Virus record (IMG/VR): IMGVR_UViG_3300025251_000014
Location: 1-58,476 of that record
Length of the DNA: 58,476 nucleotides
Strand: one strand, 5' to 3'
Source: a virus
Lineage: Duplodnaviria; Caudoviricetes
Part shown: piece after piece, positions 1 to 58,476 of the stretch
Position numbering within the stretch: the stretch's first letter is position 1
Layout of the letters: every line of letters starts with the position of its first letter
Program-made: the position numbers and the translations under genes
The notes under the pieces: generated by a model
What the model was told of the DNA's origin: nothing
Database searches by the model: none
What the model saw: the letters and a program-made list of their open reading frames with translations, nothing else

Positions 1-170
1 ATTGGCAATGCTCGTACTAGAGCAGGAGAGTATGTAGCTGAAGATATTAATAATGTATGGGAAGGTGTAGGTAGTCAGCTATCAGATATAAGATATAGTG
101 CTGGAGAATCATATGAGCAATTAACAGGAGATATTAATAAGCTAACTAAAGCTGGCAAGGGTCTATCTAC
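1..170. repeat. Terminal direct repeat, left copy (assembly overlap of a circular or terminally redundant genome)
   Basis: Bases 1-170 equal 58307-58476 except G127 vs A58433; an ORF reads through the junction in frame. Confidence 0.97.
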
Positions 171-390
171 TGGTGCAGGGGCATCTGTTATTGCAGACGC
201 TCAAACAAACTTGCAAGACAACCTAACACGTAGTACTGATAAGCTAGTAGCAGGGGCCGATAATCAAATAAGTCAGATAAGTAGGGCCCATACATCAGAG
301 ATGGAGGATATTGGCTTTCAGATAAAAGATATGAATGATCAAATAGCAGAACTCGAAAAGAGTGATAAATGGTATGAAAACCTTATATAG
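1..390 (+). CDS. 3' part of a junction-spanning internal virion/ejection protein (263 aa in total, starts at 57905)
   Basis: Frame 1 is open from base 1 (IGNARTRAGE...) to TAG at 388-390 and is in frame with ATG 57905 via the repeat; not in the ORF track. Confidence 0.85.
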   Translation: MGNARTRAGEYVAEDINNVWEGVGSQLSDIRYSAGESYEQLTGDINKLTKAGKGLSTGAGASVIADAQTNLQDNLTRSTDKLVAGADNQISQISRAHTSEMEDIGFQIKDMNDQIAELEKSDKWYENLI

Positions 391-401
391 AGGATAGGAT
401 A

Positions 402-1925
402 ATGGCAGCTAACGAAATATTGCAAGCACTGAATATGATGCTTGATAGGAAGGAGAGGCGTGAGGATAGAGAGGCAGCTAAATCCTTAGCTCTACTTAGT
501 ATGAGCTTACAAGAAGAATCTAGAAAGACAGATAGAGCTCAAGATGTAATGCTAAAAGAGTACTACAGCAAGCAAGAAGAAGTTGCTGCATATGAGAAAA
601 TGTATGATGAATACTCTAATCTATCACCTCAAGATATATCTCCAGGTGGTAAAGATCTGGTAAGCATTGTCAATGACCAGAATGAAATAGATATGGGTCA
701 GATTAATGAAAGTATCTTAAAACTTAATGAGTACAAGTCAGAACTAAGTGCAGGCTTACAAAATATTAGCAAGCAACAATCAGACTTTAAGCAGTATGAG
801 TCTACATATTGGGGTGAGAATAAAATGCTACAACCACATGAATATGAGCAAATGAAAGAGTTTGCTTTAAAGAGTATAGATGATGGTGGATTGGGTTATA
901 GCAATACTGCAGGTTTTGATAGGGCTTATGAAGCTATTCCAGGCTCAACAAGGGAGGCTCAGGCAATAACGATGTCAGATAATATATCTAAAAGCCTTAA
1001 AGAGACAAGTGCAGATAAACTTTCAATTATCAAGGGAGCTCTTACAAAAACTGAGGATAACGATCCTATGAAAACCCTTACATATGTACATAACAAAAAG
1101 ACATATAAACCATCAGAAGCTATAGTCAATGAGCTGGTTAATATTGCTAGTCAGGTCACTACCCCTGAAGAGTTTATGGATGCTATCTATCAGGCAGAGC
1201 AGGTAGGGGTAGGTAATCCAATGTTAGACTTCTTAAGGACAAATAAAAGACTTGCAAAAGCATTTAGCACAATGGAAGATAATGTGTTAAGTCTGAATGC
1301 CCTTTCAGATGAGCTGGCTGGTATATTACCAGAAGAAAAGGTATCAGAGATGGCAGAATTTGCATCCTCTGTAGAAGGGATAACAGACACTGATTTGCTA
1401 TTCCAGATGTTTGAGGAATCTGCACAAGGCAAAACACAAAAAGAGTACCAAGACTATTTTGCAGTCCTTGAAACTGAACTTGGACAAGACCTTGGTGAGG
1501 CGTATGACCTTTATAGTAATCCAGAAACAGGAGAAGATGTAGATAGAGGCCCAGAGGGGATAGCAAGAGTACCAATAGTCAAGGCCTTAAGTGGACTAGC
1601 TTCTACAGCACAACATGGGCTTATAGGAGGTACCGCAGAGGCGCTTAATGTTTTATATGGTCCCATGAATTACTTATCCCATTGGCTTACAGGTTACAAT
1701 CCAGGCTTTAGTGGGCACCAGACTATGAGTGGTCTTGGTTTTGATTTTTACTTTGATGATCTAGAATCTGAAGGCTTTTTTAATAGTTCAGCTTTTGATG
1801 AAGCTATATCTCATCCAGGTGGTCTAGGAAGGGGTCGGAGTGAGTGGGATGATGAAGCCGTTAGAAGTCTAGATTTATTTTCCCCCCATGACGATATACC
1901 AGAATGGTATAGGAGTACCGAATAA
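402..1925 (+). CDS. Putative internal virion (ejection) protein, 507 aa
   Basis: Long ORF with AGGA RBS, N-terminal coiled-coil, acidic helical body and Gly-rich hydrophobic C-terminal segment; lies in the ejection-protein block; TAATG overlap with the next gene. Confidence 0.6.
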   Translation: MAANEILQALNMMLDRKERREDREAAKSLALLSMSLQEESRKTDRAQDVMLKEYYSKQEEVAAYEKMYDEYSNLSPQDISPGGKDLVSIVNDQNEIDMGQINESILKLNEYKSELSAGLQNISKQQSDFKQYESTYWGENKMLQPHEYEQMKEFALKSIDDGGLGYSNTAGFDRAYEAIPGSTREAQAITMSDNISKSLKETSADKLSIIKGALTKTEDNDPMKTLTYVHNKKTYKPSEAIVNELVNIASQVTTPEEFMDAIYQAEQVGVGNPMLDFLRTNKRLAKAFSTMEDNVLSLNALSDELAGILPEEKVSEMAEFASSVEGITDTDLLFQMFEESAQGKTQKEYQDYFAVLETELGQDLGEAYDLYSNPETGEDVDRGPEGIARVPIVKALSGLASTAQHGLIGGTAEALNVLYGPMNYLSHWLTGYNPGFSGHQTMSGLGFDFYFDDLESEGFFNSSAFDEAISHPGGLGRGRSEWDDEAVRSLDLFSPHDDIPEWYRSTE

Positions 1926-4900
1926 TGCCACTATCAAAAAAAGCACTATTACAAATACAGCAAGGCAACAAGCCACTTAATACCTATTCACCTAGTCATC
2001 TCTATGATGACCTATCTGGAGCTTTAGAGCCTCACGATTCTGGCAATATGTTAGACTTTGTAGGTTCAGCTTTATGGGGAGTTACATCAGGTTTAACATG
2101 GGGAGTATCTGAACTGGCTGTTCCATCTAAGCCTTGGGAAGAGATGAATACAGCAGAAAGATCTGGTTGGATACTTGGTGAGGGTGTATCATTGTTTGCT
2201 CCATTGGGTCCATTTGGACTTATGGCTAAAGGTTCTAGGGCTGCTGTTAAAGGAACTAATAAGTTTATAAAAGAAGGTGCAGAAAGTGCAGTTAAAGCAG
2301 GTATAAAGAATGTTGACAATCTATCAAAAGCCCAAGCTAGAAAGGTTGCATTAGCCCTTAAGAAGGGTGTCTCTGTAGAAGATGATCTAGTCAAAGCATT
2401 AAATAAAGCAGCAGAGTCAGACATAGGACTGAGATGGCTTAAAGACTTACAGTCAACAGGTAAATTTGCTCTTGATGCAAGTGACAATCTTGTAGCTTCT
2501 AGTATGTTTGCTGTTAAGAAAGCTTTTAAGAAAGCTGGAGTAAGAATTAGACCAGACTCAGCAGAAAGAATTTCTAGAGAGTTTGTAGATCATTTACAAC
2601 AAGGCAACTATGTTAATGATATAGCTGAATGGGTTACAAGGGGATTAGCTGGAAGGATACCAGATACTGCTAAAGGATTTTTATCTAAGTATTTAGGTAT
2701 GGCTACACAGGATATGTATATGATGGGCTTACATGGACTTATATCTGGCAAGATGAAATCTATTGCTAATGGAGAAGACTTTGATATAGGTGGATCATTA
2801 AGCCATGCAGCACTTATGTCACTTGGCTTCCCACTTATAAGAATGATTCCACTTGGTGGTAAAATGAAGTTAACTCAAGGTATTAAAGCTTATAGGGACT
2901 CTTTCAATAAAGTAGACTATAATAAGATACGTGCAAAGCATGGAGATGATGTAGTTAAGAACCTTGCAAGAGTCATGCTAAAGGGTAGAAGAATGGACCT
3001 TATCAATAAAAGTATGATAGCTGAGTCATCATGGAAGGTCGGTGGCAAGCAATATACTAATGGTGCAGCTGTCTTAGATGATCTACATAATATGACTGGT
3101 AAACATACTGTGGAGTTTCTTGACAAAGCGAGAGTCTCAGTTAATAATATGCTTAAGTCTAAATGGGGTAAGGAGTTTTTACTGGATGTAGCAGGATCTA
3201 TTCCAAGAATGGGTGTGGGTATAGCAGCTATGAATCCTTGGGTACTGAATAAAGATGCTTGGGGCTCTATGGAAGGTCCAGAATTGGCCTCTCACTTATT
3301 TATGTCAGCTCTTATGACTAGAGGTAGGGGAGCTTGGGGACATACTGAGCAACGTGCAAAATTTGCTGACTTTACTCCATATCATGAAGTGCTTAATATA
3401 CTTGGTGTAGACCATAGTAATGTAAAAGAGAAGATAGCCTTTCATGATGGTATGAACCCCTTAGAAGGTGCTGGTTTAGCGCTCTCAACAGATACTACAG
3501 CAGACCAGATACATCAAATATTCACAAAGAGAATTGGAGAGTCCGGTGTAAAACCTAAAGGCCAAGAGTATAATGAGTCTGACCATGCACTTGCTAAGCA
3601 GATGTCTATGATACATGATATTATAAACAGATCTAAGGATGAATCTGCCAGGGAGACTCGAGTTGAGTACTTAAGCAAAGAAACATTAAACGAGATTGTT
3701 GCAGACCTAAAATCTATTAAGTTTGAAGATGGCACTACTATTGGAGAGATAGGCTATGAAGCTTCATTGGTAAAACTTACTACTGGACCAGCTAAGCAAG
3801 CCTTAGGACACTATAAACAGATCATGAGAAACTTACATTCAGAAGGGTTTGGAGATTTTGTTAGTATAGATGAGGCTGGAAATATTACTGGAAGACTTGT
3901 AAAGTCCAACAACTATGGCACTCCTATGAAGGACGTTGACACTTATAACGAGATATTGATGGCTTTAAATAAAATAGGGGAAGCTAAGATAATCGATGGA
4001 GAGTCAAGACATAGCTATGAAATGCTTATCAAAAATTCTGGTATTGAAGAAGGCCAGTTCAATGAAAGGGTGAGAAAAATCATAGATGATGGTATGGATG
4101 TTCTTGGTAGGGAGTTCAATGACCATGGGATAAAGAGACATCCTATAGATGAGAACCCATTATGGGATTTTATCTCGCAGGCTAAGACTGTTGAAGCGTC
4201 TGAGAGAATATATAACATGATTGTAGGAACTCCAAAAGGAAGCAAGGAAAAGTCTGACAAACATCTCTTAGCTGCTCTAGATGCTGTCTTTATGGTAAGA
4301 GGATCTGAAAAATATTCTGCAAACATCTCAGACTATTTTAAGACCATTAAAGGATATCACTCAAGGGAGGATGGTAAGAAGCTTACTGAAGAACAGAAAG
4401 AGGCTAACAATAATATAGAAGTACAACTTGAAGGATTGAGAACTCTTTTCAACCTTAGGAAGAAGGCTCTAAAGGGACCAACACATAAGGAACCCATTGG
4501 AGAGGTTGACCAATCGGTATTAACAGAAGTTCATGATAAATGGATGGAGATCTATAAAACTATGCCAGCTGATTGGAGAGCAAACTGGAGTGAGAATATC
4601 AGCGAAATGATGATAACAAGAATGCTGCGTGCACAGGGTGTAGATAGAAGGGCTAGACCTTTAATTGAGTATGGTATAGAAAATAAGCTCATATGGCAGG
4701 GTGTAGATGGGAATTTAAGTATGACATCTAAGAAGGCTATGATACAAGACCTAAGAGACACAAAAGAAGCATCTGAGGCTGAAATAAAGAAATATAGGAA
4801 AGCATTTACAAAGATAGAGAAAGTCCTCAAGGATGTTGTTACATTTGTAGATGTTGTTCCCACTGAAAGTAATGTAGCAGGTGTAGAAACAGTGGATAGA

Positions 4901-7900
4901 AGCTTATACTTGAAGGCAGCTAAACTATTATCTAACGAAACCTTTTCTGATATTGTAACAAGAGTAGGGCCAACACTAGACAAGATTGCCAGATTAGATG
5001 CTGGTATGAGAAAAAAGGTTCACCAGACACAGTCTAAGTTGAACAATCTTTTAGTTGCTCTGGATCCAGATAGGACTACAAAGGCTCCGAAAGACCCTAT
5101 TAAAGATATAGATGAGATTATAACTACCTTAGATAAGATGGTGGATAGGCAAAAGCTTGATAAAGAGTCAATGCCAGAATCAGCCAAAATAATTGACACT
5201 CTTATTATAGAACTGAACAACCTAAAAAGATCTGTTGATAGGCAGACTGGTAAGTATTCTTTTAATGTACAAGGTATGACTAAGGCTCGAAGAGAGGAAT
5301 TGGCAAAAGAGGCTAAAGATTCAGAGTTCTCAGCTTATGAGATTATGGTAGACCCTATTCAACGTACTATTGAAAAAATAGCACAAAAGGAATATGATGG
5401 TATAGATAAGCTGAACTCCCTTATGATTAGACTTCAGAATGTTGGAACACAAGGACTTCCAGGCTTAGGACTTAGTAAAGAGAATACTGCCAGGATAGCA
5501 GAAGCGATTGCTGCAGAGTGGCAAGGTAAATATTCTGAGTTGAAAAATAAAGGCCTAATGCCTATATCAAAACTTATCGAATACGTTAATAAGGAAGGCT
5601 CTTTTGGTGATGCAGCTAACCTTATAGAAGGTTTTATAGGTCGGGTTAATAAAGCTGTATTAATGGAGAAGAGTAACCCATTAAACAATGATGCTGTAAG
5701 ATATGCAGAAGCTTTAGAGAAACGAAATAATATACATGAGAGACATAGATCTATAAAAGAGATCCTAGAGGAATATGAACTTGTAGATAAAGATAACAAT
5801 ATAGATGAGACTTTCAAGGATGGTATTGTTAATGCACCCAATATTACAGCCTTACACAAGGTGTTAAAAGATAACATTAGATCCAAGATATACGCTGATG
5901 ACTCCCTTAAACCTACCCAAAAAGGTCAAAAGTGGCATCAATTTAGAGATAGAGATGCAATGGAGATTATTAACCAGGTTATGAATGCCCGAACTCTTAA
6001 CATGGTTAGTCTGGAAGGGGTCGATAGAGGAGGTAATAATAGGTCCATATTAAACTTTGAACGTGAAGTACCACACTTTATGAAGCCTAGTACTGAGTAT
6101 TTTGCAAGCAAGCAATACTCCGTATTCCACCTAAGAGGAACAATGAGTTCTACTATAAATAATAAACTTAGGAAGGGATCTATAGAAATTTTGTCCACTG
6201 ATATCATACAGAAGCATATAAATGAAGCCCTTCGTAACAACCCAGATGGTGCAAAAGAAATATTATCCACATTTGCAGAGGGTAATAAAGGTATTAAACT
6301 GTCAGATCTTAAAAAGATGGTAAAAGATGCTGATAAGTATTTCTTCTATGCAAGGCTGTCCCCAATGAACAAGATTCTTTTCGTTGGTACAAAAGATAAC
6401 TTAAAAGCTATGCAAGCTGATTATACCAAATGGTATAATGAAGCGTTAGCTAGATTTTCCAAAGATTCGGGACTTAAAAAGGCATTTACTGATGCTTTTG
6501 GCAAACTAGGTGAGAAAGCAAATGACAATAGATCTACTGTTGAACTAAAGTTGTTGTTACCCTTTTTAGAGCATAATGGATTAAGTAGTCAGATAGATAA
6601 ACTTGTTACAGAAATAGCTGGCAATGGAGATAGTAAGACCATAGCTAAAATACAGATGAATATGTTTAAAAGGCTTTATCTAGCTGATGGCGGCACAACA
6701 CAAGCGGTGTCTAATGAATCTGTAGAATGGGCCTCTAAATACCATCCAGATGCCACTATAAAAAGTATAGCTAAAGAAATACATACTAGGGGTGGATGGA
6801 ATGTAGCATTACTTAAAGATACTGCTGGAGAAGGAGCAGAAGGAATAGATAGCCCTTTCAGTATTAAAGGTATGGTTCAAGGACAGCTAGAAACACTAAT
6901 GAACGCTAAGAATACTACAGGCCTTTTAAAATCTATTACTAAACTACAGCTAGACAGTATAGATAATATACCTAGCTTAGGCAACTCTGTACTTGATGGT
7001 GCCAAGTTTATATCTGAAAATGGGATGAAACTCCTTATGGCTCAGAAGGGTAGATATGAAGCAAACTTTGTAGATGGTCCCAATGGTATGAAAACCATCA
7101 TATTCTCTACTGGTGGCCAGCAAATGCTTGGTAAGGGATATATGATATACAATCCAGAGGTTGCAAAACATATGCCAGCTGGGGTGGATATTTTAATGGG
7201 TGATAGCTCAGCGAAAACATTTAAAGGAATGTCGATTGATGGCAAGTCACCAGTTGAAGCATTGGATCTCGGAACCAATAAGACTGATTGGTACAGCAAC
7301 CTTACAGACCAAACATCTGGTATAGGTGAAAAGCATACTATGACCATTCCTATTAACGCTATAGGTGTATCCTTTGCTTCAAAGAATGGAGATGGAGTAA
7401 CTATATCCCCATCCATATTTGACTTCCAGTCTAAAACTTCTATATCAGAAGCTATGACTTGGATGAAGTTAAAAACTAATATTGAGGAGTTGGGAGCTGC
7501 TTGGGGAACAATGTTTCATGATGGTGGGAAGTTAGCTAAACACCTCTATGATGTACAGATGGGTAAAGGTAATCCTATGGACAGGGGAGATACAGGCTTA
7601 ACCAAACTAATGCTAACGGCTGGTGGTATGCCTGACAATCCACTCCTTATGCAAGCTGTAATGAGAACTATGCGTAGTGAGACCTATGATAAAATAGGGA
7701 ATAATGTAAGCCAGGATGGTGGTTCAGATAACTTTATATCTCCAAATATTGATGGTAAGCTTAGCGTACCAGTGCATGTAGATCTTTTCAAGAATGCTGA
7801 AGCGCCAATGGAGAGAGTTTCTATTAACTATGGTGGTATAGGTATAGATAAGCATACTATGAGTAGGCAAATCGGGTCAAAGAAAGGAATTGGAAGATCT

Positions 7901-10900
7901 TTAACTGGTGAGAAGTTTATCTTTAGGGACTCCAATGGTGTCGATGTTATAATTAGAGCGACAAAAGATGGGTATGAATATAGCTCTACTTTTTATGATA
8001 ACATAGCTTCCCTAAAGACCCATCCTGAAAAGGGTAAAGAAGTAAAATTGGCAGACAAGACAGATGTAAGCAAACTTAAATTGTCAGCCAAAGACAAGGT
8101 AAAGGTAGAAAAGGTACTTAATGAGCTAAGAAAAGCTATATCACATGATACTCATACTTTATTAGATGTCTATAGCCTGTTAGCCGGTCAGAGCGTTTCT
8201 AAAAGGACTGGAAAGACTATTACTACTCATAACATTACCAAGTTTCTAGAGAAGAAAATGAAGCTACAATTGGCAGCAGGAGCTCATGCAATACCTGTTT
8301 TAGGACATGATAAAGTAATCTTCAGGGTAGAGAGAGTGCTAGACAGAATGAATGGGCTAACTGAGGTGAATGTTCATGATCTTAGGGCTATCATGCAGAG
8401 AGATAATGATGGTGACCATATATATGTTCATACTAGAATGCCATGGAATATCATGAAGGATTTTGCAATAGAAAATGGCAGAAAGTCTGACTTTCATATG
8501 TTTGAAGGCAGGGAACAGGTACTTAATCACGAATATATAGACATCTTTGGTTTTGGGGAGGGACATAAAGCAGGTGACAATCCATCTAGCACTGGATTTC
8601 ATTCTTATGCTGGAAGGCTTGAGCAAGCTAAAATGATTACTGGTACTGTTATTGGGGCTAGGAGTGCTTTATCATGGCTTGAAAAGCTTGGCTTTGTATC
8701 TGGAGAAGGTAATGCATTGAGTCCTGTACTTAAAAATCTAACCAATCCAAATGGCAAGGAAACTATGCATAGTAGCGGTTGGCAATGGTTGGACAAGTTT
8801 TACGATACCGTTCAAAATGCTCTAGATATACATGGGGGTATACATGGTAAAATAGCAACAAGGAGAGAGCTAGAGGACTTTTTATTTTATGGATCTACAG
8901 GTGAGTCTGATAAGATAAATACAGCAGATGGCAAATTTAATAAGCATGCCGAGTTTGGTGGAAATATTTTTGGTACTGGGTTTGGGAATAATATAGCGAA
9001 GAGTCAAATAACTAGAGAAATATTTAGTGAAGTCATAAAGACATTGAGATCTGCCAACTCTATTGCAAATGATGTTTATGATGAGGCTGGTAAGCGAGCT
9101 CCAGAACCAGAAGAGCTTAGACAAACATACTATGATATCTATAGTCTCTTTAGTAATCCAACCCAGTACTTATCGAGGTCTGTTGCTAGCAGGATTAGTA
9201 GGGAAAAGAATAAAACTTTGAGAAATGAGCTATTGGGAGAGTATATAGACTTTTTCTATGGTGACATGAGGGATGCATCTAATATAAAGGATCGAAGCGA
9301 GCTTAAAAAAATGATTCTAGATGGAGTAAAAAAAGGTTATATACCAGAGGGTAAATCCAAGTTTAAGTTTACGAATATATCCAGTCCATCAGAAGGCTTT
9401 GATAGATCTATACAGGGAACAATGCTTGCTAAGATACTTAGTCATAAATCTTTTTGGCAAAAGAATTTTGATGGACTCAATACAGAAGGGATCTTAAATA
9501 AGGACAAGGACTTATATAAAAAGGCTGGCCTATTTCTAAGTAATATAGAGCATTATGCAGATATGTCTAGACTGCTTGGACTAGATCCTATTAAAGAGCT
9601 TGAAAAGAGCAATGGAGATATATTTATAAACTCCTTTGATGGCCAATCATTGGGTGATGCACCTAAGAAATCATCAGGAGCCATAGGCAAAGCTTTACAT
9701 GCTGGGGTTCTTAAATCTGTCCTTCAACGTCAGTATAGGAGCGTGCTAGGATCGTTAGAATACTATAGACATGAGCGCTTTACTAATCCACATAAGATGG
9801 AGAAAATAGAAGCCAGACTTGCTAGATTGCAAGATGCTATCAATATTATGGATCGGCAAATGGCTAGAGATATGGTTATTGATAAGGAGCGTGATGTCCA
9901 GATATTTGATGCAAAGTTAAAACAAGAGGGCCCACAGCATTATAGATTCAACACTTTAAAAGACCACCAAAAAGTAGCAATATATGAGATTAAGGGAGAT
10001 GTGCGTAAGCTAGAAACTAAGGATGATCAGTTTACAGCTAATGATTTAGAGGCAGAGAGTGGTAGAATAAACTTTAGCCAGTTAAAATTTAAAGGTATCT
10101 TTACCAAGAAGAGTAATAAGTTCCAGCTTAGAAAGGGCTTTACATATGTGATAGATAAGAATCCTAGAACACATGAACTAACAAGCAGTAACAATATAAT
10201 ATATGGGAATGCTCTTCACCTTATCACTGGTGGCAATCAGTATGTACCAGAGATATTTTTAGGTAGCGCTAAGCTGGGAGATGCATACAGAAAGGATTTA
10301 GCTGTACTCAGAGCTACTATAGGTATAGAATACTCAGGAGTTATTGATGCTGCTATGAAGCAAAAAGTTTTAAAAGATGGCTTATTTTCTATGAGCAAGC
10401 TAAGTGAGGTATCAACTATCAAGAAATTTATAGAAAAGTGGATCGGTGAAGTAAAGTCTAGTGGAACCGAAGAGAGTATTGATGTTTTACTTAAAAGTAT
10501 TATAGCTCCAAGAATGTCCTTTACATCATATGCACAAGATGGTGCTGGTGTAGATAAGATAGCATACAAGTATAACCAACACTTAATGAAGTCTATTTTA
10601 CAGTTCTCTGTTGACTATGCAAAGGAATATGGCAGTGGCAAGTTCTTAGAGACCTTTGTTAAGGATTGGGAGAATGCAGCAAGAGGAGACCATGAAGGAC
10701 CTGATATATCTTTTTATGATAGAAGCATTCCGACTAAGTACAATTGGAAAAAGTTTGGCTCTATGGCTAACCCAGTACGATCATTAGCAAATAATATATT
10801 CTTTGCTTCGCCTGCACTAAATAAGATATTAGACCAGCTAGAGAGCAATCAGAGTATTAAACCACAAATTATAGAAGTCACACCAGGTGGGGAGAAAGTA

Positions 10901-10975
10901 ATGGTTGGTGTGAAGAAAGTAAGAACGGCAGAAGAGTTACTTCACCTTAACGAAGGGAGAGACTGTGGCTTGTAA
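1925..10975 (+). CDS. Giant virion protein, 3016 aa, with a putative two-barrel (double-psi beta-barrel) RNA polymerase domain
   Basis: Ordered motifs LDGAKFIS (D1691), GKGY (K1737), DSSAKTF (K1764) and QRDNDGD (aa 2160-2164, nt 8402-8416) resemble the DG..IS / KG / S..K / DxDGD motifs of QDE-1-like RdRP, YonO and crAss-like virion RNAPs; N-terminus is Gly/Ala-rich and hydrophobic like ejected proteins. Confidence 0.72.
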   Translation: MPLSKKALLQIQQGNKPLNTYSPSHLYDDLSGALEPHDSGNMLDFVGSALWGVTSGLTWGVSELAVPSKPWEEMNTAERSGWILGEGVSLFAPLGPFGLMAKGSRAAVKGTNKFIKEGAESAVKAGIKNVDNLSKAQARKVALALKKGVSVEDDLVKALNKAAESDIGLRWLKDLQSTGKFALDASDNLVASSMFAVKKAFKKAGVRIRPDSAERISREFVDHLQQGNYVNDIAEWVTRGLAGRIPDTAKGFLSKYLGMATQDMYMMGLHGLISGKMKSIANGEDFDIGGSLSHAALMSLGFPLIRMIPLGGKMKLTQGIKAYRDSFNKVDYNKIRAKHGDDVVKNLARVMLKGRRMDLINKSMIAESSWKVGGKQYTNGAAVLDDLHNMTGKHTVEFLDKARVSVNNMLKSKWGKEFLLDVAGSIPRMGVGIAAMNPWVLNKDAWGSMEGPELASHLFMSALMTRGRGAWGHTEQRAKFADFTPYHEVLNILGVDHSNVKEKIAFHDGMNPLEGAGLALSTDTTADQIHQIFTKRIGESGVKPKGQEYNESDHALAKQMSMIHDIINRSKDESARETRVEYLSKETLNEIVADLKSIKFEDGTTIGEIGYEASLVKLTTGPAKQALGHYKQIMRNLHSEGFGDFVSIDEAGNITGRLVKSNNYGTPMKDVDTYNEILMALNKIGEAKIIDGESRHSYEMLIKNSGIEEGQFNERVRKIIDDGMDVLGREFNDHGIKRHPIDENPLWDFISQAKTVEASERIYNMIVGTPKGSKEKSDKHLLAALDAVFMVRGSEKYSANISDYFKTIKGYHSREDGKKLTEEQKEANNNIEVQLEGLRTLFNLRKKALKGPTHKEPIGEVDQSVLTEVHDKWMEIYKTMPADWRANWSENISEMMITRMLRAQGVDRRARPLIEYGIENKLIWQGVDGNLSMTSKKAMIQDLRDTKEASEAEIKKYRKAFTKIEKVLKDVVTFVDVVPTESNVAGVETVDRSLYLKAAKLLSNETFSDIVTRVGPTLDKIARLDAGMRKKVHQTQSKLNNLLVALDPDRTTKAPKDPIKDIDEIITTLDKMVDRQKLDKESMPESAKIIDTLIIELNNLKRSVDRQTGKYSFNVQGMTKARREELAKEAKDSEFSAYEIMVDPIQRTIEKIAQKEYDGIDKLNSLMIRLQNVGTQGLPGLGLSKENTARIAEAIAAEWQGKYSELKNKGLMPISKLIEYVNKEGSFGDAANLIEGFIGRVNKAVLMEKSNPLNNDAVRYAEALEKRNNIHERHRSIKEILEEYELVDKDNNIDETFKDGIVNAPNITALHKVLKDNIRSKIYADDSLKPTQKGQKWHQFRDRDAMEIINQVMNARTLNMVSLEGVDRGGNNRSILNFEREVPHFMKPSTEYFASKQYSVFHLRGTMSSTINNKLRKGSIEILSTDIIQKHINEALRNNPDGAKEILSTFAEGNKGIKLSDLKKMVKDADKYFFYARLSPMNKILFVGTKDNLKAMQADYTKWYNEALARFSKDSGLKKAFTDAFGKLGEKANDNRSTVELKLLLPFLEHNGLSSQIDKLVTEIAGNGDSKTIAKIQMNMFKRLYLADGGTTQAVSNESVEWASKYHPDATIKSIAKEIHTRGGWNVALLKDTAGEGAEGIDSPFSIKGMVQGQLETLMNAKNTTGLLKSITKLQLDSIDNIPSLGNSVLDGAKFISENGMKLLMAQKGRYEANFVDGPNGMKTIIFSTGGQQMLGKGYMIYNPEVAKHMPAGVDILMGDSSAKTFKGMSIDGKSPVEALDLGTNKTDWYSNLTDQTSGIGEKHTMTIPINAIGVSFASKNGDGVTISPSIFDFQSKTSISEAMTWMKLKTNIEELGAAWGTMFHDGGKLAKHLYDVQMGKGNPMDRGDTGLTKLMLTAGGMPDNPLLMQAVMRTMRSETYDKIGNNVSQDGGSDNFISPNIDGKLSVPVHVDLFKNAEAPMERVSINYGGIGIDKHTMSRQIGSKKGIGRSLTGEKFIFRDSNGVDVIIRATKDGYEYSSTFYDNIASLKTHPEKGKEVKLADKTDVSKLKLSAKDKVKVEKVLNELRKAISHDTHTLLDVYSLLAGQSVSKRTGKTITTHNITKFLEKKMKLQLAAGAHAIPVLGHDKVIFRVERVLDRMNGLTEVNVHDLRAIMQRDNDGDHIYVHTRMPWNIMKDFAIENGRKSDFHMFEGREQVLNHEYIDIFGFGEGHKAGDNPSSTGFHSYAGRLEQAKMITGTVIGARSALSWLEKLGFVSGEGNALSPVLKNLTNPNGKETMHSSGWQWLDKFYDTVQNALDIHGGIHGKIATRRELEDFLFYGSTGESDKINTADGKFNKHAEFGGNIFGTGFGNNIAKSQITREIFSEVIKTLRSANSIANDVYDEAGKRAPEPEELRQTYYDIYSLFSNPTQYLSRSVASRISREKNKTLRNELLGEYIDFFYGDMRDASNIKDRSELKKMILDGVKKGYIPEGKSKFKFTNISSPSEGFDRSIQGTMLAKILSHKSFWQKNFDGLNTEGILNKDKDLYKKAGLFLSNIEHYADMSRLLGLDPIKELEKSNGDIFINSFDGQSLGDAPKKSSGAIGKALHAGVLKSVLQRQYRSVLGSLEYYRHERFTNPHKMEKIEARLARLQDAINIMDRQMARDMVIDKERDVQIFDAKLKQEGPQHYRFNTLKDHQKVAIYEIKGDVRKLETKDDQFTANDLEAESGRINFSQLKFKGIFTKKSNKFQLRKGFTYVIDKNPRTHELTSSNNIIYGNALHLITGGNQYVPEIFLGSAKLGDAYRKDLAVLRATIGIEYSGVIDAAMKQKVLKDGLFSMSKLSEVSTIKKFIEKWIGEVKSSGTEESIDVLLKSIIAPRMSFTSYAQDGAGVDKIAYKYNQHLMKSILQFSVDYAKEYGSGKFLETFVKDWENAARGDHEGPDISFYDRSIPTKYNWKKFGSMANPVRSLANNIFFASPALNKILDQLESNQSIKPQIIEVTPGGEKVMVGVKKVRTAEELLHLNEGRDCGL

Positions 10976-13619
10976 TATAGCAGGTAAAAACAGACAAGAA
11001 AGACAACAGGTTATACAGGATCTATTTAGCTATTGGCTTTCAAAGGGCAACATAAAAAATAGATTCACTCATAAAGGCTTAATAAAGGATAAGGATGCTA
11101 TAGATACTTTAGCATGGTTCTTTGAACAAAGATTAGAGCTTCCTTTTGATATTAATTCACCTATCCGTGATCACCATGTACGAAGAGCTAAGGTTGAGAT
11201 CGATAGCTTTGATAGGGCTCTTGGTGGTAAGTTTTCCAATCTTGCTTTTATAGTTCCTGAAGGTATTTCTAAACAGGATCCTATATCTAGGAAGTTTTAT
11301 ACCGAGCTTAATAGGATCTTAGACTTTGAACGTGTAAATGTAAATAGTGTTATGACGGATAATGCTTACATTGCAGATCATATGCTTGATGCCTATGTAC
11401 ATGAACATAATACAAAGGGTATTGTACATGGCACAATCATGAGGAAAAAAGGAGACAAGGCTCTTCAAGAATTACGGAGACTAAGGAAAGATCTTACAGA
11501 GTCGGATCCAAGTGCTAGAAAAGAGGCAGATTTAATCGCTAAGATCAAGGAGTTTATAGAGAGTGACAAAGAAGGTAAGACATTAAAAGACTTTAAAGAT
11601 CTGATAGAGATGGATCATGCTACATTTAAAAAAGCAACCGGACCTGATGAATACTTTGATAAAGACAATCAACTTAGGGCATTTAATCCCCATGTAGTGC
11701 TCGCGGTAAAGAAGGCAAAAGAAAACCTTGCTAAGATGGGCAGTACCTATCAGCTTGGTCTTACTGGGCTTCAGAAAATGATAGCTTTTGTGCATACTGG
11801 AGAACCTAACATTAAAAATGCTCGTAACTCCAGTCAGGAAGCTAGGAATCTCATAGACATTATTGAGGCTTCCAAGAAGGATCTTAGTGATGGCTCAAAA
11901 GCTGGTGGATATTTCCCAAGGATAGAGTTTGAAACTATGATGAGCATCAAGGAAGGTATTGGCAATGCTTTAACGACCAATAGAGAGGGTCAAAATAGGG
12001 CCTTTAGCGATGTTATAACAAATATACTATCTAATGCAAATATAAGTAGGGTTCCTGGACATGCACAAAAGCGAAGCCTTGTAGAACTGGATAAATACTG
12101 GGATCTAGATCCTCTTCTAGTTCTTAAAGAGTATGGCGATCAGGCTGTACAGTTCAACAAGCTTATACATACTCAATTGACATATCTCAAGGCATTAAAG
12201 CAGCTTCCACACACTCCTGATAAGTTTCACAGAGGCTTACGTAGGTTTATAGATGAAGAGTATGCTGTATTCACTAGAGGTACATCTGGTAGGACTGATT
12301 GGGCTAACTCTGCAGTAACCGCACTAAATGCATATCAAACAGCTCGAACTATGGGACTTAATATTACAGGTGCTGTTAAAAATGCTGCCTCTGCTATACA
12401 TTTCTATAGCAGGGTAGGTTTAGGTTCTTTAAAGGAAACTAGGAAGGCTATGACAGATGGCTCCTTTAGGGATATGATGAGAGAAGTAGAAAAGGAAACT
12501 GGCTTTCTATTTGCAGATGCTGCTCCAGAGCTATACACAGAAGGGTTAATCAGTAAGAAAGACTTAAATAGTGGTAACATTACCTTCAATCCTGTAACGG
12601 GTAAAATAGAAATGAACAATAGTCCTATTATAGACAAGCTTAAGGCTGGAGGTAAATGGACATTAGATAAGGGTTTATTTTTCCATAGATTAACAGAGAA
12701 CTATCAAAGAAAGTGGATGTTTAGAACTGCTATGTATAAGATGTATACACAGCTTATAAAGGATGGATATCCAGAGCCAGATGCTAAAAAGTTTGCTATG
12801 GCTTATGCACTAAATTCAGTTAATAGCTGGGCTTATGAATATGCTGCACATGCTAAGTCTAAATGGGCAAGGGGTGAGAGTAGAACTATAGAAGAAATAG
12901 ATAAGGATACAATAGAAGGTAAATGGGCTCCAAGCGTTAAAGGAGGCTTTTCAGAAGTAGCCTTGCATCTAATGCACTATCCAATGTCTCTAGCAGAATC
13001 TCATTATAGCTCCTTAAAGGGTGCTCATAAGGCATTACTTGCAAAGCAGGGATTCCAGGCAGAAGAGATACAATACGCTGCTAGATATGCGGCTATCAGC
13101 CTTGGTGTTGCACTTGTATCCATGCTATCTAATACCAATCTATTTAACATATTTGAGAATGAAACTCAAGACAGGCTGCTTAGGGCAAAAGATGACCTGT
13201 TTGCACATGGGGATAAGGACAAAAGTACATTTGGCTTGCTGTCAGAGATCTCTGGTCCTACCATAGGTCATATAAAGTATGGACTCATAGCTGCTGGCAT
13301 TATAGATGTAGAGGATAATACTCTCAATAAGATTATTTTTGGTAATGTGGACTTCTCTGATCCTGAGGATGAAAAATCTAACAGGTATGCAGCTTATCAA
13401 TGGTCAACCTTTTGGGGAACTACAAAGAATAAGATATGGCCTACATTACAAAATGGTAGAGGTAGAGATCTTATAACACATTATCTTAAACTTTATCCTT
13501 CAGATTGGACTAAAGCTGGACATGAAAAGGTATTTGGCAAAACTAAAAAGGCTAAGAAAAGTAATGATGATACAGTATTACAATCCTTAGCCCTATTAAA
13601 GCAGTTAAGCGAAAAATAA
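10965..13619 (+). CDS. Large internal virion/ejection protein, 884 aa
   Basis: GTG start overlapping the previous stop; helical, with amphipathic/hydrophobic C-terminal segments; last gene of the structural arm. Confidence 0.6.
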   Translation: MACNIAGKNRQERQQVIQDLFSYWLSKGNIKNRFTHKGLIKDKDAIDTLAWFFEQRLELPFDINSPIRDHHVRRAKVEIDSFDRALGGKFSNLAFIVPEGISKQDPISRKFYTELNRILDFERVNVNSVMTDNAYIADHMLDAYVHEHNTKGIVHGTIMRKKGDKALQELRRLRKDLTESDPSARKEADLIAKIKEFIESDKEGKTLKDFKDLIEMDHATFKKATGPDEYFDKDNQLRAFNPHVVLAVKKAKENLAKMGSTYQLGLTGLQKMIAFVHTGEPNIKNARNSSQEARNLIDIIEASKKDLSDGSKAGGYFPRIEFETMMSIKEGIGNALTTNREGQNRAFSDVITNILSNANISRVPGHAQKRSLVELDKYWDLDPLLVLKEYGDQAVQFNKLIHTQLTYLKALKQLPHTPDKFHRGLRRFIDEEYAVFTRGTSGRTDWANSAVTALNAYQTARTMGLNITGAVKNAASAIHFYSRVGLGSLKETRKAMTDGSFRDMMREVEKETGFLFADAAPELYTEGLISKKDLNSGNITFNPVTGKIEMNNSPIIDKLKAGGKWTLDKGLFFHRLTENYQRKWMFRTAMYKMYTQLIKDGYPEPDAKKFAMAYALNSVNSWAYEYAAHAKSKWARGESRTIEEIDKDTIEGKWAPSVKGGFSEVALHLMHYPMSLAESHYSSLKGAHKALLAKQGFQAEEIQYAARYAAISLGVALVSMLSNTNLFNIFENETQDRLLRAKDDLFAHGDKDKSTFGLLSEISGPTIGHIKYGLIAAGIIDVEDNTLNKIIFGNVDFSDPEDEKSNRYAAYQWSTFWGTTKNKIWPTLQNGRGRDLITHYLKLYPSDWTKAGHEKVFGKTKKAKKSNDDTVLQSLALLKQLSEK

Positions 13620-13778
13620 CTAAGCCATAGCCACGTCATCTTCACCAAGGGCAACATCTAAAACCTTGGAGAGTCTAGATGATAACTTTATTAATATATC
13701 CAGTGTTTGATCGTCACTTGAACTCTCTTCCATCTCTTCTAGATATATTTTAATGATAGGTATTAACTCATCCCTCAT
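13620..13778 (-). CDS. Hypothetical protein, 52 aa (MRDELIPIIKN...)
   Basis: Read manually; ATG overlaps the upstream TAA; stop abuts the convergent gene; below the ORF-track cutoff. Confidence 0.6.
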   Translation of the reverse strand: MRDELIPIIKIYLEEMEESSSDDQTLDILIKLSSRLSKVLDVALGEDDVAMA

Positions 13779-13942
13779 TACAATCCTAGTCTCCCTTCTA
13801 TTTTAGCAAGTTTTGATTGTATTGTAATAACATTGTCTTCTACCTTTAATAGTCTTTCACTAAGTGAGGCAAGCTCACTGCCTATGAAGTCTATATCCTT
13901 TTTGGCTTTCTTCTTCTCTTTTAACACGGTTTCGTTTGTCAT
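13778..13942 (-). CDS. Hypothetical coiled-coil protein, 54 aa (MTNETVLKEKK...)
   Basis: Read manually; AAGGA RBS; heptad-like Leu pattern. Confidence 0.6.
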   Translation of the reverse strand: MTNETVLKEKKKAKKDIDFIGSELASLSERLLKVEDNVITIQSKLAKIEGRLGL

Positions 13943-14051
13943 TTTTCCTTTCTTTGAGTTCTATAATGCCACAATTACTACAGTAGGGCACTGATTGAAG
14001 CGTTACTGTAGCTACCTTATCACATTCTATGCAGTGATTAGGTATTGGCAT
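13875..14051 (-). CDS. Small zinc-ribbon protein, 58 aa
   Basis: MPIPNHCIECDK...YCSNCG: two CxxC pairs; read manually. Confidence 0.55.
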   Translation of the reverse strand: MPIPNHCIECDKVATVTLQSVPYCSNCGIIELKERKNDKRNRVKREEESQKGYRLHRQ

Positions 14052-14418
14052 TAGAGTGATCCTCTTCTATTTGCAATAGGTCACAGAATACCAGAAATGG
14101 TATAGCAACCCATGCTTCTCTTTGGTTTTTCTTAAATACTACAGCAGGGGCAGTACAATCAGGTTTATTTGCTTCACACTGATCTATAGCTTGCCACATC
14201 TGTAGCCTTTCTACGTTCTTGCATTCAAAGCTATAAGGTAGACGGTCTCTCCCCGCAGGTGATAATACTATATCTTCGCCAGTCATACCCATTGTTTGAC
14301 TTTTAATATCGTCATCCTGCAGACTATTACAATATACCTCTCTAAGCATATCTCGTACATAGTTCTGTAATCGCCTACCTTTAGCTTTACTACTTTTAGC
14401 ACTTCTTGCCATAACCAA
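14038..14418 (-). CDS. Holliday junction resolvase (Hjc-like PD-(D/E)XK nuclease)
   Basis: KAKGRRLQ N-terminal helix, GEDIVLS and SFECKN motifs; lies at the end of the replication module; true start probably 14412. Confidence 0.85.
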   Translation of the reverse strand: MVMARSAKSSKAKGRRLQNYVRDMLREVYCNSLQDDDIKSQTMGMTGEDIVLSPAGRDRLPYSFECKNVERLQMWQAIDQCEANKPDCTAPAVVFKKNQREAWVAIPFLVFCDLLQIEEDHSNANT

Positions 14419-14662
14419 ACTCCTTTTCGAGGCGTTTTAAGGCCTCTGTTATTTTATGTAAGGGTGTAGGTCCATTTATTGGAGAAACGTCCGTTAAGGC
14501 ACCATTTTGGCCCGAATTCGATGCCATAGTGGCATTAAACTCATCAGCAGTGGTCCTTTCCCAGTCCATAGTGGTTATTTTATCACAGTGTTTACACCTC
14601 ATTAAAATGGCGCGTCTGTGTTCTCGTTCTTTAGGCACAATATCAGTTCCTCCTTTCCCCAT
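14396..14662 (-). CDS. Hypothetical protein (CxxC; likely starts at 14602, MRCKHCDK)
   Basis: ORF track; ATG at 14602 overlaps the previous TAA. Confidence 0.5.
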   Translation of the reverse strand: MGKGGTDIVPKEREHRRAILMRCKHCDKITTMDWERTTADEFNATMASNSGQNGALTDVSPINGPTPLHKITEALKRLEKEFGYGKKC

Positions 14663-14799
14663 TCTGTCACAGTTCTAAAGATTTCACCATCATATATAGT
14701 ACCATCTATATCTACTACTCCTAGGAACATAGGTGTATCTATATTAGGTGGTTCTTTATCGTATGCCGAGTTCTTCTGGAAGTGATATTGGGTTCTCAC
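14602..14799 (-). CDS. Hypothetical protein, 65 aa, acidic DAPF C-terminus
   Basis: ORF track; ATGA overlap with the upstream gene. Confidence 0.55.
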   Translation of the reverse strand: MRTQYHFQKNSAYDKEPPNIDTPMFLGVVDIDGTIYDGEIFRTVTEWGKEELILCLKNENTDAPF

Positions 14800-14995
14800 G
14801 TAGGTTCTCCAACTTCTTCGTTATGTTCTTCGACCCCAGCTCCCTCTTCGCGCACTTCAGGCATATCACCTTCAGATTGTATCCCGTCAGCCAACACGCC
14901 CCTGGAACCATGATGTACGCTTCCGTCTTCACCTTGTAGTCTGTCCCACATACGGTGCATTGATGGATTACTTTCTTTCCTAGATATAGAATCAT
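14756..14995 (-). CDS. Small zinc-finger protein, 79 aa
   Basis: CTVC...CLKC pairs; overlaps the out-of-frame 3' tail of 14796-15290. Confidence 0.55.
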   Translation of the reverse strand: MILYLGKKVIHQCTVCGTDYKVKTEAYIMVPGACWLTGYNLKVICLKCAKRELGSKNITKKLENLRENPISLPEELGIR

Positions 14996-15290
14996 CTTCT
15001 ATCATCCCCCATAGTAGCATTAAATACACTATACAGTCTGTAATTCGACCTGTTACGTCCTCTCTTTGTGACTCATGACCTTTAATATAAGCAGAAATCC
15101 CATCAATGTGCTTCAACATATAAGTCATAAGTACCTTCTTTCTATCTACCTCTAACAGATTACTTACTCTATCAAAGTTAGCAAATACATTATCTTCGTC
15201 GTGAGCATATTCTTCCTGCCCTCTATCGCGCATTTCCTTCACTTGGTGTAGTATGTCCTCTGTCAGATCTCTCATCGTGCTCGTTTTCAT
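14796..15290 (-). CDS. Nucleotide-modification-associated / MazG-like all-alpha NTP pyrophosphohydrolase family protein (DUF1599/Nmad1-like)
   Basis: EYAHDEDNVFANF...KHIDGI...GRITDCIVYL pattern. Confidence 0.65.
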   Translation of the reverse strand: MKTSTMRDLTEDILHQVKEMRDRGQEEYAHDEDNVFANFDRVSNLLEVDRKKVLMTYMLKHIDGISAYIKGHESQREDVTGRITDCIVYLMLLWGMIEDDSISRKESNPSMHRMWDRLQGEDGSVHHGSRGVLADGIQSEGDMPEVREEGAGVEEHNEEVGEPT

Positions 15291-17028
15291 TTAGTATTAT
15301 CCTTACGTTATCAACCTTAAGTTGTACATTGATGTGTTCTCTCTCTCTATTGGCTTCACATCTTAAGTTAAGATACTCTAATTCGCCTTTAACTCTAGAT
15401 TTTCTAGGTATAAGAGATAATATTTTGTTAGCATTATAAGCTGTCCTGAATGAACCTTTGGATGAAGCTATGCCCATCCCTTCACTCATAGCAGACTTAC
15501 TTATCTCACTAACTGCAAATACTATAAGGTTGTGTTTAACTGCTAATTGCATCATTGCTTGTGATGCTTCTTCTACCTGCATATTTGGATCCTTTAAGTT
15601 ACTCTGAAATAGTCCCATATGATCTACTACCACTATTCTTGGTTTTGTAGGCAGTGTCATAACTGTCTTTTCCAGATCAGCTGCAGGTATAGCAGAGAAA
15701 TTGGTTGTAAGCCACTGAAAACTTTTATCTTGACCATTTTGAAAGCTACTATAGTGCTTTCTTAGATCGCCTTCTGACCAACCATTTTCTATCATGACAA
15801 ACCTAGACCATATTTGTCTTGGAGACATTTCCATTTCCAAGAAGAATGTCGGTACTTTAAAGGCTGTCATCCAATTCTGCAATAGCATAGTTTTCATACT
15901 TTTAGGTGGTGCTTGTAGTATCACTACCTCTCCTGGATATATAGGAAAGTACTCACCATAAAGAGATCCTATATCAATAGGTGTGACATCAGATTTATAG
16001 AAATCTATCAGTACATTTTCCATGTCTGAAGAATCCATAAGTGTCTGACTCTTCTTATTTCTGTATAAACGACATGTATTCTTACAGTGTTCATCCATAA
16101 TAATATCACTACATCCATATCTATAGCCCTCTCCATTATGACCTTCATAACAGTTAGTAACAATACCATCCATCTCTATTTTAGGCATGGTATCATCTTT
16201 ACCAGTAACACCTTGTCTCCATGTCTCCATAATGGTTCTAACTATACTTTCAGGATATCTCCATCGAAACCATGAAGCAAGTCTAAGCGACGTAGTATGA
16301 CGCTTTCCATACGGTGCAGACTCTAACATACTACTAATACAGGGATATAACTGAGGATCAGATGATCTACCTTGACTGACAATGCCTGTCTTAATAGTTT
16401 TCTTATCCTTTTCTGTTATAGTTATATCAAATACAGGTGCTATACATTCCAATACTAGATCATCTAGCTCATGCGGTTGCTTAGCATAGCTCATAATATC
16501 ATCTACTTGAGCTTCAAGCATACCATTCGCGAGCTGCACTTTATAACATCCACTTTTAGTATTCTTCGTATTAGGTACTCTTATTAGTCTGAGTTTGTCT
16601 GTTACTGAAGGATCAGCATATTCAAATATACCATGTTCTTTGAGTACTGTTTTTAGCTTTATATGTAAGTTCTTATGAGGAATATACGTAAAAGCTGAGC
16701 TTGGTATATGAAAATGAAAGCCTGTACCACTAAAGAAAGCTTTAAATGGTATTCCTAGGTCATCTAATAATATCTTTAAACCTATACTCTTTTGTTGAGC
16801 ATCTTCTGGATTCGCCCCATCAACATCCAGAATAAACTCTTCAGGTATATATGCTTTCCCATCATAACCAGCTAGTTTTTTGTTTTTGGCAAAGTAGTCT
16901 TTTACATCTTCATCATACTCATATAAAGACATAAAGGTATCACTATCAAGGTTCATATACTTACCCATACTTGATGAATCCTCAAAATAGTGTCTTCTAC
17001 CTAGTCCAAATGCAAACTCTCTAATCAT
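15223..17028 (-). CDS. Primase-helicase: AEP prim-pol domain, Cys-rich primase C-terminal domain, SF4/RecA-like helicase
   Basis: AEP motifs ILDVD, FSGTGFH, RLIRVPNTKN; PCI...C...YGC..C...C cluster; degenerate Walker A APPKSMKT, LEMEMS, Walker B IVVVDH. Confidence 0.88.
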   Translation of the reverse strand: MIREFAFGLGRRHYFEDSSSMGKYMNLDSDTFMSLYEYDEDVKDYFAKNKKLAGYDGKAYIPEEFILDVDGANPEDAQQKSIGLKILLDDLGIPFKAFFSGTGFHFHIPSSAFTYIPHKNLHIKLKTVLKEHGIFEYADPSVTDKLRLIRVPNTKNTKSGCYKVQLANGMLEAQVDDIMSYAKQPHELDDLVLECIAPVFDITITEKDKKTIKTGIVSQGRSSDPQLYPCISSMLESAPYGKRHTTSLRLASWFRWRYPESIVRTIMETWRQGVTGKDDTMPKIEMDGIVTNCYEGHNGEGYRYGCSDIIMDEHCKNTCRLYRNKKSQTLMDSSDMENVLIDFYKSDVTPIDIGSLYGEYFPIYPGEVVILQAPPKSMKTMLLQNWMTAFKVPTFFLEMEMSPRQIWSRFVMIENGWSEGDLRKHYSSFQNGQDKSFQWLTTNFSAIPAADLEKTVMTLPTKPRIVVVDHMGLFQSNLKDPNMQVEEASQAMMQLAVKHNLIVFAVSEISKSAMSEGMGIASSKGSFRTAYNANKILSLIPRKSRVKGELEYLNLRCEANREREHINVQLKVDNVRIILNENEHDERSDRGHTTPSEGNAR

Positions 17029-17036
17029 TTTTCTCC

Positions 17037-17426
17037 TTAAAAGAAGTCAAATAGTGCTTTAGCCAGTTCTTTAACTGATATTTTAGGTAGATAGATAGGA
17101 TTGCTCTTATCATCTCCAGTAAGCGCTATTCCAGTTGCGGTTGAAGTTATGGTAAAGTAGCCATTCTTAGGCTTTGTCTTTAACATACTTATTTGTTTTT
17201 TTGCAGGTGGTACTGGATCATTTTCTACACAAGGTATCTGATCAACATCACTTAAGTGTAATGTTTTCAACAGTTTATCAGTAACTCTGGTTCTAATATC
17301 AGTGTCTGCTACTTCACCATCATTACATATGTGTACTAAGTTATCAGAGTCAAACAGTTTAAACTGCCCGTCTGGTGTTCTCCAGTGTAAGCCTGTGGCA
17401 TCACAGCCTCTATTACATTGTATCAT
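17037..17426 (-). CDS. Hypothetical protein with CxxxC...HxC metal-binding N-terminus
   Basis: ORF track; GGAG RBS. Confidence 0.65.
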   Translation of the reverse strand: MIQCNRGCDATGLHWRTPDGQFKLFDSDNLVHICNDGEVADTDIRTRVTDKLLKTLHLSDVDQIPCVENDPVPPAKKQISMLKTKPKNGYFTITSTATGIALTGDDKSNPIYLPKISVKELAKALFDFF

Positions 17427-17456
17427 TTTCTCTCCAATGTTATGTTGTTAAAAGTG

Positions 17457-17566
17457 TAGGGGAGACCCATGCTTATTATGACGTTCGTCAACCATTGTGC
17501 TTTCGCCCGAGGTGAGTACTGAGCCTTTATTAACGGATGTAGGGTTTTAGTCGTCGAACTCCCCTA
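17457..17566 (-). ncRNA. Candidate structured intergenic RNA element
   Basis: Closing stem TAGGGGAG (17457-64) / CTCCCCTA (17559-66); internal GC-GAAA-GC tetraloop hairpin on the minus strand; fills the SSB-to-17426 intergenic gap. Confidence 0.45.
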
Positions 17567-17573
17567 ACGCCTC

Positions 17574-18110
17574 CTAGAAGGGTATATCAGCAGTTTCAGT
17601 TGTTGTACCATTAGCTGAGGGAGTTGGAGCATCATCCTTAGCAACATACTCAGTATAATACTGTTCTGCTCTCCTCTTCCAATAGTTAACATCATTCTCT
17701 GTGAACTTCTCAATGATATTCTCAAACTCAGTTGGTGCTACTTGCTTTAAAGCTCTTGTGTAGTCGCCATCTGGGTAAAAGTATACATTAAGAGTTTGCC
17801 CCTTTAGATGCTTAGTATCGTCATCTATTTTCACAACTACATTACCATCAGGACCATCTAGCCCATCAGTAATGCCAGCATTAGCAAAGCGAAAGACTTG
17901 TCCTATAGCGAACTCTTCTCCATCTTTACCTTTTTGTTCATAGACTCTCATATTAAAGTTATCAGGATAGTCATCAAAGAATACATCTAAGTATTTTTTG
18001 CCTTCCCAATCACCATATGTAGCCTTAGAAACTGTTAGTGCATGCCAACCACGAGTGTAGTCAACACCACTACTTTTTCTTACTGTTAGTGTTCTCATTT
18101 CGATCTCCAT
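17574..18110 (-). CDS. ssb: Single-stranded DNA-binding protein (OB-fold, DUF669-like)
   Basis: Beta-rich core, acidic tail ending DIPF, directly downstream of a Sak4-like ATPase; likely start 18098. Confidence 0.7.
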   Translation of the reverse strand: MEIEMRTLTVRKSSGVDYTRGWHALTVSKATYGDWEGKKYLDVFFDDYPDNFNMRVYEQKGKDGEEFAIGQVFRFANAGITDGLDGPDGNVVVKIDDDTKHLKGQTLNVYFYPDGDYTRALKQVAPTEFENIIEKFTENDVNYWKRRAEQYYTEYVAKDDAPTPSANGTTTETADIPF

Positions 18111-18843
18111 TTACTAGTGTTTGCAAACTATAGGTCTTACCAGAACCAGGAGAACCTATTATTAGTATCTTAGCTCCTGAGAAACCTTTCTCTCTAGCTG
18201 CGTTGATAACTAATTGATAATCTTGTTCTATAAGTGGTTCTAATAGACCTGTTCTATCCTTGGCATGGTCATATTTCTCACTACGAGTGGTTACCCACTT
18301 ATAGTGTAAACCATCATCCTCTATTACAGCTTGTGTATAGAATACAAAGTCGAACCATTTACTGATATCATCTTTGCTACTACCATCTATGTATGGTATT
18401 ACTTTATTACCATCGTCCATAGTCTGTACTTTAGAGTGACAGTTACATATAACTACACCAGGAATCTTACTTATAAAGTCTAAAGCTCCGTCTAGCTTAT
18501 TCTTAAGCTGACCCCAGCCTTGCAACTTCATTTTGCCATCTTTATCAGACAGCTGTCTCATATACTTCTTTGATAGCTCTGAGAATGTATCCAAGATTAA
18601 AGCATCCACCTGAGTACCATTTCGTAGTACTACTTCTGTACGCTTTTCATCTATTTCAAGATCGCCTAGTTTGATCTTCTCAGTTATAACTTTCTGTTGG
18701 TACAATTTACTGATAGTATCCTGGAATTGATCCCAAGTACCAGGTTGTAACACTGGAAAGCCAAACTGTTTATGGATATGTTCTTTAGAGCCGAGAGTTT
18801 GAGACCCATGTTCTAGGTCGAACATTAGAGTTTTCATGCGCAT
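18070..18843 (-). CDS. Sak4-like (AAA_24) ssDNA-annealing ATPase, circularly permuted
   Basis: AAGGAG RBS before ATG 18843; TLMFDLEHG, Walker B LILDTFSE, QGWG and AKDR motifs; Walker A GSPGSGKT is at the C-terminus (18133-18156). Confidence 0.85.
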   Translation of the reverse strand: MRMKTLMFDLEHGSQTLGSKEHIHKQFGFPVLQPGTWDQFQDTISKLYQQKVITEKIKLGDLEIDEKRTEVVLRNGTQVDALILDTFSELSKKYMRQLSDKDGKMKLQGWGQLKNKLDGALDFISKIPGVVICNCHSKVQTMDDGNKVIPYIDGSSKDDISKWFDFVFYTQAVIEDDGLHYKWVTTRSEKYDHAKDRTGLLEPLIEQDYQLVINAAREKGFSGAKILIIGSPGSGKTYSLQTLVNGDRNENTNSKKK

Positions 18844-18922
18844 TCTCTCCTTTATTGTTAAGATTAACAAGGGACTGAAATAGCCCCCTATTAATCGTTT
18901 ATGGATTGACATCCTACGTGTA

Positions 18923-18951
18923 AATATACACATAGTAGTGTCTAACCGCAA
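18923..18951 (-). promoter_or_regulatory. Sigma70-like promoter for the replication genes
   Basis: TTGCGG-17 nt-TATATT on the minus strand; shares GTATATTTACA with the promoter at 30861-30893. Confidence 0.55.
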
Positions 18952-18970
18952 AGCTTTTTCTGCCTTCCGG

Positions 18971-19624
18971 TTATATTTTCTGTATCATCATAGTTGGAAA
19001 GTGGAAGCTGAAGTCACCATTAAAAGGTGAGTTTGTTATAAACTTGCGTACAGCATTAGCTATAAAACTACCACTCATATTTGCGCAGTAACTTGTAGCT
19101 TTAGCATTGCATGGTTCTTCATCTCCTTCTGCATCTGAGTACCACACCTTTTGATACTTCTTAAGCGTTGGTTTACTTATAAAGTATTGTTGATAGTGTT
19201 CAGCACCCATCCTTCCATCTATGATGCATTCTGGTTTTGTAGTAGGGTTAGAGCATATAGTTGTGACCGCCTCCAATCGCGATCCCATGGAATCAAACCC
19301 AATGATTACTATATCCTTCTGATCTTGAAAGTAGAACTCATCAAATTCTCCTGTATGTTCATCTACTATACAGTTAGGTTCAATGCTAAGCAAGTGCCCC
19401 TTTAATGCTTGCGTTTTATATTTATCAATATCGCTTTGTGTATACTGTGATACACCAATATTGACATCTTCTACTTTGTCACGATCATACAGATGAAAGC
19501 TCATAGCCCCCATTCTAACCAGTTGTGTTGCTGCGGAACTCCCAATAGCTCCGCAGCCAAGTATATGGAATGTATATTGACCAGTCCCTTCAAAGAGACC
19601 TTCTGATCTAGCTGTAATACTCAT
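18971..19624 (-). CDS. ThiF/MoeB/E1-family ubiquitin-like activating enzyme
   Basis: ILGCGAIGS nucleotide-binding loop, YDRDKVEDVN, K70, GFDS, IIDGRMG, candidate catalytic Cys172 (EEPCN); N-terminal Arg6; no Zn CxxC pairs. Confidence 0.92.
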   Translation of the reverse strand: MSITARSEGLFEGTGQYTFHILGCGAIGSSAATQLVRMGAMSFHLYDRDKVEDVNIGVSQYTQSDIDKYKTQALKGHLLSIEPNCIVDEHTGEFDEFYFQDQKDIVIIGFDSMGSRLEAVTTICSNPTTKPECIIDGRMGAEHYQQYFISKPTLKKYQKVWYSDAEGDEEPCNAKATSYCANMSGSFIANAVRKFITNSPFNGDFSFHFPTMMIQKI

Positions 19625-20556
19625 TAATACACCATTCCTTCGTACATATCATCATCCCACCAGTCATCAAGAGGATCATCATTATAACTTCCATATATAT
19701 TCATACCAGAGGTTTTATACTCTACAAACTTATATGGAAATAAGTGTAATAACTTTTCCTTTTGATTTTCAGGAAGTAATCTTACCTGATATAAAGAATC
19801 TTCTTTCTTAAGTTCCTCATTCAGCTTTTCTATACCTTCCTTGTATAAAGGATAGCTAATAGTACCAGCTATAAGATCAGTATTAAGCTCATCTACATCC
19901 TCTATTACTTCATTGACATGTTTAGGCTTTTTTGTTAGCATAGCCTCACCTAAAGGAAGTCTTCTTTGATTATCATATTCTGGCCAACCATCAGCATAGG
20001 TAGTAGACTTTTTCATACTACCATTGTACATATGTGTTGGTCTAGTATATGTAAAAGGTTTCTCTTTAGTACAAAGAGCTTCTACTTCTTTCTTTATAGC
20101 TTTGGTTACTTTAGTTTTGCCATAAATAGTAAGCTCTTCATCTGAATGTACTTCAAATGGCTCCCATACAGAAACCCTAAATTTGTATTCTTCCTTCAGA
20201 TTTACTACCAAAGCAAAAGAAAAGTCCCCTTCATTAAACTCATCTATAGCTTTTAGGTCAGTAGAAGACCAGAAAGCCTTCATAGTGTGATGACTATGCC
20301 ACCAGCAAAATCTATACTCTTCATCACCCATTATTTTAGCTGTCTTAGTATAATAGTTAGCTAATGCATCCTTATCTAATACTGTGTTACCTGTCGATAT
20401 TTCCTGTTTTAGAATGACTGGTTTCTTTATCTCCCAATCACCATCTTTGTCTTTAACAACAACAGACATACCACCTATCTCGCTCTTTTCAGTTTCATAA
20501 GCGTGTTCAGAGTAGCCTATTATCTTATTCCATGCATTATTTTGTATATAAAACAT
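19624..20556 (-). CDS. JAB/MPN+ (JAMM) metallopeptidase with C-terminal extension
   Basis: E26 (SEIGG) and WWHSHHTMKAFWSSTD = H87-x-H89-x7-S97-xx-D100; TAATG-coupled to the E1 gene. Confidence 0.92.
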   Translation of the reverse strand: MFYIQNNAWNKIIGYSEHAYETEKSEIGGMSVVVKDKDGDWEIKKPVILKQEISTGNTVLDKDALANYYTKTAKIMGDEEYRFCWWHSHHTMKAFWSSTDLKAIDEFNEGDFSFALVVNLKEEYKFRVSVWEPFEVHSDEELTIYGKTKVTKAIKKEVEALCTKEKPFTYTRPTHMYNGSMKKSTTYADGWPEYDNQRRLPLGEAMLTKKPKHVNEVIEDVDELNTDLIAGTISYPLYKEGIEKLNEELKKEDSLYQVRLLPENQKEKLLHLFPYKFVEYKTSGMNIYGSYNDDPLDDWWDDDMYEGMVY

Positions 20557-20570
20557 TTCATCTCCTTTAG

Positions 20571-21290
20571 TTAATCGTTTTTTTGTTCTTTATTTTCCCT
20601 TACCATTTCATATAAAGCATTCTCTATAAATGCCTGTACAATCTTCTGTACTAAGTCATCTGGAATATGTAAAGATAAAGAACCATCACCTTCTTCTTCG
20701 CACTCTATTTTATGGCATGTTCTATAATGTTCATCACACCACCACATATTGTTTCTTCGGCTTGTGGCAATTTCTCTACAACCAATATTAACACAGTAAA
20801 CCATTATATGTTCATCTTTAGTCCTATCTTGGGCTTCATCTTGGGCTTGTATCGTTTTGTTGGTGTCAACAATACGTTCATCTTCTACCATTTTGTCAAC
20901 GTCAGCAATTGCGCCTAATAGCTTACGACCATCATGAAAGTGTTCCTCACACCACCATGCATTCTTAATTCGGGCAACAGCAAGTTGCCCACAATCCATT
21001 TTAGCACAGTAAGGTTTTACAAATCTATCTTGGGCACCTTCTTCTTCGCACTTATGGTCTAATTGTGGGATACAATCAAGTGGCTTATCCCAAGCATCTG
21101 TCATATCCTTATAATCAGGATAATTAAAATCTCTAACTGATGTTACAGTACCCCTTCTCTCGCAATAATCACACTTACCATTCCAGTATGTAACTGGAAA
21201 TTCGTGTGGAGTACCAAGTTTTGTCCCACAATCTCCACATATATCACAAGTTTCTATTTGTGGCTCATTTGCTTTCTTTTTGTGGCTCAT
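20571..21290 (-). CDS. Multi-zinc-finger protein, 239 aa
   Basis: CDICGDC...CDYC, then two repeats of AQDR..YC....C...A.......WWC.EH. Confidence 0.65.
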   Translation of the reverse strand: MSHKKKANEPQIETCDICGDCGTKLGTPHEFPVTYWNGKCDYCERRGTVTSVRDFNYPDYKDMTDAWDKPLDCIPQLDHKCEEEGAQDRFVKPYCAKMDCGQLAVARIKNAWWCEEHFHDGRKLLGAIADVDKMVEDERIVDTNKTIQAQDEAQDRTKDEHIMVYCVNIGCREIATSRRNNMWWCDEHYRTCHKIECEEEGDGSLSLHIPDDLVQKIVQAFIENALYEMVRENKEQKND

Positions 21291-21487
21291 TTCTTACTCA
21301 CTTTCTTTAATGAGCAATATTCTGTATCGAAATCCTCTATTGCTACTACATACCCACATTCGTGGGTAAGTTCTGACACTATTGTCTCTAATCTGTCTAT
21401 TCTACTTGACAGTTTCTTGACGTGTTCTTTGGTTGTTTTATTACTTCCTGCTTCCCATAAATGGTATCTTCTTCCAAACATTCTCAT
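21287..21487 (-). CDS. Hypothetical protein, 66 aa
   Basis: ORF track; ATGA overlaps; GGAG RBS. Confidence 0.6.
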   Translation of the reverse strand: MRMFGRRYHLWEAGSNKTTKEHVKKLSSRIDRLETIVSELTHECGYVVAIEDFDTEYCSLKKVSKK

Positions 21488-21675
21488 AGCATCTCCTTTT
21501 TATTAAATTCCCACATAAAATCTTCAGGTTCGTTTTCAGTGATGTTCTTTTTGATAAAGTCAAGACAAGCATCCGTGCTTTCAAATCTTAAAACCTCTCC
21601 ATCGTCATCCAACAAATATTCATTACCATTGAGGCTTACTCCCTCTATTGGTCTGCCTATACAATATTCTTTCAT
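21484..21675 (-). CDS. Hypothetical protein, 63 aa
   Basis: ORF track; AAGGAG RBS. Confidence 0.65.
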   Translation of the reverse strand: MKEYCIGRPIEGVSLNGNEYLLDDDGEVLRFESTDACLDFIKKNITENEPEDFMWEFNKKEML

Positions 21676-21706
21676 TTTATTTCTCCTTTATTTCTTGTTT
21701 TATCCA

Positions 21707-21985
21707 TCATTCATCTCCTTTCAACGCTAAAATCAGCATTTTTACAGAGCCAACTGTTTTGTACGAATATGTACTTGGCACAAATTCAATATCTACCTCT
21801 ACTTCAGTTCCACCGACATAAGAATATAATTCAACTCCATTGATAGTTAATTCGTACCTATTAACTGTGTCAAAAGATTTCCTAAACCCAAACTCCTTCA
21901 ATGTTTCATCTGTGAGGAGTCTATCTTCATCGTCTATATCAACTCCAAATGTTGTACCCATTCTTTCTCTTTTATTGGTTTGCAA
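21707..21985 (-). CDS. Hypothetical protein (likely start 21961, MGTTF)
   Basis: ORF track; AGAGAAAGAATG motif precedes 21961. Confidence 0.6.
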   Translation of the reverse strand: MQTNKRERMGTTFGVDIDDEDRLLTDETLKEFGFRKSFDTVNRYELTINGVELYSYVGGTEVEVDIEFVPSTYSYKTVGSVKMLILALKGDE

Positions 21986-22110
21986 TATGCTTTTTTTCCT
22001 GTTGTATCACAGCGACTTAAATAACCTCTTTTAAACATAAGGATTTTACTTTCTTTTAGCCTCATATCTCTTACAAATATATTATTACAATGTGGGCAAA
22101 GGAATTTCAT
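21934..22110 (-). CDS. Small Cys-containing protein, 58 aa (MKFLCPHC...)
   Basis: Read manually; preceded by the AAAGGAGAAAGAATG repeat. Confidence 0.6.
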   Translation of the reverse strand: MKFLCPHCNNIFVRDMRLKESKILMFKRGYLSRCDTTGKKAYCKPIKEKEWVQHLELI

Positions 22111-22244
22111 TCTTTCTCCTTTAACTCTATAATTGAAGTATTTAAACTATTAATAGCCTCTTTCAATGTATCTGATAAAAGCCCTTTTCCATTCCAGACT
22201 ACAATAACTGTACCTGATTCAAGTTCTTCTATTTTCTTCACCAT
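22107..22244 (-). CDS. Hypothetical protein, 45 aa (MVKKIEE...LKEKE)
   Basis: Read manually; GGAGAAAGAATG start motif; ATGA overlap with the next gene. Confidence 0.55.
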   Translation of the reverse strand: MVKKIEELESGTVIVVWNGKGLLSDTLKEAINSLNTSIIELKEKE

Positions 22245-22429
22245 TCTTTCTCCAATCTTAACTGTAAGGCAATAATATATGTACCCATAGCCCTTATCTG
22301 TATCTCCAAAAGATGCTTTTCTCTTGTTGGTAGAGTTGCATATTCTCCTGAATCAAGAAATGCTGAAAGTTTAGAATATTTTTCTTGCATATCTTCAAGT
22401 TCAATGTTTAGTTTTTCTATGTTTTTCAT
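22238..22429 (-). CDS. crAss001_48-like small helical protein
   Basis: E..D..EK..KL..F......L...EK.LL..Q...M..Y...L..R pattern; AAGGAG RBS. Confidence 0.65.
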   Translation of the reverse strand: MKNIEKLNIELEDMQEKYSKLSAFLDSGEYATLPTREKHLLEIQIRAMGTYIIALQLRLEKEW

Positions 22430-22451
22430 TATTCTTTCTCCTTTGTTATTG

Positions 22452-22535
22452 TGGGTAGAGATGGATTTGCACCAACGAACTCCTAAGAGGACAGTTTTAC
22501 AGACTGTCTGCTTTAGCTAACTTGCATATCTACCC
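22452..22535 (-). tRNA. tRNA-Tyr(GTA)
   Basis: Acceptor GGGTAGA/TCTACCC, anticodon arm ACAGT-CTGTAAA-ACTGT, long variable arm, T-arm with GGTGCAAATCC; no encoded CCA. Confidence 0.9.
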
Positions 22536-22542
22536 ATAAATT

Positions 22543-22695
22543 TCATTCTTTCTCCTTTAATAATGCTTTGATTGGCTCAATATATTCATTCTGCTGATGG
22601 GAGTATTCCCAAGGTTCTAAGATATTAATCATCCATAAACCAATCCATATTGCTAATCTTTGCCTTAATGTGAACATTTTAATTTCTACTTTCAT
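22543..22695 (-). CDS. Hypothetical protein, 50 aa, one hydrophobic segment (ends LKEKE)
   Basis: Read manually; flanked by AAAGGAGAAAGAATG repeats. Confidence 0.6.
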   Translation of the reverse strand: MKVEIKMFTLRQRLAIWIGLWMINILEPWEYSHQQNEYIEPIKALLKEKE

Positions 22696-22705
22696 TCTTT
22701 CTCCT

Positions 22706-22855
22706 TTATTGTTTCTTTCTTTTTGGAAAAATCTCCCACAGATCTTGTAAAACTTGATTTATGGCATTTTCTGTTATTTCGTAACTGCTATAAATATCAC
22801 AGTAATTTTTTATAACTGCTATTTCAAACAGTTGGTTTTTAAGATTTCTTGTCAT
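22706..22855 (-). CDS. Hypothetical protein, 49 aa (MTRNLKNQ...)
   Basis: Read manually; AAGGAG RBS. Confidence 0.55.
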   Translation of the reverse strand: MTRNLKNQLFEIAVIKNYCDIYSSYEITENAINQVLQDLWEIFPKRKKQ

Positions 22856-23126
22856 TCTCTTTCTCCTTGAATTTTAGGGCAAATGAAGTTAATTCTCCTT
22901 CAAGTTTTGTACTGTCTGTCGTAACAAGACAATCACTCTGCCCCAATTCTTCTAACCAAAGTTTTACAAGTTTTGCTTTTGGAAAATGGTCATGTCCAGT
23001 ATTCTTTTTAGATAGTTCATAATAGTATCCATCTTCAATATATACTCTATATTCATTTCTATAATCTTTTATGTGTTTAATACTTGCAACATTTATGTAA
23101 CTGTTATGTGTTGTTTGAATAATCAT
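22839..23126 (-). CDS. Hypothetical protein, 95 aa (N-terminus loosely LytTR-like: THNSYINVASIKHI)
   Basis: ORF track; AAGGAGAAAG RBS. Confidence 0.6.
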   Translation of the reverse strand: MIIQTTHNSYINVASIKHIKDYRNEYRVYIEDGYYYELSKKNTGHDHFPKAKLVKLWLEELGQSDCLVTTDSTKLEGELTSFALKFKEKENDKKS

Positions 23127-23168
23127 TTTCTTTCTCCTTATAAACTGTCGTTAATTACTATTAGTTTT

Positions 23169-23458
23169 TAGCAAGGATGTGGTCTGTCACCCCCACATCT
23201 CTCGTTTATGTAACGAGGTTCTTTCATCAACTTACATTAGTAAGTGAGCATTTGTTATAGGCATGAAGCCATTTAGACAAGTGGACATTTGAAGTAATCC
23301 TTGCTATCACTTGCTATTGGTACAAAGTACCGACCTGTGCAATTACAATTCCGTCTATAGCCACATCACCCACCTGTTAATGCCTTATACTCGTAAGCAT
23401 AAGCACCCTAACATACGTCTTGGTGGACGCAGTGTTGTCACTGTATAGACGGAATTGT
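23169..23458 (-). ncRNA. Two adjacent candidate structured RNA elements
   Basis: 10-bp closing stem 23169-78/23297-306 and perfect 15-bp closing stem 23345-59/23444-58, each with internal hairpins; no ORF. Confidence 0.5.
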
Positions 23459-23487
23459 CAACTCTAGAAGGTTGATATTGGCATTTG

Positions 23488-23646
23488 TCAACCCTGATCA
23501 AATCCGCCAAATATATCTGTCATTCCCTTTGGCAGTTCGGTTTTCTGATTATAACAATCAGTACAGGTGGCATAGAATGGTTTAATCCTGCCTTTGTTTA
23601 GTTCTAGTACCACTTTATCACATTTAATACACTTTATTTTTCTCAT
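23488..23646 (-). CDS. Small zinc-ribbon protein, 52 aa (MRKIKCIKC...TCTDC)
   Basis: Read manually; two CxxC pairs. Confidence 0.55.
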   Translation of the reverse strand: MRKIKCIKCDKVVLELNKGRIKPFYATCTDCYNQKTELPKGMTDIFGGFDQG

Positions 23647-23684
23647 TCTAAATATAGTAAGTTATCATTTTTGTTAATTTATTG

Positions 23685-23759
23685 TTGCGGGCACAGGAGT
23701 CGAACCTGCTATCTCCAGGATATGAACCTGGCGGTGATTATCCGTTTCACTCGCCCGCT
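23685..23759 (-). tRNA. tRNA-Met(CAT), initiator-like
   Basis: Acceptor AGCGGGC/GCCCGCA with a 1:72 mismatch, anticodon arm CCAGG-TTCATAT-CCTGG, T-arm GCAGG-TTCGACT-CCTGT; no encoded CCA. Confidence 0.88.
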
Positions 23760-23803
23760 AAACCTTCTTGTTCGCTCTTGGTACAAGAATAGACCATAGG
23801 AAG

Positions 23804-23866
23804 GGGGAGAGCTAACTAGGCCGTCCCATGCCAACTTAAGTAGCACCTAGCGTAAGCGCCCTCCCC
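23804..23866 (-). ncRNA. Candidate structured RNA element just 3' of the E2-like gene
   Basis: Minus-strand closing stem GGGGAGGGC/GCTCTCCCC (G-U only on this strand) plus a CTAGG/CCTAG stem. Confidence 0.45.
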
Positions 23867-23870
23867 AATT

Positions 23871-25904
23871 CTAAAGATTCTGTGTACCACCTCCCATTTG
23901 TGTGGCCCACCTTAATACTCTTTGTTCATGAGTCAAATCATCATCATCTTCAACTTCATTACGAGGAAGGTTATCCCCAGATCCTACTGTATCTTGAAAT
24001 CCTTCATCAAGTGTGAAACCTCGAAGAACATCTGCTGTAGTTCTTGTAGGAAATACATCATCTACAGAAGAAGGAGGATTGTCTGAAACTTCTTCTCCCC
24101 TTTCCTCTATGCGTGCTTCCTGTCTATTTTTAGCACCATTAAGTGAAACTCCGTCTAATGTATCAAGTATGAATTTCCTAGTAATGTTATACTTTTTGAT
24201 ATTCTCAAATATCCTTTTGTGTACCAGTTCAAGGTTCATAGCATTGTGATATCTACCCATAGTATGAATGATAAACTGAGTAGTCTCCAAAACATCAAAG
24301 TCATCATTATCTCCATATTTTTCATACTCAGATGCAAATGCTAAGTCTGCCAATCTTTGCCATAAATAGAGATTATAAGTCTTATCTACTGTCCGGTAAA
24401 ATTGAAACTGCTTCATATCTTCTATATAAACCTCTGGATATCTATTAACTTCAACTCCTTCTGCAGCCTGTCTTATATCACCAATTGTCTCAAACAAAGT
24501 AGAAAATTCAAGATTGTTACCAAGTATAGCTTCTGTTTCTGGTAACATCTCATCATCTCCATATATCTGTTTCATAACATCATAAGCATAGCAATCATCC
24601 TGAAATGTACATTCAACACAAGGAAAGTCTTCTATTTTAACATGATTAATATATTGTACTTGCCTTTCTTCTTGCACTGTACGTGGATAAGAGTTTCTAC
24701 TTCTAGATGAAGTTTGACTATAGCCTGCTAATGCATTATGTAAATATTGTAGAAATTTACAATCACCAACACTATTTAAGTTACCACAAGTATAATAATT
24801 ATCATTATCACTTGGTTGTATGTTACTAACATGTTCATTATTTCCCATACTTTTTAACATCCTAAAGTTGGCTAAAGGATTAGTTTGAGGTATATAATAA
24901 GTATATAACCATGTCTTAATGTGTGTAATATGAGCTGATAGCTGCATATTTAACAAAGTACTAGACAGTTCACCACTCATGTTACCTCTACATATATGTT
25001 GGAAATGAAAGTCATCTATACCATCTAGTTCCATTTTATACTTATCATGAGTTTCACCTATATATGGATGTCTATTTAGAAGCATGTTATCAAAGAATAA
25101 ACAACCAATAGCAAAGCTTAATCCATTTCTATTAGCTATAACATCACCATCTCTTTTCCATAGATTGGCTAATAAAGTGAATAAATGAACACCTGTATAT
25201 ACCATAAGTACATTGTTTGTAGGTATAAGGTCTTCTTTCACTTTAGTACTTCCTTCATCATCAAAACATATCTGTTGTACAAACATTGTCTCATTGGTAA
25301 AAATTGTTTTAAAGATAAGCATAAAGTTAACAGAGGTAGGACTATCTACATCTACTACATTAAGATAGCCTGAAGAACCATTACCATTATACCCTCTTGA
25401 GTTAGTAGTTCTAGTCATACCTGCAACGTATGGCTCTATAGTAACATCAGGATAAAGCTTATTAATAGTTGCAATTTCTTTATCTATGCGTTCTAACAGT
25501 TTACCATACTCCTCTTCTAGGTCTTCAGTATTATCTTGCCAACCTATACCAAGTGTTTTGATATTTCTTATCTGCATCTCTAGTTCAAGAGTTTGTTGTT
25601 TAAAGTGACGATATCTCCATTGAAACCTGCCTATCCTATCAAAAATAGAATGTAAACCCCTGGGTTTCATATCCCAACGTAAGACATTCCTACCATAAGC
25701 TTTCTTTATATCATTATAAGCACCAGGTTTAAAGTTAAACTGTCTATTTAACTGTAAATTAGTACCATAAGTATTGTTATAACTTTCTAGTGATCGTAAT
25801 AGATCTCCTTGTGGACCTATATGGATATTGTCTACTAACTGTTTTAAGTCAACTACAAAATCTTTTAAGGGAACCATGTGTCCTTCTAAGTCTTTCATGT
25901 TCAT
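23871..25904 (-). CDS. Large protein with a prokaryotic E2-like (ubiquitin-conjugating) domain, N-terminal coiled coil and Cys cluster
   Basis: HPYI (nt 25068-70) ... HICRGN (Cys at 24990-92), then helices and TY...NP, the HP.h...hC.G signature of E2 folds; later CGN..DC and CVECTFQDDC; GGAG RBS favours ATG 25904 over the track start 25943; adjacent to the Ubl gene. Confidence 0.65.
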   Translation of the reverse strand: MNMKDLEGHMVPLKDFVVDLKQLVDNIHIGPQGDLLRSLESYNNTYGTNLQLNRQFNFKPGAYNDIKKAYGRNVLRWDMKPRGLHSIFDRIGRFQWRYRHFKQQTLELEMQIRNIKTLGIGWQDNTEDLEEEYGKLLERIDKEIATINKLYPDVTIEPYVAGMTRTTNSRGYNGNGSSGYLNVVDVDSPTSVNFMLIFKTIFTNETMFVQQICFDDEGSTKVKEDLIPTNNVLMVYTGVHLFTLLANLWKRDGDVIANRNGLSFAIGCLFFDNMLLNRHPYIGETHDKYKMELDGIDDFHFQHICRGNMSGELSSTLLNMQLSAHITHIKTWLYTYYIPQTNPLANFRMLKSMGNNEHVSNIQPSDNDNYYTCGNLNSVGDCKFLQYLHNALAGYSQTSSRSRNSYPRTVQEERQVQYINHVKIEDFPCVECTFQDDCYAYDVMKQIYGDDEMLPETEAILGNNLEFSTLFETIGDIRQAAEGVEVNRYPEVYIEDMKQFQFYRTVDKTYNLYLWQRLADLAFASEYEKYGDNDDFDVLETTQFIIHTMGRYHNAMNLELVHKRIFENIKKYNITRKFILDTLDGVSLNGAKNRQEARIEERGEEVSDNPPSSVDDVFPTRTTADVLRGFTLDEGFQDTVGSGDNLPRNEVEDDDDLTHEQRVLRWATQMGGGTQNL

Positions 25905-25922
25905 AGTTTTATCTCCAATGAT

Positions 25923-26001
25923 AGACATAGGGGATGATGACAATTCTTTTAGCTTGCATTGCGAAGTTTCTCAAGAGCATTGACCACTCATCCCCATGTC
26001 T
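25923..26001 (-). promoter_or_regulatory. Structured leader between the Ubl and E2-like genes
   Basis: AGACAT(A)GGGGATGA 25923-37 pairs with TCATCCCCATGTCT 25988-26001; internal hairpins; ends just upstream of the E2-like RBS. Confidence 0.5.
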
Positions 26002-26035
26002 GGTTATTTATGTACCCTAACTTTTAGGATATTAC

Positions 26036-26290
26036 CTACACTATTGGTTCAAGTGTAATGGTAAAGCGTACCTTAAAGTTAAGTGTTTCTAATCCACCTG
26101 TTTTGTTGCTGCTAACTGCTGCTACAATGTCACCATCTTGCAGTTCATAGTTATCAGTAACTCCACGTCCATTGACAGCTACGGTTGCATTTGCAGCTAT
26201 ATCTAGCTCTTCTCGCAATGCACCTACATTAGCGCTGTTGACTTCTCGTTCGGGGAATCCACCCCCACTAAGTACTTTAATATTAGGCAT
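26036..26290 (-). CDS. Ubiquitin-like (ThiS/MoaD beta-grasp) protein precursor; KTGG66 followed by an 18-aa extension
   Basis: NVGALREEL...VAVNG....DNYELQDGDIV.....KTGG is the ThiS/MoaD/prokaryotic Ubl pattern; GGAGG RBS. Confidence 0.88.
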   Translation of the reverse strand: MPNIKVLSGGGFPEREVNSANVGALREELDIAANATVAVNGRGVTDNYELQDGDIVAAVSSNKTGGLETLNFKVRFTITLEPIV

Positions 26291-26473
26291 TTATGCCTCC
26301 TTTGTTATTGTTTCATTGTCACGTAACTTTTTCCATTCAGCCTTTGGTACATACTCGGCTTCATGCTTTTCTACTACCTTCCTAGCATCTTCATCCCTTA
26401 CCCGTAAAAGTGTACCTATGGGTACTTGTTTCCAATGCTGAGAATTCTTTGTTAATGTTTTGATAGTCTTCAT
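26291..26473 (-). CDS. Hypothetical protein, 60 aa, directly upstream of the Ubl gene
   Basis: ORF track; GGAGG RBS; stop abuts the Ubl start. Confidence 0.7.
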   Translation of the reverse strand: MKTIKTLTKNSQHWKQVPIGTLLRVRDEDARKVVEKHEAEYVPKAEWKKLRDNETITKEA

Positions 26474-26486
26474 TGCTATCCTCCAG

Positions 26487-26747
26487 TTATTGTACTCTCC
26501 ATACTCGTATTCTTCGAGGTTTACTTGCAGGTCCAGCTTCTGTTCTTATAGAAATCTTAATATTGCGATCTTTAGCTTCTGCATATAAAGTTGAAGAACA
26601 TCGAGGACTATAATCAGGCATGTTACCATTAATCACAAAACTATCGCCTATATCCAGAGTACTTAGAAATGCATACTTAAGACCTTTATCGTATCTTAAA
26701 CGAGGTCGAGGTACATTCTTTTCTATTGTTATTACATTTGTTGACAT
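26487..26747 (-). CDS. Small putative DNA-binding protein (IEKNVP.P...KY.F...L.IGDSF...RVWR family)
   Basis: Motif pattern common in phage small DNA-binding proteins; AAGGAG RBS. Confidence 0.65.
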   Translation of the reverse strand: MSTNVITIEKNVPRPRLRYDKGLKYAFLSTLDIGDSFVINGNMPDYSPRCSSTLYAEAKDRNIKISIRTEAGPASKPRRIRVWRVQ

Positions 26748-26852
26748 TGCTGTCTCCTTCTTCTTTGGTTATTGTTATTAGTATTAGTAAGATAGCCTGC
26801 CGTACTAATTTAATAATAAAGCAGGCATCTCTCTTTTGTGAGAAGTGGTCAA

Positions 26853-27323
26853 CTACTCGCTATCCACACTCGGATAATTACAATCAAGGACCTTGTGGCT
26901 AGCATCTCCCAGACCATCACCATCGACATCTCTGTACCAAGTGATCATGCCTTGTCCATCGCATTGTCCACAAATATCCCATTCATTAGAGTAGCAGTTA
27001 TCGTCTATGTCATCAGAGTTTCTGACCCATTGACTAGCTACTATGATACTCCCTTGTAGGTTGGTAGTATATTCACTACCCTTCCACCAGAATGTATGAC
27101 CTTCACCATGAGCTCGGTATTGTATCTCAAAAGCATCTTCGAATGACATATCATCGAGATTGAGTTCAACATATGTCCATTCTGCATCTTTAGGGTACTT
27201 ATAACCTTCTAAGGTATTAGGTGTTACAACAGTGTTGGTTATCTTCGGAGTAGTTTCTCCTCCCCCTTCAGCACTATCACACCCGATCACTAGTATCATT
27301 ATTGCTATCACAATGATTCTCAT
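26853..27323 (-). CDS. Lipoprotein with a DxCGxCxG / WYxDxDGDGxG putative metal-binding motif
   Basis: Signal peptide with lipobox LVIG-C; C-terminal DICGQCDG and WYRDVDGDGLGD (MopE-like motif). Confidence 0.75.
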   Translation of the reverse strand: MRIIVIAIMILVIGCDSAEGGGETTPKITNTVVTPNTLEGYKYPKDAEWTYVELNLDDMSFEDAFEIQYRAHGEGHTFWWKGSEYTTNLQGSIIVASQWVRNSDDIDDNCYSNEWDICGQCDGQGMITWYRDVDGDGLGDASHKVLDCNYPSVDSE

Positions 27324-27449
27324 CTTTTTTTCCCTCCAGTATTTGTTTTATTAGTTTAACTTGTTTCTTTAACCTAGCCATCTCTCTAAACATCTCTCTT
27401 TCAAGATGTGGTGGAGTAGACAGCTCTTCTATTAACCTATGTTTATTTC

Positions 27450-27845
27450 TCATACATTTACTGCCTTCATATGAAATTTCTTCATAAATGCATCACCTTC
27501 AGTCTTAGGCATATCCTTTATAGTGGCTTCGATTTCAGTAAAGTTATCAATCAAGCCCTGTAAATATAATCTATGGTCTTCAGGATGTTTCTTCTTTAAA
27601 GACTCTGCATCATTCTCATCTAGTGAAAATGATATAGCCTGTGTTATCATAGCAGGTTGAGAGGCTTCCTCTAATAGTGCAACTTGCATAGCTTCCATTA
27701 GTTTAGCAAGTACAGGATTAGTTTTTTCCATCTCTTCTATTAACTCTTTTATTATATTTAGATGCCTAACGAAAGCATTGTGAAACATTAGTAGTGTTGA
27801 GAACCACATTTCCCACGGTAAAGTCTTATGACTTATCTCATCCAT
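27450..27845 (-). CDS. Hypothetical helical protein (likely start MDEISHK at 27845)
   Basis: ORF track 27450-27962; AAGGA RBS precedes 27845; the upstream part overlaps 27857-28045. Confidence 0.6.
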   Translation of the reverse strand: MDEISHKTLPWEMWFSTLLMFHNAFVRHLNIIKELIEEMEKTNPVLAKLMEAMQVALLEEASQPAMITQAISFSLDENDAESLKKKHPEDHRLYLQGLIDNFTEIEATIKDMPKTEGDAFMKKFHMKAVNV

Positions 27846-27856
27846 GTTATTATCCT

Positions 27857-28045
27857 TTATATTATTTTGTAAAAGTTTGGAAAGCCTAAGTAGATTTCGA
27901 AACCATTGCCAGTTTTGTCGCCATCTCCAAAGGCCCACCACATGTTTAGCCCAAAACACCAAATTCTAATCTGAGTACCTAGGTCTCGGTCTCTTATAAA
28001 ACCGTCTATCCCCAGGATTACACGTCTCTTGAAAATCAAATACAT
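27857..28045 (-). CDS. Hypothetical protein, 62 aa
   Basis: ORF track; TAATG coupling. Confidence 0.55.
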   Translation of the reverse strand: MYLIFKRRVILGIDGFIRDRDLGTQIRIWCFGLNMWWAFGDGDKTGNGFEIYLGFPNFYKII

Positions 28046-28428
28046 TATGCTTTATCCCTTTCATGTCTAAAAGCGCTATTACTTTTGCTTCTAGGTTTAA
28101 CAGTTGTTGTAATGTGCTCATGACCACTCTCCTTTAGTTTAGCTTGTCTATCTCTAAATTTTCTAACTCTAACAGCACTAGGGTTCTTTGATGGTTTTCT
28201 CTCCTTTACTAGACCCCAATCAGGGTGAAGAGCAGCTTTACCACCTAGCTGTATTATTCTTTTTCTTGTAGCACTTAGTAGTTTATCACCTACTACCACA
28301 TTATTTTCAGTGATCTTACCAATGCCAAGCTTTAAGAATTTTTTTAACTGACTTCTATACCAGGCAATTAGCATGCCTTTGGTAGATAGTACATAGTTAT
28401 TATATTGCATTATAACCTCCATAACCAT
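28045..28428 (-). CDS. Basic hypothetical protein (likely start 28410)
   Basis: ORF track; GGAGG RBS before 28410. Confidence 0.6.
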   Translation of the reverse strand: MVMEVIMQYNNYVLSTKGMLIAWYRSQLKKFLKLGIGKITENNVVVGDKLLSATRKRIIQLGGKAALHPDWGLVKERKPSKNPSAVRVRKFRDRQAKLKESGHEHITTTVKPRSKSNSAFRHERDKA

Positions 28429-28528
28429 TTATATGTTATTTCTACGATTTCTATTACCCAAAGGAGTAGGTATAATATCAAGGAGAACTTGAAACCATAC
28501 CATACTGCTTTCATTGGGGTTACTTCTT

Positions 28529-28675
28529 TTATATCCACATTATTGCTCTACTTACTGACAATATAAATAAGCATATAATAGAACTTACTATTATCATTAG
28601 GAAGAATAATGGGATAAAACCTATTGGTGCTCTCTCTTCTTCAGAGAACAACCATTCATACAGTCTGTCTATCAT
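28529..28675 (-). CDS. Small membrane protein, 48 aa
   Basis: Read manually; AAGGAGG RBS; hydrophobic run FIPLFFLMIIVSSIICLFILSV. Confidence 0.55.
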   Translation of the reverse strand: MIDRLYEWLFSEEERAPIGFIPLFFLMIIVSSIICLFILSVSRAIMWI

Positions 28676-29867
28676 TTAGACCTCCTTAAAGTTCTGAAGT
28701 ATCATGTATGATTCTAAATTTAGTTTGATATTTCATTATTACTTTTTGTTGTTCTTCGATAGTATTTAATTGAGTATTTATCATTTTACTCAAAACTTTG
28801 ACCTTATCTTTTAATTCTTTTACTTCATTGGTCATTATAGCCTCTATTTTAGTGTGAATTTAGTGAGAGAGTCGTCAATATCTATTCCTATCGTCGCCAC
28901 ACTTTAGGTATTTCACGCAGTGACTACTGTTTCAGACCTTGTTGCTTACGCTCATGCCAGTTGCCTTTCTCCTATGACTGAACCATTGTTAAATGGCATA
29001 GAATTACGCCTCATATATTAACTAGTAATATAAGTGTTGGGCTCGTCTCCAACAACCGAGGGCTTTAATAACTTGACCCTTCCTTTACTCTCTCAAATTA
29101 TTGCTAGCTCCCCTGATCAGAGTTCCCCGGTACTACATACCTAGGGTATAACTATAGATATATAGTCATACATCGCTAGCAAATATAAATATGTATTGGC
29201 TCGATGTTATTATCCATCTCTGGGCTCCTGCATGGTGCCAATAGTTTAACCACGACTGACATATTATCGGGAATATGCAACCACAGGATTATAAGCAGTT
29301 TACCGCGCATATGTAGTTTCTCACCTACAATCATTGCTAACGTGGGACGAACCCTTCCTCTAACTTACTTAGGAGGCGCGAAATACAAGCTTAGTTTTCT
29401 CCAGACAGAGCTACTGTCAACTAACAAAGGGTGCTTATTTAATTTAGTGGAGGGTGAGTAATGGGCTCAATCCCTCCTTGCTACATATCAGTTAGAATCC
29501 AGTGTGACTTATCTTACGATAGTTGACCACTTATGGATAGTAACTATTAACCATATTGTATGGTTATAAAATTTTGACAAGCTTTAACGTACTTGTCGTG
29601 TGCCATAGGAGGTCTTACACGGTCTCCACTACTTGTCGGTGGGAGACTAAACCCAAGCCTTGTAACTTCATCCTCTCTTACAAGAGTTTACATTACACAG
29701 GTATTTGGCAAAGTTATGACAGCTCACCACTATATCTAGTTACCTGTATAACCAGAAAGGGCTTCTTTGCATTTTTACATTTCAGTCCCATAATCGACTT
29801 TGATAACCTATAGTTTAGTGTCTTTAGGAGACAGTTGGACCATAAGCAGCCCAATTCTTAACTCATG

Positions 29868-29960
29868 TGGTCATACTGAGAGTCGAACTCAGTCAATGTA
29901 TAAGGATGCTCCAAGAAGGATGGGTTGTCCCTTATATCCGAGTGTAGTACCATAATGACC
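29868..29960 (-). ncRNA. tRNA-like RNA with a canonical T-arm but non-canonical anticodon domain
   Basis: GGTCAT/ATGACC-A acceptor-like stem, CTGAG-TTCGACT-CTCAG T-arm, TATAAGG/CCTTATA stem enclosing 24 nt. Confidence 0.55.
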
Positions 29961-30120
29961 ATGTAGCAATGCTGGCACATTACTGTTGATATCAATTAAT
30001 TCCATACCTAATGAGCCTAAACTCAAAGAGGATGATGTCTTGTTCTACTTCATATCTGTATTTTAGACCACATATTTCAGTGTTAAGAAGTTATCCCGTG
30101 AACCACAGGGGTAAATATTT

Positions 30121-30201
30121 AATCAGGTCTGACTTGAACCAGACAGTAAGCTGCTACCATATTTTACTTAGGTAGTTACCTTTCGGGTCTAATAGCTGAT
30201 T
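30121..30201 (-). ncRNA. Second tRNA-like RNA
   Basis: AATCAG/CTGATT acceptor-like stem, ACC-CGAAA-GGT hairpin, CTACC/GGTAG stem with 12-nt loop, GTCTG-GTTCAAGT-CAGAC T-like arm. Confidence 0.45.
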
Positions 30202-30422
30202 GTATTGCTTCCCTTAGTCAACGTTCCTACTACAATAGGATTGTTTCACCGGTCTAAGATACTTGTAGGTAACTTAGCGCAATCTATAGTTTAGTGTCTT
30301 TAGGAAGACAAATCTTGAGCCTTTTTGCCTCCATGCTCAGGAGGACTGTCTGTGGTATGTCTTATATATATCTCACATACCAGCAGAACAAAGTGTAACA
30401 GTAAAAGGGTAAGAAACTACCC

Positions 30423-30692
30423 TTAGAAGAATATGCCATCAAGGCCCTCCGCCTCATCTGCAGCATCCCTGATACGCTGGATATCAGAGGTGACTTTCTT
30501 CGTAATCAGCTTCCACTGTTTACGTTGGCATTTCGCTACGATTCGGTTGAGGTTCTTCTTGGCGACTAACAACTTCTTACGCTTGAGAGAGAACTTAATC
30601 TCAGTCAGTGCATCTGTTGCATAATCTAACACCTCTTCTAATACATCACTGGCTGCCCTTTCATCAATAAGGTCTTCAGAATATATTGTCAT
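30423..30692 (-). CDS. Hypothetical protein, 89 aa; first gene of the leftward arm
   Basis: ORF track; GGAG RBS. Confidence 0.7.
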   Translation of the reverse strand: MTIYSEDLIDERAASDVLEEVLDYATDALTEIKFSLKRKKLLVAKKNLNRIVAKCQRKQWKLITKKVTSDIQRIRDAADEAEGLDGIFF

Positions 30693-30860
30693 GTTTCTAT
30701 CTCCATTTAATTATAGGGAAAACTAACTAGAAAAAATAAAACTAAAAATAACGTAAAAACGATAGTGAAAAACCCTTTATAAGGGTACCCTATAGTAGGA
30801 AACACCAAGCAAACAAATGCTATAATTTTGAAAGCTTTTGCCTTTTGTGACAGAAATCAC

Positions 30861-30889
30861 TTGACATATACGTATATAAGTCGTATATT
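30861..30889 (+). promoter_or_regulatory. Sigma70-type promoter for the rightward arm
   Basis: TTGACA-17 nt-TATATT; palindrome ATATACGTATAT (30866-77) in the spacer; AGGAG RBS then ATG 30911. Confidence 0.8.
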
Positions 30890-30910
30890 TACATACACTT
30901 AGGAGATACC

Positions 30911-31282
30911 ATGAATAGATTTATGACAGCTATTGTATCAGGTATTGCTGGTATAACACTAGCAAGTCTCCTCCTATCTACCCCCCAGACTAACGATAAA
31001 GAGATAAACATTTGGAACAAAGTTTCCACCGATGAGGCTAATCCAGGAGCAGTTATCACACTGGATATGAGTAGGGGATATTCATATTGTCAGAATGGGT
31101 ATATTTTTCTCGTTATAAAGGAGGTAGGTAAGGAGGATAACATTATATTGGCCTTTCCTGATGGAGGTTATTGGGAATCCCCAGTACAAGATCCCTTCTT
31201 AGAAGCTTTAGAGCTGGAGTTCAATAGCTTGGAAGAGTATCTAAGGAATAAACAAGGTCAAAGTATAGAGAAGGACTATTAA
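30911..31282 (+). CDS. Membrane-anchored or secreted hypothetical protein
   Basis: N-terminal hydrophobic helix; AGGAG RBS. Confidence 0.7.
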   Translation: MNRFMTAIVSGIAGITLASLLLSTPQTNDKEINIWNKVSTDEANPGAVITLDMSRGYSYCQNGYIFLVIKEVGKEDNIILAFPDGGYWESPVQDPFLEALELEFNSLEEYLRNKQGQSIEKDY

Positions 31283-31407
31283 TGGACTATATAGCGCTAT
31301 ATTACAATAAGTGCCTGGAAAATAAGCTACTTAAGGATGAAATAGATGTATTAGAGAAGATAGTACGAACGTCACTACCAATATTAGAAAGAGATGACCA
31401 AGAATGA
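31282..31407 (+). CDS. Hypothetical protein, 41 aa
   Basis: Read manually; TAATG coupling; AAGGA RBS. Confidence 0.5.
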   Translation: MDYIALYYNKCLENKLLKDEIDVLEKIVRTSLPILERDDQE

Positions 31408-31410
31408 AAA

Positions 31411-31737
31411 ATGGTCTATGATGAGATGGTTAAACCTCTTTGTTGGGTTATGGGGCTTATATTATTATATGGATGGGGGTTCGCTATTCCTTTTAGTGAT
31501 ATCTATCCTGAACATAGGAGTGTGGGCAATGACACGGGGAAAGTCGTTCTCTTCATTCTTTACGTAGTAATAAGCGAATATGGAAAAAAGCTTGATCGTA
31601 ACTATAAATGTCCCGTATATTGCGATGTAGACCATAAGCATATATTTTGGGGAAAAGATGAAAAGAAAGATGAAAAAGAAACTTACATACAACCAGTTAG
31701 CAGACTATATCCAACAGTTAGAGCTGCAAGTAGATAA
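31411..31737 (+). CDS. Hypothetical membrane protein with CPVYCDVDHKH motif
   Basis: ORF track; two hydrophobic stretches. Confidence 0.5.
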   Translation: MVYDEMVKPLCWVMGLILLYGWGFAIPFSDIYPEHRSVGNDTGKVVLFILYVVISEYGKKLDRNYKCPVYCDVDHKHIFWGKDEKKDEKETYIQPVSRLYPTVRAASR

Positions 31738-31936
31738 CCAACAGAGAGCTATTTACGATGTATCTGCACTATTACAAGAGTATGTAACAATGCGTAAGGA
31801 TGTAGGTAAACTGCAGAAACACCTGCAAAAGCGTTTAGGATCTGCTTCCCAGATTCCGACTCGCTGGTCGGTATTTCTTAAGTACTGTAAAAACAGCTAC
31901 TTAGAGCTGAAAAAAAAACTTGCATCATATCTATAA
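31658..31936 (+). CDS. Coiled-coil hypothetical protein
   Basis: ORF track. Confidence 0.6.
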   Translation: MKRKMKKKLTYNQLADYIQQLELQVDNQQRAIYDVSALLQEYVTMRKDVGKLQKHLQKRLGSASQIPTRWSVFLKYCKNSYLELKKKLASYL

Positions 31937-31949
31937 GACCTAGTAAACT
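31920..31949 (+). promoter_or_regulatory. AACTTGCA-type putative promoter
   Basis: TTGCAT-18-TAAACT; similar elements at 38080-38109 and 56272-56300. Confidence 0.45.
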
Positions 31950-31985
31950 ACTACTAGTAACTATGCTTAATATAAAGGAGGTTGC

Positions 31986-32168
31986 ATGAGGGTTTATAAC
32001 TTAACTATTGTTTTTGATGACAACACAGAAGAGATAGAGTATATCGAAGAGAGTGTTGATGAAGTTCAAAAGGAGGTTGATTACTTTCAAGCTATAGCAG
32101 ATGACAAATATGAAATGTCAACAACTTTAGATATATTAAGAAAGGTTAAAGATAAGGCTAAAGCATAA
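31986..32168 (+). CDS. Acidic hypothetical protein, 60 aa
   Basis: AAGGAGG RBS; ORF track. Confidence 0.7.
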   Translation: MRVYNLTIVFDDNTEEIEYIEESVDEVQKEVDYFQAIADDKYEMSTTLDILRKVKDKAKA

Positions 32169-32287
32169 AGAACTCTATCTCGACTCGCCTTCGGCAAGCC
32201 GAGTAATTAATTTTAATCAACAGTTATTACCTCGACTGTTAAGCGAGTCACGAAGTGAGGAGTAAGGAGAGGTTATAACGAGGGGAT

Positions 32288-33019
32288 ATGAGAGAGTACA
32301 AAGTTAACGGACAGTTACATACTGTCTATGATGAAATCGATGAGGTACCTAGCAATGTGTCATTCTTAGATGATTGGCGCAAAGCAGCGATAGGTGATTG
32401 GGTGATTGCTGATGATGGAAGCGTTATCCAGATCCTACGCAAAGGGAAGATGCTTACTAGGAACAAGGTCAAAGAGTACGTGGGTACTTGCACTGGGTCA
32501 TTCCCTGTGCTTGGAAGCGTTAAAATGGATACTTCACGGAGGGACAATATATATTCCTTCGGTGGACGTAGAGCCAAGGACGCTCTTTTGGACCGGACCA
32601 CAAACAGTAAGCATGAAACCCTTTTTATACAATACTTGGTTTCGGGAATGTCATTACAAGATTCGTACATGAAGGCATTTCCTACAAATCAGGCTTGGTA
32701 TGCTAGGGAAAAAGCAACAGCCCTTATGAGGCTGGAGAGGATAACAAAACAAGTGAAAGAAGAATTAAAACCAGTATTAGAAAAACTAGGTATAGACAAT
32801 GAGACTGTTCTCAAGGATATCCATAACGTATCTAAAACAGCTGAGAAAGAAGATGTGCGCTTAAGGGCGCTTTTTAAATTAAGTGATATATTAGACCTTG
32901 AAGATAAAACTTCAACTAAGGTAACCCAGGTTACAGGAGCATTATTTCAAGGATTCCAACCAGATGCCTTAGAAGAAGTAGAAAGGCCAAGGGAGATAGA
33001 AGATGGCAACCCCGACTAA
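32288..33019 (+). CDS. terS: Probable terminase small subunit
   Basis: Helix-turn-helix-like C-terminal half (YMKAF...A...A..L), RLRALFKL oligomerisation helix; upstream of terL. Confidence 0.6.
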   Translation: MREYKVNGQLHTVYDEIDEVPSNVSFLDDWRKAAIGDWVIADDGSVIQILRKGKMLTRNKVKEYVGTCTGSFPVLGSVKMDTSRRDNIYSFGGRRAKDALLDRTTNSKHETLFIQYLVSGMSLQDSYMKAFPTNQAWYAREKATALMRLERITKQVKEELKPVLEKLGIDNETVLKDIHNVSKTAEKEDVRLRALFKLSDILDLEDKTSTKVTQVTGALFQGFQPDALEEVERPREIEDGNPD

Positions 33020-33539
33020 AGAATTTATGGACCACTTAAGGGAGAGAGAAGGTTATAAGTCTGAGGTGTACTTAGATACTTCCAATAGACCCACTGTAGG
33101 TGTAGGACATCTTTTAACAGCTGAGGAGATAAAAAAGTATCCTGTAGGTACTACTATAGATAAGGAGCAGCTAGCTCTATGGTTGGAAATGGACTCTAGC
33201 GTGGCATATAATGCTGGATTAGCTCAAGCAAAGGAAGCTGGCATTTCAGACCAGGGTATGATTGAAGCCTTAGCATCTGTAAACTATCAGCTAGGAAGAT
33301 CCTGGGGCACAAAGAAGACTAAGTTCCCCAAGGCATGGAAAGCCATTAAGGATGGGGACTATATAGAGGCTGTGAAGCAAATAAAGGAGAATAGCTCTGG
33401 TGGAAAAAGTGATTGGTATGATGAAACACCTACTAGGGTAGAAGATTTTGCAAAGGCATTAAATGCTTATGGTAAGAAAGTTAAACCACAAGATTATGCA
33501 CTACAACAAATGATAAATGAAGACAACACCTTTGCATAA
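33003..33539 (+). CDS. Phage lysozyme (T4-like, GH24)
   Basis: EG...VYLD....PTVGVGH catalytic E-D-T motif; YQLG and W..ETPTR motifs. Confidence 0.92.
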   Translation: MATPTKEFMDHLREREGYKSEVYLDTSNRPTVGVGHLLTAEEIKKYPVGTTIDKEQLALWLEMDSSVAYNAGLAQAKEAGISDQGMIEALASVNYQLGRSWGTKKTKFPKAWKAIKDGDYIEAVKQIKENSSGGKSDWYDETPTRVEDFAKALNAYGKKVKPQDYALQQMINEDNTFA

Positions 33540-34252
33540 TGGAAAAAATTGATGCTAATGCTTTTGCTATGATGCAGCATGCTACAGCTGATAAGACTGC
33601 AGTATCGCTAAATGGTAGTAAGTCAAGATTGAAGAGTGAGGATTTACACAACACCTTGATGGCTGCTGGCTTTACCCCTGTTCTAGGGAATCTGGCAGAT
33701 GCTGCAGATGCGTTATTATATGCTGCAGAAGGGGAGTTTGGCAATGCAGCTTTATCTCTTACAGCTATGATCCCATTTATTGGGCAGGCAGTTTCAGCAA
33801 AGAGAGCTATAAAGGCAGCAAAAAAAGCCGGTGATGAGATAGTTGCTATATATAGGGGTACCAATTGGCATCCGGCAAGAAAGAAGGTAGGTGAATCGGT
33901 ATTGGACACAGGGGAAGCGATGGTTAAGGATGGAAAATTTGTTGGAGGTAAGTACTCACGCTTTAATCCTGGTACATCTAGATATGATCTTCCAGAAGGA
34001 ACTATATGGGGGAGTAAGAGCAAAAAAGAGGCTATGGAGTGGGGAGCGTCCCAAGTGGACGACATTAGTGATAACTCTAATTATATTCTAAAGTTTGAGA
34101 TACCTCAGTCAGAATTATCTCGACTTAAGCCAGTGTTTGATAGGGGCAGTACAAACATTGGTATACCTGGTGGGCTAGATAAAAAGTGGCTTACCAAAGC
34201 TGAAAAGGTTACTGAGGATATGTATATGGATTTAAAGTATGGCAAACATTAA
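33539..34252 (+). CDS. Pre-toxin TG (PT-TG) domain plus possible ADP-ribosyltransferase-fold C-terminus
   Basis: GFTPVLGNLADAADALLYAAEGEFGNAALSLTAMIPFIG is a PT-TG-type motif; C-terminus has IYRG, WGSKS...A and YILKFEIP. Confidence 0.65.
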   Translation: MEKIDANAFAMMQHATADKTAVSLNGSKSRLKSEDLHNTLMAAGFTPVLGNLADAADALLYAAEGEFGNAALSLTAMIPFIGQAVSAKRAIKAAKKAGDEIVAIYRGTNWHPARKKVGESVLDTGEAMVKDGKFVGGKYSRFNPGTSRYDLPEGTIWGSKSKKEAMEWGASQVDDISDNSNYILKFEIPQSELSRLKPVFDRGSTNIGIPGGLDKKWLTKAEKVTEDMYMDLKYGKH

Positions 34253-35795
34253 TACTAGAAATGTATCACAAGCAGAAGAAGAACTCAAACTTGCAAGGGA
34301 GGACATTATAGCCTATGGTAAGTTATTTCTTCCAGATGATTTTATGCGCTCTGAAACGCCTTTCTTTCATTATCAGGTGGCAGATGTCGTTAATGACCTT
34401 TCAGTTAGACAACTTGCGGTCATACTACCCCGTGGCCATGGCAAGACTGTACTCACTAAGTGTAGCATACTGCATGATTTTTGCTTTACTACAGAACCAC
34501 TATTTTATGGTTGGGTCGCTGCATCTAGCAAGATTAGTGTTCCTAACTTAGACTATATAAAATATCACTTGGAATATAACGAAAAGTTGCGGTATTATTT
34601 CGGTGATTTAAAAGGGAGAAAATGGACAGAAGATGATATTGAACTTAAAAATGGTACCAAGCTTATTAGTAAGTCGAACTTGTCAGGGATACGAGGTGGC
34701 GCTAAACTACACAAGAGATACGATCTCATTGTGCTGGACGATTTTGAGGATGAGAATAATACCGTTACGCCTGAGTCTAGAGCTAAAATCTCGAACCTTG
34801 TTACGGCTGTTGTGTTTCCTGCTCTTGAACCTGGCACTGGTCGCCTTAGGATTAATGGTACTCCCGTTCACTTTGATAGCTTCATTAATAACATCCTGGT
34901 TAACCATGATAGGGCGAAATCTGAAGGCTCGGATTTCAGCTGGAAAGTGATTACACATAAAGCTATACAATCTGATGGACAACCTATATGGCCTGATTGG
35001 TTTGGCCATAAGGAGATGGAGAGAAAGAAGAAATTTTATACTGACTCTGGACAACCGCAGAAGTTCTATCAAGAGTATATGATGGAAGTTCAAAGTACTG
35101 AGGATGCAATCTTCACCAGAGATCATATTAAGTACTGGGAGGGAGATTTTATACATGAAAATGAAACAGGGATATCTTATATACATACAACAGATGGTGA
35201 CGTTAAGCCAGTCAATATTTTTACGGGTGTTGACCCCGCTACTGATTCTGCTCGTAGGGATAGTGACTTCAGCGTTCTACTTACTATTGGTGTGTGCCCT
35301 GATAATAATATATATGTGCTTAACTATGTACGCAAGCGCAGCTTGCCTGTTCTCGGGATACCAGGAGATCATAAAAAAGGAATCGTTGATCACATCTTTG
35401 AGCTTAATAACATCTATCACCCTTCCCTTTTTACAATCGAAGAGACTACGATGTCTAGGCCGATTTTTCAAGCGCTTATGGCAGAAATGCGTAGGCGTAA
35501 CGATTTCACGGTTAAGTACGCTGCTGAAAAACCAGGTAATAGAATGTCGAAGCGTGACAGGATACAAGAAATACTTGCGCAAAGATTTTCAGTGGGTGCG
35601 GTACACCTTAAGAAAGATATGTTTGACCTTCAAAGAGAAATTATAACTTTTGGTCCTAGAATGGGCCATGATGATACTATTGACGCTTTAGCTTATGCAT
35701 GTAAGTATGGCTATCCTTCTAAGGATCTTAGTCAAGATAAGAAGGGTAACTATTATAAGAAGAAACCACAAGCTAAGAATTGGGTCACAGCATAA
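34239..35795 (+). CDS. terL: Terminase large subunit
   Basis: Walker A PRGHGKT, Walker B LIVLDDFE, GT coupling motif, nuclease GVDPA, DFS, HDDTIDA. Confidence 0.97.
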   Translation: MANINTRNVSQAEEELKLAREDIIAYGKLFLPDDFMRSETPFFHYQVADVVNDLSVRQLAVILPRGHGKTVLTKCSILHDFCFTTEPLFYGWVAASSKISVPNLDYIKYHLEYNEKLRYYFGDLKGRKWTEDDIELKNGTKLISKSNLSGIRGGAKLHKRYDLIVLDDFEDENNTVTPESRAKISNLVTAVVFPALEPGTGRLRINGTPVHFDSFINNILVNHDRAKSEGSDFSWKVITHKAIQSDGQPIWPDWFGHKEMERKKKFYTDSGQPQKFYQEYMMEVQSTEDAIFTRDHIKYWEGDFIHENETGISYIHTTDGDVKPVNIFTGVDPATDSARRDSDFSVLLTIGVCPDNNIYVLNYVRKRSLPVLGIPGDHKKGIVDHIFELNNIYHPSLFTIEETTMSRPIFQALMAEMRRRNDFTVKYAAEKPGNRMSKRDRIQEILAQRFSVGAVHLKKDMFDLQREIITFGPRMGHDDTIDALAYACKYGYPSKDLSQDKKGNYYKKKPQAKNWVTA

Positions 35796-35805
35796 GGAAT
35801 AAAAA

Positions 35806-38103
35806 ATGGCAAAGAATAAAAAAGCAGATCAAGTAAGACAGTTATACAATATGTGTAGCAATACCACTAGAACTCAGTGGCAAAAGATTAACCAGATGGG
35901 TTATGAGTTTGCTCATGATGATCAAATTAGCCAGGCTGATAAAGCAAGCTTAGAAGAACAGGGTATGCCTACATTTACTATTAATAGGATACTGCCTGTA
36001 GTAGAGATGTTAAACTTCTATGCTACAGCCAATAACCCTAGATGGCAAGCTATAGGGGTAGAGGGAAGTGATTCTGCTGTTGCTGCTGTATATTCTGATC
36101 TATCTGACTATGTATGGCATAACTCAAATGGCGCTACTTTATATGCTAATGCTATTAATGACTGTATCACAAAGTCTATAGGTTATCTGTTAATATCAGT
36201 TAATCAAGATGCAGACAATGGCCTTGGAGAGGTTGTAGTTCAACAGCCTGAACCATTTGACATATTTATAGATCCTAAGAGTAGAGATATGCTATTTAGA
36301 GATGCTGCTTATATAATGGTAAGAAAGGTCCTACCTAAAAACCATCTTATCAAACTATTTCCTGATGCAAAAAGAAAGATAGCAAATGCTAGTAGCGATG
36401 ACCAGTGGAGTAGAACATATTCACAGAGGCCTACCAATGATGCAAGCCAAAAGCTATTCACCTATAATGATGACACAGATGGGGATGATGCTCTTACTGC
36501 TATAGGAGAGCAGGATGAGCTTATAGAGTTTTTTGAAGTGTATGAAAAGATTAAGATGCCATATATGAGTGTCTTCTATAGAATACCACCAAACCCTCAG
36601 CAACTTGAACAAATCAAGAAGCAGGTAGAAGTAAAGATGAAAGAAATGGCTGCTGAGATGCAAGTGGAATTGTTAGAGCAAGAAAAGAAGATGCAGGAAG
36701 CTGTACAAAAGGGTGAGATGATACCAGAGAGGTATGAACTTGAAATGAAGAAGGCTCAGGAAATGATGCAGCAGCAGTTACAATCTGCAGAGCAAGAATA
36801 CATGAGTGAGTTACAATCTGAAGCTTCCAAGATCGAGAATAAAATAGTTACAGAGAAAGAATATAAGATACTTATAAAAGATCCTCAGATACAGAAGAAT
36901 ATAGTAGATGCTGTTAGGTTCTTTAATGATAGAATAAAGCAGACTTGCGTTGCAGGCGATAAGCTATTGTATGAAAAGGTATTGCCAGATACTATAAAAG
37001 ACTATCCACTTATTCCATTTCACTATAAATGGACAGGCACTCCTTATCCAATGTCAGCTGTATCGCCACTTATTGGAAAGCAGAGAGAGATAAACAAATC
37101 CCATCAGATCATGGTACATAATGCTTCATTAGGATCAAGTTTAAGGTGGATGTATGAGGAAGGATCAATAGATGCAGAGGTCTGGGAGAAATACTCCTCG
37201 AGCCCAGGTGCTTTGCTGCCTGTAAGGCCTGGAGTAGAGCCGCCTACATCTGTTATACCAGCACCATTATCAAATGCTTTCTTCCAGGTTGTACAAGAGG
37301 GTAAGGCTGATATGGAATACTTAGCTGGTATTTATAGCTCTATGATGGGTGATAGCGCAAATGCAGGGGAAACATATAGAGGTATGTTGGCATTGGATGA
37401 ATATGGTACTAGACGTATTAAGCAATGGATGACTACATCTATAGAACCAGCTTTAAAGCAGACAGGTACAATTATTATGCAATATTCCCAGTCTACTTAT
37501 ACAGCTTATAAAAGATTTAGAATAGTACAGCCCAGCGCTCTACAGGAGCAAAAGGAACAAGAAATTAACATACCAATCTATAACGATATGGGTGAAGCTA
37601 TAGGTAAGTCTATGGATGTAGAAGCAGCCAAGTTTGATGTTAGAGTTATACAAGGGTCTACAATGCCAGTTAATAGATGGGCATACCTAGAAGAGCTTAA
37701 ATCATTACTGCAAATGGGCGTAGTAGATGATATAGCTGTGTTAGCAGAAACCGATATAAAGAACAAGGAGAACATTGCGAAAAGAAAATCTCTGTACTCA
37801 CAACTGCAAGGACAAATACAACAACTATCCGAAAATCTTGAAGATAAAGAGGGCACTATTGAGACACTTGAACGTCAATTGGTCCAAGCGGGTATTAAAA
37901 ACAAAGTCATGCAGGCAAGTGTTGAGATAAACAAAGAAAAGGAAGCAGTGAAATCTCAGATAGATAAAGAGTATGTAGAAACAGAGGGAAAACAGAAGCT
38001 ACTACGTAATGTTATGTCTAACAATGTTGATGCTCAGCAACAAAAAGCAGCAAATATGTTAGAAAGTGTAAAAAATAACTTGCAAGCTAATAATAAAGAG
38101 TAG
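35806..38103 (+). CDS. Portal protein (P22-like)
   Basis: Follows terL; DQ...L..QG.P.FTINRI.P, IFIDP, QREINK motifs; C-terminal coiled-coil barrel. Confidence 0.92.
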   Translation: MAKNKKADQVRQLYNMCSNTTRTQWQKINQMGYEFAHDDQISQADKASLEEQGMPTFTINRILPVVEMLNFYATANNPRWQAIGVEGSDSAVAAVYSDLSDYVWHNSNGATLYANAINDCITKSIGYLLISVNQDADNGLGEVVVQQPEPFDIFIDPKSRDMLFRDAAYIMVRKVLPKNHLIKLFPDAKRKIANASSDDQWSRTYSQRPTNDASQKLFTYNDDTDGDDALTAIGEQDELIEFFEVYEKIKMPYMSVFYRIPPNPQQLEQIKKQVEVKMKEMAAEMQVELLEQEKKMQEAVQKGEMIPERYELEMKKAQEMMQQQLQSAEQEYMSELQSEASKIENKIVTEKEYKILIKDPQIQKNIVDAVRFFNDRIKQTCVAGDKLLYEKVLPDTIKDYPLIPFHYKWTGTPYPMSAVSPLIGKQREINKSHQIMVHNASLGSSLRWMYEEGSIDAEVWEKYSSSPGALLPVRPGVEPPTSVIPAPLSNAFFQVVQEGKADMEYLAGIYSSMMGDSANAGETYRGMLALDEYGTRRIKQWMTTSIEPALKQTGTIIMQYSQSTYTAYKRFRIVQPSALQEQKEQEINIPIYNDMGEAIGKSMDVEAAKFDVRVIQGSTMPVNRWAYLEELKSLLQMGVVDDIAVLAETDIKNKENIAKRKSLYSQLQGQIQQLSENLEDKEGTIETLERQLVQAGIKNKVMQASVEINKEKEAVKSQIDKEYVETEGKQKLLRNVMSNNVDAQQQKAANMLESVKNNLQANNKE

Positions 38104-38109
38104 TAACTT
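38080..38109 (+). promoter_or_regulatory. AACTTGCA-type putative promoter for scaffold and capsid
   Basis: TTGCAA-18-TAACTT upstream of the AAGGAG RBS of 38143. Confidence 0.45.
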
Positions 38110-38142
38110 ACACAGAATTTTATTAACCATAAAGGAGAAATA

Positions 38143-39045
38143 ATGGCAGAAGATAATAAAGGTAACTCCGAAATAGGGATGCAAGAAGACTCTTTTGAGT
38201 CAGCAGAAGGTGCATCCAATACGGACTCCTCAGCATTCTTCGACCAACTCGAACACGAGGTAAATGGTGGAATAATCGAACACACTGAGGCAACCCAAAG
38301 TCAATCAAGTGGCTCCGAACAGGTAACCCACACAACACAGGACGATGGCTCCAATAACGTGAACCAGTCAGCCGACAGCACAGACTGGAAAAAACGCTAC
38401 GAAGATAGTAGCAGAGAAGCTGTCCGCTTATCAGATCAGTATCGAGAGGTTGAACCTTTCGTACCTGTTTTGCAAGCGATGAAAAATGATAGTGGATTAG
38501 TAGAACATGTTAAAGACTATTTGGTCAATGGCGGTAAGCCAGATAAGACTATTCAAGAACAGTTAAATCTTGATGAAGACTTTATCTTTGATCAACAAGA
38601 GGCTATAACAGATCCTCAATCTGATAGTGCAAAACTTTATAATGCACACATCGATAAAGTGGTCCAAGGTAGAGTGGGTCAAGTACTCCAAGCTGAAAAG
38701 CAAAGAGCGCAACAGATCCAAGCTACTAGAAACCGTGCTATTGAAGAGCAAGCATTTAAGAAAGAGCATAACTTGTCAGATGCAGACTTTGAAGATTTCA
38801 AGGCTCGAGCTCAACAGCATACCATGTCGCTTAATGACGTGAACTTCCTGTTGAACCGAGACAGAAACAACGAAAATGTTGCGAACTCTACAAAGAAGGA
38901 TATGTTAAACCAAATGAAAAATGTCAGGAATATGCCTACATCCGCATCAGGAGCAAACAGTCAAGGCGCACAGAGATCACAGTCAGATGAAATATTTGAT
39001 GCGATAAGCGGCTTTGATGAAAGTGTTGATAACCTGTTTGGATAG
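38143..39045 (+). CDS. Capsid scaffolding protein
   Basis: Acidic N-terminus, DWKKRYEDS coiled coil, position between portal and major capsid protein. Confidence 0.8.
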   Translation: MAEDNKGNSEIGMQEDSFESAEGASNTDSSAFFDQLEHEVNGGIIEHTEATQSQSSGSEQVTHTTQDDGSNNVNQSADSTDWKKRYEDSSREAVRLSDQYREVEPFVPVLQAMKNDSGLVEHVKDYLVNGGKPDKTIQEQLNLDEDFIFDQQEAITDPQSDSAKLYNAHIDKVVQGRVGQVLQAEKQRAQQIQATRNRAIEEQAFKKEHNLSDADFEDFKARAQQHTMSLNDVNFLLNRDRNNENVANSTKKDMLNQMKNVRNMPTSASGANSQGAQRSQSDEIFDAISGFDESVDNLFG

Positions 39046-39096
39046 ACTTATATAGGTTTATTTGCTCTATCTAAGCATTAAATAGGAGATAGACAA

Positions 39097-40605
39097 ATGT
39101 CTGATATTCTAAATGTAACTGGAGACAGTTACATTAATGAGCCAACAGAAGCATACGGTCCGGATACGGCCACTGGCGCGCTTCGGAGACAATACAACTT
39201 CGGTAGTAAAGTCTCTGAACTCTCGCTATCACAAGATCCGTTCTTCCGCTTTGTTTCTATGGTGGCCAAAAAACCAACAGATGATCCGACTTTCAAGTTT
39301 ACTGAAAGACGTGAATCATATTTAAGACGCTATGTATATGTTAATTTACATGGTGATGGAGACTCCACAACAGATAGCGAGGCTGGTGGTAATAGCAATA
39401 CTGGTATAGCAATTGCTACAGATGATGATGCTGATGGCGATAATATTTATATCGAAGTCGGTACAGATTGGCTATACGAAGGTAATAAGAGAAAGGCTTA
39501 CGGGCAAACTGCTACCGCTATTGGCGCTAGTGGAACTGCACCTAAGTTCTTATTTCCTGGACAGCTACTTAAAGTACCTGTCTGCAGTGCAGAAAATGCA
39601 TCTAATGATCAATCGACAAATGACTATATGATTGTCAAGATTGATGAATTGATGAAAGGAGCTGCAACTAACTACCAAAAGCTACAGTGTAGTGTAGTTA
39701 AGGGTGTTACTGCTGGCTCATTCTTTATGGGTATGCCAGATGCTGCCCTTCTTAAAGGATCTGCTGAAGCTCTTGAACCGTATAGATGCTATGTATCTGG
39801 TACCGCATTTGCTGCTGGTACTGGGTATCCAGAGACCTGGCAAGATCAGCCATTCTCAGTCGCATCAGGCCAGACTCAAATCTGGAAAACCTCATGCGTA
39901 ATGAATAATACTGATCGTGCTACTGTACTAAAGTATGAAGGTAATGAATGGGCTCGTATCTGGAAGCAGAAACTTATCGAGCATAAATGGGATATCGAAA
40001 ATAGTTTGTTATTCGGAACCCAGAATGCTACCTATGGTACTACTCAAGGTGCTGTAGACTTCATTACACAGTATGGTAATGTCTTTGATCTTTCTAATCT
40101 GACAACCAAAACTCAAGATAGCTTTCTTGATGACATGTCAGCCTTGTTAGATCCACGATATAATAATGCTAAGTCAACTATCTTCTTCTGCTCTACAGAA
40201 GTTTATAACTGGCTACATAAGTTATCTGGATACTTTTCTAACAATATTGCTAATGTCTACCCAGGAGATGGGCCAACTACAACCTCTTTAGGGCGTGCTG
40301 ACTTTAGCACATCAGGTAAGAAGAAAGTGTTTGGTGTTGACATTACGACTATATCTACAGTATATGGAGATATGAACATTGCACGAAATGTGCATCTTGA
40401 TGGTACCAAAGTGAAAATCATTGGTATCAACATGAAATATTGTTCTTATCGCCCTCTTGTAGGTAATGGTTTAAATCGTGATACTGGAATCTACGTAGGA
40501 GTTCAGACTTTACAGAACTCAGGTGTCGACCGTAGAGTGGATCAAATCTTAACCGAAGCTGGAATGGAATGGAGTTGTCCTGAAACTCATTCTATCTGGT
40601 CATAA
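39097..40605 (+). CDS. Major capsid protein (HK97 fold, SU10/DUF5309-like)
   Basis: DPFF, F.F.E.R, TQIWKT, EHKWDIENSLLFG, ILTEAGME motifs; follows the scaffold gene. Confidence 0.9.
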   Translation: MSDILNVTGDSYINEPTEAYGPDTATGALRRQYNFGSKVSELSLSQDPFFRFVSMVAKKPTDDPTFKFTERRESYLRRYVYVNLHGDGDSTTDSEAGGNSNTGIAIATDDDADGDNIYIEVGTDWLYEGNKRKAYGQTATAIGASGTAPKFLFPGQLLKVPVCSAENASNDQSTNDYMIVKIDELMKGAATNYQKLQCSVVKGVTAGSFFMGMPDAALLKGSAEALEPYRCYVSGTAFAAGTGYPETWQDQPFSVASGQTQIWKTSCVMNNTDRATVLKYEGNEWARIWKQKLIEHKWDIENSLLFGTQNATYGTTQGAVDFITQYGNVFDLSNLTTKTQDSFLDDMSALLDPRYNNAKSTIFFCSTEVYNWLHKLSGYFSNNIANVYPGDGPTTTSLGRADFSTSGKKKVFGVDITTISTVYGDMNIARNVHLDGTKVKIIGINMKYCSYRPLVGNGLNRDTGIYVGVQTLQNSGVDRRVDQILTEAGMEWSCPETHSIWS

Positions 40606-40616
40606 GGAGGTATATT

Positions 40617-40811
40617 ATGGCAAATCCATTATATGGACAAAATAAGGCAGATGGCTTTCTTGATACTTTAGCAGATGCTGATGATAAAGTCGCAGCTGCT
40701 GGTACAGGTGGTACTGCTGCAGGTAATGCTGCTGGTGTGGCTACTAAAGTAATTCCAATCACTATAGCTGGTGTGGAATACTTTTTAGCATTGTATCCAG
40801 ACAATGATTAA
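40617..40811 (+). CDS. Small capsid-associated/decoration protein
   Basis: MANPLYGQNKAD N-terminus; AAGGAGG RBS directly after the capsid gene. Confidence 0.6.
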   Translation: MANPLYGQNKADGFLDTLADADDKVAAAGTGGTAAGNAAGVATKVIPITIAGVEYFLALYPDND

Positions 40812-40828
40812 TCTGTTAAACTAGAATG

Positions 40829-40876
40829 GGCCTGCTCCTCCCCTGGGAAGATTTCTCTCCCCAGGGGGGGTAGGCC
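40829..40876 (+). terminator. Strong GC-rich hairpin after the capsid genes (terminator or mRNA stabiliser)
   Basis: GGCCTGCTCCTCCCCTGGG / CCCAGGGGGGGTAGGCC with G-U pairs on the plus strand; no U-tract. Confidence 0.5.
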
Positions 40877-40893
40877 ACCTTAGATAGGAAGAT

Positions 40894-42528
40894 ATGGCAA
40901 CCTTTACAGATCAAGTAAAAGCAATCACTTCACTAACTGATGCTACAAACTTTGGTACATACTTAACGGATGGATTAAAAGATGTAGTCAACAGAGTTAT
41001 ACAGCTTAGACCTGAAAAGGCTGGGCTTTTTGCAGTTAGTACAACATTAGAGGATGGGAATGGAGCCGATCTAGGAGGTGGCTCAGTTCTTAATGTGGTT
41101 AGGGAGAATGGTACTGCTGGTACAGACTATTTAAAGCTTACAGAAGTAACAAGTTCTAATACTAACGATAACTTTACCTATACAGCACATGGCTTAAGTG
41201 ATGGAGATACAGTAAGGTTGAGTGGCTTTACAGGGTCAACTGGGGTGAATGGTATTACAGGTAAGGTAGAAAATAAAACTAATGATACCTTTGAGGTGGC
41301 AAATGTTGTAGTTGATGTTGATGGTACAGATGGAATTGTGGAAAGACTCTCTGTTGACAATTGGGTAACAGCCCAAAGAATTTCCCCAGAAGAGAGGTTC
41401 TTATCTAATGACTCTACCAGTTTATACTATAGATCCAAGTATCATCCAGCCTTTTGGGAACTAGATGGTAAGACATATATACATCCAACACCTGGCTCTA
41501 GTGGTGATAGAGCTTCTATACATCATATTAAATATTCAACTGTAGCTGGAAGTGAAGATACAGGTGAGATAGTTGGCTTTCCTGATAGCTTTGAACATCT
41601 TATGGTCCTTTATGCAGGCTCACAAGCACTATTAGAATACTTAGGAGACTTAGAGGACTCATTGCCTGCAGCTCTTGCGCTCCCAGCAACGCCGATATCC
41701 CCTGTATTAAGTGATTCTTCTATTAGCTTTACAGAAACTACTACATATACCGCTCCAGTCATTTCATTGCCAACATTTCCATCTTTAACATGGAACATGC
41801 CTACTGCGCCTGTGACACCAGCACTTGCCGATGCCAGTATTGATGCTTTAGGAACAGCACCTATATATACAGCTCCTGTAATTTCTCCTGATTTTGCAGA
41901 GATACAAACATGGATAGATGATGATGATCCAGAGTTAGCACAATCTGCACAAGGAAAGGTAACCTTGGAGATAAATAAGTATCAAGCAGATATACAGAGT
42001 GCTCTTAACGATTTTAACGAGCTTAATACAGAATATCAAGCAGATATGCAAGTTAAGACACAAGAGGCTCAACTACTATCTAAAGATGATGACCAGAAGA
42101 TACAGAAATATGGGGCAGAGTTACAAGAATATACAGCTAGTATAACAAAATTAGTACAAGAAAACCAAAGCAAGGTAGCAGAATGGCAAACAGAGTCAAG
42201 TGTAATAGTTCAGAAATATGGAGCTGAACTAACCAATAGTGTGAATGAGTTTAATAAGACACAGGTAGAGTACCAAGGTGAGCTACAGAAAGCTATACAA
42301 GAAGCTCAACTTATCTCCGCTGATGATGCTCAAAAGATACAGAAATATGGTGGAGAGGTACAGGATTATTCAGCCAATGTACAGGCGGTTGTAGCAGAGT
42401 TTAATTCTGCAGTACAAAAAGAAGGTACAAAATATCAATGGGCCCATGGGAGATATGTAGCTTTAAGACAACAATATAATGATGCTTTCGGACTATTAGC
42501 TCCGCCTAAGCAAAAAGGAGATAAATAA
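40894..42528 (+). CDS. Head-tail adaptor-like virion protein with an inserted FCCH-like beta domain and a coiled-coil repeat tail
   Basis: YL.DG.KDV, Y.HP.P and FP..FEHL.VLYA adaptor-like motifs; HGLSDGDTVRL insert; Q..QKY..E repeats. Confidence 0.6.
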   Translation: MATFTDQVKAITSLTDATNFGTYLTDGLKDVVNRVIQLRPEKAGLFAVSTTLEDGNGADLGGGSVLNVVRENGTAGTDYLKLTEVTSSNTNDNFTYTAHGLSDGDTVRLSGFTGSTGVNGITGKVENKTNDTFEVANVVVDVDGTDGIVERLSVDNWVTAQRISPEERFLSNDSTSLYYRSKYHPAFWELDGKTYIHPTPGSSGDRASIHHIKYSTVAGSEDTGEIVGFPDSFEHLMVLYAGSQALLEYLGDLEDSLPAALALPATPISPVLSDSSISFTETTTYTAPVISLPTFPSLTWNMPTAPVTPALADASIDALGTAPIYTAPVISPDFAEIQTWIDDDDPELAQSAQGKVTLEINKYQADIQSALNDFNELNTEYQADMQVKTQEAQLLSKDDDQKIQKYGAELQEYTASITKLVQENQSKVAEWQTESSVIVQKYGAELTNSVNEFNKTQVEYQGELQKAIQEAQLISADDAQKIQKYGGEVQDYSANVQAVVAEFNSAVQKEGTKYQWAHGRYVALRQQYNDAFGLLAPPKQKGDK

Positions 42529-43088
42529 TGGCCGATCATATAAAGTATGCAGTATCAGTGGATGTAGTCGATCAATATACCCAACCTAGCATAGATTACA
42601 CATCTGATGAGAATAATAATGCAGGCACTGTATCGGCAAATACAGAGTTATTTAGACATTATAGCGCGGTAGGTGGTACTATTGGGGCATCTGTTACAGC
42701 AATTAGTAATGCTACTGGAGGGATTGAAATATCTGGGACCGTAAATGGATATAGTGCAGGAGCACCAACTTATACAGCATTGGATACATCAGCTACTAAA
42801 GTATCTATAGGGGCTGATGACACCCCATATGCTGGCATATTTATAAAACATTCAGGGTTTACTGATGGGAACTTTGATACACGCTCATATGAATGGGTGT
42901 CAGTATGGATAGAATATACCTCTGGTAATTATGCATTGTTTTGCTCTATACCATCAGGTGGATGTATATTTTTACCAAATACCCCTGCTATTGGGGCTGG
43001 CTGTTCATTCCATGTATCAGCATCAAGCGATAAAGTAGGAACGGCATCAGCAGCCACGATTCACTCACAATTAGTAACTATAACATAA
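42528..43088 (+). CDS. Virion structural protein (beta-rich)
   Basis: ORF track; structural-module position. Confidence 0.55.
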   Translation: MADHIKYAVSVDVVDQYTQPSIDYTSDENNNAGTVSANTELFRHYSAVGGTIGASVTAISNATGGIEISGTVNGYSAGAPTYTALDTSATKVSIGADDTPYAGIFIKHSGFTDGNFDTRSYEWVSVWIEYTSGNYALFCSIPSGGCIFLPNTPAIGAGCSFHVSASSDKVGTASAATIHSQLVTIT

Positions 43089-43104
43089 TAAACAGGAGAG
43101 ACCG

Positions 43105-43305
43105 ATGAGTAACGATGAAGTAAAACTGGAAGATGTTGCAGAACCTGCAACAGACTTTCAAGGCAAGACAAATGAAGAGCTCTTAGAGATAAGAGATACC
43201 TTAGCACAGCAACTTCAACAGTATCAAACTATGGCTATAAAAGCTTCTGGCGCTCTAGAAGTGTTAGGCCAATTAGTAGTAGAACGGGAAGAAGATGACA
43301 GTTAA
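43105..43305 (+). CDS. Small coiled-coil protein
   Basis: ORF track; AGGAG RBS. Confidence 0.6.
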   Translation: MSNDEVKLEDVAEPATDFQGKTNEELLEIRDTLAQQLQQYQTMAIKASGALEVLGQLVVEREEDDS

Positions 43306-43576
43306 GGAGATTATGGAAAGGGCAGGTACGACTCAAACGGGTCGTGCCTTAGCCTATATTAATGACGCTCTAGATGAGATGGCTATATCTTCAGAGACAC
43401 ATGTCAAAACTGATAAGATCAATATCACTAAAGATCAAAGATTCTATACCCTACCTAGTGATCTCACTAAGCTTATGGATATAAGAGTCAAAGATCATAA
43501 CAATGAAGATGGCAAGTATAGATCTGTACCTAGGTCTATTTATAAGCCTGTATTGGTAGACGAAGATGGCAGCTAA
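43295..43576 (+). CDS. Adaptor-like protein, N-terminal half
   Basis: TVKEI...YINDAL..........QRFYTLPSD pattern of podovirus adaptor proteins. Confidence 0.6.
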   Translation: MTVKEIMERAGTTQTGRALAYINDALDEMAISSETHVKTDKINITKDQRFYTLPSDLTKLMDIRVKDHNNEDGKYRSVPRSIYKPVLVDEDGS

Positions 43577-43937
43577 AACATATGCATATTATATAGAAGG
43601 TAACAAACTTGCTATAATACAGAAGGATTCTACATCATCTACAGTAGATAATGAGTACAATATGTACAAGAGTCCTACAGAGTCTGTTACAGATGGTATA
43701 GAAGTTCAGTATTCATATACTCCTACAGCCCCTACAGATGAAGGCTCATCTTTAGATATTACAAGGTATCAGGCAAATGCTATAGTTTACTATGTGAAGG
43801 CAAAGCTTGCAGAGGATTCAGGTGATATGGAACAGAGGGAGTATTTTTTAAGAGAGTTTAAACGACAACTAGAAAAGGGGAGTTCTGCTTTAAAAGGTGG
43901 AATCCACATAGTACAAGGATTAAAGGAGCTTAGATAA
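43566..43937 (+). CDS. Adaptor-like protein, C-terminal half
   Basis: YYIEGNKL...V.Y...P...AIVYYV.AK...Y..EF pattern completing the adaptor fold. Confidence 0.6.
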   Translation: MAAKTYAYYIEGNKLAIIQKDSTSSTVDNEYNMYKSPTESVTDGIEVQYSYTPTAPTDEGSSLDITRYQANAIVYYVKAKLAEDSGDMEQREYFLREFKRQLEKGSSALKGGIHIVQGLKELR

Positions 43938-44356
43938 TGGCAGATTTAAAGAAGTATACCGTAGATGAGGTATTGGGCAAGATATTCAACGATGGTAGTG
44001 GTACCACTAATATACGTGGGAAGACTACTGGAGAGATGCTTAGTGCTGCATTAGATGATACTAATAACAGGCTTAATATAGACTTGCAAGGTGGAACTAT
44101 TACTGGAGATGTAGCAATTGTAGCTGGAAATGGAGAGAGTGGAGACTTGACAGTAGCAGGCTCTGTCGGTATAAATGAGGTTGCCCCAGATTATAAACTT
44201 GATGTTAATGGATCGTTTGGCTTTAACCCTGGTGCATCTGTTACTCCTGTAGACAATGGGGATATCGTTATTGAAGCTACAGATAATACAACTTTAACAT
44301 TTAAACTGAAGGGATCTGATGGTACTGTAAGGACTGGTACTATTACATTAGCATAA
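43937..44356 (+). CDS. Short tail-fibre-like structural protein
   Basis: GSVGINEVAPDYKLDVNG fibre repeat. Confidence 0.6.
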   Translation: MADLKKYTVDEVLGKIFNDGSGTTNIRGKTTGEMLSAALDDTNNRLNIDLQGGTITGDVAIVAGNGESGDLTVAGSVGINEVAPDYKLDVNGSFGFNPGASVTPVDNGDIVIEATDNTTLTFKLKGSDGTVRTGTITLA

Positions 44357-44395
44357 TGTGTATATTTAGACAGAATAAAACATTGGAGAGTTAAC

Positions 44396-44683
44396 ATGAT
44401 ATCATTACTGGAAGCATTCAATGGTAGTATAGATACAAATAGGCTAGGACCTTCACAGAGGCCCAAAACACCCCCTAGAAGCTCGTCAAGTGGATTTTCC
44501 GATATGAAGTTCACTCACGCACTAATAAAGCATTTAGACAAGCTTTACGGACGTATTTTGGGAGATGAGCTCTCAGAAGTAGTCAATCAAGCAGATATTG
44601 TAGGAGATATAAACGGCATACCATTAGTTCGTAAGAACTCATACTATAATCCTGGGCATAGCAGTGTAACAGAGAGCGCGTAA
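44396..44683 (+). CDS. Hypothetical protein, 95 aa
   Basis: ORF track; GGAG RBS; TAATG coupling. Confidence 0.55.
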   Translation: MISLLEAFNGSIDTNRLGPSQRPKTPPRSSSSGFSDMKFTHALIKHLDKLYGRILGDELSEVVNQADIVGDINGIPLVRKNSYYNPGHSSVTESA

Positions 44684-45153
44684 TGTCATACCCAAAGATC
44701 AAAATATCGGATGACTCTGGGGAAACAGTAGGCATTACTGACAACCGTCTAGATGTTAACGTGGCTGGGGCTACTATAACGACAGGCGATATTGATGTAA
44801 ATTTAGATTCGGCAACAGACAGTGTAGCTGTGACAGGCACAGTAACTGTAGACTCCCTTGATACCCAACCTGCAACCTTTAATACTGTAGACGGCAGTGA
44901 AATTACCACAGCAGATAATACTAATGCAGCTGCTTTTGCTAGTGTTGGCACTAATGTGAAAGAGGTGCAAATACAATCTTTATCTACTAACGTAGATAGT
45001 TTCTATATAACTGATACAAGTGATAACCCTTGTGCAGAACTAACCCCAGCAGGAACATTATCCCTACCTATAAGTAACCTTAACTTACTGAAATATAAGA
45101 AGTTAACTAATGATGGTACTAGTCAAAAACTCTTAATTACGGCATTAAGCTAA
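44683..45153 (+). CDS. Virion structural protein
   Basis: Thr/Val/Asp-rich beta protein in the tail module. Confidence 0.6.
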   Translation: MSYPKIKISDDSGETVGITDNRLDVNVAGATITTGDIDVNLDSATDSVAVTGTVTVDSLDTQPATFNTVDGSEITTADNTNAAAFASVGTNVKEVQIQSLSTNVDSFYITDTSDNPCAELTPAGTLSLPISNLNLLKYKKLTNDGTSQKLLITALS

Positions 45154-46229
45154 TGGGAAGAATAGCACTTAAACAAGCTGGTATACCTAACCATAAGCTT
45201 CAGAAGAACCTTGATGTTAATGGGTTTGCTATAAATGATGGACTTGCTGGTGAAGGCTTATATCTTAAGGATTGGGATGGCAATCCTCAAATGCGAGCAG
45301 GTTTAAATATCTCAAATCCTGCTCATACACTAACTGTATATGATGCGGACTATCCTTATATACAGTTTATAAACTCTCATACTGGTTCAGGGCAGAATGA
45401 TGGACTTGTTATAGGTATGCAAAAAAATGCTGCTGCATACATCACATTAAGAGAGTCTTCACCACTAATATTTAGAACAAGTGATACAGATAGGCTTACT
45501 ATAGAGAAAGGTGGCAATGTAGGTATTGGTGTTGCAGACCCTGATACTACATTAGAGGTATGGAGTGCATCCACACAGCTCAAGCTATCTAACAGCGATA
45601 CAAGTTATGCAACAATAGGTGTTATTTCTGGTAGTAGACTATCTATTGCAACAGCAGAAAGTGGTAATATTACTATTGATACAGCTGGTGGTAATATAGC
45701 ACTTAAGTCTGGTGGTGGTACTTATACTCCAACGGCAGATAGCGATGCTGCAACCAAAAAGTATGTAGATGATAAAGTTCCTGATACAAGTAAGTTTTAT
45801 TATGATATCAGGATAGCTAATTATTATGCAACAGCAACAGCAAACTACTTGCCTCTTGCAGGGTATGTTACCGAAAAGACTTCTACTACGAGCAATAATG
45901 AATATCTTGCTATGATTGCACCCTTTGATGGAACGTTGGAAGAAGTTGTGTGGAGAAGTGAAATGTCTCAAAATGGTGCAACAAGCCTGCGGATACTCGA
46001 GGCTTCCGATGAAACAGAAATTCCAGGCACAACCATATATAGAAAAGATTATACTTTGGGACTTACACAAGCTAATACAGTAGTAACTGTTGATATGTCG
46101 TCTCCCAGTGTTGGAACTGACCCTCCTACATTTACAAAAGGGAAATTATATGTAGTCTATCTAAGGCATCCCAATGCACCATATGATACAAATGTAACAT
46201 TAACTTTTAAGTGGGATGTAACGAGTTAA
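45153..46229 (+). CDS. Tail fibre protein
   Basis: GNVGIG..P...LEV repeat and DAATKKYVD fibre motif. Confidence 0.75.
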   Translation: MGRIALKQAGIPNHKLQKNLDVNGFAINDGLAGEGLYLKDWDGNPQMRAGLNISNPAHTLTVYDADYPYIQFINSHTGSGQNDGLVIGMQKNAAAYITLRESSPLIFRTSDTDRLTIEKGGNVGIGVADPDTTLEVWSASTQLKLSNSDTSYATIGVISGSRLSIATAESGNITIDTAGGNIALKSGGGTYTPTADSDAATKKYVDDKVPDTSKFYYDIRIANYYATATANYLPLAGYVTEKTSTTSNNEYLAMIAPFDGTLEEVVWRSEMSQNGATSLRILEASDETEIPGTTIYRKDYTLGLTQANTVVTVDMSSPSVGTDPPTFTKGKLYVVYLRHPNAPYDTNVTLTFKWDVTS

Positions 46230-46230
46230 T

Positions 46231-46545
46231 ATGAAGATATATAGACATCCAGCAGCAACATCTTACTCAACCAATTGGGCTATATGGAGCAAAGGTTTAA
46301 TACCAACCTCTTTAGTTGCAGATCTTACGGAACCGTCGAAACCTTACTTTACGACTAAAGACACTGGTAGTGGGATAGAAGTAGAAGGAGAGTGGTCTAC
46401 ATGGTCCTCTGCCGAATCTAGCTATATCACAATGTGTAATGCCTCTTCAGCAGATGATTATCTTGGTGGCTCAGGAAGGCCACTTGTTATCGCTCTCAAT
46501 GTAATCACTCACAGGATAACTGATGGAATTATTACGGCAAGATAA
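46231..46545 (+). CDS. Hypothetical protein, 104 aa
   Basis: ORF track; tightly packed between neighbours. Confidence 0.55.
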   Translation: MKIYRHPAATSYSTNWAIWSKGLIPTSLVADLTEPSKPYFTTKDTGSGIEVEGEWSTWSSAESSYITMCNASSADDYLGGSGRPLVIALNVITHRITDGIITAR

Positions 46546-46703
46546 TGGATATTATAGACACACTTAAAGTAGAATCAATAGGTCTTGGTGGTTGGTGGCT
46601 CTCTATGAGTTCCTGGCTACCTGATATGGTTAGTCTGTTTGTTGGACTCGCCACGCTTATCTACCTAGTTATAAAGATAGGCAAAGAACTTAGAACTAAA
46701 TAG
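46545..46703 (+). CDS. Small membrane protein, holin candidate, 52 aa
   Basis: Read manually: MDIIDTLKVESIGLGGWWLSMSSWLPDMVSLFVGLATLIYLVIKIGKELRTK. Confidence 0.6.
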   Translation: MDIIDTLKVESIGLGGWWLSMSSWLPDMVSLFVGLATLIYLVIKIGKELRTK

Positions 46704-46712
46704 GAGAGAACT

Positions 46713-47618
46713 ATGTTATGTATCAAATGTGGATCAAATCAGACCATCAAGTATGGTATACGCACTAATAAAGATGGTAAGGATATACAGAGGCACTTTT
46801 GCAACAGTTGTAGAAGGGAATTTTCTACCAGTCTAGAAGCTTCTAAGAGTGCATCACAGGTAAGAAGGGCTATAATAACACCTGATAAGCATTTTCCATA
46901 TGAGGATAAACCAGCTATTAATGCTCTGGTAAAGGCTATAAGTCTAGTAAAACCAAGCATTTACGTGGATTTAGGGGATACTGGGGAATGGGAATCTGTA
47001 TCAATGTGGAAGTGGAAGAGAAAGAAACAGCCACCGCTAGAACACATTATACCAGATATAGAGAAAGAGATTAAGGCTGTCAACCGTGGAATGGATGTAA
47101 TAGATGAGGCTCTAGATAGTGTAGGATGTGATGAGCGTCACTTTACAGAAGGTAACCATGACAACTGGCTAAATAGGTTTGTAGAGAGATACCCCTATTT
47201 GCCCCAATATAGGCTCAAAAACGCGATAAAACTGGAAGAGCGAGGTTATACCTACCATCCATTCGGAAAGTACCTTAAAATAGGCAAGCTACACTTCTAT
47301 CATGGACATCAGTATGGAGGTATGTATCATACTGCAAACCACTTAAGAAAGCTTGGATGCAATGTTATGTATGGGCATTGGCACGATCTGCAACATATGA
47401 CAGCCACCCATATGGATGGACCTAAAGGAGCCTGGAGTATAGGATGTTTAAAGGATATGAGTACAGAATCTAATGCCTGGCTTGATAATAGGAACCATAA
47501 CTGGGCACATGCATTTGCTATAATAGACTTCTTTGGAGATGACTTTACAGTGGATGTAGTACAGATAATAGATGGCAAGTGCTCTATATGGGGCAATATG
47601 ATAAATGGTAACGAATAA
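46713..47618 (+). CDS. Calcineurin-like metallophosphoesterase with N-terminal zinc ribbon
   Basis: PDKH, DLGD, GNHD, HGH, GHWH motifs; N-terminal CIKC...CNSC. Confidence 0.88.
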   Translation: MLCIKCGSNQTIKYGIRTNKDGKDIQRHFCNSCRREFSTSLEASKSASQVRRAIITPDKHFPYEDKPAINALVKAISLVKPSIYVDLGDTGEWESVSMWKWKRKKQPPLEHIIPDIEKEIKAVNRGMDVIDEALDSVGCDERHFTEGNHDNWLNRFVERYPYLPQYRLKNAIKLEERGYTYHPFGKYLKIGKLHFYHGHQYGGMYHTANHLRKLGCNVMYGHWHDLQHMTATHMDGPKGAWSIGCLKDMSTESNAWLDNRNHNWAHAFAIIDFFGDDFTVDVVQIIDGKCSIWGNMINGNE

Positions 47619-47629
47619 AGGAGAATAAC

Positions 47630-47785
47630 ATGAGTGCACTAATCGCATGGGTAACAAAAACAATCCTAACTGAAGCTGTTCTTAAGCAGATAGTTATGAT
47701 ACTAGGAGATTATCTTGTAGAGAGTTCAGCTAATAAGCTTGATGACAAACTATGGGCTAAAGTAAAGAAAACACTGGTTAAGTAA
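47630..47785 (+). CDS. Small amphipathic protein, 51 aa (..SANKLDD..)
   Basis: Read manually; AAGGAG RBS; TAATG coupling to the next gene. Confidence 0.65.
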   Translation: MSALIAWVTKTILTEAVLKQIVMILGDYLVESSANKLDDKLWAKVKKTLVK

Positions 47786-50730
47786 TGCCTAAGAAGTCAT
47801 TAGTTATAAATGGGTTCCTTGGAGGTATCAATGAGGATGCAGACTTAACAGATATACAATCTGAGGATCAAGGTGGTAAAAATGAACTTACAGCCTGTGA
47901 TGATGGTATATGCAATATGCCTGGCAAGATTCGTGGGAAGACTGTAGTTTCTGCAGCTGGAGAAGGCGCCCTTGGATTAAGTGGTACTGCTGATGCTAGC
48001 GAAGATCTGTTAATATATGGTACCGACTATTATAGAAATCAAGGAGTATATAAAGTTGGTAGTAATGTTGAATGGTCTGGAAAGAATACCGTTAAAAGAC
48101 CTAATAGTACTGCGCTTGCAACTGGAAGTAGTAATGTATCACAGCAGACCAGCTCACTGGGACTAAAGGCTTCTGGCACATCAACAGGGGAGGACTTAGA
48201 CTATGTATTTTTGGGCAAGGCCGCTACCCAGAGTAATGGAGACTGTCTTATTGCTAACAGCACTGCTGCTCTTACTCAAAAGACCGACCGTCTTATTGCA
48301 TGGAACTATGACGAGTATAATGATGGAAAAATCCCTAATCCACCGTTTGGTACTGAGTTTACATCTCATAAACATTTTGGGTTTATAAGTGATACTGGTT
48401 GGACCGTGAGTTTTTGGGATGAGAGCGCTAGCGCCAATTCCTGGGGTGGTCATACAGCATCCCCTGCAAATGGTAGTTTTATAGGGGCCTACCCAGACAC
48501 CGGATCTCAATCCTATGCAGAATGTGACTATATTAGACTTGGCAGGCGATATATAAATGATTCAAGTTGGAGTAATTATGATCCTGCAATAGTAATAAGA
48601 ACTGGAAATGGGCCCACAAATAACCCAACAGATAATATACCTGGACTATATGATACAGGCATTAATGTTGCAGATAAGGATATATATATAGAGATATCCA
48701 TCAATGGCAACAATTCTGGAAATAATGATGCACATGAATGGGCCGAGCAGGGCACTAGTGGATTTACGAGGCTGACCATTGTTCTTGACTCGCATTTTGC
48801 AGATAGTATTGTAAATTACAATCCTGATTTGGTTGGAGACAGTTATTGTAAGATATATAGGAAAACTAGAGCTGAACTCGATTCATTACAGGCAATAGAT
48901 AGAAGCAATGGAATCGGTCATGCAAATATTGCTAAAGCAAGGATTAAAATACCTTATGATAGTGCTATATTTACTGGGGACAATTTTAACGGTGCTAACA
49001 TTGCAAATATTTGGATAATTGCTGAGGGTGCAGACATGAGCATAACAGATAACACTATAACTGGTGGAACTACTAGATGGTTATTGAATCTCTATGAGCT
49101 TTCATTTATGGGAAGTACGCAGCCAGGATGGGCCAACACAAATACCAAATTTATACAGACTAAGGTAACTAATGGTATAGAGTCTTTACTACGGCCATAT
49201 GATGGGTATCTATCATTAGTTTCAGACAATACAATGAACCTGGAAATAGCGAAACCCAGTGATGCTCATATAGGGAAGTTATATTACCAGGAAGCAGACG
49301 ATAATGGGGTTGCCAGTGGATCTCTATTTTTACTAGCAGAGGTAGATACGTCAAAAGGAGTAAAGAGTATATTATCTACTTATTATAGGGATTGGGATGA
49401 TAATGGTACTGATCCCGACAGTGTGAAACTTGTTATGTCAGACCCTCCTATATCTTCAACATATAAGCTTGAGGCTGGATATCCAACAGATACAGAGTCT
49501 ATTAACGCACAATGGGACCATGCTGTTGCTATTGGCAGACAGGTATATATAGGTAGTGTTGTTAAAGAGGGTGAAGACTTAGCATCTACAGCCGTATCAG
49601 TTAATGCAGGAACAACACCAGATTTATATCCCACTTTTAGTACTGTAGGCTATTCACTGGATACAGCTACTTATCCATATCCTCAATCAATACATGTAGA
49701 TGTGACATCTGCAGCTGATCCTTCTATATTTCAGTATAGTTTTGATGGTGGTACAAGTTGGGATGTTGCTACTATAACAATGAATGAATCATTACAAGAA
49801 CTTGGCAGTTCAGAAATATATGTGAAGTTTCCAGTTGATACTGGCTATACTGTGGGCGATGAATGGAAAATAGTTATAGAGAAGGAAACTGACCTTATCT
49901 TAAAAGGGACCATAGGTAAAAAGTATGGCTTCCCAGATCTTAACTATATAGACCTTGAGTTACCAGGATCTGGTATTACAGCTATGATGGCTTCTGGAGA
50001 TAGATTGTTTGTCTTCTCTGATGATATGCTTAATATAGTCAATGTAGCTCAAGACTTTGAGTTTCTAGAAGGTTCATTCCAGGGTTATGGTGTTACCAAT
50101 AAGAAAAGTGTATGTAAAGTGTTAGAGGGTTTGGCATTTGTAAATAATACTGGTGTGTACTATTTTGATGGTGCGGAAATGAACTCTTTATCTGACGATC
50201 TGATGATGAGTAGGGCATGGACTAATGGTAGTTCTATAGGCTATTTACCTTCTGAAAAGATAGTGGTTGTTTGGGATTCAGCAAAATTATGGGGATATAG
50301 TCTTGTTACTAAGGCTTGGGTAACAAAGAGTATAGCAGCAAATGCTATACCAAGTACGGCTATAGCCTATTATGGTAATGAAGCACATTTTCTCACCGCT
50401 TCAGCAATGAATAAACTTGCTTTAAGTAGTAGTACACTTGACCCTAGCATAGAAACTGGCAAGATAATATGTGGTGATCCAAGCAGGAGAAAGAAGTTTA
50501 AAAAGGTGTATATAAGTTCAGCTTTTGGTGCCGGGACATTAACTCTACATTGGAGTATAGATGGAGCTGGATATAATGATAGCCAAGCTATAACAACTGG
50601 AGATAATTTTGCAGTGACTATAAATGCTAATGGTAAGAATATACGGTTTAAACTAGTAGGTAGTGGCCTGTCAGACGATTATAGCATAGGTGAGATATCC
50701 TTAATATATAGAGATAAAACAGTTAAATAA
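47785..50730 (+). CDS. Tail nozzle/tubular (stabilisation) protein
   Basis: FLGGIN N-terminus, beta-propeller-like C-terminal part (G......SV, GVYYFDG), GDPSRRKKFKKVY motif. Confidence 0.75.
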   Translation: MPKKSLVINGFLGGINEDADLTDIQSEDQGGKNELTACDDGICNMPGKIRGKTVVSAAGEGALGLSGTADASEDLLIYGTDYYRNQGVYKVGSNVEWSGKNTVKRPNSTALATGSSNVSQQTSSLGLKASGTSTGEDLDYVFLGKAATQSNGDCLIANSTAALTQKTDRLIAWNYDEYNDGKIPNPPFGTEFTSHKHFGFISDTGWTVSFWDESASANSWGGHTASPANGSFIGAYPDTGSQSYAECDYIRLGRRYINDSSWSNYDPAIVIRTGNGPTNNPTDNIPGLYDTGINVADKDIYIEISINGNNSGNNDAHEWAEQGTSGFTRLTIVLDSHFADSIVNYNPDLVGDSYCKIYRKTRAELDSLQAIDRSNGIGHANIAKARIKIPYDSAIFTGDNFNGANIANIWIIAEGADMSITDNTITGGTTRWLLNLYELSFMGSTQPGWANTNTKFIQTKVTNGIESLLRPYDGYLSLVSDNTMNLEIAKPSDAHIGKLYYQEADDNGVASGSLFLLAEVDTSKGVKSILSTYYRDWDDNGTDPDSVKLVMSDPPISSTYKLEAGYPTDTESINAQWDHAVAIGRQVYIGSVVKEGEDLASTAVSVNAGTTPDLYPTFSTVGYSLDTATYPYPQSIHVDVTSAADPSIFQYSFDGGTSWDVATITMNESLQELGSSEIYVKFPVDTGYTVGDEWKIVIEKETDLILKGTIGKKYGFPDLNYIDLELPGSGITAMMASGDRLFVFSDDMLNIVNVAQDFEFLEGSFQGYGVTNKKSVCKVLEGLAFVNNTGVYYFDGAEMNSLSDDLMMSRAWTNGSSIGYLPSEKIVVVWDSAKLWGYSLVTKAWVTKSIAANAIPSTAIAYYGNEAHFLTASAMNKLALSSSTLDPSIETGKIICGDPSRRKKFKKVYISSAFGAGTLTLHWSIDGAGYNDSQAITTGDNFAVTINANGKNIRFKLVGSGLSDDYSIGEISLIYRDKTVK

Positions 50731-53700
50731 TGAGAAGTAAAGAGGAAAGAAAGGCTTTACACAGACTTGCAGAAAGACGGTCTAGAAAGGATACCATTTC
50801 TAAGGCTGATAATTCCTCACGTATAGTCAGGGATGGGAAGAAACTTTTCCAGGTAACTACTATAGATGGGGAAGAGTTATACAATGAAGTAAAGACCTCA
50901 TCTAGAGCTGCTGCTGGACAGTCGACTGGCAGTGGTGGTGATACAACTCTCAATATATCTGGAGGGGGTGGAAGAGTAGGTGCAGCCTCTTCACACTTAA
51001 GCCTTGAAGATGTTGGTAGAGATGACCATCATCCAGAACTACATACTTTAGCCTCCCACTCAGATTGGGCATCAACTGGTACAGGAAATAATGTAGTTCT
51101 ATCTGCAGGGCCAACATTAACTGGAACTGCTGCTTTTGCTGATATTACAGCCTCAGGCGATCTTGATGTTACAGGAGATATTAGTTGTGATGATCTTACA
51201 GTTGGTGGTTCTGCCTCCATCTCTGTTGATACAACTGCCACTGGAACAGTTACTATTACTAAAACTACCACTAGTGCGCTAAAGGTAGAAGATGGGTCTA
51301 ATAGCATAGCTCTACAAGTAGATACTACAAACAATACAGTTGGAATAGGGGGAGCTGATAGTACTGACACATTAACTGTTACTGGAACTACAAATATAAC
51401 AGGTGCCACTACCATTGGAGGAACATTAGGTGTAACTGGCTTAGCTACTTTAGATGGTGGTATTGTAGTTGATTCTGATAAGTTTACAGTAGCAGATGGT
51501 ACAGGTGATACTGTTATTGCTGGTTCATTAAATGTCCAAAGTGTAAGTGGGGTGACAATAGATACGGGTAATAGTTTTGAACTTACCTTTTCTGGTACCA
51601 ATGCTGCTAATATACGCCACTCTGGCTCAAGTCAAGATATATATATACTCCCAAGTGGCTTGTTGAGACTTGGTTCTGGTGGTCAGAATGATAGGATTGT
51701 TATTGCATCTGATGGTCATGTTGGTATAGGGACGCCAGCAACAGCAGCAGATATATTGAAGATTAGTGGTAAGCGTACATTAACTACAAGTGCAGATACA
51801 AATTATACTGCTCACATGATAGCTAATACTGGTAGCGGTAATGCTTCAACATACTATGATGCTATAGATGGGGACTTTTCTGGTAGCGACTATGGGAGAG
51901 TAGGTCAGAGTAATACTGGACATATGGAGTATGTAATTGAAGCTTCCTCACCCGCGCCATACCATGTATTTACAGGTGGCAATGTCGGTATAGGGACTAC
52001 TTCACCAGGAGAACCTCTTGACGTTGCTAATTTAGGTGGTGGTGCTCAAATGTCTCTTACACGAATGGATAATAGTATATCTTCAGGAAATGAGATAGGT
52101 CATTTATTCTTTACTATGGTGGATGCAGATGGGACAACTGATAGAGATATTTCTTGTGGTATTGGTGCTTATGCAACGGAGACCCACGATGGGGCTAATT
52201 TTGGGGGAGAACTTCGTTTTTCTACTTCTGATAATACAAGTTCTACAAAAACTACTAGAATGGTTATTGACGAAGATGGCTATGTCGGTATCGGGACTAC
52301 TTCGCCATCTGCATTGCTTGAAATAGCTTCTTCAACTGCTAATAGACCAATTGTTTATATAACCAATACTTCTACTTCTCCAAACGATGAAGGTGGAAAT
52401 ATAATATTTAGAACTGGTGACCCAGATGCCAATCTTACTACAAATGATGTATTGGGTGATATATCGTTTCAAGGACAAGATAATTCTGACAATGCTTATA
52501 TAACTGGTGCGACAATTAGGGCACGAATAGATGGAACTCCTGGTACAGATAGTATGCCTACAGAATTAGCATTTTATACAAATTCTGGAGCAAATAGTCA
52601 TACACAGCAAATGTGTATTCTTGCAAATGGCAACGTCGGTATAGGGACTGCTGCACCACAAGTAGAATTTCACGTTGAAAGTACTGACCCTCAAATACGC
52701 ATATCTGATCCAAATTCTTGGAATACTACTACTGCAACTGCCTATATAGAAATGTATGATAGAAATGATACAGCATTACTAGGCAAGGTCGGCTATTTAA
52801 GTCCAACTAATTTAGACATGACTATTTACAATGCCTTAGCAGGTGATGTAAATTTTAGTACTAGTGCTACTCAGCGTATGACAATACTATCTGGTGGCAA
52901 TGTCGGTATAGGAATTGGTAATCCTGCTACCAAATTAGAAGTTCTTTCTGGTACTACTAATCAACTTAAGCTATCTTATAATGCGTGGGGTGACAATTGT
53001 ACATTTGGTGTTGATACTAATGGCTACCTCACCATTACTCCAAGTGGTAATAATATATTGATGCCAGATGCTTTAACCAATTTAAGAAGTACAAGCTATG
53101 TGTCTGGATTATTTACTGGTAGCGGTTGGAATATATATAAAGACGGTAATGATGCATATAATATGGAAGTTGACAATCTATGGGTTAGGGGCTCTATGTT
53201 TGTATGGGAACTTGTTATCAATAAAATAAGAGCTACAAATGGAAGCTTGGTAGTCACATCCTCTGCTGAATGTAGTGATGGTGAATTTGTCAGTCCAGGA
53301 GTAGACCCCTTAGCAGAAGATGACTTATTAGATCTAACCTTTTCCACAGGCAAAGAGGATGCTGATGGCGATAATGCTGCTATTGATTATCATCCATTTA
53401 AAGATGGAGATCTAATACTGGCACATGATTCATCTCTTGGAGATAATGGTGTAGCGTTGACCATAAGAGAGATAAGATTAGAAGTTACAGATGATGATAT
53501 TGGAGCTGTAAATGTCTGTAGAGTAAAAGTTATAGCTGGAACTACAAATGGTACAGAGATAGCTAATCTTACTGGTATGGCTTTTGTAAGGGTTGGGAGT
53601 ACATCAGATAGTAATAGAAGGGGTGGTGTATATTTGACCTCAGATGACTCAAATGCCCCATTTATAGATATATGGAACAACGTAGATGCTTTTACTGGGA

Positions 53701-56270
53701 GCGCCTCTAATGACAACTGGGTTGGCATTGGAAAGGTTAAAACAAGACTTGGCAGGCTTGATGGTATAACAGGTAATACACAAGAATATGGTCTAATGGC
53801 TGGTGATGGATTTACAGCAGCTACAGACTCCTATCTTAAGGCAAGTAATACTGGTGTATCAATATATAATGCAGACCTTGACCTATATAGGGCGTCCACA
53901 CTCGTAGCTAAGATTGGGGCTGCAACACCTCATATATCGATAGGAGACTTTGCAGCCTCCACAGTGTTGCCAACCACTTCTGGCCAGCAGGGATTTTGGG
54001 TAGGACATGATGGGAGTAGTGCTTATGATTTATTATTGGGTAAAGTGGGCGGACAAAATGTAACATGGGATGGTAGTGCAGGAACCTTATCCATTAATGG
54101 TATAATTACCGTAACAAATACCACTGACTTTGCTCCTATTACTGCTGATAATACTGCAGAAAATGAAACATATAGTACTGGTGCAGAGGTTAGAGCTTCA
54201 ACTGGATGGCAATTCACTGGCCAAACAACTATTGATGGTGGCGCAATACAGGCTGATTCTATTACTGCTGCAGAAATTGATGCCAATACCATCACCATAG
54301 ATCAACTTGCTACAATTAGTGAAATCAACCTTTCTGGAAAAGTAAATATAACAAGTACAGGCTCTCAAAATGTGATGATTGGAAAGTGGGCCGCCAATCC
54401 TGATCAGGTCAATGTAACAGATAATGTTTGCTTAGGATATGAAGCTGGTGGTTCATTAGGTGGTAATACAGTGGCTAACAATGTATGTATAGGCACTTAT
54501 GCAGGCACAGCAATAACTACTTCTCCGAAAAATGTTGCAATAGGATACGGTGCAGGCTATAGTATATTAACAGGGTCTGGTGAAAATGTGTGTATAGGCT
54601 CAACTGCAGGATACAATCTAACCTCTGGGCGTGGCAATGTATGTATTGGGGATAATGCAGGATATGGAGATTCTACATCACAATTTACAGGCTATAGCAA
54701 TATAGCCATTGGTCAGAATGCTTATCAGGTTGGGACAAGTGGGCATAATAATATTGTTTTAGGTACCCTGGCAGGAGATTCGCTCACCGAAGGACACCAT
54801 AATGTTATCATTGGAGACGAGGCGGGAGCCTTTATTACAGATGGTGATGCAAATCTCATTATTGGATATGGAAATGTGTCGAATGGTACTGGGCAACTTT
54901 CAATAGGAATATATGACGGAACGAGCAAAACAGTCTATATTACTGGTGAATGTGGTGGGGTACCTGGAGCTGCAGGTAACCTTACCTTCCCAGGGTCAAT
55001 AAAATTATTAGGTGGGGTAGCTATTAATGCTATACGTAACGACTTTAACAATGATGATGTGTCCGTTATGACATCTGCAGCTATTAAAACTAAAATAGAG
55101 TCATATGGATATACTACTCATGTTGGAGATATTACAGGCGTAACGGCTGGCTGGGGTCTGCATGGTGGTGGTAGCGATGGCAGTGTGGAATTAAATGTAG
55201 GTGGAGGAACTGGAATCGTTGTAAATGCCAATAATATAGATGTTAAAAGCTCCCAAACAGGCATTGACTCGATAACTAACACTAATTTATTGATAGGAAG
55301 GGATACTGACAACTATATTGATTTTGGTGTTTTGGACAACCTTATAGTATTTAAAGTTGGTGGAAATACAACTATACAGATGAAGTCTTCAGGGGAAATT
55401 GAAGCTACTACTTTTAGTGGATCAGGTGCAAGTTTAACCAACGTCAACGCAACAACTTTTACGTGTACAGCAAACAATATTGGCACTGGGACTGTATATC
55501 CAGTGTTTGTGGATGGTGTTACAGGCGCACAAGGAGCAGAGACAGATTCAGGGCTTACATATGACCCTGCTGATGGGAAATTATCTCTTCATGAGATTAG
55601 TTGCGAGACTAGTAATAGTTATGCATGGGTTGCCAAGTTTAAACAAACTAATCAGTTTGGCTTTGGCTTATTTATCTCGGGGGACGTCGATTCTACAGCA
55701 CCAATGCTTCAAGTTTCAAGCGGGACAACAGGGGGCACTCAGAGATTTAGAGTAGAGGCGAATGGTAGGGTTATAATAGGGGATGGGAGTCCAGTCGCAG
55801 CGCTACATATTGCTGATACTACAGATATAGGCTTAGGTGGAGGGGGAGTATTTGTCATTGGGCCAACCAATGGTCAAAATCTCGGAATGGATAACAATGA
55901 GATTATGTCAAGGAATAATGGTAGTTCTTCTACGTTGTACCTTAACCATGATGGTGGAGATATTTCTACAAATGGTTCTGTTGTACATTCATCTGATAAA
56001 ACTTTAAAAGATGGTATAAAAGACCTTGACTATGGTTTAAATGAAGTATTACAATTAAAACCTTCTACCTTTTACTGGAAAAGAGATAGTGCTAAGACAG
56101 AAATTATAGGGCTTATAGCACAAGACCTTCAAGAAGTATTACCTGATTTAGTAGTTAAAGATGAAAAGTATGGTACTTTGGGAATAAAATATTCTCAATT
56201 AACTCCATTATTAATCAAAGCAGTACAAGAACTATCAGCAAAAGTAACAGCCTTAGAGGCTAAAATATAA
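50730..56270 (+). CDS. Long tail fibre/spike, 1846 aa, with C-terminal intramolecular chaperone (peptidase S74)
   Basis: GNVGIGTTSP repeats, N.C/AIG..AG beta-roll repeats, SDKTLK...GLIAQDL...Y..L.P.LIKAVQEL. Confidence 0.9.
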   Translation: MRSKEERKALHRLAERRSRKDTISKADNSSRIVRDGKKLFQVTTIDGEELYNEVKTSSRAAAGQSTGSGGDTTLNISGGGGRVGAASSHLSLEDVGRDDHHPELHTLASHSDWASTGTGNNVVLSAGPTLTGTAAFADITASGDLDVTGDISCDDLTVGGSASISVDTTATGTVTITKTTTSALKVEDGSNSIALQVDTTNNTVGIGGADSTDTLTVTGTTNITGATTIGGTLGVTGLATLDGGIVVDSDKFTVADGTGDTVIAGSLNVQSVSGVTIDTGNSFELTFSGTNAANIRHSGSSQDIYILPSGLLRLGSGGQNDRIVIASDGHVGIGTPATAADILKISGKRTLTTSADTNYTAHMIANTGSGNASTYYDAIDGDFSGSDYGRVGQSNTGHMEYVIEASSPAPYHVFTGGNVGIGTTSPGEPLDVANLGGGAQMSLTRMDNSISSGNEIGHLFFTMVDADGTTDRDISCGIGAYATETHDGANFGGELRFSTSDNTSSTKTTRMVIDEDGYVGIGTTSPSALLEIASSTANRPIVYITNTSTSPNDEGGNIIFRTGDPDANLTTNDVLGDISFQGQDNSDNAYITGATIRARIDGTPGTDSMPTELAFYTNSGANSHTQQMCILANGNVGIGTAAPQVEFHVESTDPQIRISDPNSWNTTTATAYIEMYDRNDTALLGKVGYLSPTNLDMTIYNALAGDVNFSTSATQRMTILSGGNVGIGIGNPATKLEVLSGTTNQLKLSYNAWGDNCTFGVDTNGYLTITPSGNNILMPDALTNLRSTSYVSGLFTGSGWNIYKDGNDAYNMEVDNLWVRGSMFVWELVINKIRATNGSLVVTSSAECSDGEFVSPGVDPLAEDDLLDLTFSTGKEDADGDNAAIDYHPFKDGDLILAHDSSLGDNGVALTIREIRLEVTDDDIGAVNVCRVKVIAGTTNGTEIANLTGMAFVRVGSTSDSNRRGGVYLTSDDSNAPFIDIWNNVDAFTGSASNDNWVGIGKVKTRLGRLDGITGNTQEYGLMAGDGFTAATDSYLKASNTGVSIYNADLDLYRASTLVAKIGAATPHISIGDFAASTVLPTTSGQQGFWVGHDGSSAYDLLLGKVGGQNVTWDGSAGTLSINGIITVTNTTDFAPITADNTAENETYSTGAEVRASTGWQFTGQTTIDGGAIQADSITAAEIDANTITIDQLATISEINLSGKVNITSTGSQNVMIGKWAANPDQVNVTDNVCLGYEAGGSLGGNTVANNVCIGTYAGTAITTSPKNVAIGYGAGYSILTGSGENVCIGSTAGYNLTSGRGNVCIGDNAGYGDSTSQFTGYSNIAIGQNAYQVGTSGHNNIVLGTLAGDSLTEGHHNVIIGDEAGAFITDGDANLIIGYGNVSNGTGQLSIGIYDGTSKTVYITGECGGVPGAAGNLTFPGSIKLLGGVAINAIRNDFNNDDVSVMTSAAIKTKIESYGYTTHVGDITGVTAGWGLHGGGSDGSVELNVGGGTGIVVNANNIDVKSSQTGIDSITNTNLLIGRDTDNYIDFGVLDNLIVFKVGGNTTIQMKSSGEIEATTFSGSGASLTNVNATTFTCTANNIGTGTVYPVFVDGVTGAQGAETDSGLTYDPADGKLSLHEISCETSNSYAWVAKFKQTNQFGFGLFISGDVDSTAPMLQVSSGTTGGTQRFRVEANGRVIIGDGSPVAALHIADTTDIGLGGGGVFVIGPTNGQNLGMDNNEIMSRNNGSSSTLYLNHDGGDISTNGSVVHSSDKTLKDGIKDLDYGLNEVLQLKPSTFYWKRDSAKTEIIGLIAQDLQEVLPDLVVKDEKYGTLGIKYSQLTPLLIKAVQELSAKVTALEAKI

Positions 56271-56271
56271 C

Positions 56272-56300
56272 TTGCATGGTAACTATAACAGTGTTAAATT
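56272..56300 (+). promoter_or_regulatory. AACTTGCA-type putative promoter for the ejection-protein block
   Basis: TTGCAT-17-TAAATT in the intergenic gap. Confidence 0.5.
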
Positions 56301-56340
56301 CTAGGACAGTTTATAACCTATATAAGGAAAGGATAAGATA

Positions 56341-57576
56341 ATGGGTTGGCGATCAGCGGCAAATTACACAGATAAAGCAGTGAACAGGATAGAGAAGTCT
56401 TATGCAGATAAGGCTGCTAAAAGAGAGCGCGGTATGGCTACAGTCCTTGAGGGTGTATCGCTGATGGATAACTATATGGCTGATAAAAGAGACTTTAATG
56501 AGCTTTCTGGATACGCCAAAGAGCAAGGTTTAGAATGGAACAAAGATACAAAGTCCTATATAGGAACTGTGAACGATCAGGTATACAATATCAATAAGGC
56601 AGATATGTCTGCTATAAGAGATAAAACAAAGTTTGGGGATAAGGATTTTAGCGGTATAACTATGAAGGGTGACAATATTAAGGATGTATGGCTAGACAAG
56701 GATAGGACCAATCCATACTTAAGGGAATTACGTAAAACAGTCAAGCTAGATAACGATGACTACATAGATCCTCTAGATATACAGGCTGAAGATGATAAAA
56801 ACTTTGCACTTAATATGTTTGAGGAGACCGAAGAGATAATAGATAACCCCCCACCAGTAGCCACAGGTACTTTAGAGGATGCTTATGATTGGGATGATGA
56901 CTTAGCAGACTCTTCTTGGAAGGCTGGTGGAGAAAGAATCGATGCATCCGGTATTGAACATAATAAAGAGAAAGCATTAAAGAACTTCATCTCAGATAAG
57001 GATATGATGTCACAAGAGCAGGTCATTAATGATAAGTCTACTGGAAAGACATATGGAGAGCTATTATATAAGGAAGGTGCAGGCTTTACTGGAGATGATA
57101 CTAAGAAAACACGTAATGCCATGGCTGATTTTGCAAGCCCGAATGAAAGTCCTATACAGTCAAGGACAACCAATACATACGGAGATAGAGAGTCGGGTGA
57201 ATACTTTACAGATGAAGAACAGCTTATGTATAGACCTAATAATGATAGAGTATTGAAGAAGACTACATTGTGGGATAAAGTCAAGGATGTTGTTGATGTT
57301 AGTGATACCAACGAGGATAGGCGCATAGAAGGATTGCTCAGTAATTATAGAGGGAAAATGAAGGCTAATACTCCCGATCAGAGCTGGCAGGAAAAAATGG
57401 GCCTTTGGACAGGGTATAAGCATGGTGAAGGATTTCGACCTACTTATTGGAAGCCTCCTTTTCAGGTTCCACAAAGCGAGGAATCCTTATGGTTAAGACA
57501 ATTTTCTGATGCGACTAAAACTTATAGCAATACTGAAGTTGCTGGCATTCCAGAATGGAGACTTGATAAGGAGTAA
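56341..57576 (+). CDS. Acidic hypothetical protein, 411 aa, probably internal virion
   Basis: ORF track; heads the ejection-protein block. Confidence 0.6.
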   Translation: MGWRSAANYTDKAVNRIEKSYADKAAKRERGMATVLEGVSLMDNYMADKRDFNELSGYAKEQGLEWNKDTKSYIGTVNDQVYNINKADMSAIRDKTKFGDKDFSGITMKGDNIKDVWLDKDRTNPYLRELRKTVKLDNDDYIDPLDIQAEDDKNFALNMFEETEEIIDNPPPVATGTLEDAYDWDDDLADSSWKAGGERIDASGIEHNKEKALKNFISDKDMMSQEQVINDKSTGKTYGELLYKEGAGFTGDDTKKTRNAMADFASPNESPIQSRTTNTYGDRESGEYFTDEEQLMYRPNNDRVLKKTTLWDKVKDVVDVSDTNEDRRIEGLLSNYRGKMKANTPDQSWQEKMGLWTGYKHGEGFRPTYWKPPFQVPQSEESLWLRQFSDATKTYSNTEVAGIPEWRLDKE

Positions 57577-57581
57577 TTTTA

Positions 57582-57896
57582 ATGGCAGAAGCTGAGCGCA
57601 ATAGAAATAGAGGACACCAAGAATTGGCAAGGAGTCAAAGACCTGAGTTTAAAACTAGGGATCAAATGCCATCTTTTAACTCTAATGCATACGACATGAT
57701 AGGCCAAGCTCTATTTACAGGTATAGAAAAGGGTGAGATTACCGACCAGGATATAAATGACATACTACAGAACTTCCAAGCTGACTTTGATGTAGACTTT
57801 GGTGAGGACTATAGTGCTAACATAGGATATAATCAACCAAGTAATCGTGGGATGAGAGATTTATTCAGACTTACATTAACCAAACACTTTAAATAG
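57582..57896 (+). CDS. Hypothetical protein, 104 aa
   Basis: ORF track; AAGGAG RBS. Confidence 0.65.
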   Translation: MAEAERNRNRGHQELARSQRPEFKTRDQMPSFNSNAYDMIGQALFTGIEKGEITDQDINDILQNFQADFDVDFGEDYSANIGYNQPSNRGMRDLFRLTLTKHFK

Positions 57897-57904
57897 GTAA
57901 TACT

Positions 57905-58476
57905 ATGGCTACAGAAGACAATAGACATATAATGGCAACCAAAGGCAGGTATGGTGACAGTATGATACGTGAGGTTAAAGGAGAAGATTCTCATGTTAAT
58001 CCATATGAAGCATATCTTATAGACTCTTATGGTAAGAGCGGTGAGGAGCTTACAGAACTTTTTGGTTCTGGAACCACTAATCCTGAGACTGGAATGCCAG
58101 AGTATTATAGCGGTGGGCTTGGTAAGGCTGGAGGTCTAATGAGTGCAGGAGCAGGCCTATTAACAGGTGGCGCAGCAGCAACAACAGGAGCAATTCTTGG
58201 ACCTTTAGGAATAGGATTAATGGCTGCTGACTGGATAGCTGGAGCTGCAGATAAGGCTAAGCAGAGTAGAGAACAAATAGGTAAGCTCAATGAAGGTATT
58301 ACATCTATTGGCAATGCTCGTACTAGAGCAGGAGAGTATGTAGCTGAAGATATTAATAATGTATGGGAAGGTGTAGGTAGTCAGCTATCAGATATAAGAT
58401 ATAGTGCTGGAGAATCATATGAGCAATTAACAAGAGATATTAATAAGCTAACTAAAGCTGGCAAGGGTCTATCTAC
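57905..58476 (+). CDS. 5' part of the junction-spanning ejection/DNA-pilot protein (continues at 171-390)
   Basis: MATEDNRH...KGRYGD...SHVNPYE...GSGTTNPETGMPEY followed by a Gly/Ala-rich hydrophobic segment, typical of podovirus internal virion proteins. Confidence 0.8.
   Translation, partial: MATEDNRHIMATKGRYGDSMIREVKGEDSHVNPYEAYLIDSYGKSGEELTELFGSGTTNPETGMPEYYSGGLGKAGGLMSAGAGLLTGGAAATTGAILGPLGIGLMAADWIAGAADKAKQSREQIGKLNEGITSIGNARTRAGEYVAEDINNVWEGVGSQLSDIRYSAGESYEQLTRDINKLTKAGKGLS
58307..58476. repeat. Terminal direct repeat, right copy
   Basis: 169/170 identical to bases 1-170. Confidence 0.97.

Follow-up and report, generated by a model that had tools for sequence, protein, structure and literature searches.

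The window analysed here, a 58,476-nucleotide stretch of viral DNA (Caudoviricetes; IMG/VR record IMGVR_UViG_3300025251_000014), contains genes for terminase, portal, head proteins and tail fibres. Terminal repeats are absent from the contig ends and the ORFs at both ends are open, so we do not take the genome as complete. A block of replication and recombination genes, including Sak4, a primase-helicase and RusA, contains a module read from the minus strand, to which all gene and RNA coordinates below refer. At its centre is a gene for a small ubiquitin-like protein (Ubl; 26036..26290). It is preceded by p86 (26487..26747), which encodes a small protein, and by its conserved upstream neighbour p60 (26291..26473), which encodes a small basic protein and whose stop codon abuts the Ubl start. 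It is followed by p690 (23871..25904), for which TTG 25943, ATG 25928 and ATG 25904 are all possible starts, then by a JAMM/MPN+ peptidase (JAB; 19624..20556) and a mini E1 (18971..19624).

The Ubl gene begins with ATG and encodes 84 amino acids, comprising a beta-grasp core (residues 1-66) and an 18-residue tail (L67-V84; 26039..26092). The C-terminal part of the protein reads SSNKTGG, then LETLNFKVRFTITLEPIV, and ends at a TAG stop codon (26036-26038). The ORF translation and coordinates confirm the preliminary description of this DNA, which had placed an in-frame 18-residue peptide after Gly65-Gly66 (26093..26098; G65 at 26096-26098, G66 at 26093-26095), the predicted site of cleavage and activation. 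Classical ThiS and MoaD end at GG. In the phage protein the di-glycine is internal, and a ThiS/MoaD-type GG at the very C-terminus is absent unless the protein is processed. The tail had been described as both hydrophobic and alternating. Its GRAVY score is +0.66, against -0.19 for the core, and its pattern is h..h.h.h.h.h.h..hh. The peptide is thus better described as amphipathic and strand-like, with alternating hydrophobic residues, than as simply hydrophobic.

To assign the fold we combined profile, structure-prediction and structure-comparison searches. The Pfam ThiS profile (PF02597) matches the Ubl at 22.4 bits (E 1.9e-4), just under its gathering score of 22.5, and the same label is precomputed on several close homologues. 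An AF2 model (pLDDT 77.4) has the element order of a beta-grasp, with a helix at residues 22-28 and strands at 3-8, 14-16, 36-39 and 55-59; pLDDT falls to its minimum (59) at residues 61-70 around the GG, and the tail has no assigned strand. The best Foldseek match in the PDB is Mth1743 (1ryj, E 7.4e-4, TM 0.66 on the target), with further matches to Caldiarchaeum ubiquitin (6fj7), ThiS (3cwi) and TtuB (5gha_H). The 84-residue protein is a beta-grasp, ThiS/MoaD-like Ubl with a masked GG. In a database of cultured phages we found no protein match for the Ubl and no DNA match for 18900-27400.

A trivial explanation of the tail would be read-through, a stop codon directly after GG having been lost through a mistake in sequencing or assembly. 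The same 84-residue protein is recorded from 35 contigs and also at locus L005, and contigs of four other public runs, one of which (X4) is flagged as a possible source of this DNA, cover 26036-26092 with no indel and 0-1 substitutions, none within the tail. In addition, at least one residue follows the GG in 94/94 close homologues that carry the motif. We found no point in favour of the artefact, which had been allowed for earlier, and consider it to have practically no chance of being correct.

We next compared the Ubl across its homologues. The motif [SND][ND]K[TK]GG is kept in 94 of 98 close homologues, and none of these 94 ends at GG; instead they carry variable tails of 1-38 residues in 82 distinct forms. 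K63, G65 and G66 are invariant in 39/39 aligned homologues, with zero conserved columns after GG. Family conservation collapses exactly at this point, and the boundary between core and tail coincides exactly with the expected scissile bond. Among 309 pairs with core identity of at least 95%, tail identity is 25% or less in 97, and three pairs have cores that are 100% identical and tails that are unrelated. Differences by codon position (core 198/75/772 against tail 136/80/163 in 43 pairs from 27 sequences; 51/21/178 against 36/22/42 in 10 disjoint pairs) point to strong constraint on the core and weak constraint on the tail. Within tail classes pN/pS was 0.50 for the tail and 0.14 for the core over 68 pairs, a ratio biased downward by pre-selection of these pairs for tail identity of at least 40%. 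Some conservation of tails within a class means that the uncut protein may have a function.

The tail is present here at its full 18 residues, but as a conserved unit this length was overstated. Only its first ~9-10 residues, with the pattern L-x-x-[ILV]-x-F-x-[VIY], recur in relatives as a strand motif; the remaining ~9 are lineage-specific and derive from an insertion of ~45 nt; L006 and L007, the closest relatives, lack it and have tails of 12 and 11 residues. In most of the longer tails a short amphipathic strand is retained, and it includes an aromatic residue near P6'/P7'. This strand may dock on the primed side of a peptidase, or may shield the Ubl until it is processed. As a whole the tail is a fast-evolving, recombining, mosaic appendage and not a precise functional module.

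Eukaryotic ubiquitin fusions, SUMO, NEDD8 and ISG15 consist of a core up to GG followed by variable tails or fused proteins that dedicated peptidases remove. The wider family of the phage Ubl shows a comparable spread. The K.GG motif occurs in 82 of 111 new representatives, of which 26 stop at GG. Tails of 1-5 residues are found in 34, of 6-12 in 9 and of 13-45 in 7 (P0162, one of these last, is a mis-parse); the other 6 have domains longer than 45 residues fused on. Domains fused behind the Ubl occur as separate genes in related loci. In the distant relative P0120, for example, the part C-terminal to GG matches L029:674-913 (E 7e-4), a stretch between p156 and p60 homologues in the slot that p86 holds in the window; the likeness of P0120 to p86 itself is by eye only. 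In P0031, p60 is called as fused in frame to the Ubl. By analogy, this distribution of tails and fusions is the pattern of ubiquitin-fusion precursors, from which the phage proteins differ in lineage, in host context and in having a JAMM enzyme where the eukaryotic precursors have cysteine proteases. Single-protein scans for the loci of GG-ending relatives returned nothing with P0129, P0104 or P0121, and a 25-residue match only with P0136.

These comparisons also bear on whether the Ubl works uncut, as a beta-grasp adaptor that binds non-covalently, uses its tail as a strand for docking or oligomerisation and keeps the GG only as a structural relic. The longer tails have in common an alternating strand with an aromatic residue at its centre, tail classes show some constraint, and AF2 gives residues 71-80 a pLDDT of 83, all of which would suit such an adaptor. 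Against this, tails of 1-38 residues are unrelated between identical cores, 26/82 wider relatives have no tail at all, and GG is invariant and always accompanied by an intact E1. Co-evolution of tail and p690 was also considered and rejected, as no covariation exceeded shared ancestry (partial rho -0.03 given core identity). We regard a permanently uncut Ubl as very improbable; most likely, the 84-residue protein is a precursor that needs trimming before use.

A candidate for the trimming enzyme is encoded in the same module. The peptidase has 310 residues, with a JAB domain at ~1-140 and a C-terminal region without an assigned fold. Its Pfam Prok-JAB match (21.4 bits, cut-off 25) is under the gathering score, and further weak matches come from PADLOC JAB (E 3.6e-4) and from a profile comparison with the Rpn11-like PDB entry 6fjv (E 0.0035). 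The motif E...HxHx7Sx2D is complete: E26, H87, H89, S97 and D100 are invariant in 16/16 aligned homologues, and E26 and H87, named earlier as residues to mutate, are indeed JAMM residues. The mini E1 (217 residues) is a single ThiF-type adenylation domain (Pfam ThiF 62.7 bits, E 3.6e-17, cut-off 28.1) in which GCGAIGS, D47, D49, D111, C172 and C180 are invariant in 12/12 homologues and nucleotide- and Mg-binding residues are present. Its relatives occur in crAss-like phages (cultured, gut Bacteroides), among them crAss001, and in Flavobacterium phages. The only PADLOC matches on the module were to generic JAB and E1-E2 models, and NCBIfam returned moaD_arch and ThiF.

The order Ubl, p690, JAMM peptidase, mini E1 is contiguous in relatives, and the Ubl-JAB-E1 module recurs in about 90 environmental loci. 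With some loci being duplicates of one phage, p690 follows the Ubl gene in 54/55 loci with at least 600 nt downstream, and JAB and E1 are found in 17/18 and 14/14 loci with enough downstream DNA. The same four-gene order is present in 8 far more distant loci. In the window the JAB gene lies 5.48 kb beyond the Ubl stop, in agreement with the 5.5 kb given in the preliminary description, whereas in relatives it lies ~20-900 nt after p690. The spacing results from a lineage-specific insertion (20571..23870) containing a tRNA-Met (23686-23758), a tRNA-Tyr (22451-22535), small ORFs and a Cys-rich ORF of 239 residues (20571-21290), a homologue of which was found in 0/84 loci. Contiguity and shared order in relatives therefore uphold the proposed functional link between Ubl and JAB. 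The proposed timing switch found no support: the module genes share one strand and one early/replication block, the minus strand showed no terminator-like site from 19 to 28 kb, and the insertion accounts for the 5.5-kb spacing. Promoter-like sites were rarer than in shuffled sequence (39 against 49.7).

The claim that the phage JAB must mature the Ubl was too strong. Genetic linkage and bacterial precedent speak for it, but it is an inference, and at one locus (L086) the Ubl already ends in GG while p690, JAB and E1 are all kept. Loci with Ubl tails of 1-3 residues also retain JAB. Conservation of JAB is thus independent of the tail, and deconjugation alone could explain it; L086 indicates that a different task, such as deconjugation, is an additional or even the main function of JAB. 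The presence of JAB by itself is non-specific evidence for Ubl processing. A predicted complex of JAB(1-165), Zn and pro-Ubl scored 0.76, lower than a control in which an unrelated protein replaced JAB (0.83), and we give this prediction no weight for or against.

This leaves room for trimming by another enzyme, either p690, through Cys305 and His279, or a host protease, with JAB serving only to reverse conjugates. Eukaryotic Ubl-processing enzymes are mostly cysteine proteases, p690 adjoins the Ubl gene and has a conserved His...Cys pair, and L086 keeps a JAB although its Ubl needs no trimming. However, our searches found no protease fold or family for p690, and JAB enzymes do the trimming in both characterised bacterial systems (PMC10557695, PMC11601596). 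We judge trimming by an enzyme other than JAB to be improbable.

p690, the candidate E2-like component, has counterparts of 480-700 residues in which P280, C305, G307, C382, C429, C432 and C438 are invariant and H279 and Y281 are conserved at 90% or more. It had no match in Pfam, PHROGs, PADLOC, NCBIfam, the ESM Atlas or PDB sequences, and no E2 signature in Pfam or PADLOC; the best Foldseek PDB match had an E of 0.5, and a BFVD search returned six unnamed viral proteins. Alignment of residues ~124-363 with UBC/RWD folds using VIA-align (9gy4_F, 8aaf_e, 4nf9_A, 5a31_Q, 1yrv_A, 8uqe_B) gave weak matches of Z 4.8-6.1, a range that the tool calls common. Separately, crAss001 gp79 and gp78 were compared with the Ubl and p690 as candidate homologues; hhalign gave probabilities below 1%, which leaves them a lead from synteny and inspection by eye only.

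Given these affinities, we considered whether the Ubl is a sulfur carrier of the ThiS/MoaD/TtuB type, trimmed by JAB and adenylated to form a thiocarboxylate that donates sulfur, with no conjugation to protein. One variant would have the Cys-rich p690 make a thio-modification of a nucleic acid or cofactor. JAB-dependent sulfur-carrier pathways such as CysO/Mec and QbsE/QbsD exist. The best sequence and fold matches in the module are to sulfur carriers and their E1s (ThiS, MoaD, TtuB; moaD_arch, ThiF), the E1 consists of one small ThiF-like domain, and p690 holds an invariant Cys cluster (C382, C429, C432, C438). ThiS/MoaD-JAB-E1 neighbourhoods are moreover tied to sulfur assimilation in PMC1779556. 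However, a scan of 20 neighbouring ORFs revealed no rhodanese, no cysteine desulfurase and no PP-loop enzyme, the genes are arranged like those of Bil operons (Ubl-E2-JAB-E1; 10.1101/2023.09.04.556158), p690 gives hints of a UBC/RWD-type fold, and the Ubl-domain fusions fit conjugation and processing better. On balance a sulfur carrier appears unlikely.

The module shares features with several known systems. In Bil, the site at which BilC cuts BilA lies between G97 and A98, and homologues of BilA have at most 9 extra residues (PMC10557695; 10.1101/2023.09.04.556158); BilC also cleaves conjugates (PMC10557695). The phage module resembles Bil in its four genes ordered Ubl, second component, JAB, E1 (10.1101/2023.09.04.556158) and in making the Ubl with extra residues past a conserved glycine (PMC10557695). 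It differs in lying in a phage replication/recombination block rather than a bacterial defence island, in tails that reach 38-41 residues, in a second component of 480-700 residues with no recognisable E2 sequence signature, and in a single 217-residue ThiF domain in place of the tandem inactive/active adenylation and Cys domains of BilD (PMC11601596). In Bub, found in 6E/DUF6527 operons, the JAB domain of BubCD cuts the BubAB pre-protein after G229, directly after the conserved glycine, and releases the Ubl (PMC11601596); the corresponding cleavage here is predicted. The Ubl-domain fusions of distant relatives are analogous to BubAB. Unlike Bub, the phage module has no DUF6527 protease, its JAB and E1 are separate, and its E1 keeps C172 and C180.

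ThiS/MoaD with ThiF/MoeB are the nearest sequence and fold relatives of the phage Ubl and E1, and their association with JAB was noted in 2006 (PMC1779556). Unlike those systems, the module has no sulfur-metabolism genes and has a conserved large partner protein. The same paper predicted cleavage by JAB at the final glycine in Ubls of phages and in fused Ubls, including lambda/T1 tail proteins I and K, where a phage beta-grasp has a glycine boundary and extra sequence that JAB is predicted to cut (PMC1779556). That pair, however, belongs to tail-assembly clusters, with no E1 and with JAB fused to NlpC/P60, whereas the present module has an E1 and sits in a replication block. Peptidase trimming of Ubl precursors is already established for bacterial Bil and Bub, and what is new here is a phage-borne variant.

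Two RNA features lie around the Ubl stop codon and the p690 start. A hairpin at 26014..26086 (-21.8 kcal/mol, z -2.93; 2/200 shuffles fold as well) spans the stop codon and is formed from the inserted segment and the tail-coding sequence, with an inverted repeat at 26018-26028 and 26071-26081. A conserved structured element of ~80 nt (25917..26005) occupies the interval between the Ubl and p690 genes, just 5' of the p690 GGAG and ATG. It matches covariance model R1 at 70.5 bits, 88.8% of cells are paired compared with 43-49% when the structure is slid, and 14/19 pairs show a compensatory change; this structure was set by hand and then realigned with the covariance model, since RNAalifold on the raw MAFFT alignment gave 6 pairs only. 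We found no Rfam match for the element.

Together these data allow us to propose a model for the maturation of the Ubl. The sequences directly reveal a beta-grasp protein with a masked GG past which conservation collapses, a peptidase and an E1 with intact JAMM and adenylation motifs, and a conserved order of the four genes. E1 enzymes adenylate a free C-terminal carboxylate. Translation of the Ubl gene would leave the reactive Gly65-Gly66 buried in a peptide bond, and the JAMM metallopeptidase (19624-20556) would cut after G66 and free the tail. The 217-residue ThiF-type E1 (18971-19624) would then adenylate the freed glycine, and the activated Ubl would be passed on, probably via p690, which has the invariant Cys305 and a possible E2-like domain, to host or phage proteins as end targets. 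The same peptidase probably also removes conjugates. Given that the catalytic residues of both JAMM and E1 are invariant, we consider cleavage after G66 ahead of adenylation, of a phage Ubl modifier precursor matured by the JAMM enzyme of its own operon, to be the best explanation and a probable one.

Work on bacterial ubiquitin-like conjugation (Bil, Bub, type II CBASS) has until now dealt with anti-phage defence. Here a conserved and complete-looking Ubl-JAB-E1 module stands on the phage side, and in open-access text we found no paper on such a phage module beyond the 2006 prediction for lambda tail proteins I and K. The masked GG offers a simple experimental entry, with one peptide bond, one peptidase and one intact-mass readout. 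Should p690 prove to be a new E2-like enzyme, it would add to the kinds of conjugation machinery now known. The mosaic tails and domain fusions suggest a phage "ubiquitin-fusion" logic of co-expression or controlled release. More speculatively, and we consider this wider picture doubtful, marine phages could carry in their replication modules a widespread ubiquitination-like system (pro-Ubl, a novel E2-like protein of 480-700 residues, JAMM and a minimal E1) that tags proteins of the host or the phage, and of which crAss-like and Flavobacterium phages have an E1 relative. What follows GG might then be an exchangeable cassette and the Ubl a leader which, after synthesis of the peptidase, is cut off to deliver peptides or whole small proteins. 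The structured RNA upstream of the second gene, in its 5' leader, might set the ratio of modifier to enzymes. If true, such a phage system would be a counterpart to the Bil defence of bacteria.

The ubiquitin-like protein (Ubl) is encoded on the minus strand at 26036-26290, where an ATG start opens a frame of 84 residues. The codons of Gly65-Gly66 (26093-26098, −) are followed in frame by LETLNFKVRFTITLEPIV (26039-26092, −) and a TAG stop codon (26036-26038, −), and these ORF coordinates confirm that the GG is masked by an 18-residue tail. Hydrophobic and polar residues alternate along the tail (h..h.h.h.h.h.h..hh), its GRAVY is +0.66 as compared to -0.19 for the core, and it is amphipathic and strand-like, much as the preliminary description had it. 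We evaluated whether the tail could be an assembly error, with the true stop directly after GG. Thirty-five contigs on record encode the identical 84-residue protein, it is unchanged on the related locus L005, and contigs of four other public runs, one of them flagged as a possible source of the same DNA, carry the tail region without an indel or substitution, which together rule this out. Elsewhere these contigs differ from the window at two positions alone: 26240, a G>T that is synonymous by reading of the codon, and 26304, where a G>A falls within the gene upstream.

Ubl scores 22.4 bits against Pfam ThiS, 0.1 under the curated cut-off, and matches MoaD weakly in NCBIfam. An AlphaFold2 model resting on 39 homologues (pLDDT 77.4) has the strand and helix order of a β-grasp fold, with its lowest confidence round GG (residues 61-70, pLDDT 59) and no strand assigned to the tail. 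Foldseek matches in the PDB comprise ThiS/MoaD-like proteins, archaeal ubiquitin, TtuB, SUMO and NEDD8. Ubl is a ubiquitin-like β-grasp protein of the ThiS/MoaD kind.

Among 98 close homologues, 94 keep the motif [SND][ND]K[TK]GG, and in the remaining four the site is truncated or mutated. None of the 94 ends at GG; they show 82 different tails, the shortest a single residue and the longest 38, and in 41 proteins the tail begins with Leu. An alignment of 39 sequences shows K63, G65 and G66 to be invariant and no conserved column after GG. The tails fall into classes, each conserved internally: very short ones (Q, EK, EKK, DTQ), strands of about 10 residues such as LEVINFKVKK, forms of 18-22 residues, helical YW... 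tails of 25-41 residues, HDVDVY... and xWIWIY... tails of 33-39 residues, and a side clade in which ...GGG is followed by xxFINL. Read by eye from the tail list, most tails of at least 9 residues have in common an alternating strand with an aromatic at about the sixth or seventh position.

The tails are mosaic: they are at most 25% identical in 97 of 309 pairs whose cores are at least 95% identical, three pairs (the homologues P0002/P0032, P0025/P0073 and P0013/P0030) carry unrelated tails on 100% identical cores, and similarity breaks exactly at GG. Substitutions point the same way. Counted by codon position for 43 pairs of 27 sequences, picked by nucleotide identity, differences number 198/75/772 for core codons as against 136/80/163 for tail codons; the counts for 10 disjoint pairs are 51/21/178 and 36/22/42, respectively. 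Over 68 pairs the core has a pN/pS of 0.14 and the tail one of 0.50, the tail value being biased downward because only pairs with tails at least 40% identical had been taken. The tail is under weak constraint rather than neutral, far below the constraint on the core. Tail similarity did not track similarity of p690, the product of the next gene, once core similarity was accounted for (partial rho -0.03).

The comparison with relatives gave no support for a significance of the full 18 residues of the tail in the window. In the closest relatives (loci L006 and L007, cores 89-93% identical) the tails are 11-12 residues, LHIDNFKVKLV and LHIDNFKVRKLM. Compared to these, the window has about 45 extra nucleotides after ...AACTTTAAGGT, and the ancestral gene end is still recognisable 3' of the new stop codon. 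These extra nucleotides repeat the tail-coding sequence imperfectly and in inverted orientation, and the two pair in a predicted hairpin (26014-26086, −; -21.8 kcal/mol, z -2.93, matched by 2 of 200 shuffles) within which lie the stop codon and the distal half of the tail. Given this insertion, only LETLNFKVR fits the recurrent motif, FTITLEPIV is a lineage-specific by-product, and the "18-residue beta-strand" should not be taken as a designed unit.

A profile search of 1.84 billion representatives (E up to 0.001) returned 117 proteins, 111 of them new. Of these 111, 82 have a recognisable K.GG end: 26 stop there, tails of 1-5 residues occur in 34, of 6-12 in 9 and of 13-45 in 7 (one of these, P0162, a mis-parse), while 6 run on into domains of more than 45 residues. 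The motif is absent in 26 others, many of which look truncated or frame-shifted, and three proteins of more than 300 residues were left out of the classes. The domains fused behind GG match separate small genes upstream of Ubl in related loci; the extension of P0120, for example, matches positions 674-913 of locus L029, a slot occupied in the window by an 86-residue ORF (26487-26747). Ubiquitin-type precursors classically show just such a gradation, from an exposed GG by way of short tails to entire fused proteins, and it argues that a cut after GG would belong to the normal working of the system. Separately, the 60-residue protein encoded immediately upstream of Ubl (p60) is fused in frame to it in the record P0031 and reads through into its frame in P0069, and P0138 resembles a chimera in which the N-terminus of Ubl passes into the C-terminus of p60 at an LRDE-like stretch common to both.

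The 310-residue ORF at 19624-20556 (−) contains a JAB domain, at 21.4 bits under the Pfam cut-off of 25 but matched by PADLOC JAB models (E 3.6e-4), and all 16 aligned homologues keep its complete JAMM signature (E26, H87, H89, S97, D100) unchanged. Pfam identifies the 217-residue ORF at 18971-19624 (−) as a ThiF-type adenylation domain, or E1 (62.7 bits), whose nucleotide-binding loop, acidic residues, C172 and C180 are invariant in 12 of 12. Across 4 viral and 80 metagenomic loci, each fetched as encoding a Ubl relative, p690 follows Ubl in 54 of the 55 with at least 600 nt downstream (exception L078), JAB is found in 17 of the 18 with at least 3.5 kb (exception L002) and E1 in all 14 with at least 4.5 kb, counts that are not independent since several loci are copies of one phage (e.g. 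L003 and L013). The order p60-Ubl-p690-JAB-E1-Sak4 is contiguous in relatives, and, as far as the contigs reach, the order of Ubl, p690, JAB and E1 also holds in eight loci that are far more remote, their Ubls scoring no better than E 8e-18 to 4e-9 against the family profile. The functional link of Ubl and JAB across 5.5 kb, as first proposed, is therefore real, the genes of the window being separated by an insertion.

This insertion of about 3.3 kb between p690 and JAB holds tRNA-Tyr (GTA; 22451-22535, −), tRNA-Met (CAT; 23686-23758, −) and small ORFs. It includes, directly upstream of JAB, a Cys-rich 239-residue ORF (20571-21290, −) with CxxC pairs and a repeated ...WWC[ED]EH... motif, which looks like a zinc-finger protein and has no homologue in any of the 84 related loci. 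The module sits among replication and recombination genes (Sak4, primase-helicase, RusA-like resolvase) and the window elsewhere encodes terminase, portal, head and tail-fibre proteins, showing that it is a phage. No DNA polymerase was recognised among the window ORFs scanned. A 3016-residue ORF (1925-10975, +) is without a PHROG match at E up to 1e-5, as are the adjoining 507- and 884-residue ORFs.

The p690 protein (677-690 residues; 23871-25904 or 25943, −), immediately downstream of Ubl, had no match in any sequence library searched. In an alignment of 21 sequences its H-P-Y motif has P280 invariant and H279 and Y281 at 90% or more, C305 and G307 are invariant within the consensus NICTGNM, and C382, C429, C432 and C438 are invariant in the pattern P-C-x-x-C-x-F-x-x-x-C. 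A C-terminal peptide, ...RWATxxGG[AG]xNL, is conserved behind an acidic linker; it loosely resembles the Ubl end (GG, then x-x-[IL]-N). The AlphaFold2 model of p690 (pLDDT 70.1) had no Foldseek match in the PDB. Exhaustive VIA-align placed residues ~124-363 on UBC/RWD folds at Z 4.8-6.1, values common for this tool: Ltn1 RWD (9gy4_F, 6.1), 8aaf_e (5.6), Knl1 RWD (5.4), UbcH10 and the E2 1yrv (both 4.9) and UbcH5c (4.8). E2 enzymes have an HPN...Cys arrangement, which the HPx...Cys of p690 recalls. Together the fold matches and this arrangement suggest that p690 may be E2-like, a lead and not a finding. Six unnamed viral proteins in BFVD share the p690 fold (E 1e-20 to 3.5e-14), with weak rows for crAss-like proteins.

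These data allow us to propose a mechanism, which as a whole we consider rather likely. The JAMM peptidase would cut pro-Ubl after G66, E1 would then adenylate G66, and Ubl would next be transferred, probably via p690. In bacteria, BilA is trimmed by BilC at the G97-A98 bond and conjugates are cleaved by the same enzyme, BilA homologues have up to nine extra residues (PMC10557695; 10.1101/2023.09.04.556158), and the JAB domain of BubCD cuts BubAB after G229 (PMC11601596); the idea that JAB releases phage or fused Ubls at the last glycine dates back to PMC1779556. Comparative evidence gives good support to the core of the first interpretation, in which a probable pro-Ubl with a masked GG is linked with JAB and E1 of the phage; maturation by this JAB is a prediction. 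At one locus, L086, Ubl ends in GG, yet p690, JAB and E1 are all kept, as they likewise are with tails of 1-3 residues. JAB conservation is therefore not specific evidence for trimming; retention of the enzyme is explained at least equally well by deconjugation. The suggested timing switch found no support: the module genes share strand and block, with no terminator-like site between them.

The stretch from the Ubl stop to the p690 start contains a conserved structured RNA of about 80 nt (25917-26005, −), placed just 5' of the ribosome-binding site of p690. When 52 sources were searched with a covariance model based on 42 sequences, 45 had the element, always as a single copy per locus between Ubl and p690, and the 58-kb window has no second copy. 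Covariation is strong: standard pairs fill 88.8% of cells as compared to 43-49% with partners slid, 14 of 19 pairs have compensatory changes and none of 500 shuffles scores as high, although fitting the alignment to the structure works in its favour. Many of the pairs are G-U, as fits the coding strand. The element has no Rfam match, and is absent from crAss001, the eight distant loci and the side clade, which has a plain hairpin-plus-T-run terminator in its place. The element may adjust how much of the enzymes is made relative to Ubl, whether through attenuation, processing or translational control.

E1 has relatives at ~30% identity in cultured phages as well, with 77 records, the majority from crAss-like phages of Bacteroides and from phages of Flavobacterium. 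In Bacteroides phage crAss001 (L085, record 81394-85804) the E1 homologue gp76 (tblastn E 1.8e-20) follows gp77, an annotated metalloprotease with an HxHx7Sx2D motif by eye, which is preceded by the unannotated gp78 and gp79. By eye, gp79 starts with a Ubl-like segment and gp78 has a p690-like H-x-H-V-S...C-T-G motif; hhalign gave no support for either assignment (probability <1%). As a lead, gp76-gp79 may be the same four-gene module.

The principle of trimming is already known from the bacterial Bil and Bub systems, and we found no description of a phage module of the Ubl-p690-JAB-E1 kind in the open-access literature. What is new here is the setting on a phage, the minimal E1 with p690 as a second component of unknown family, the length, mosaicism and domain fusions of the Ubl tail, and the RNA element associated with Ubl-p690.
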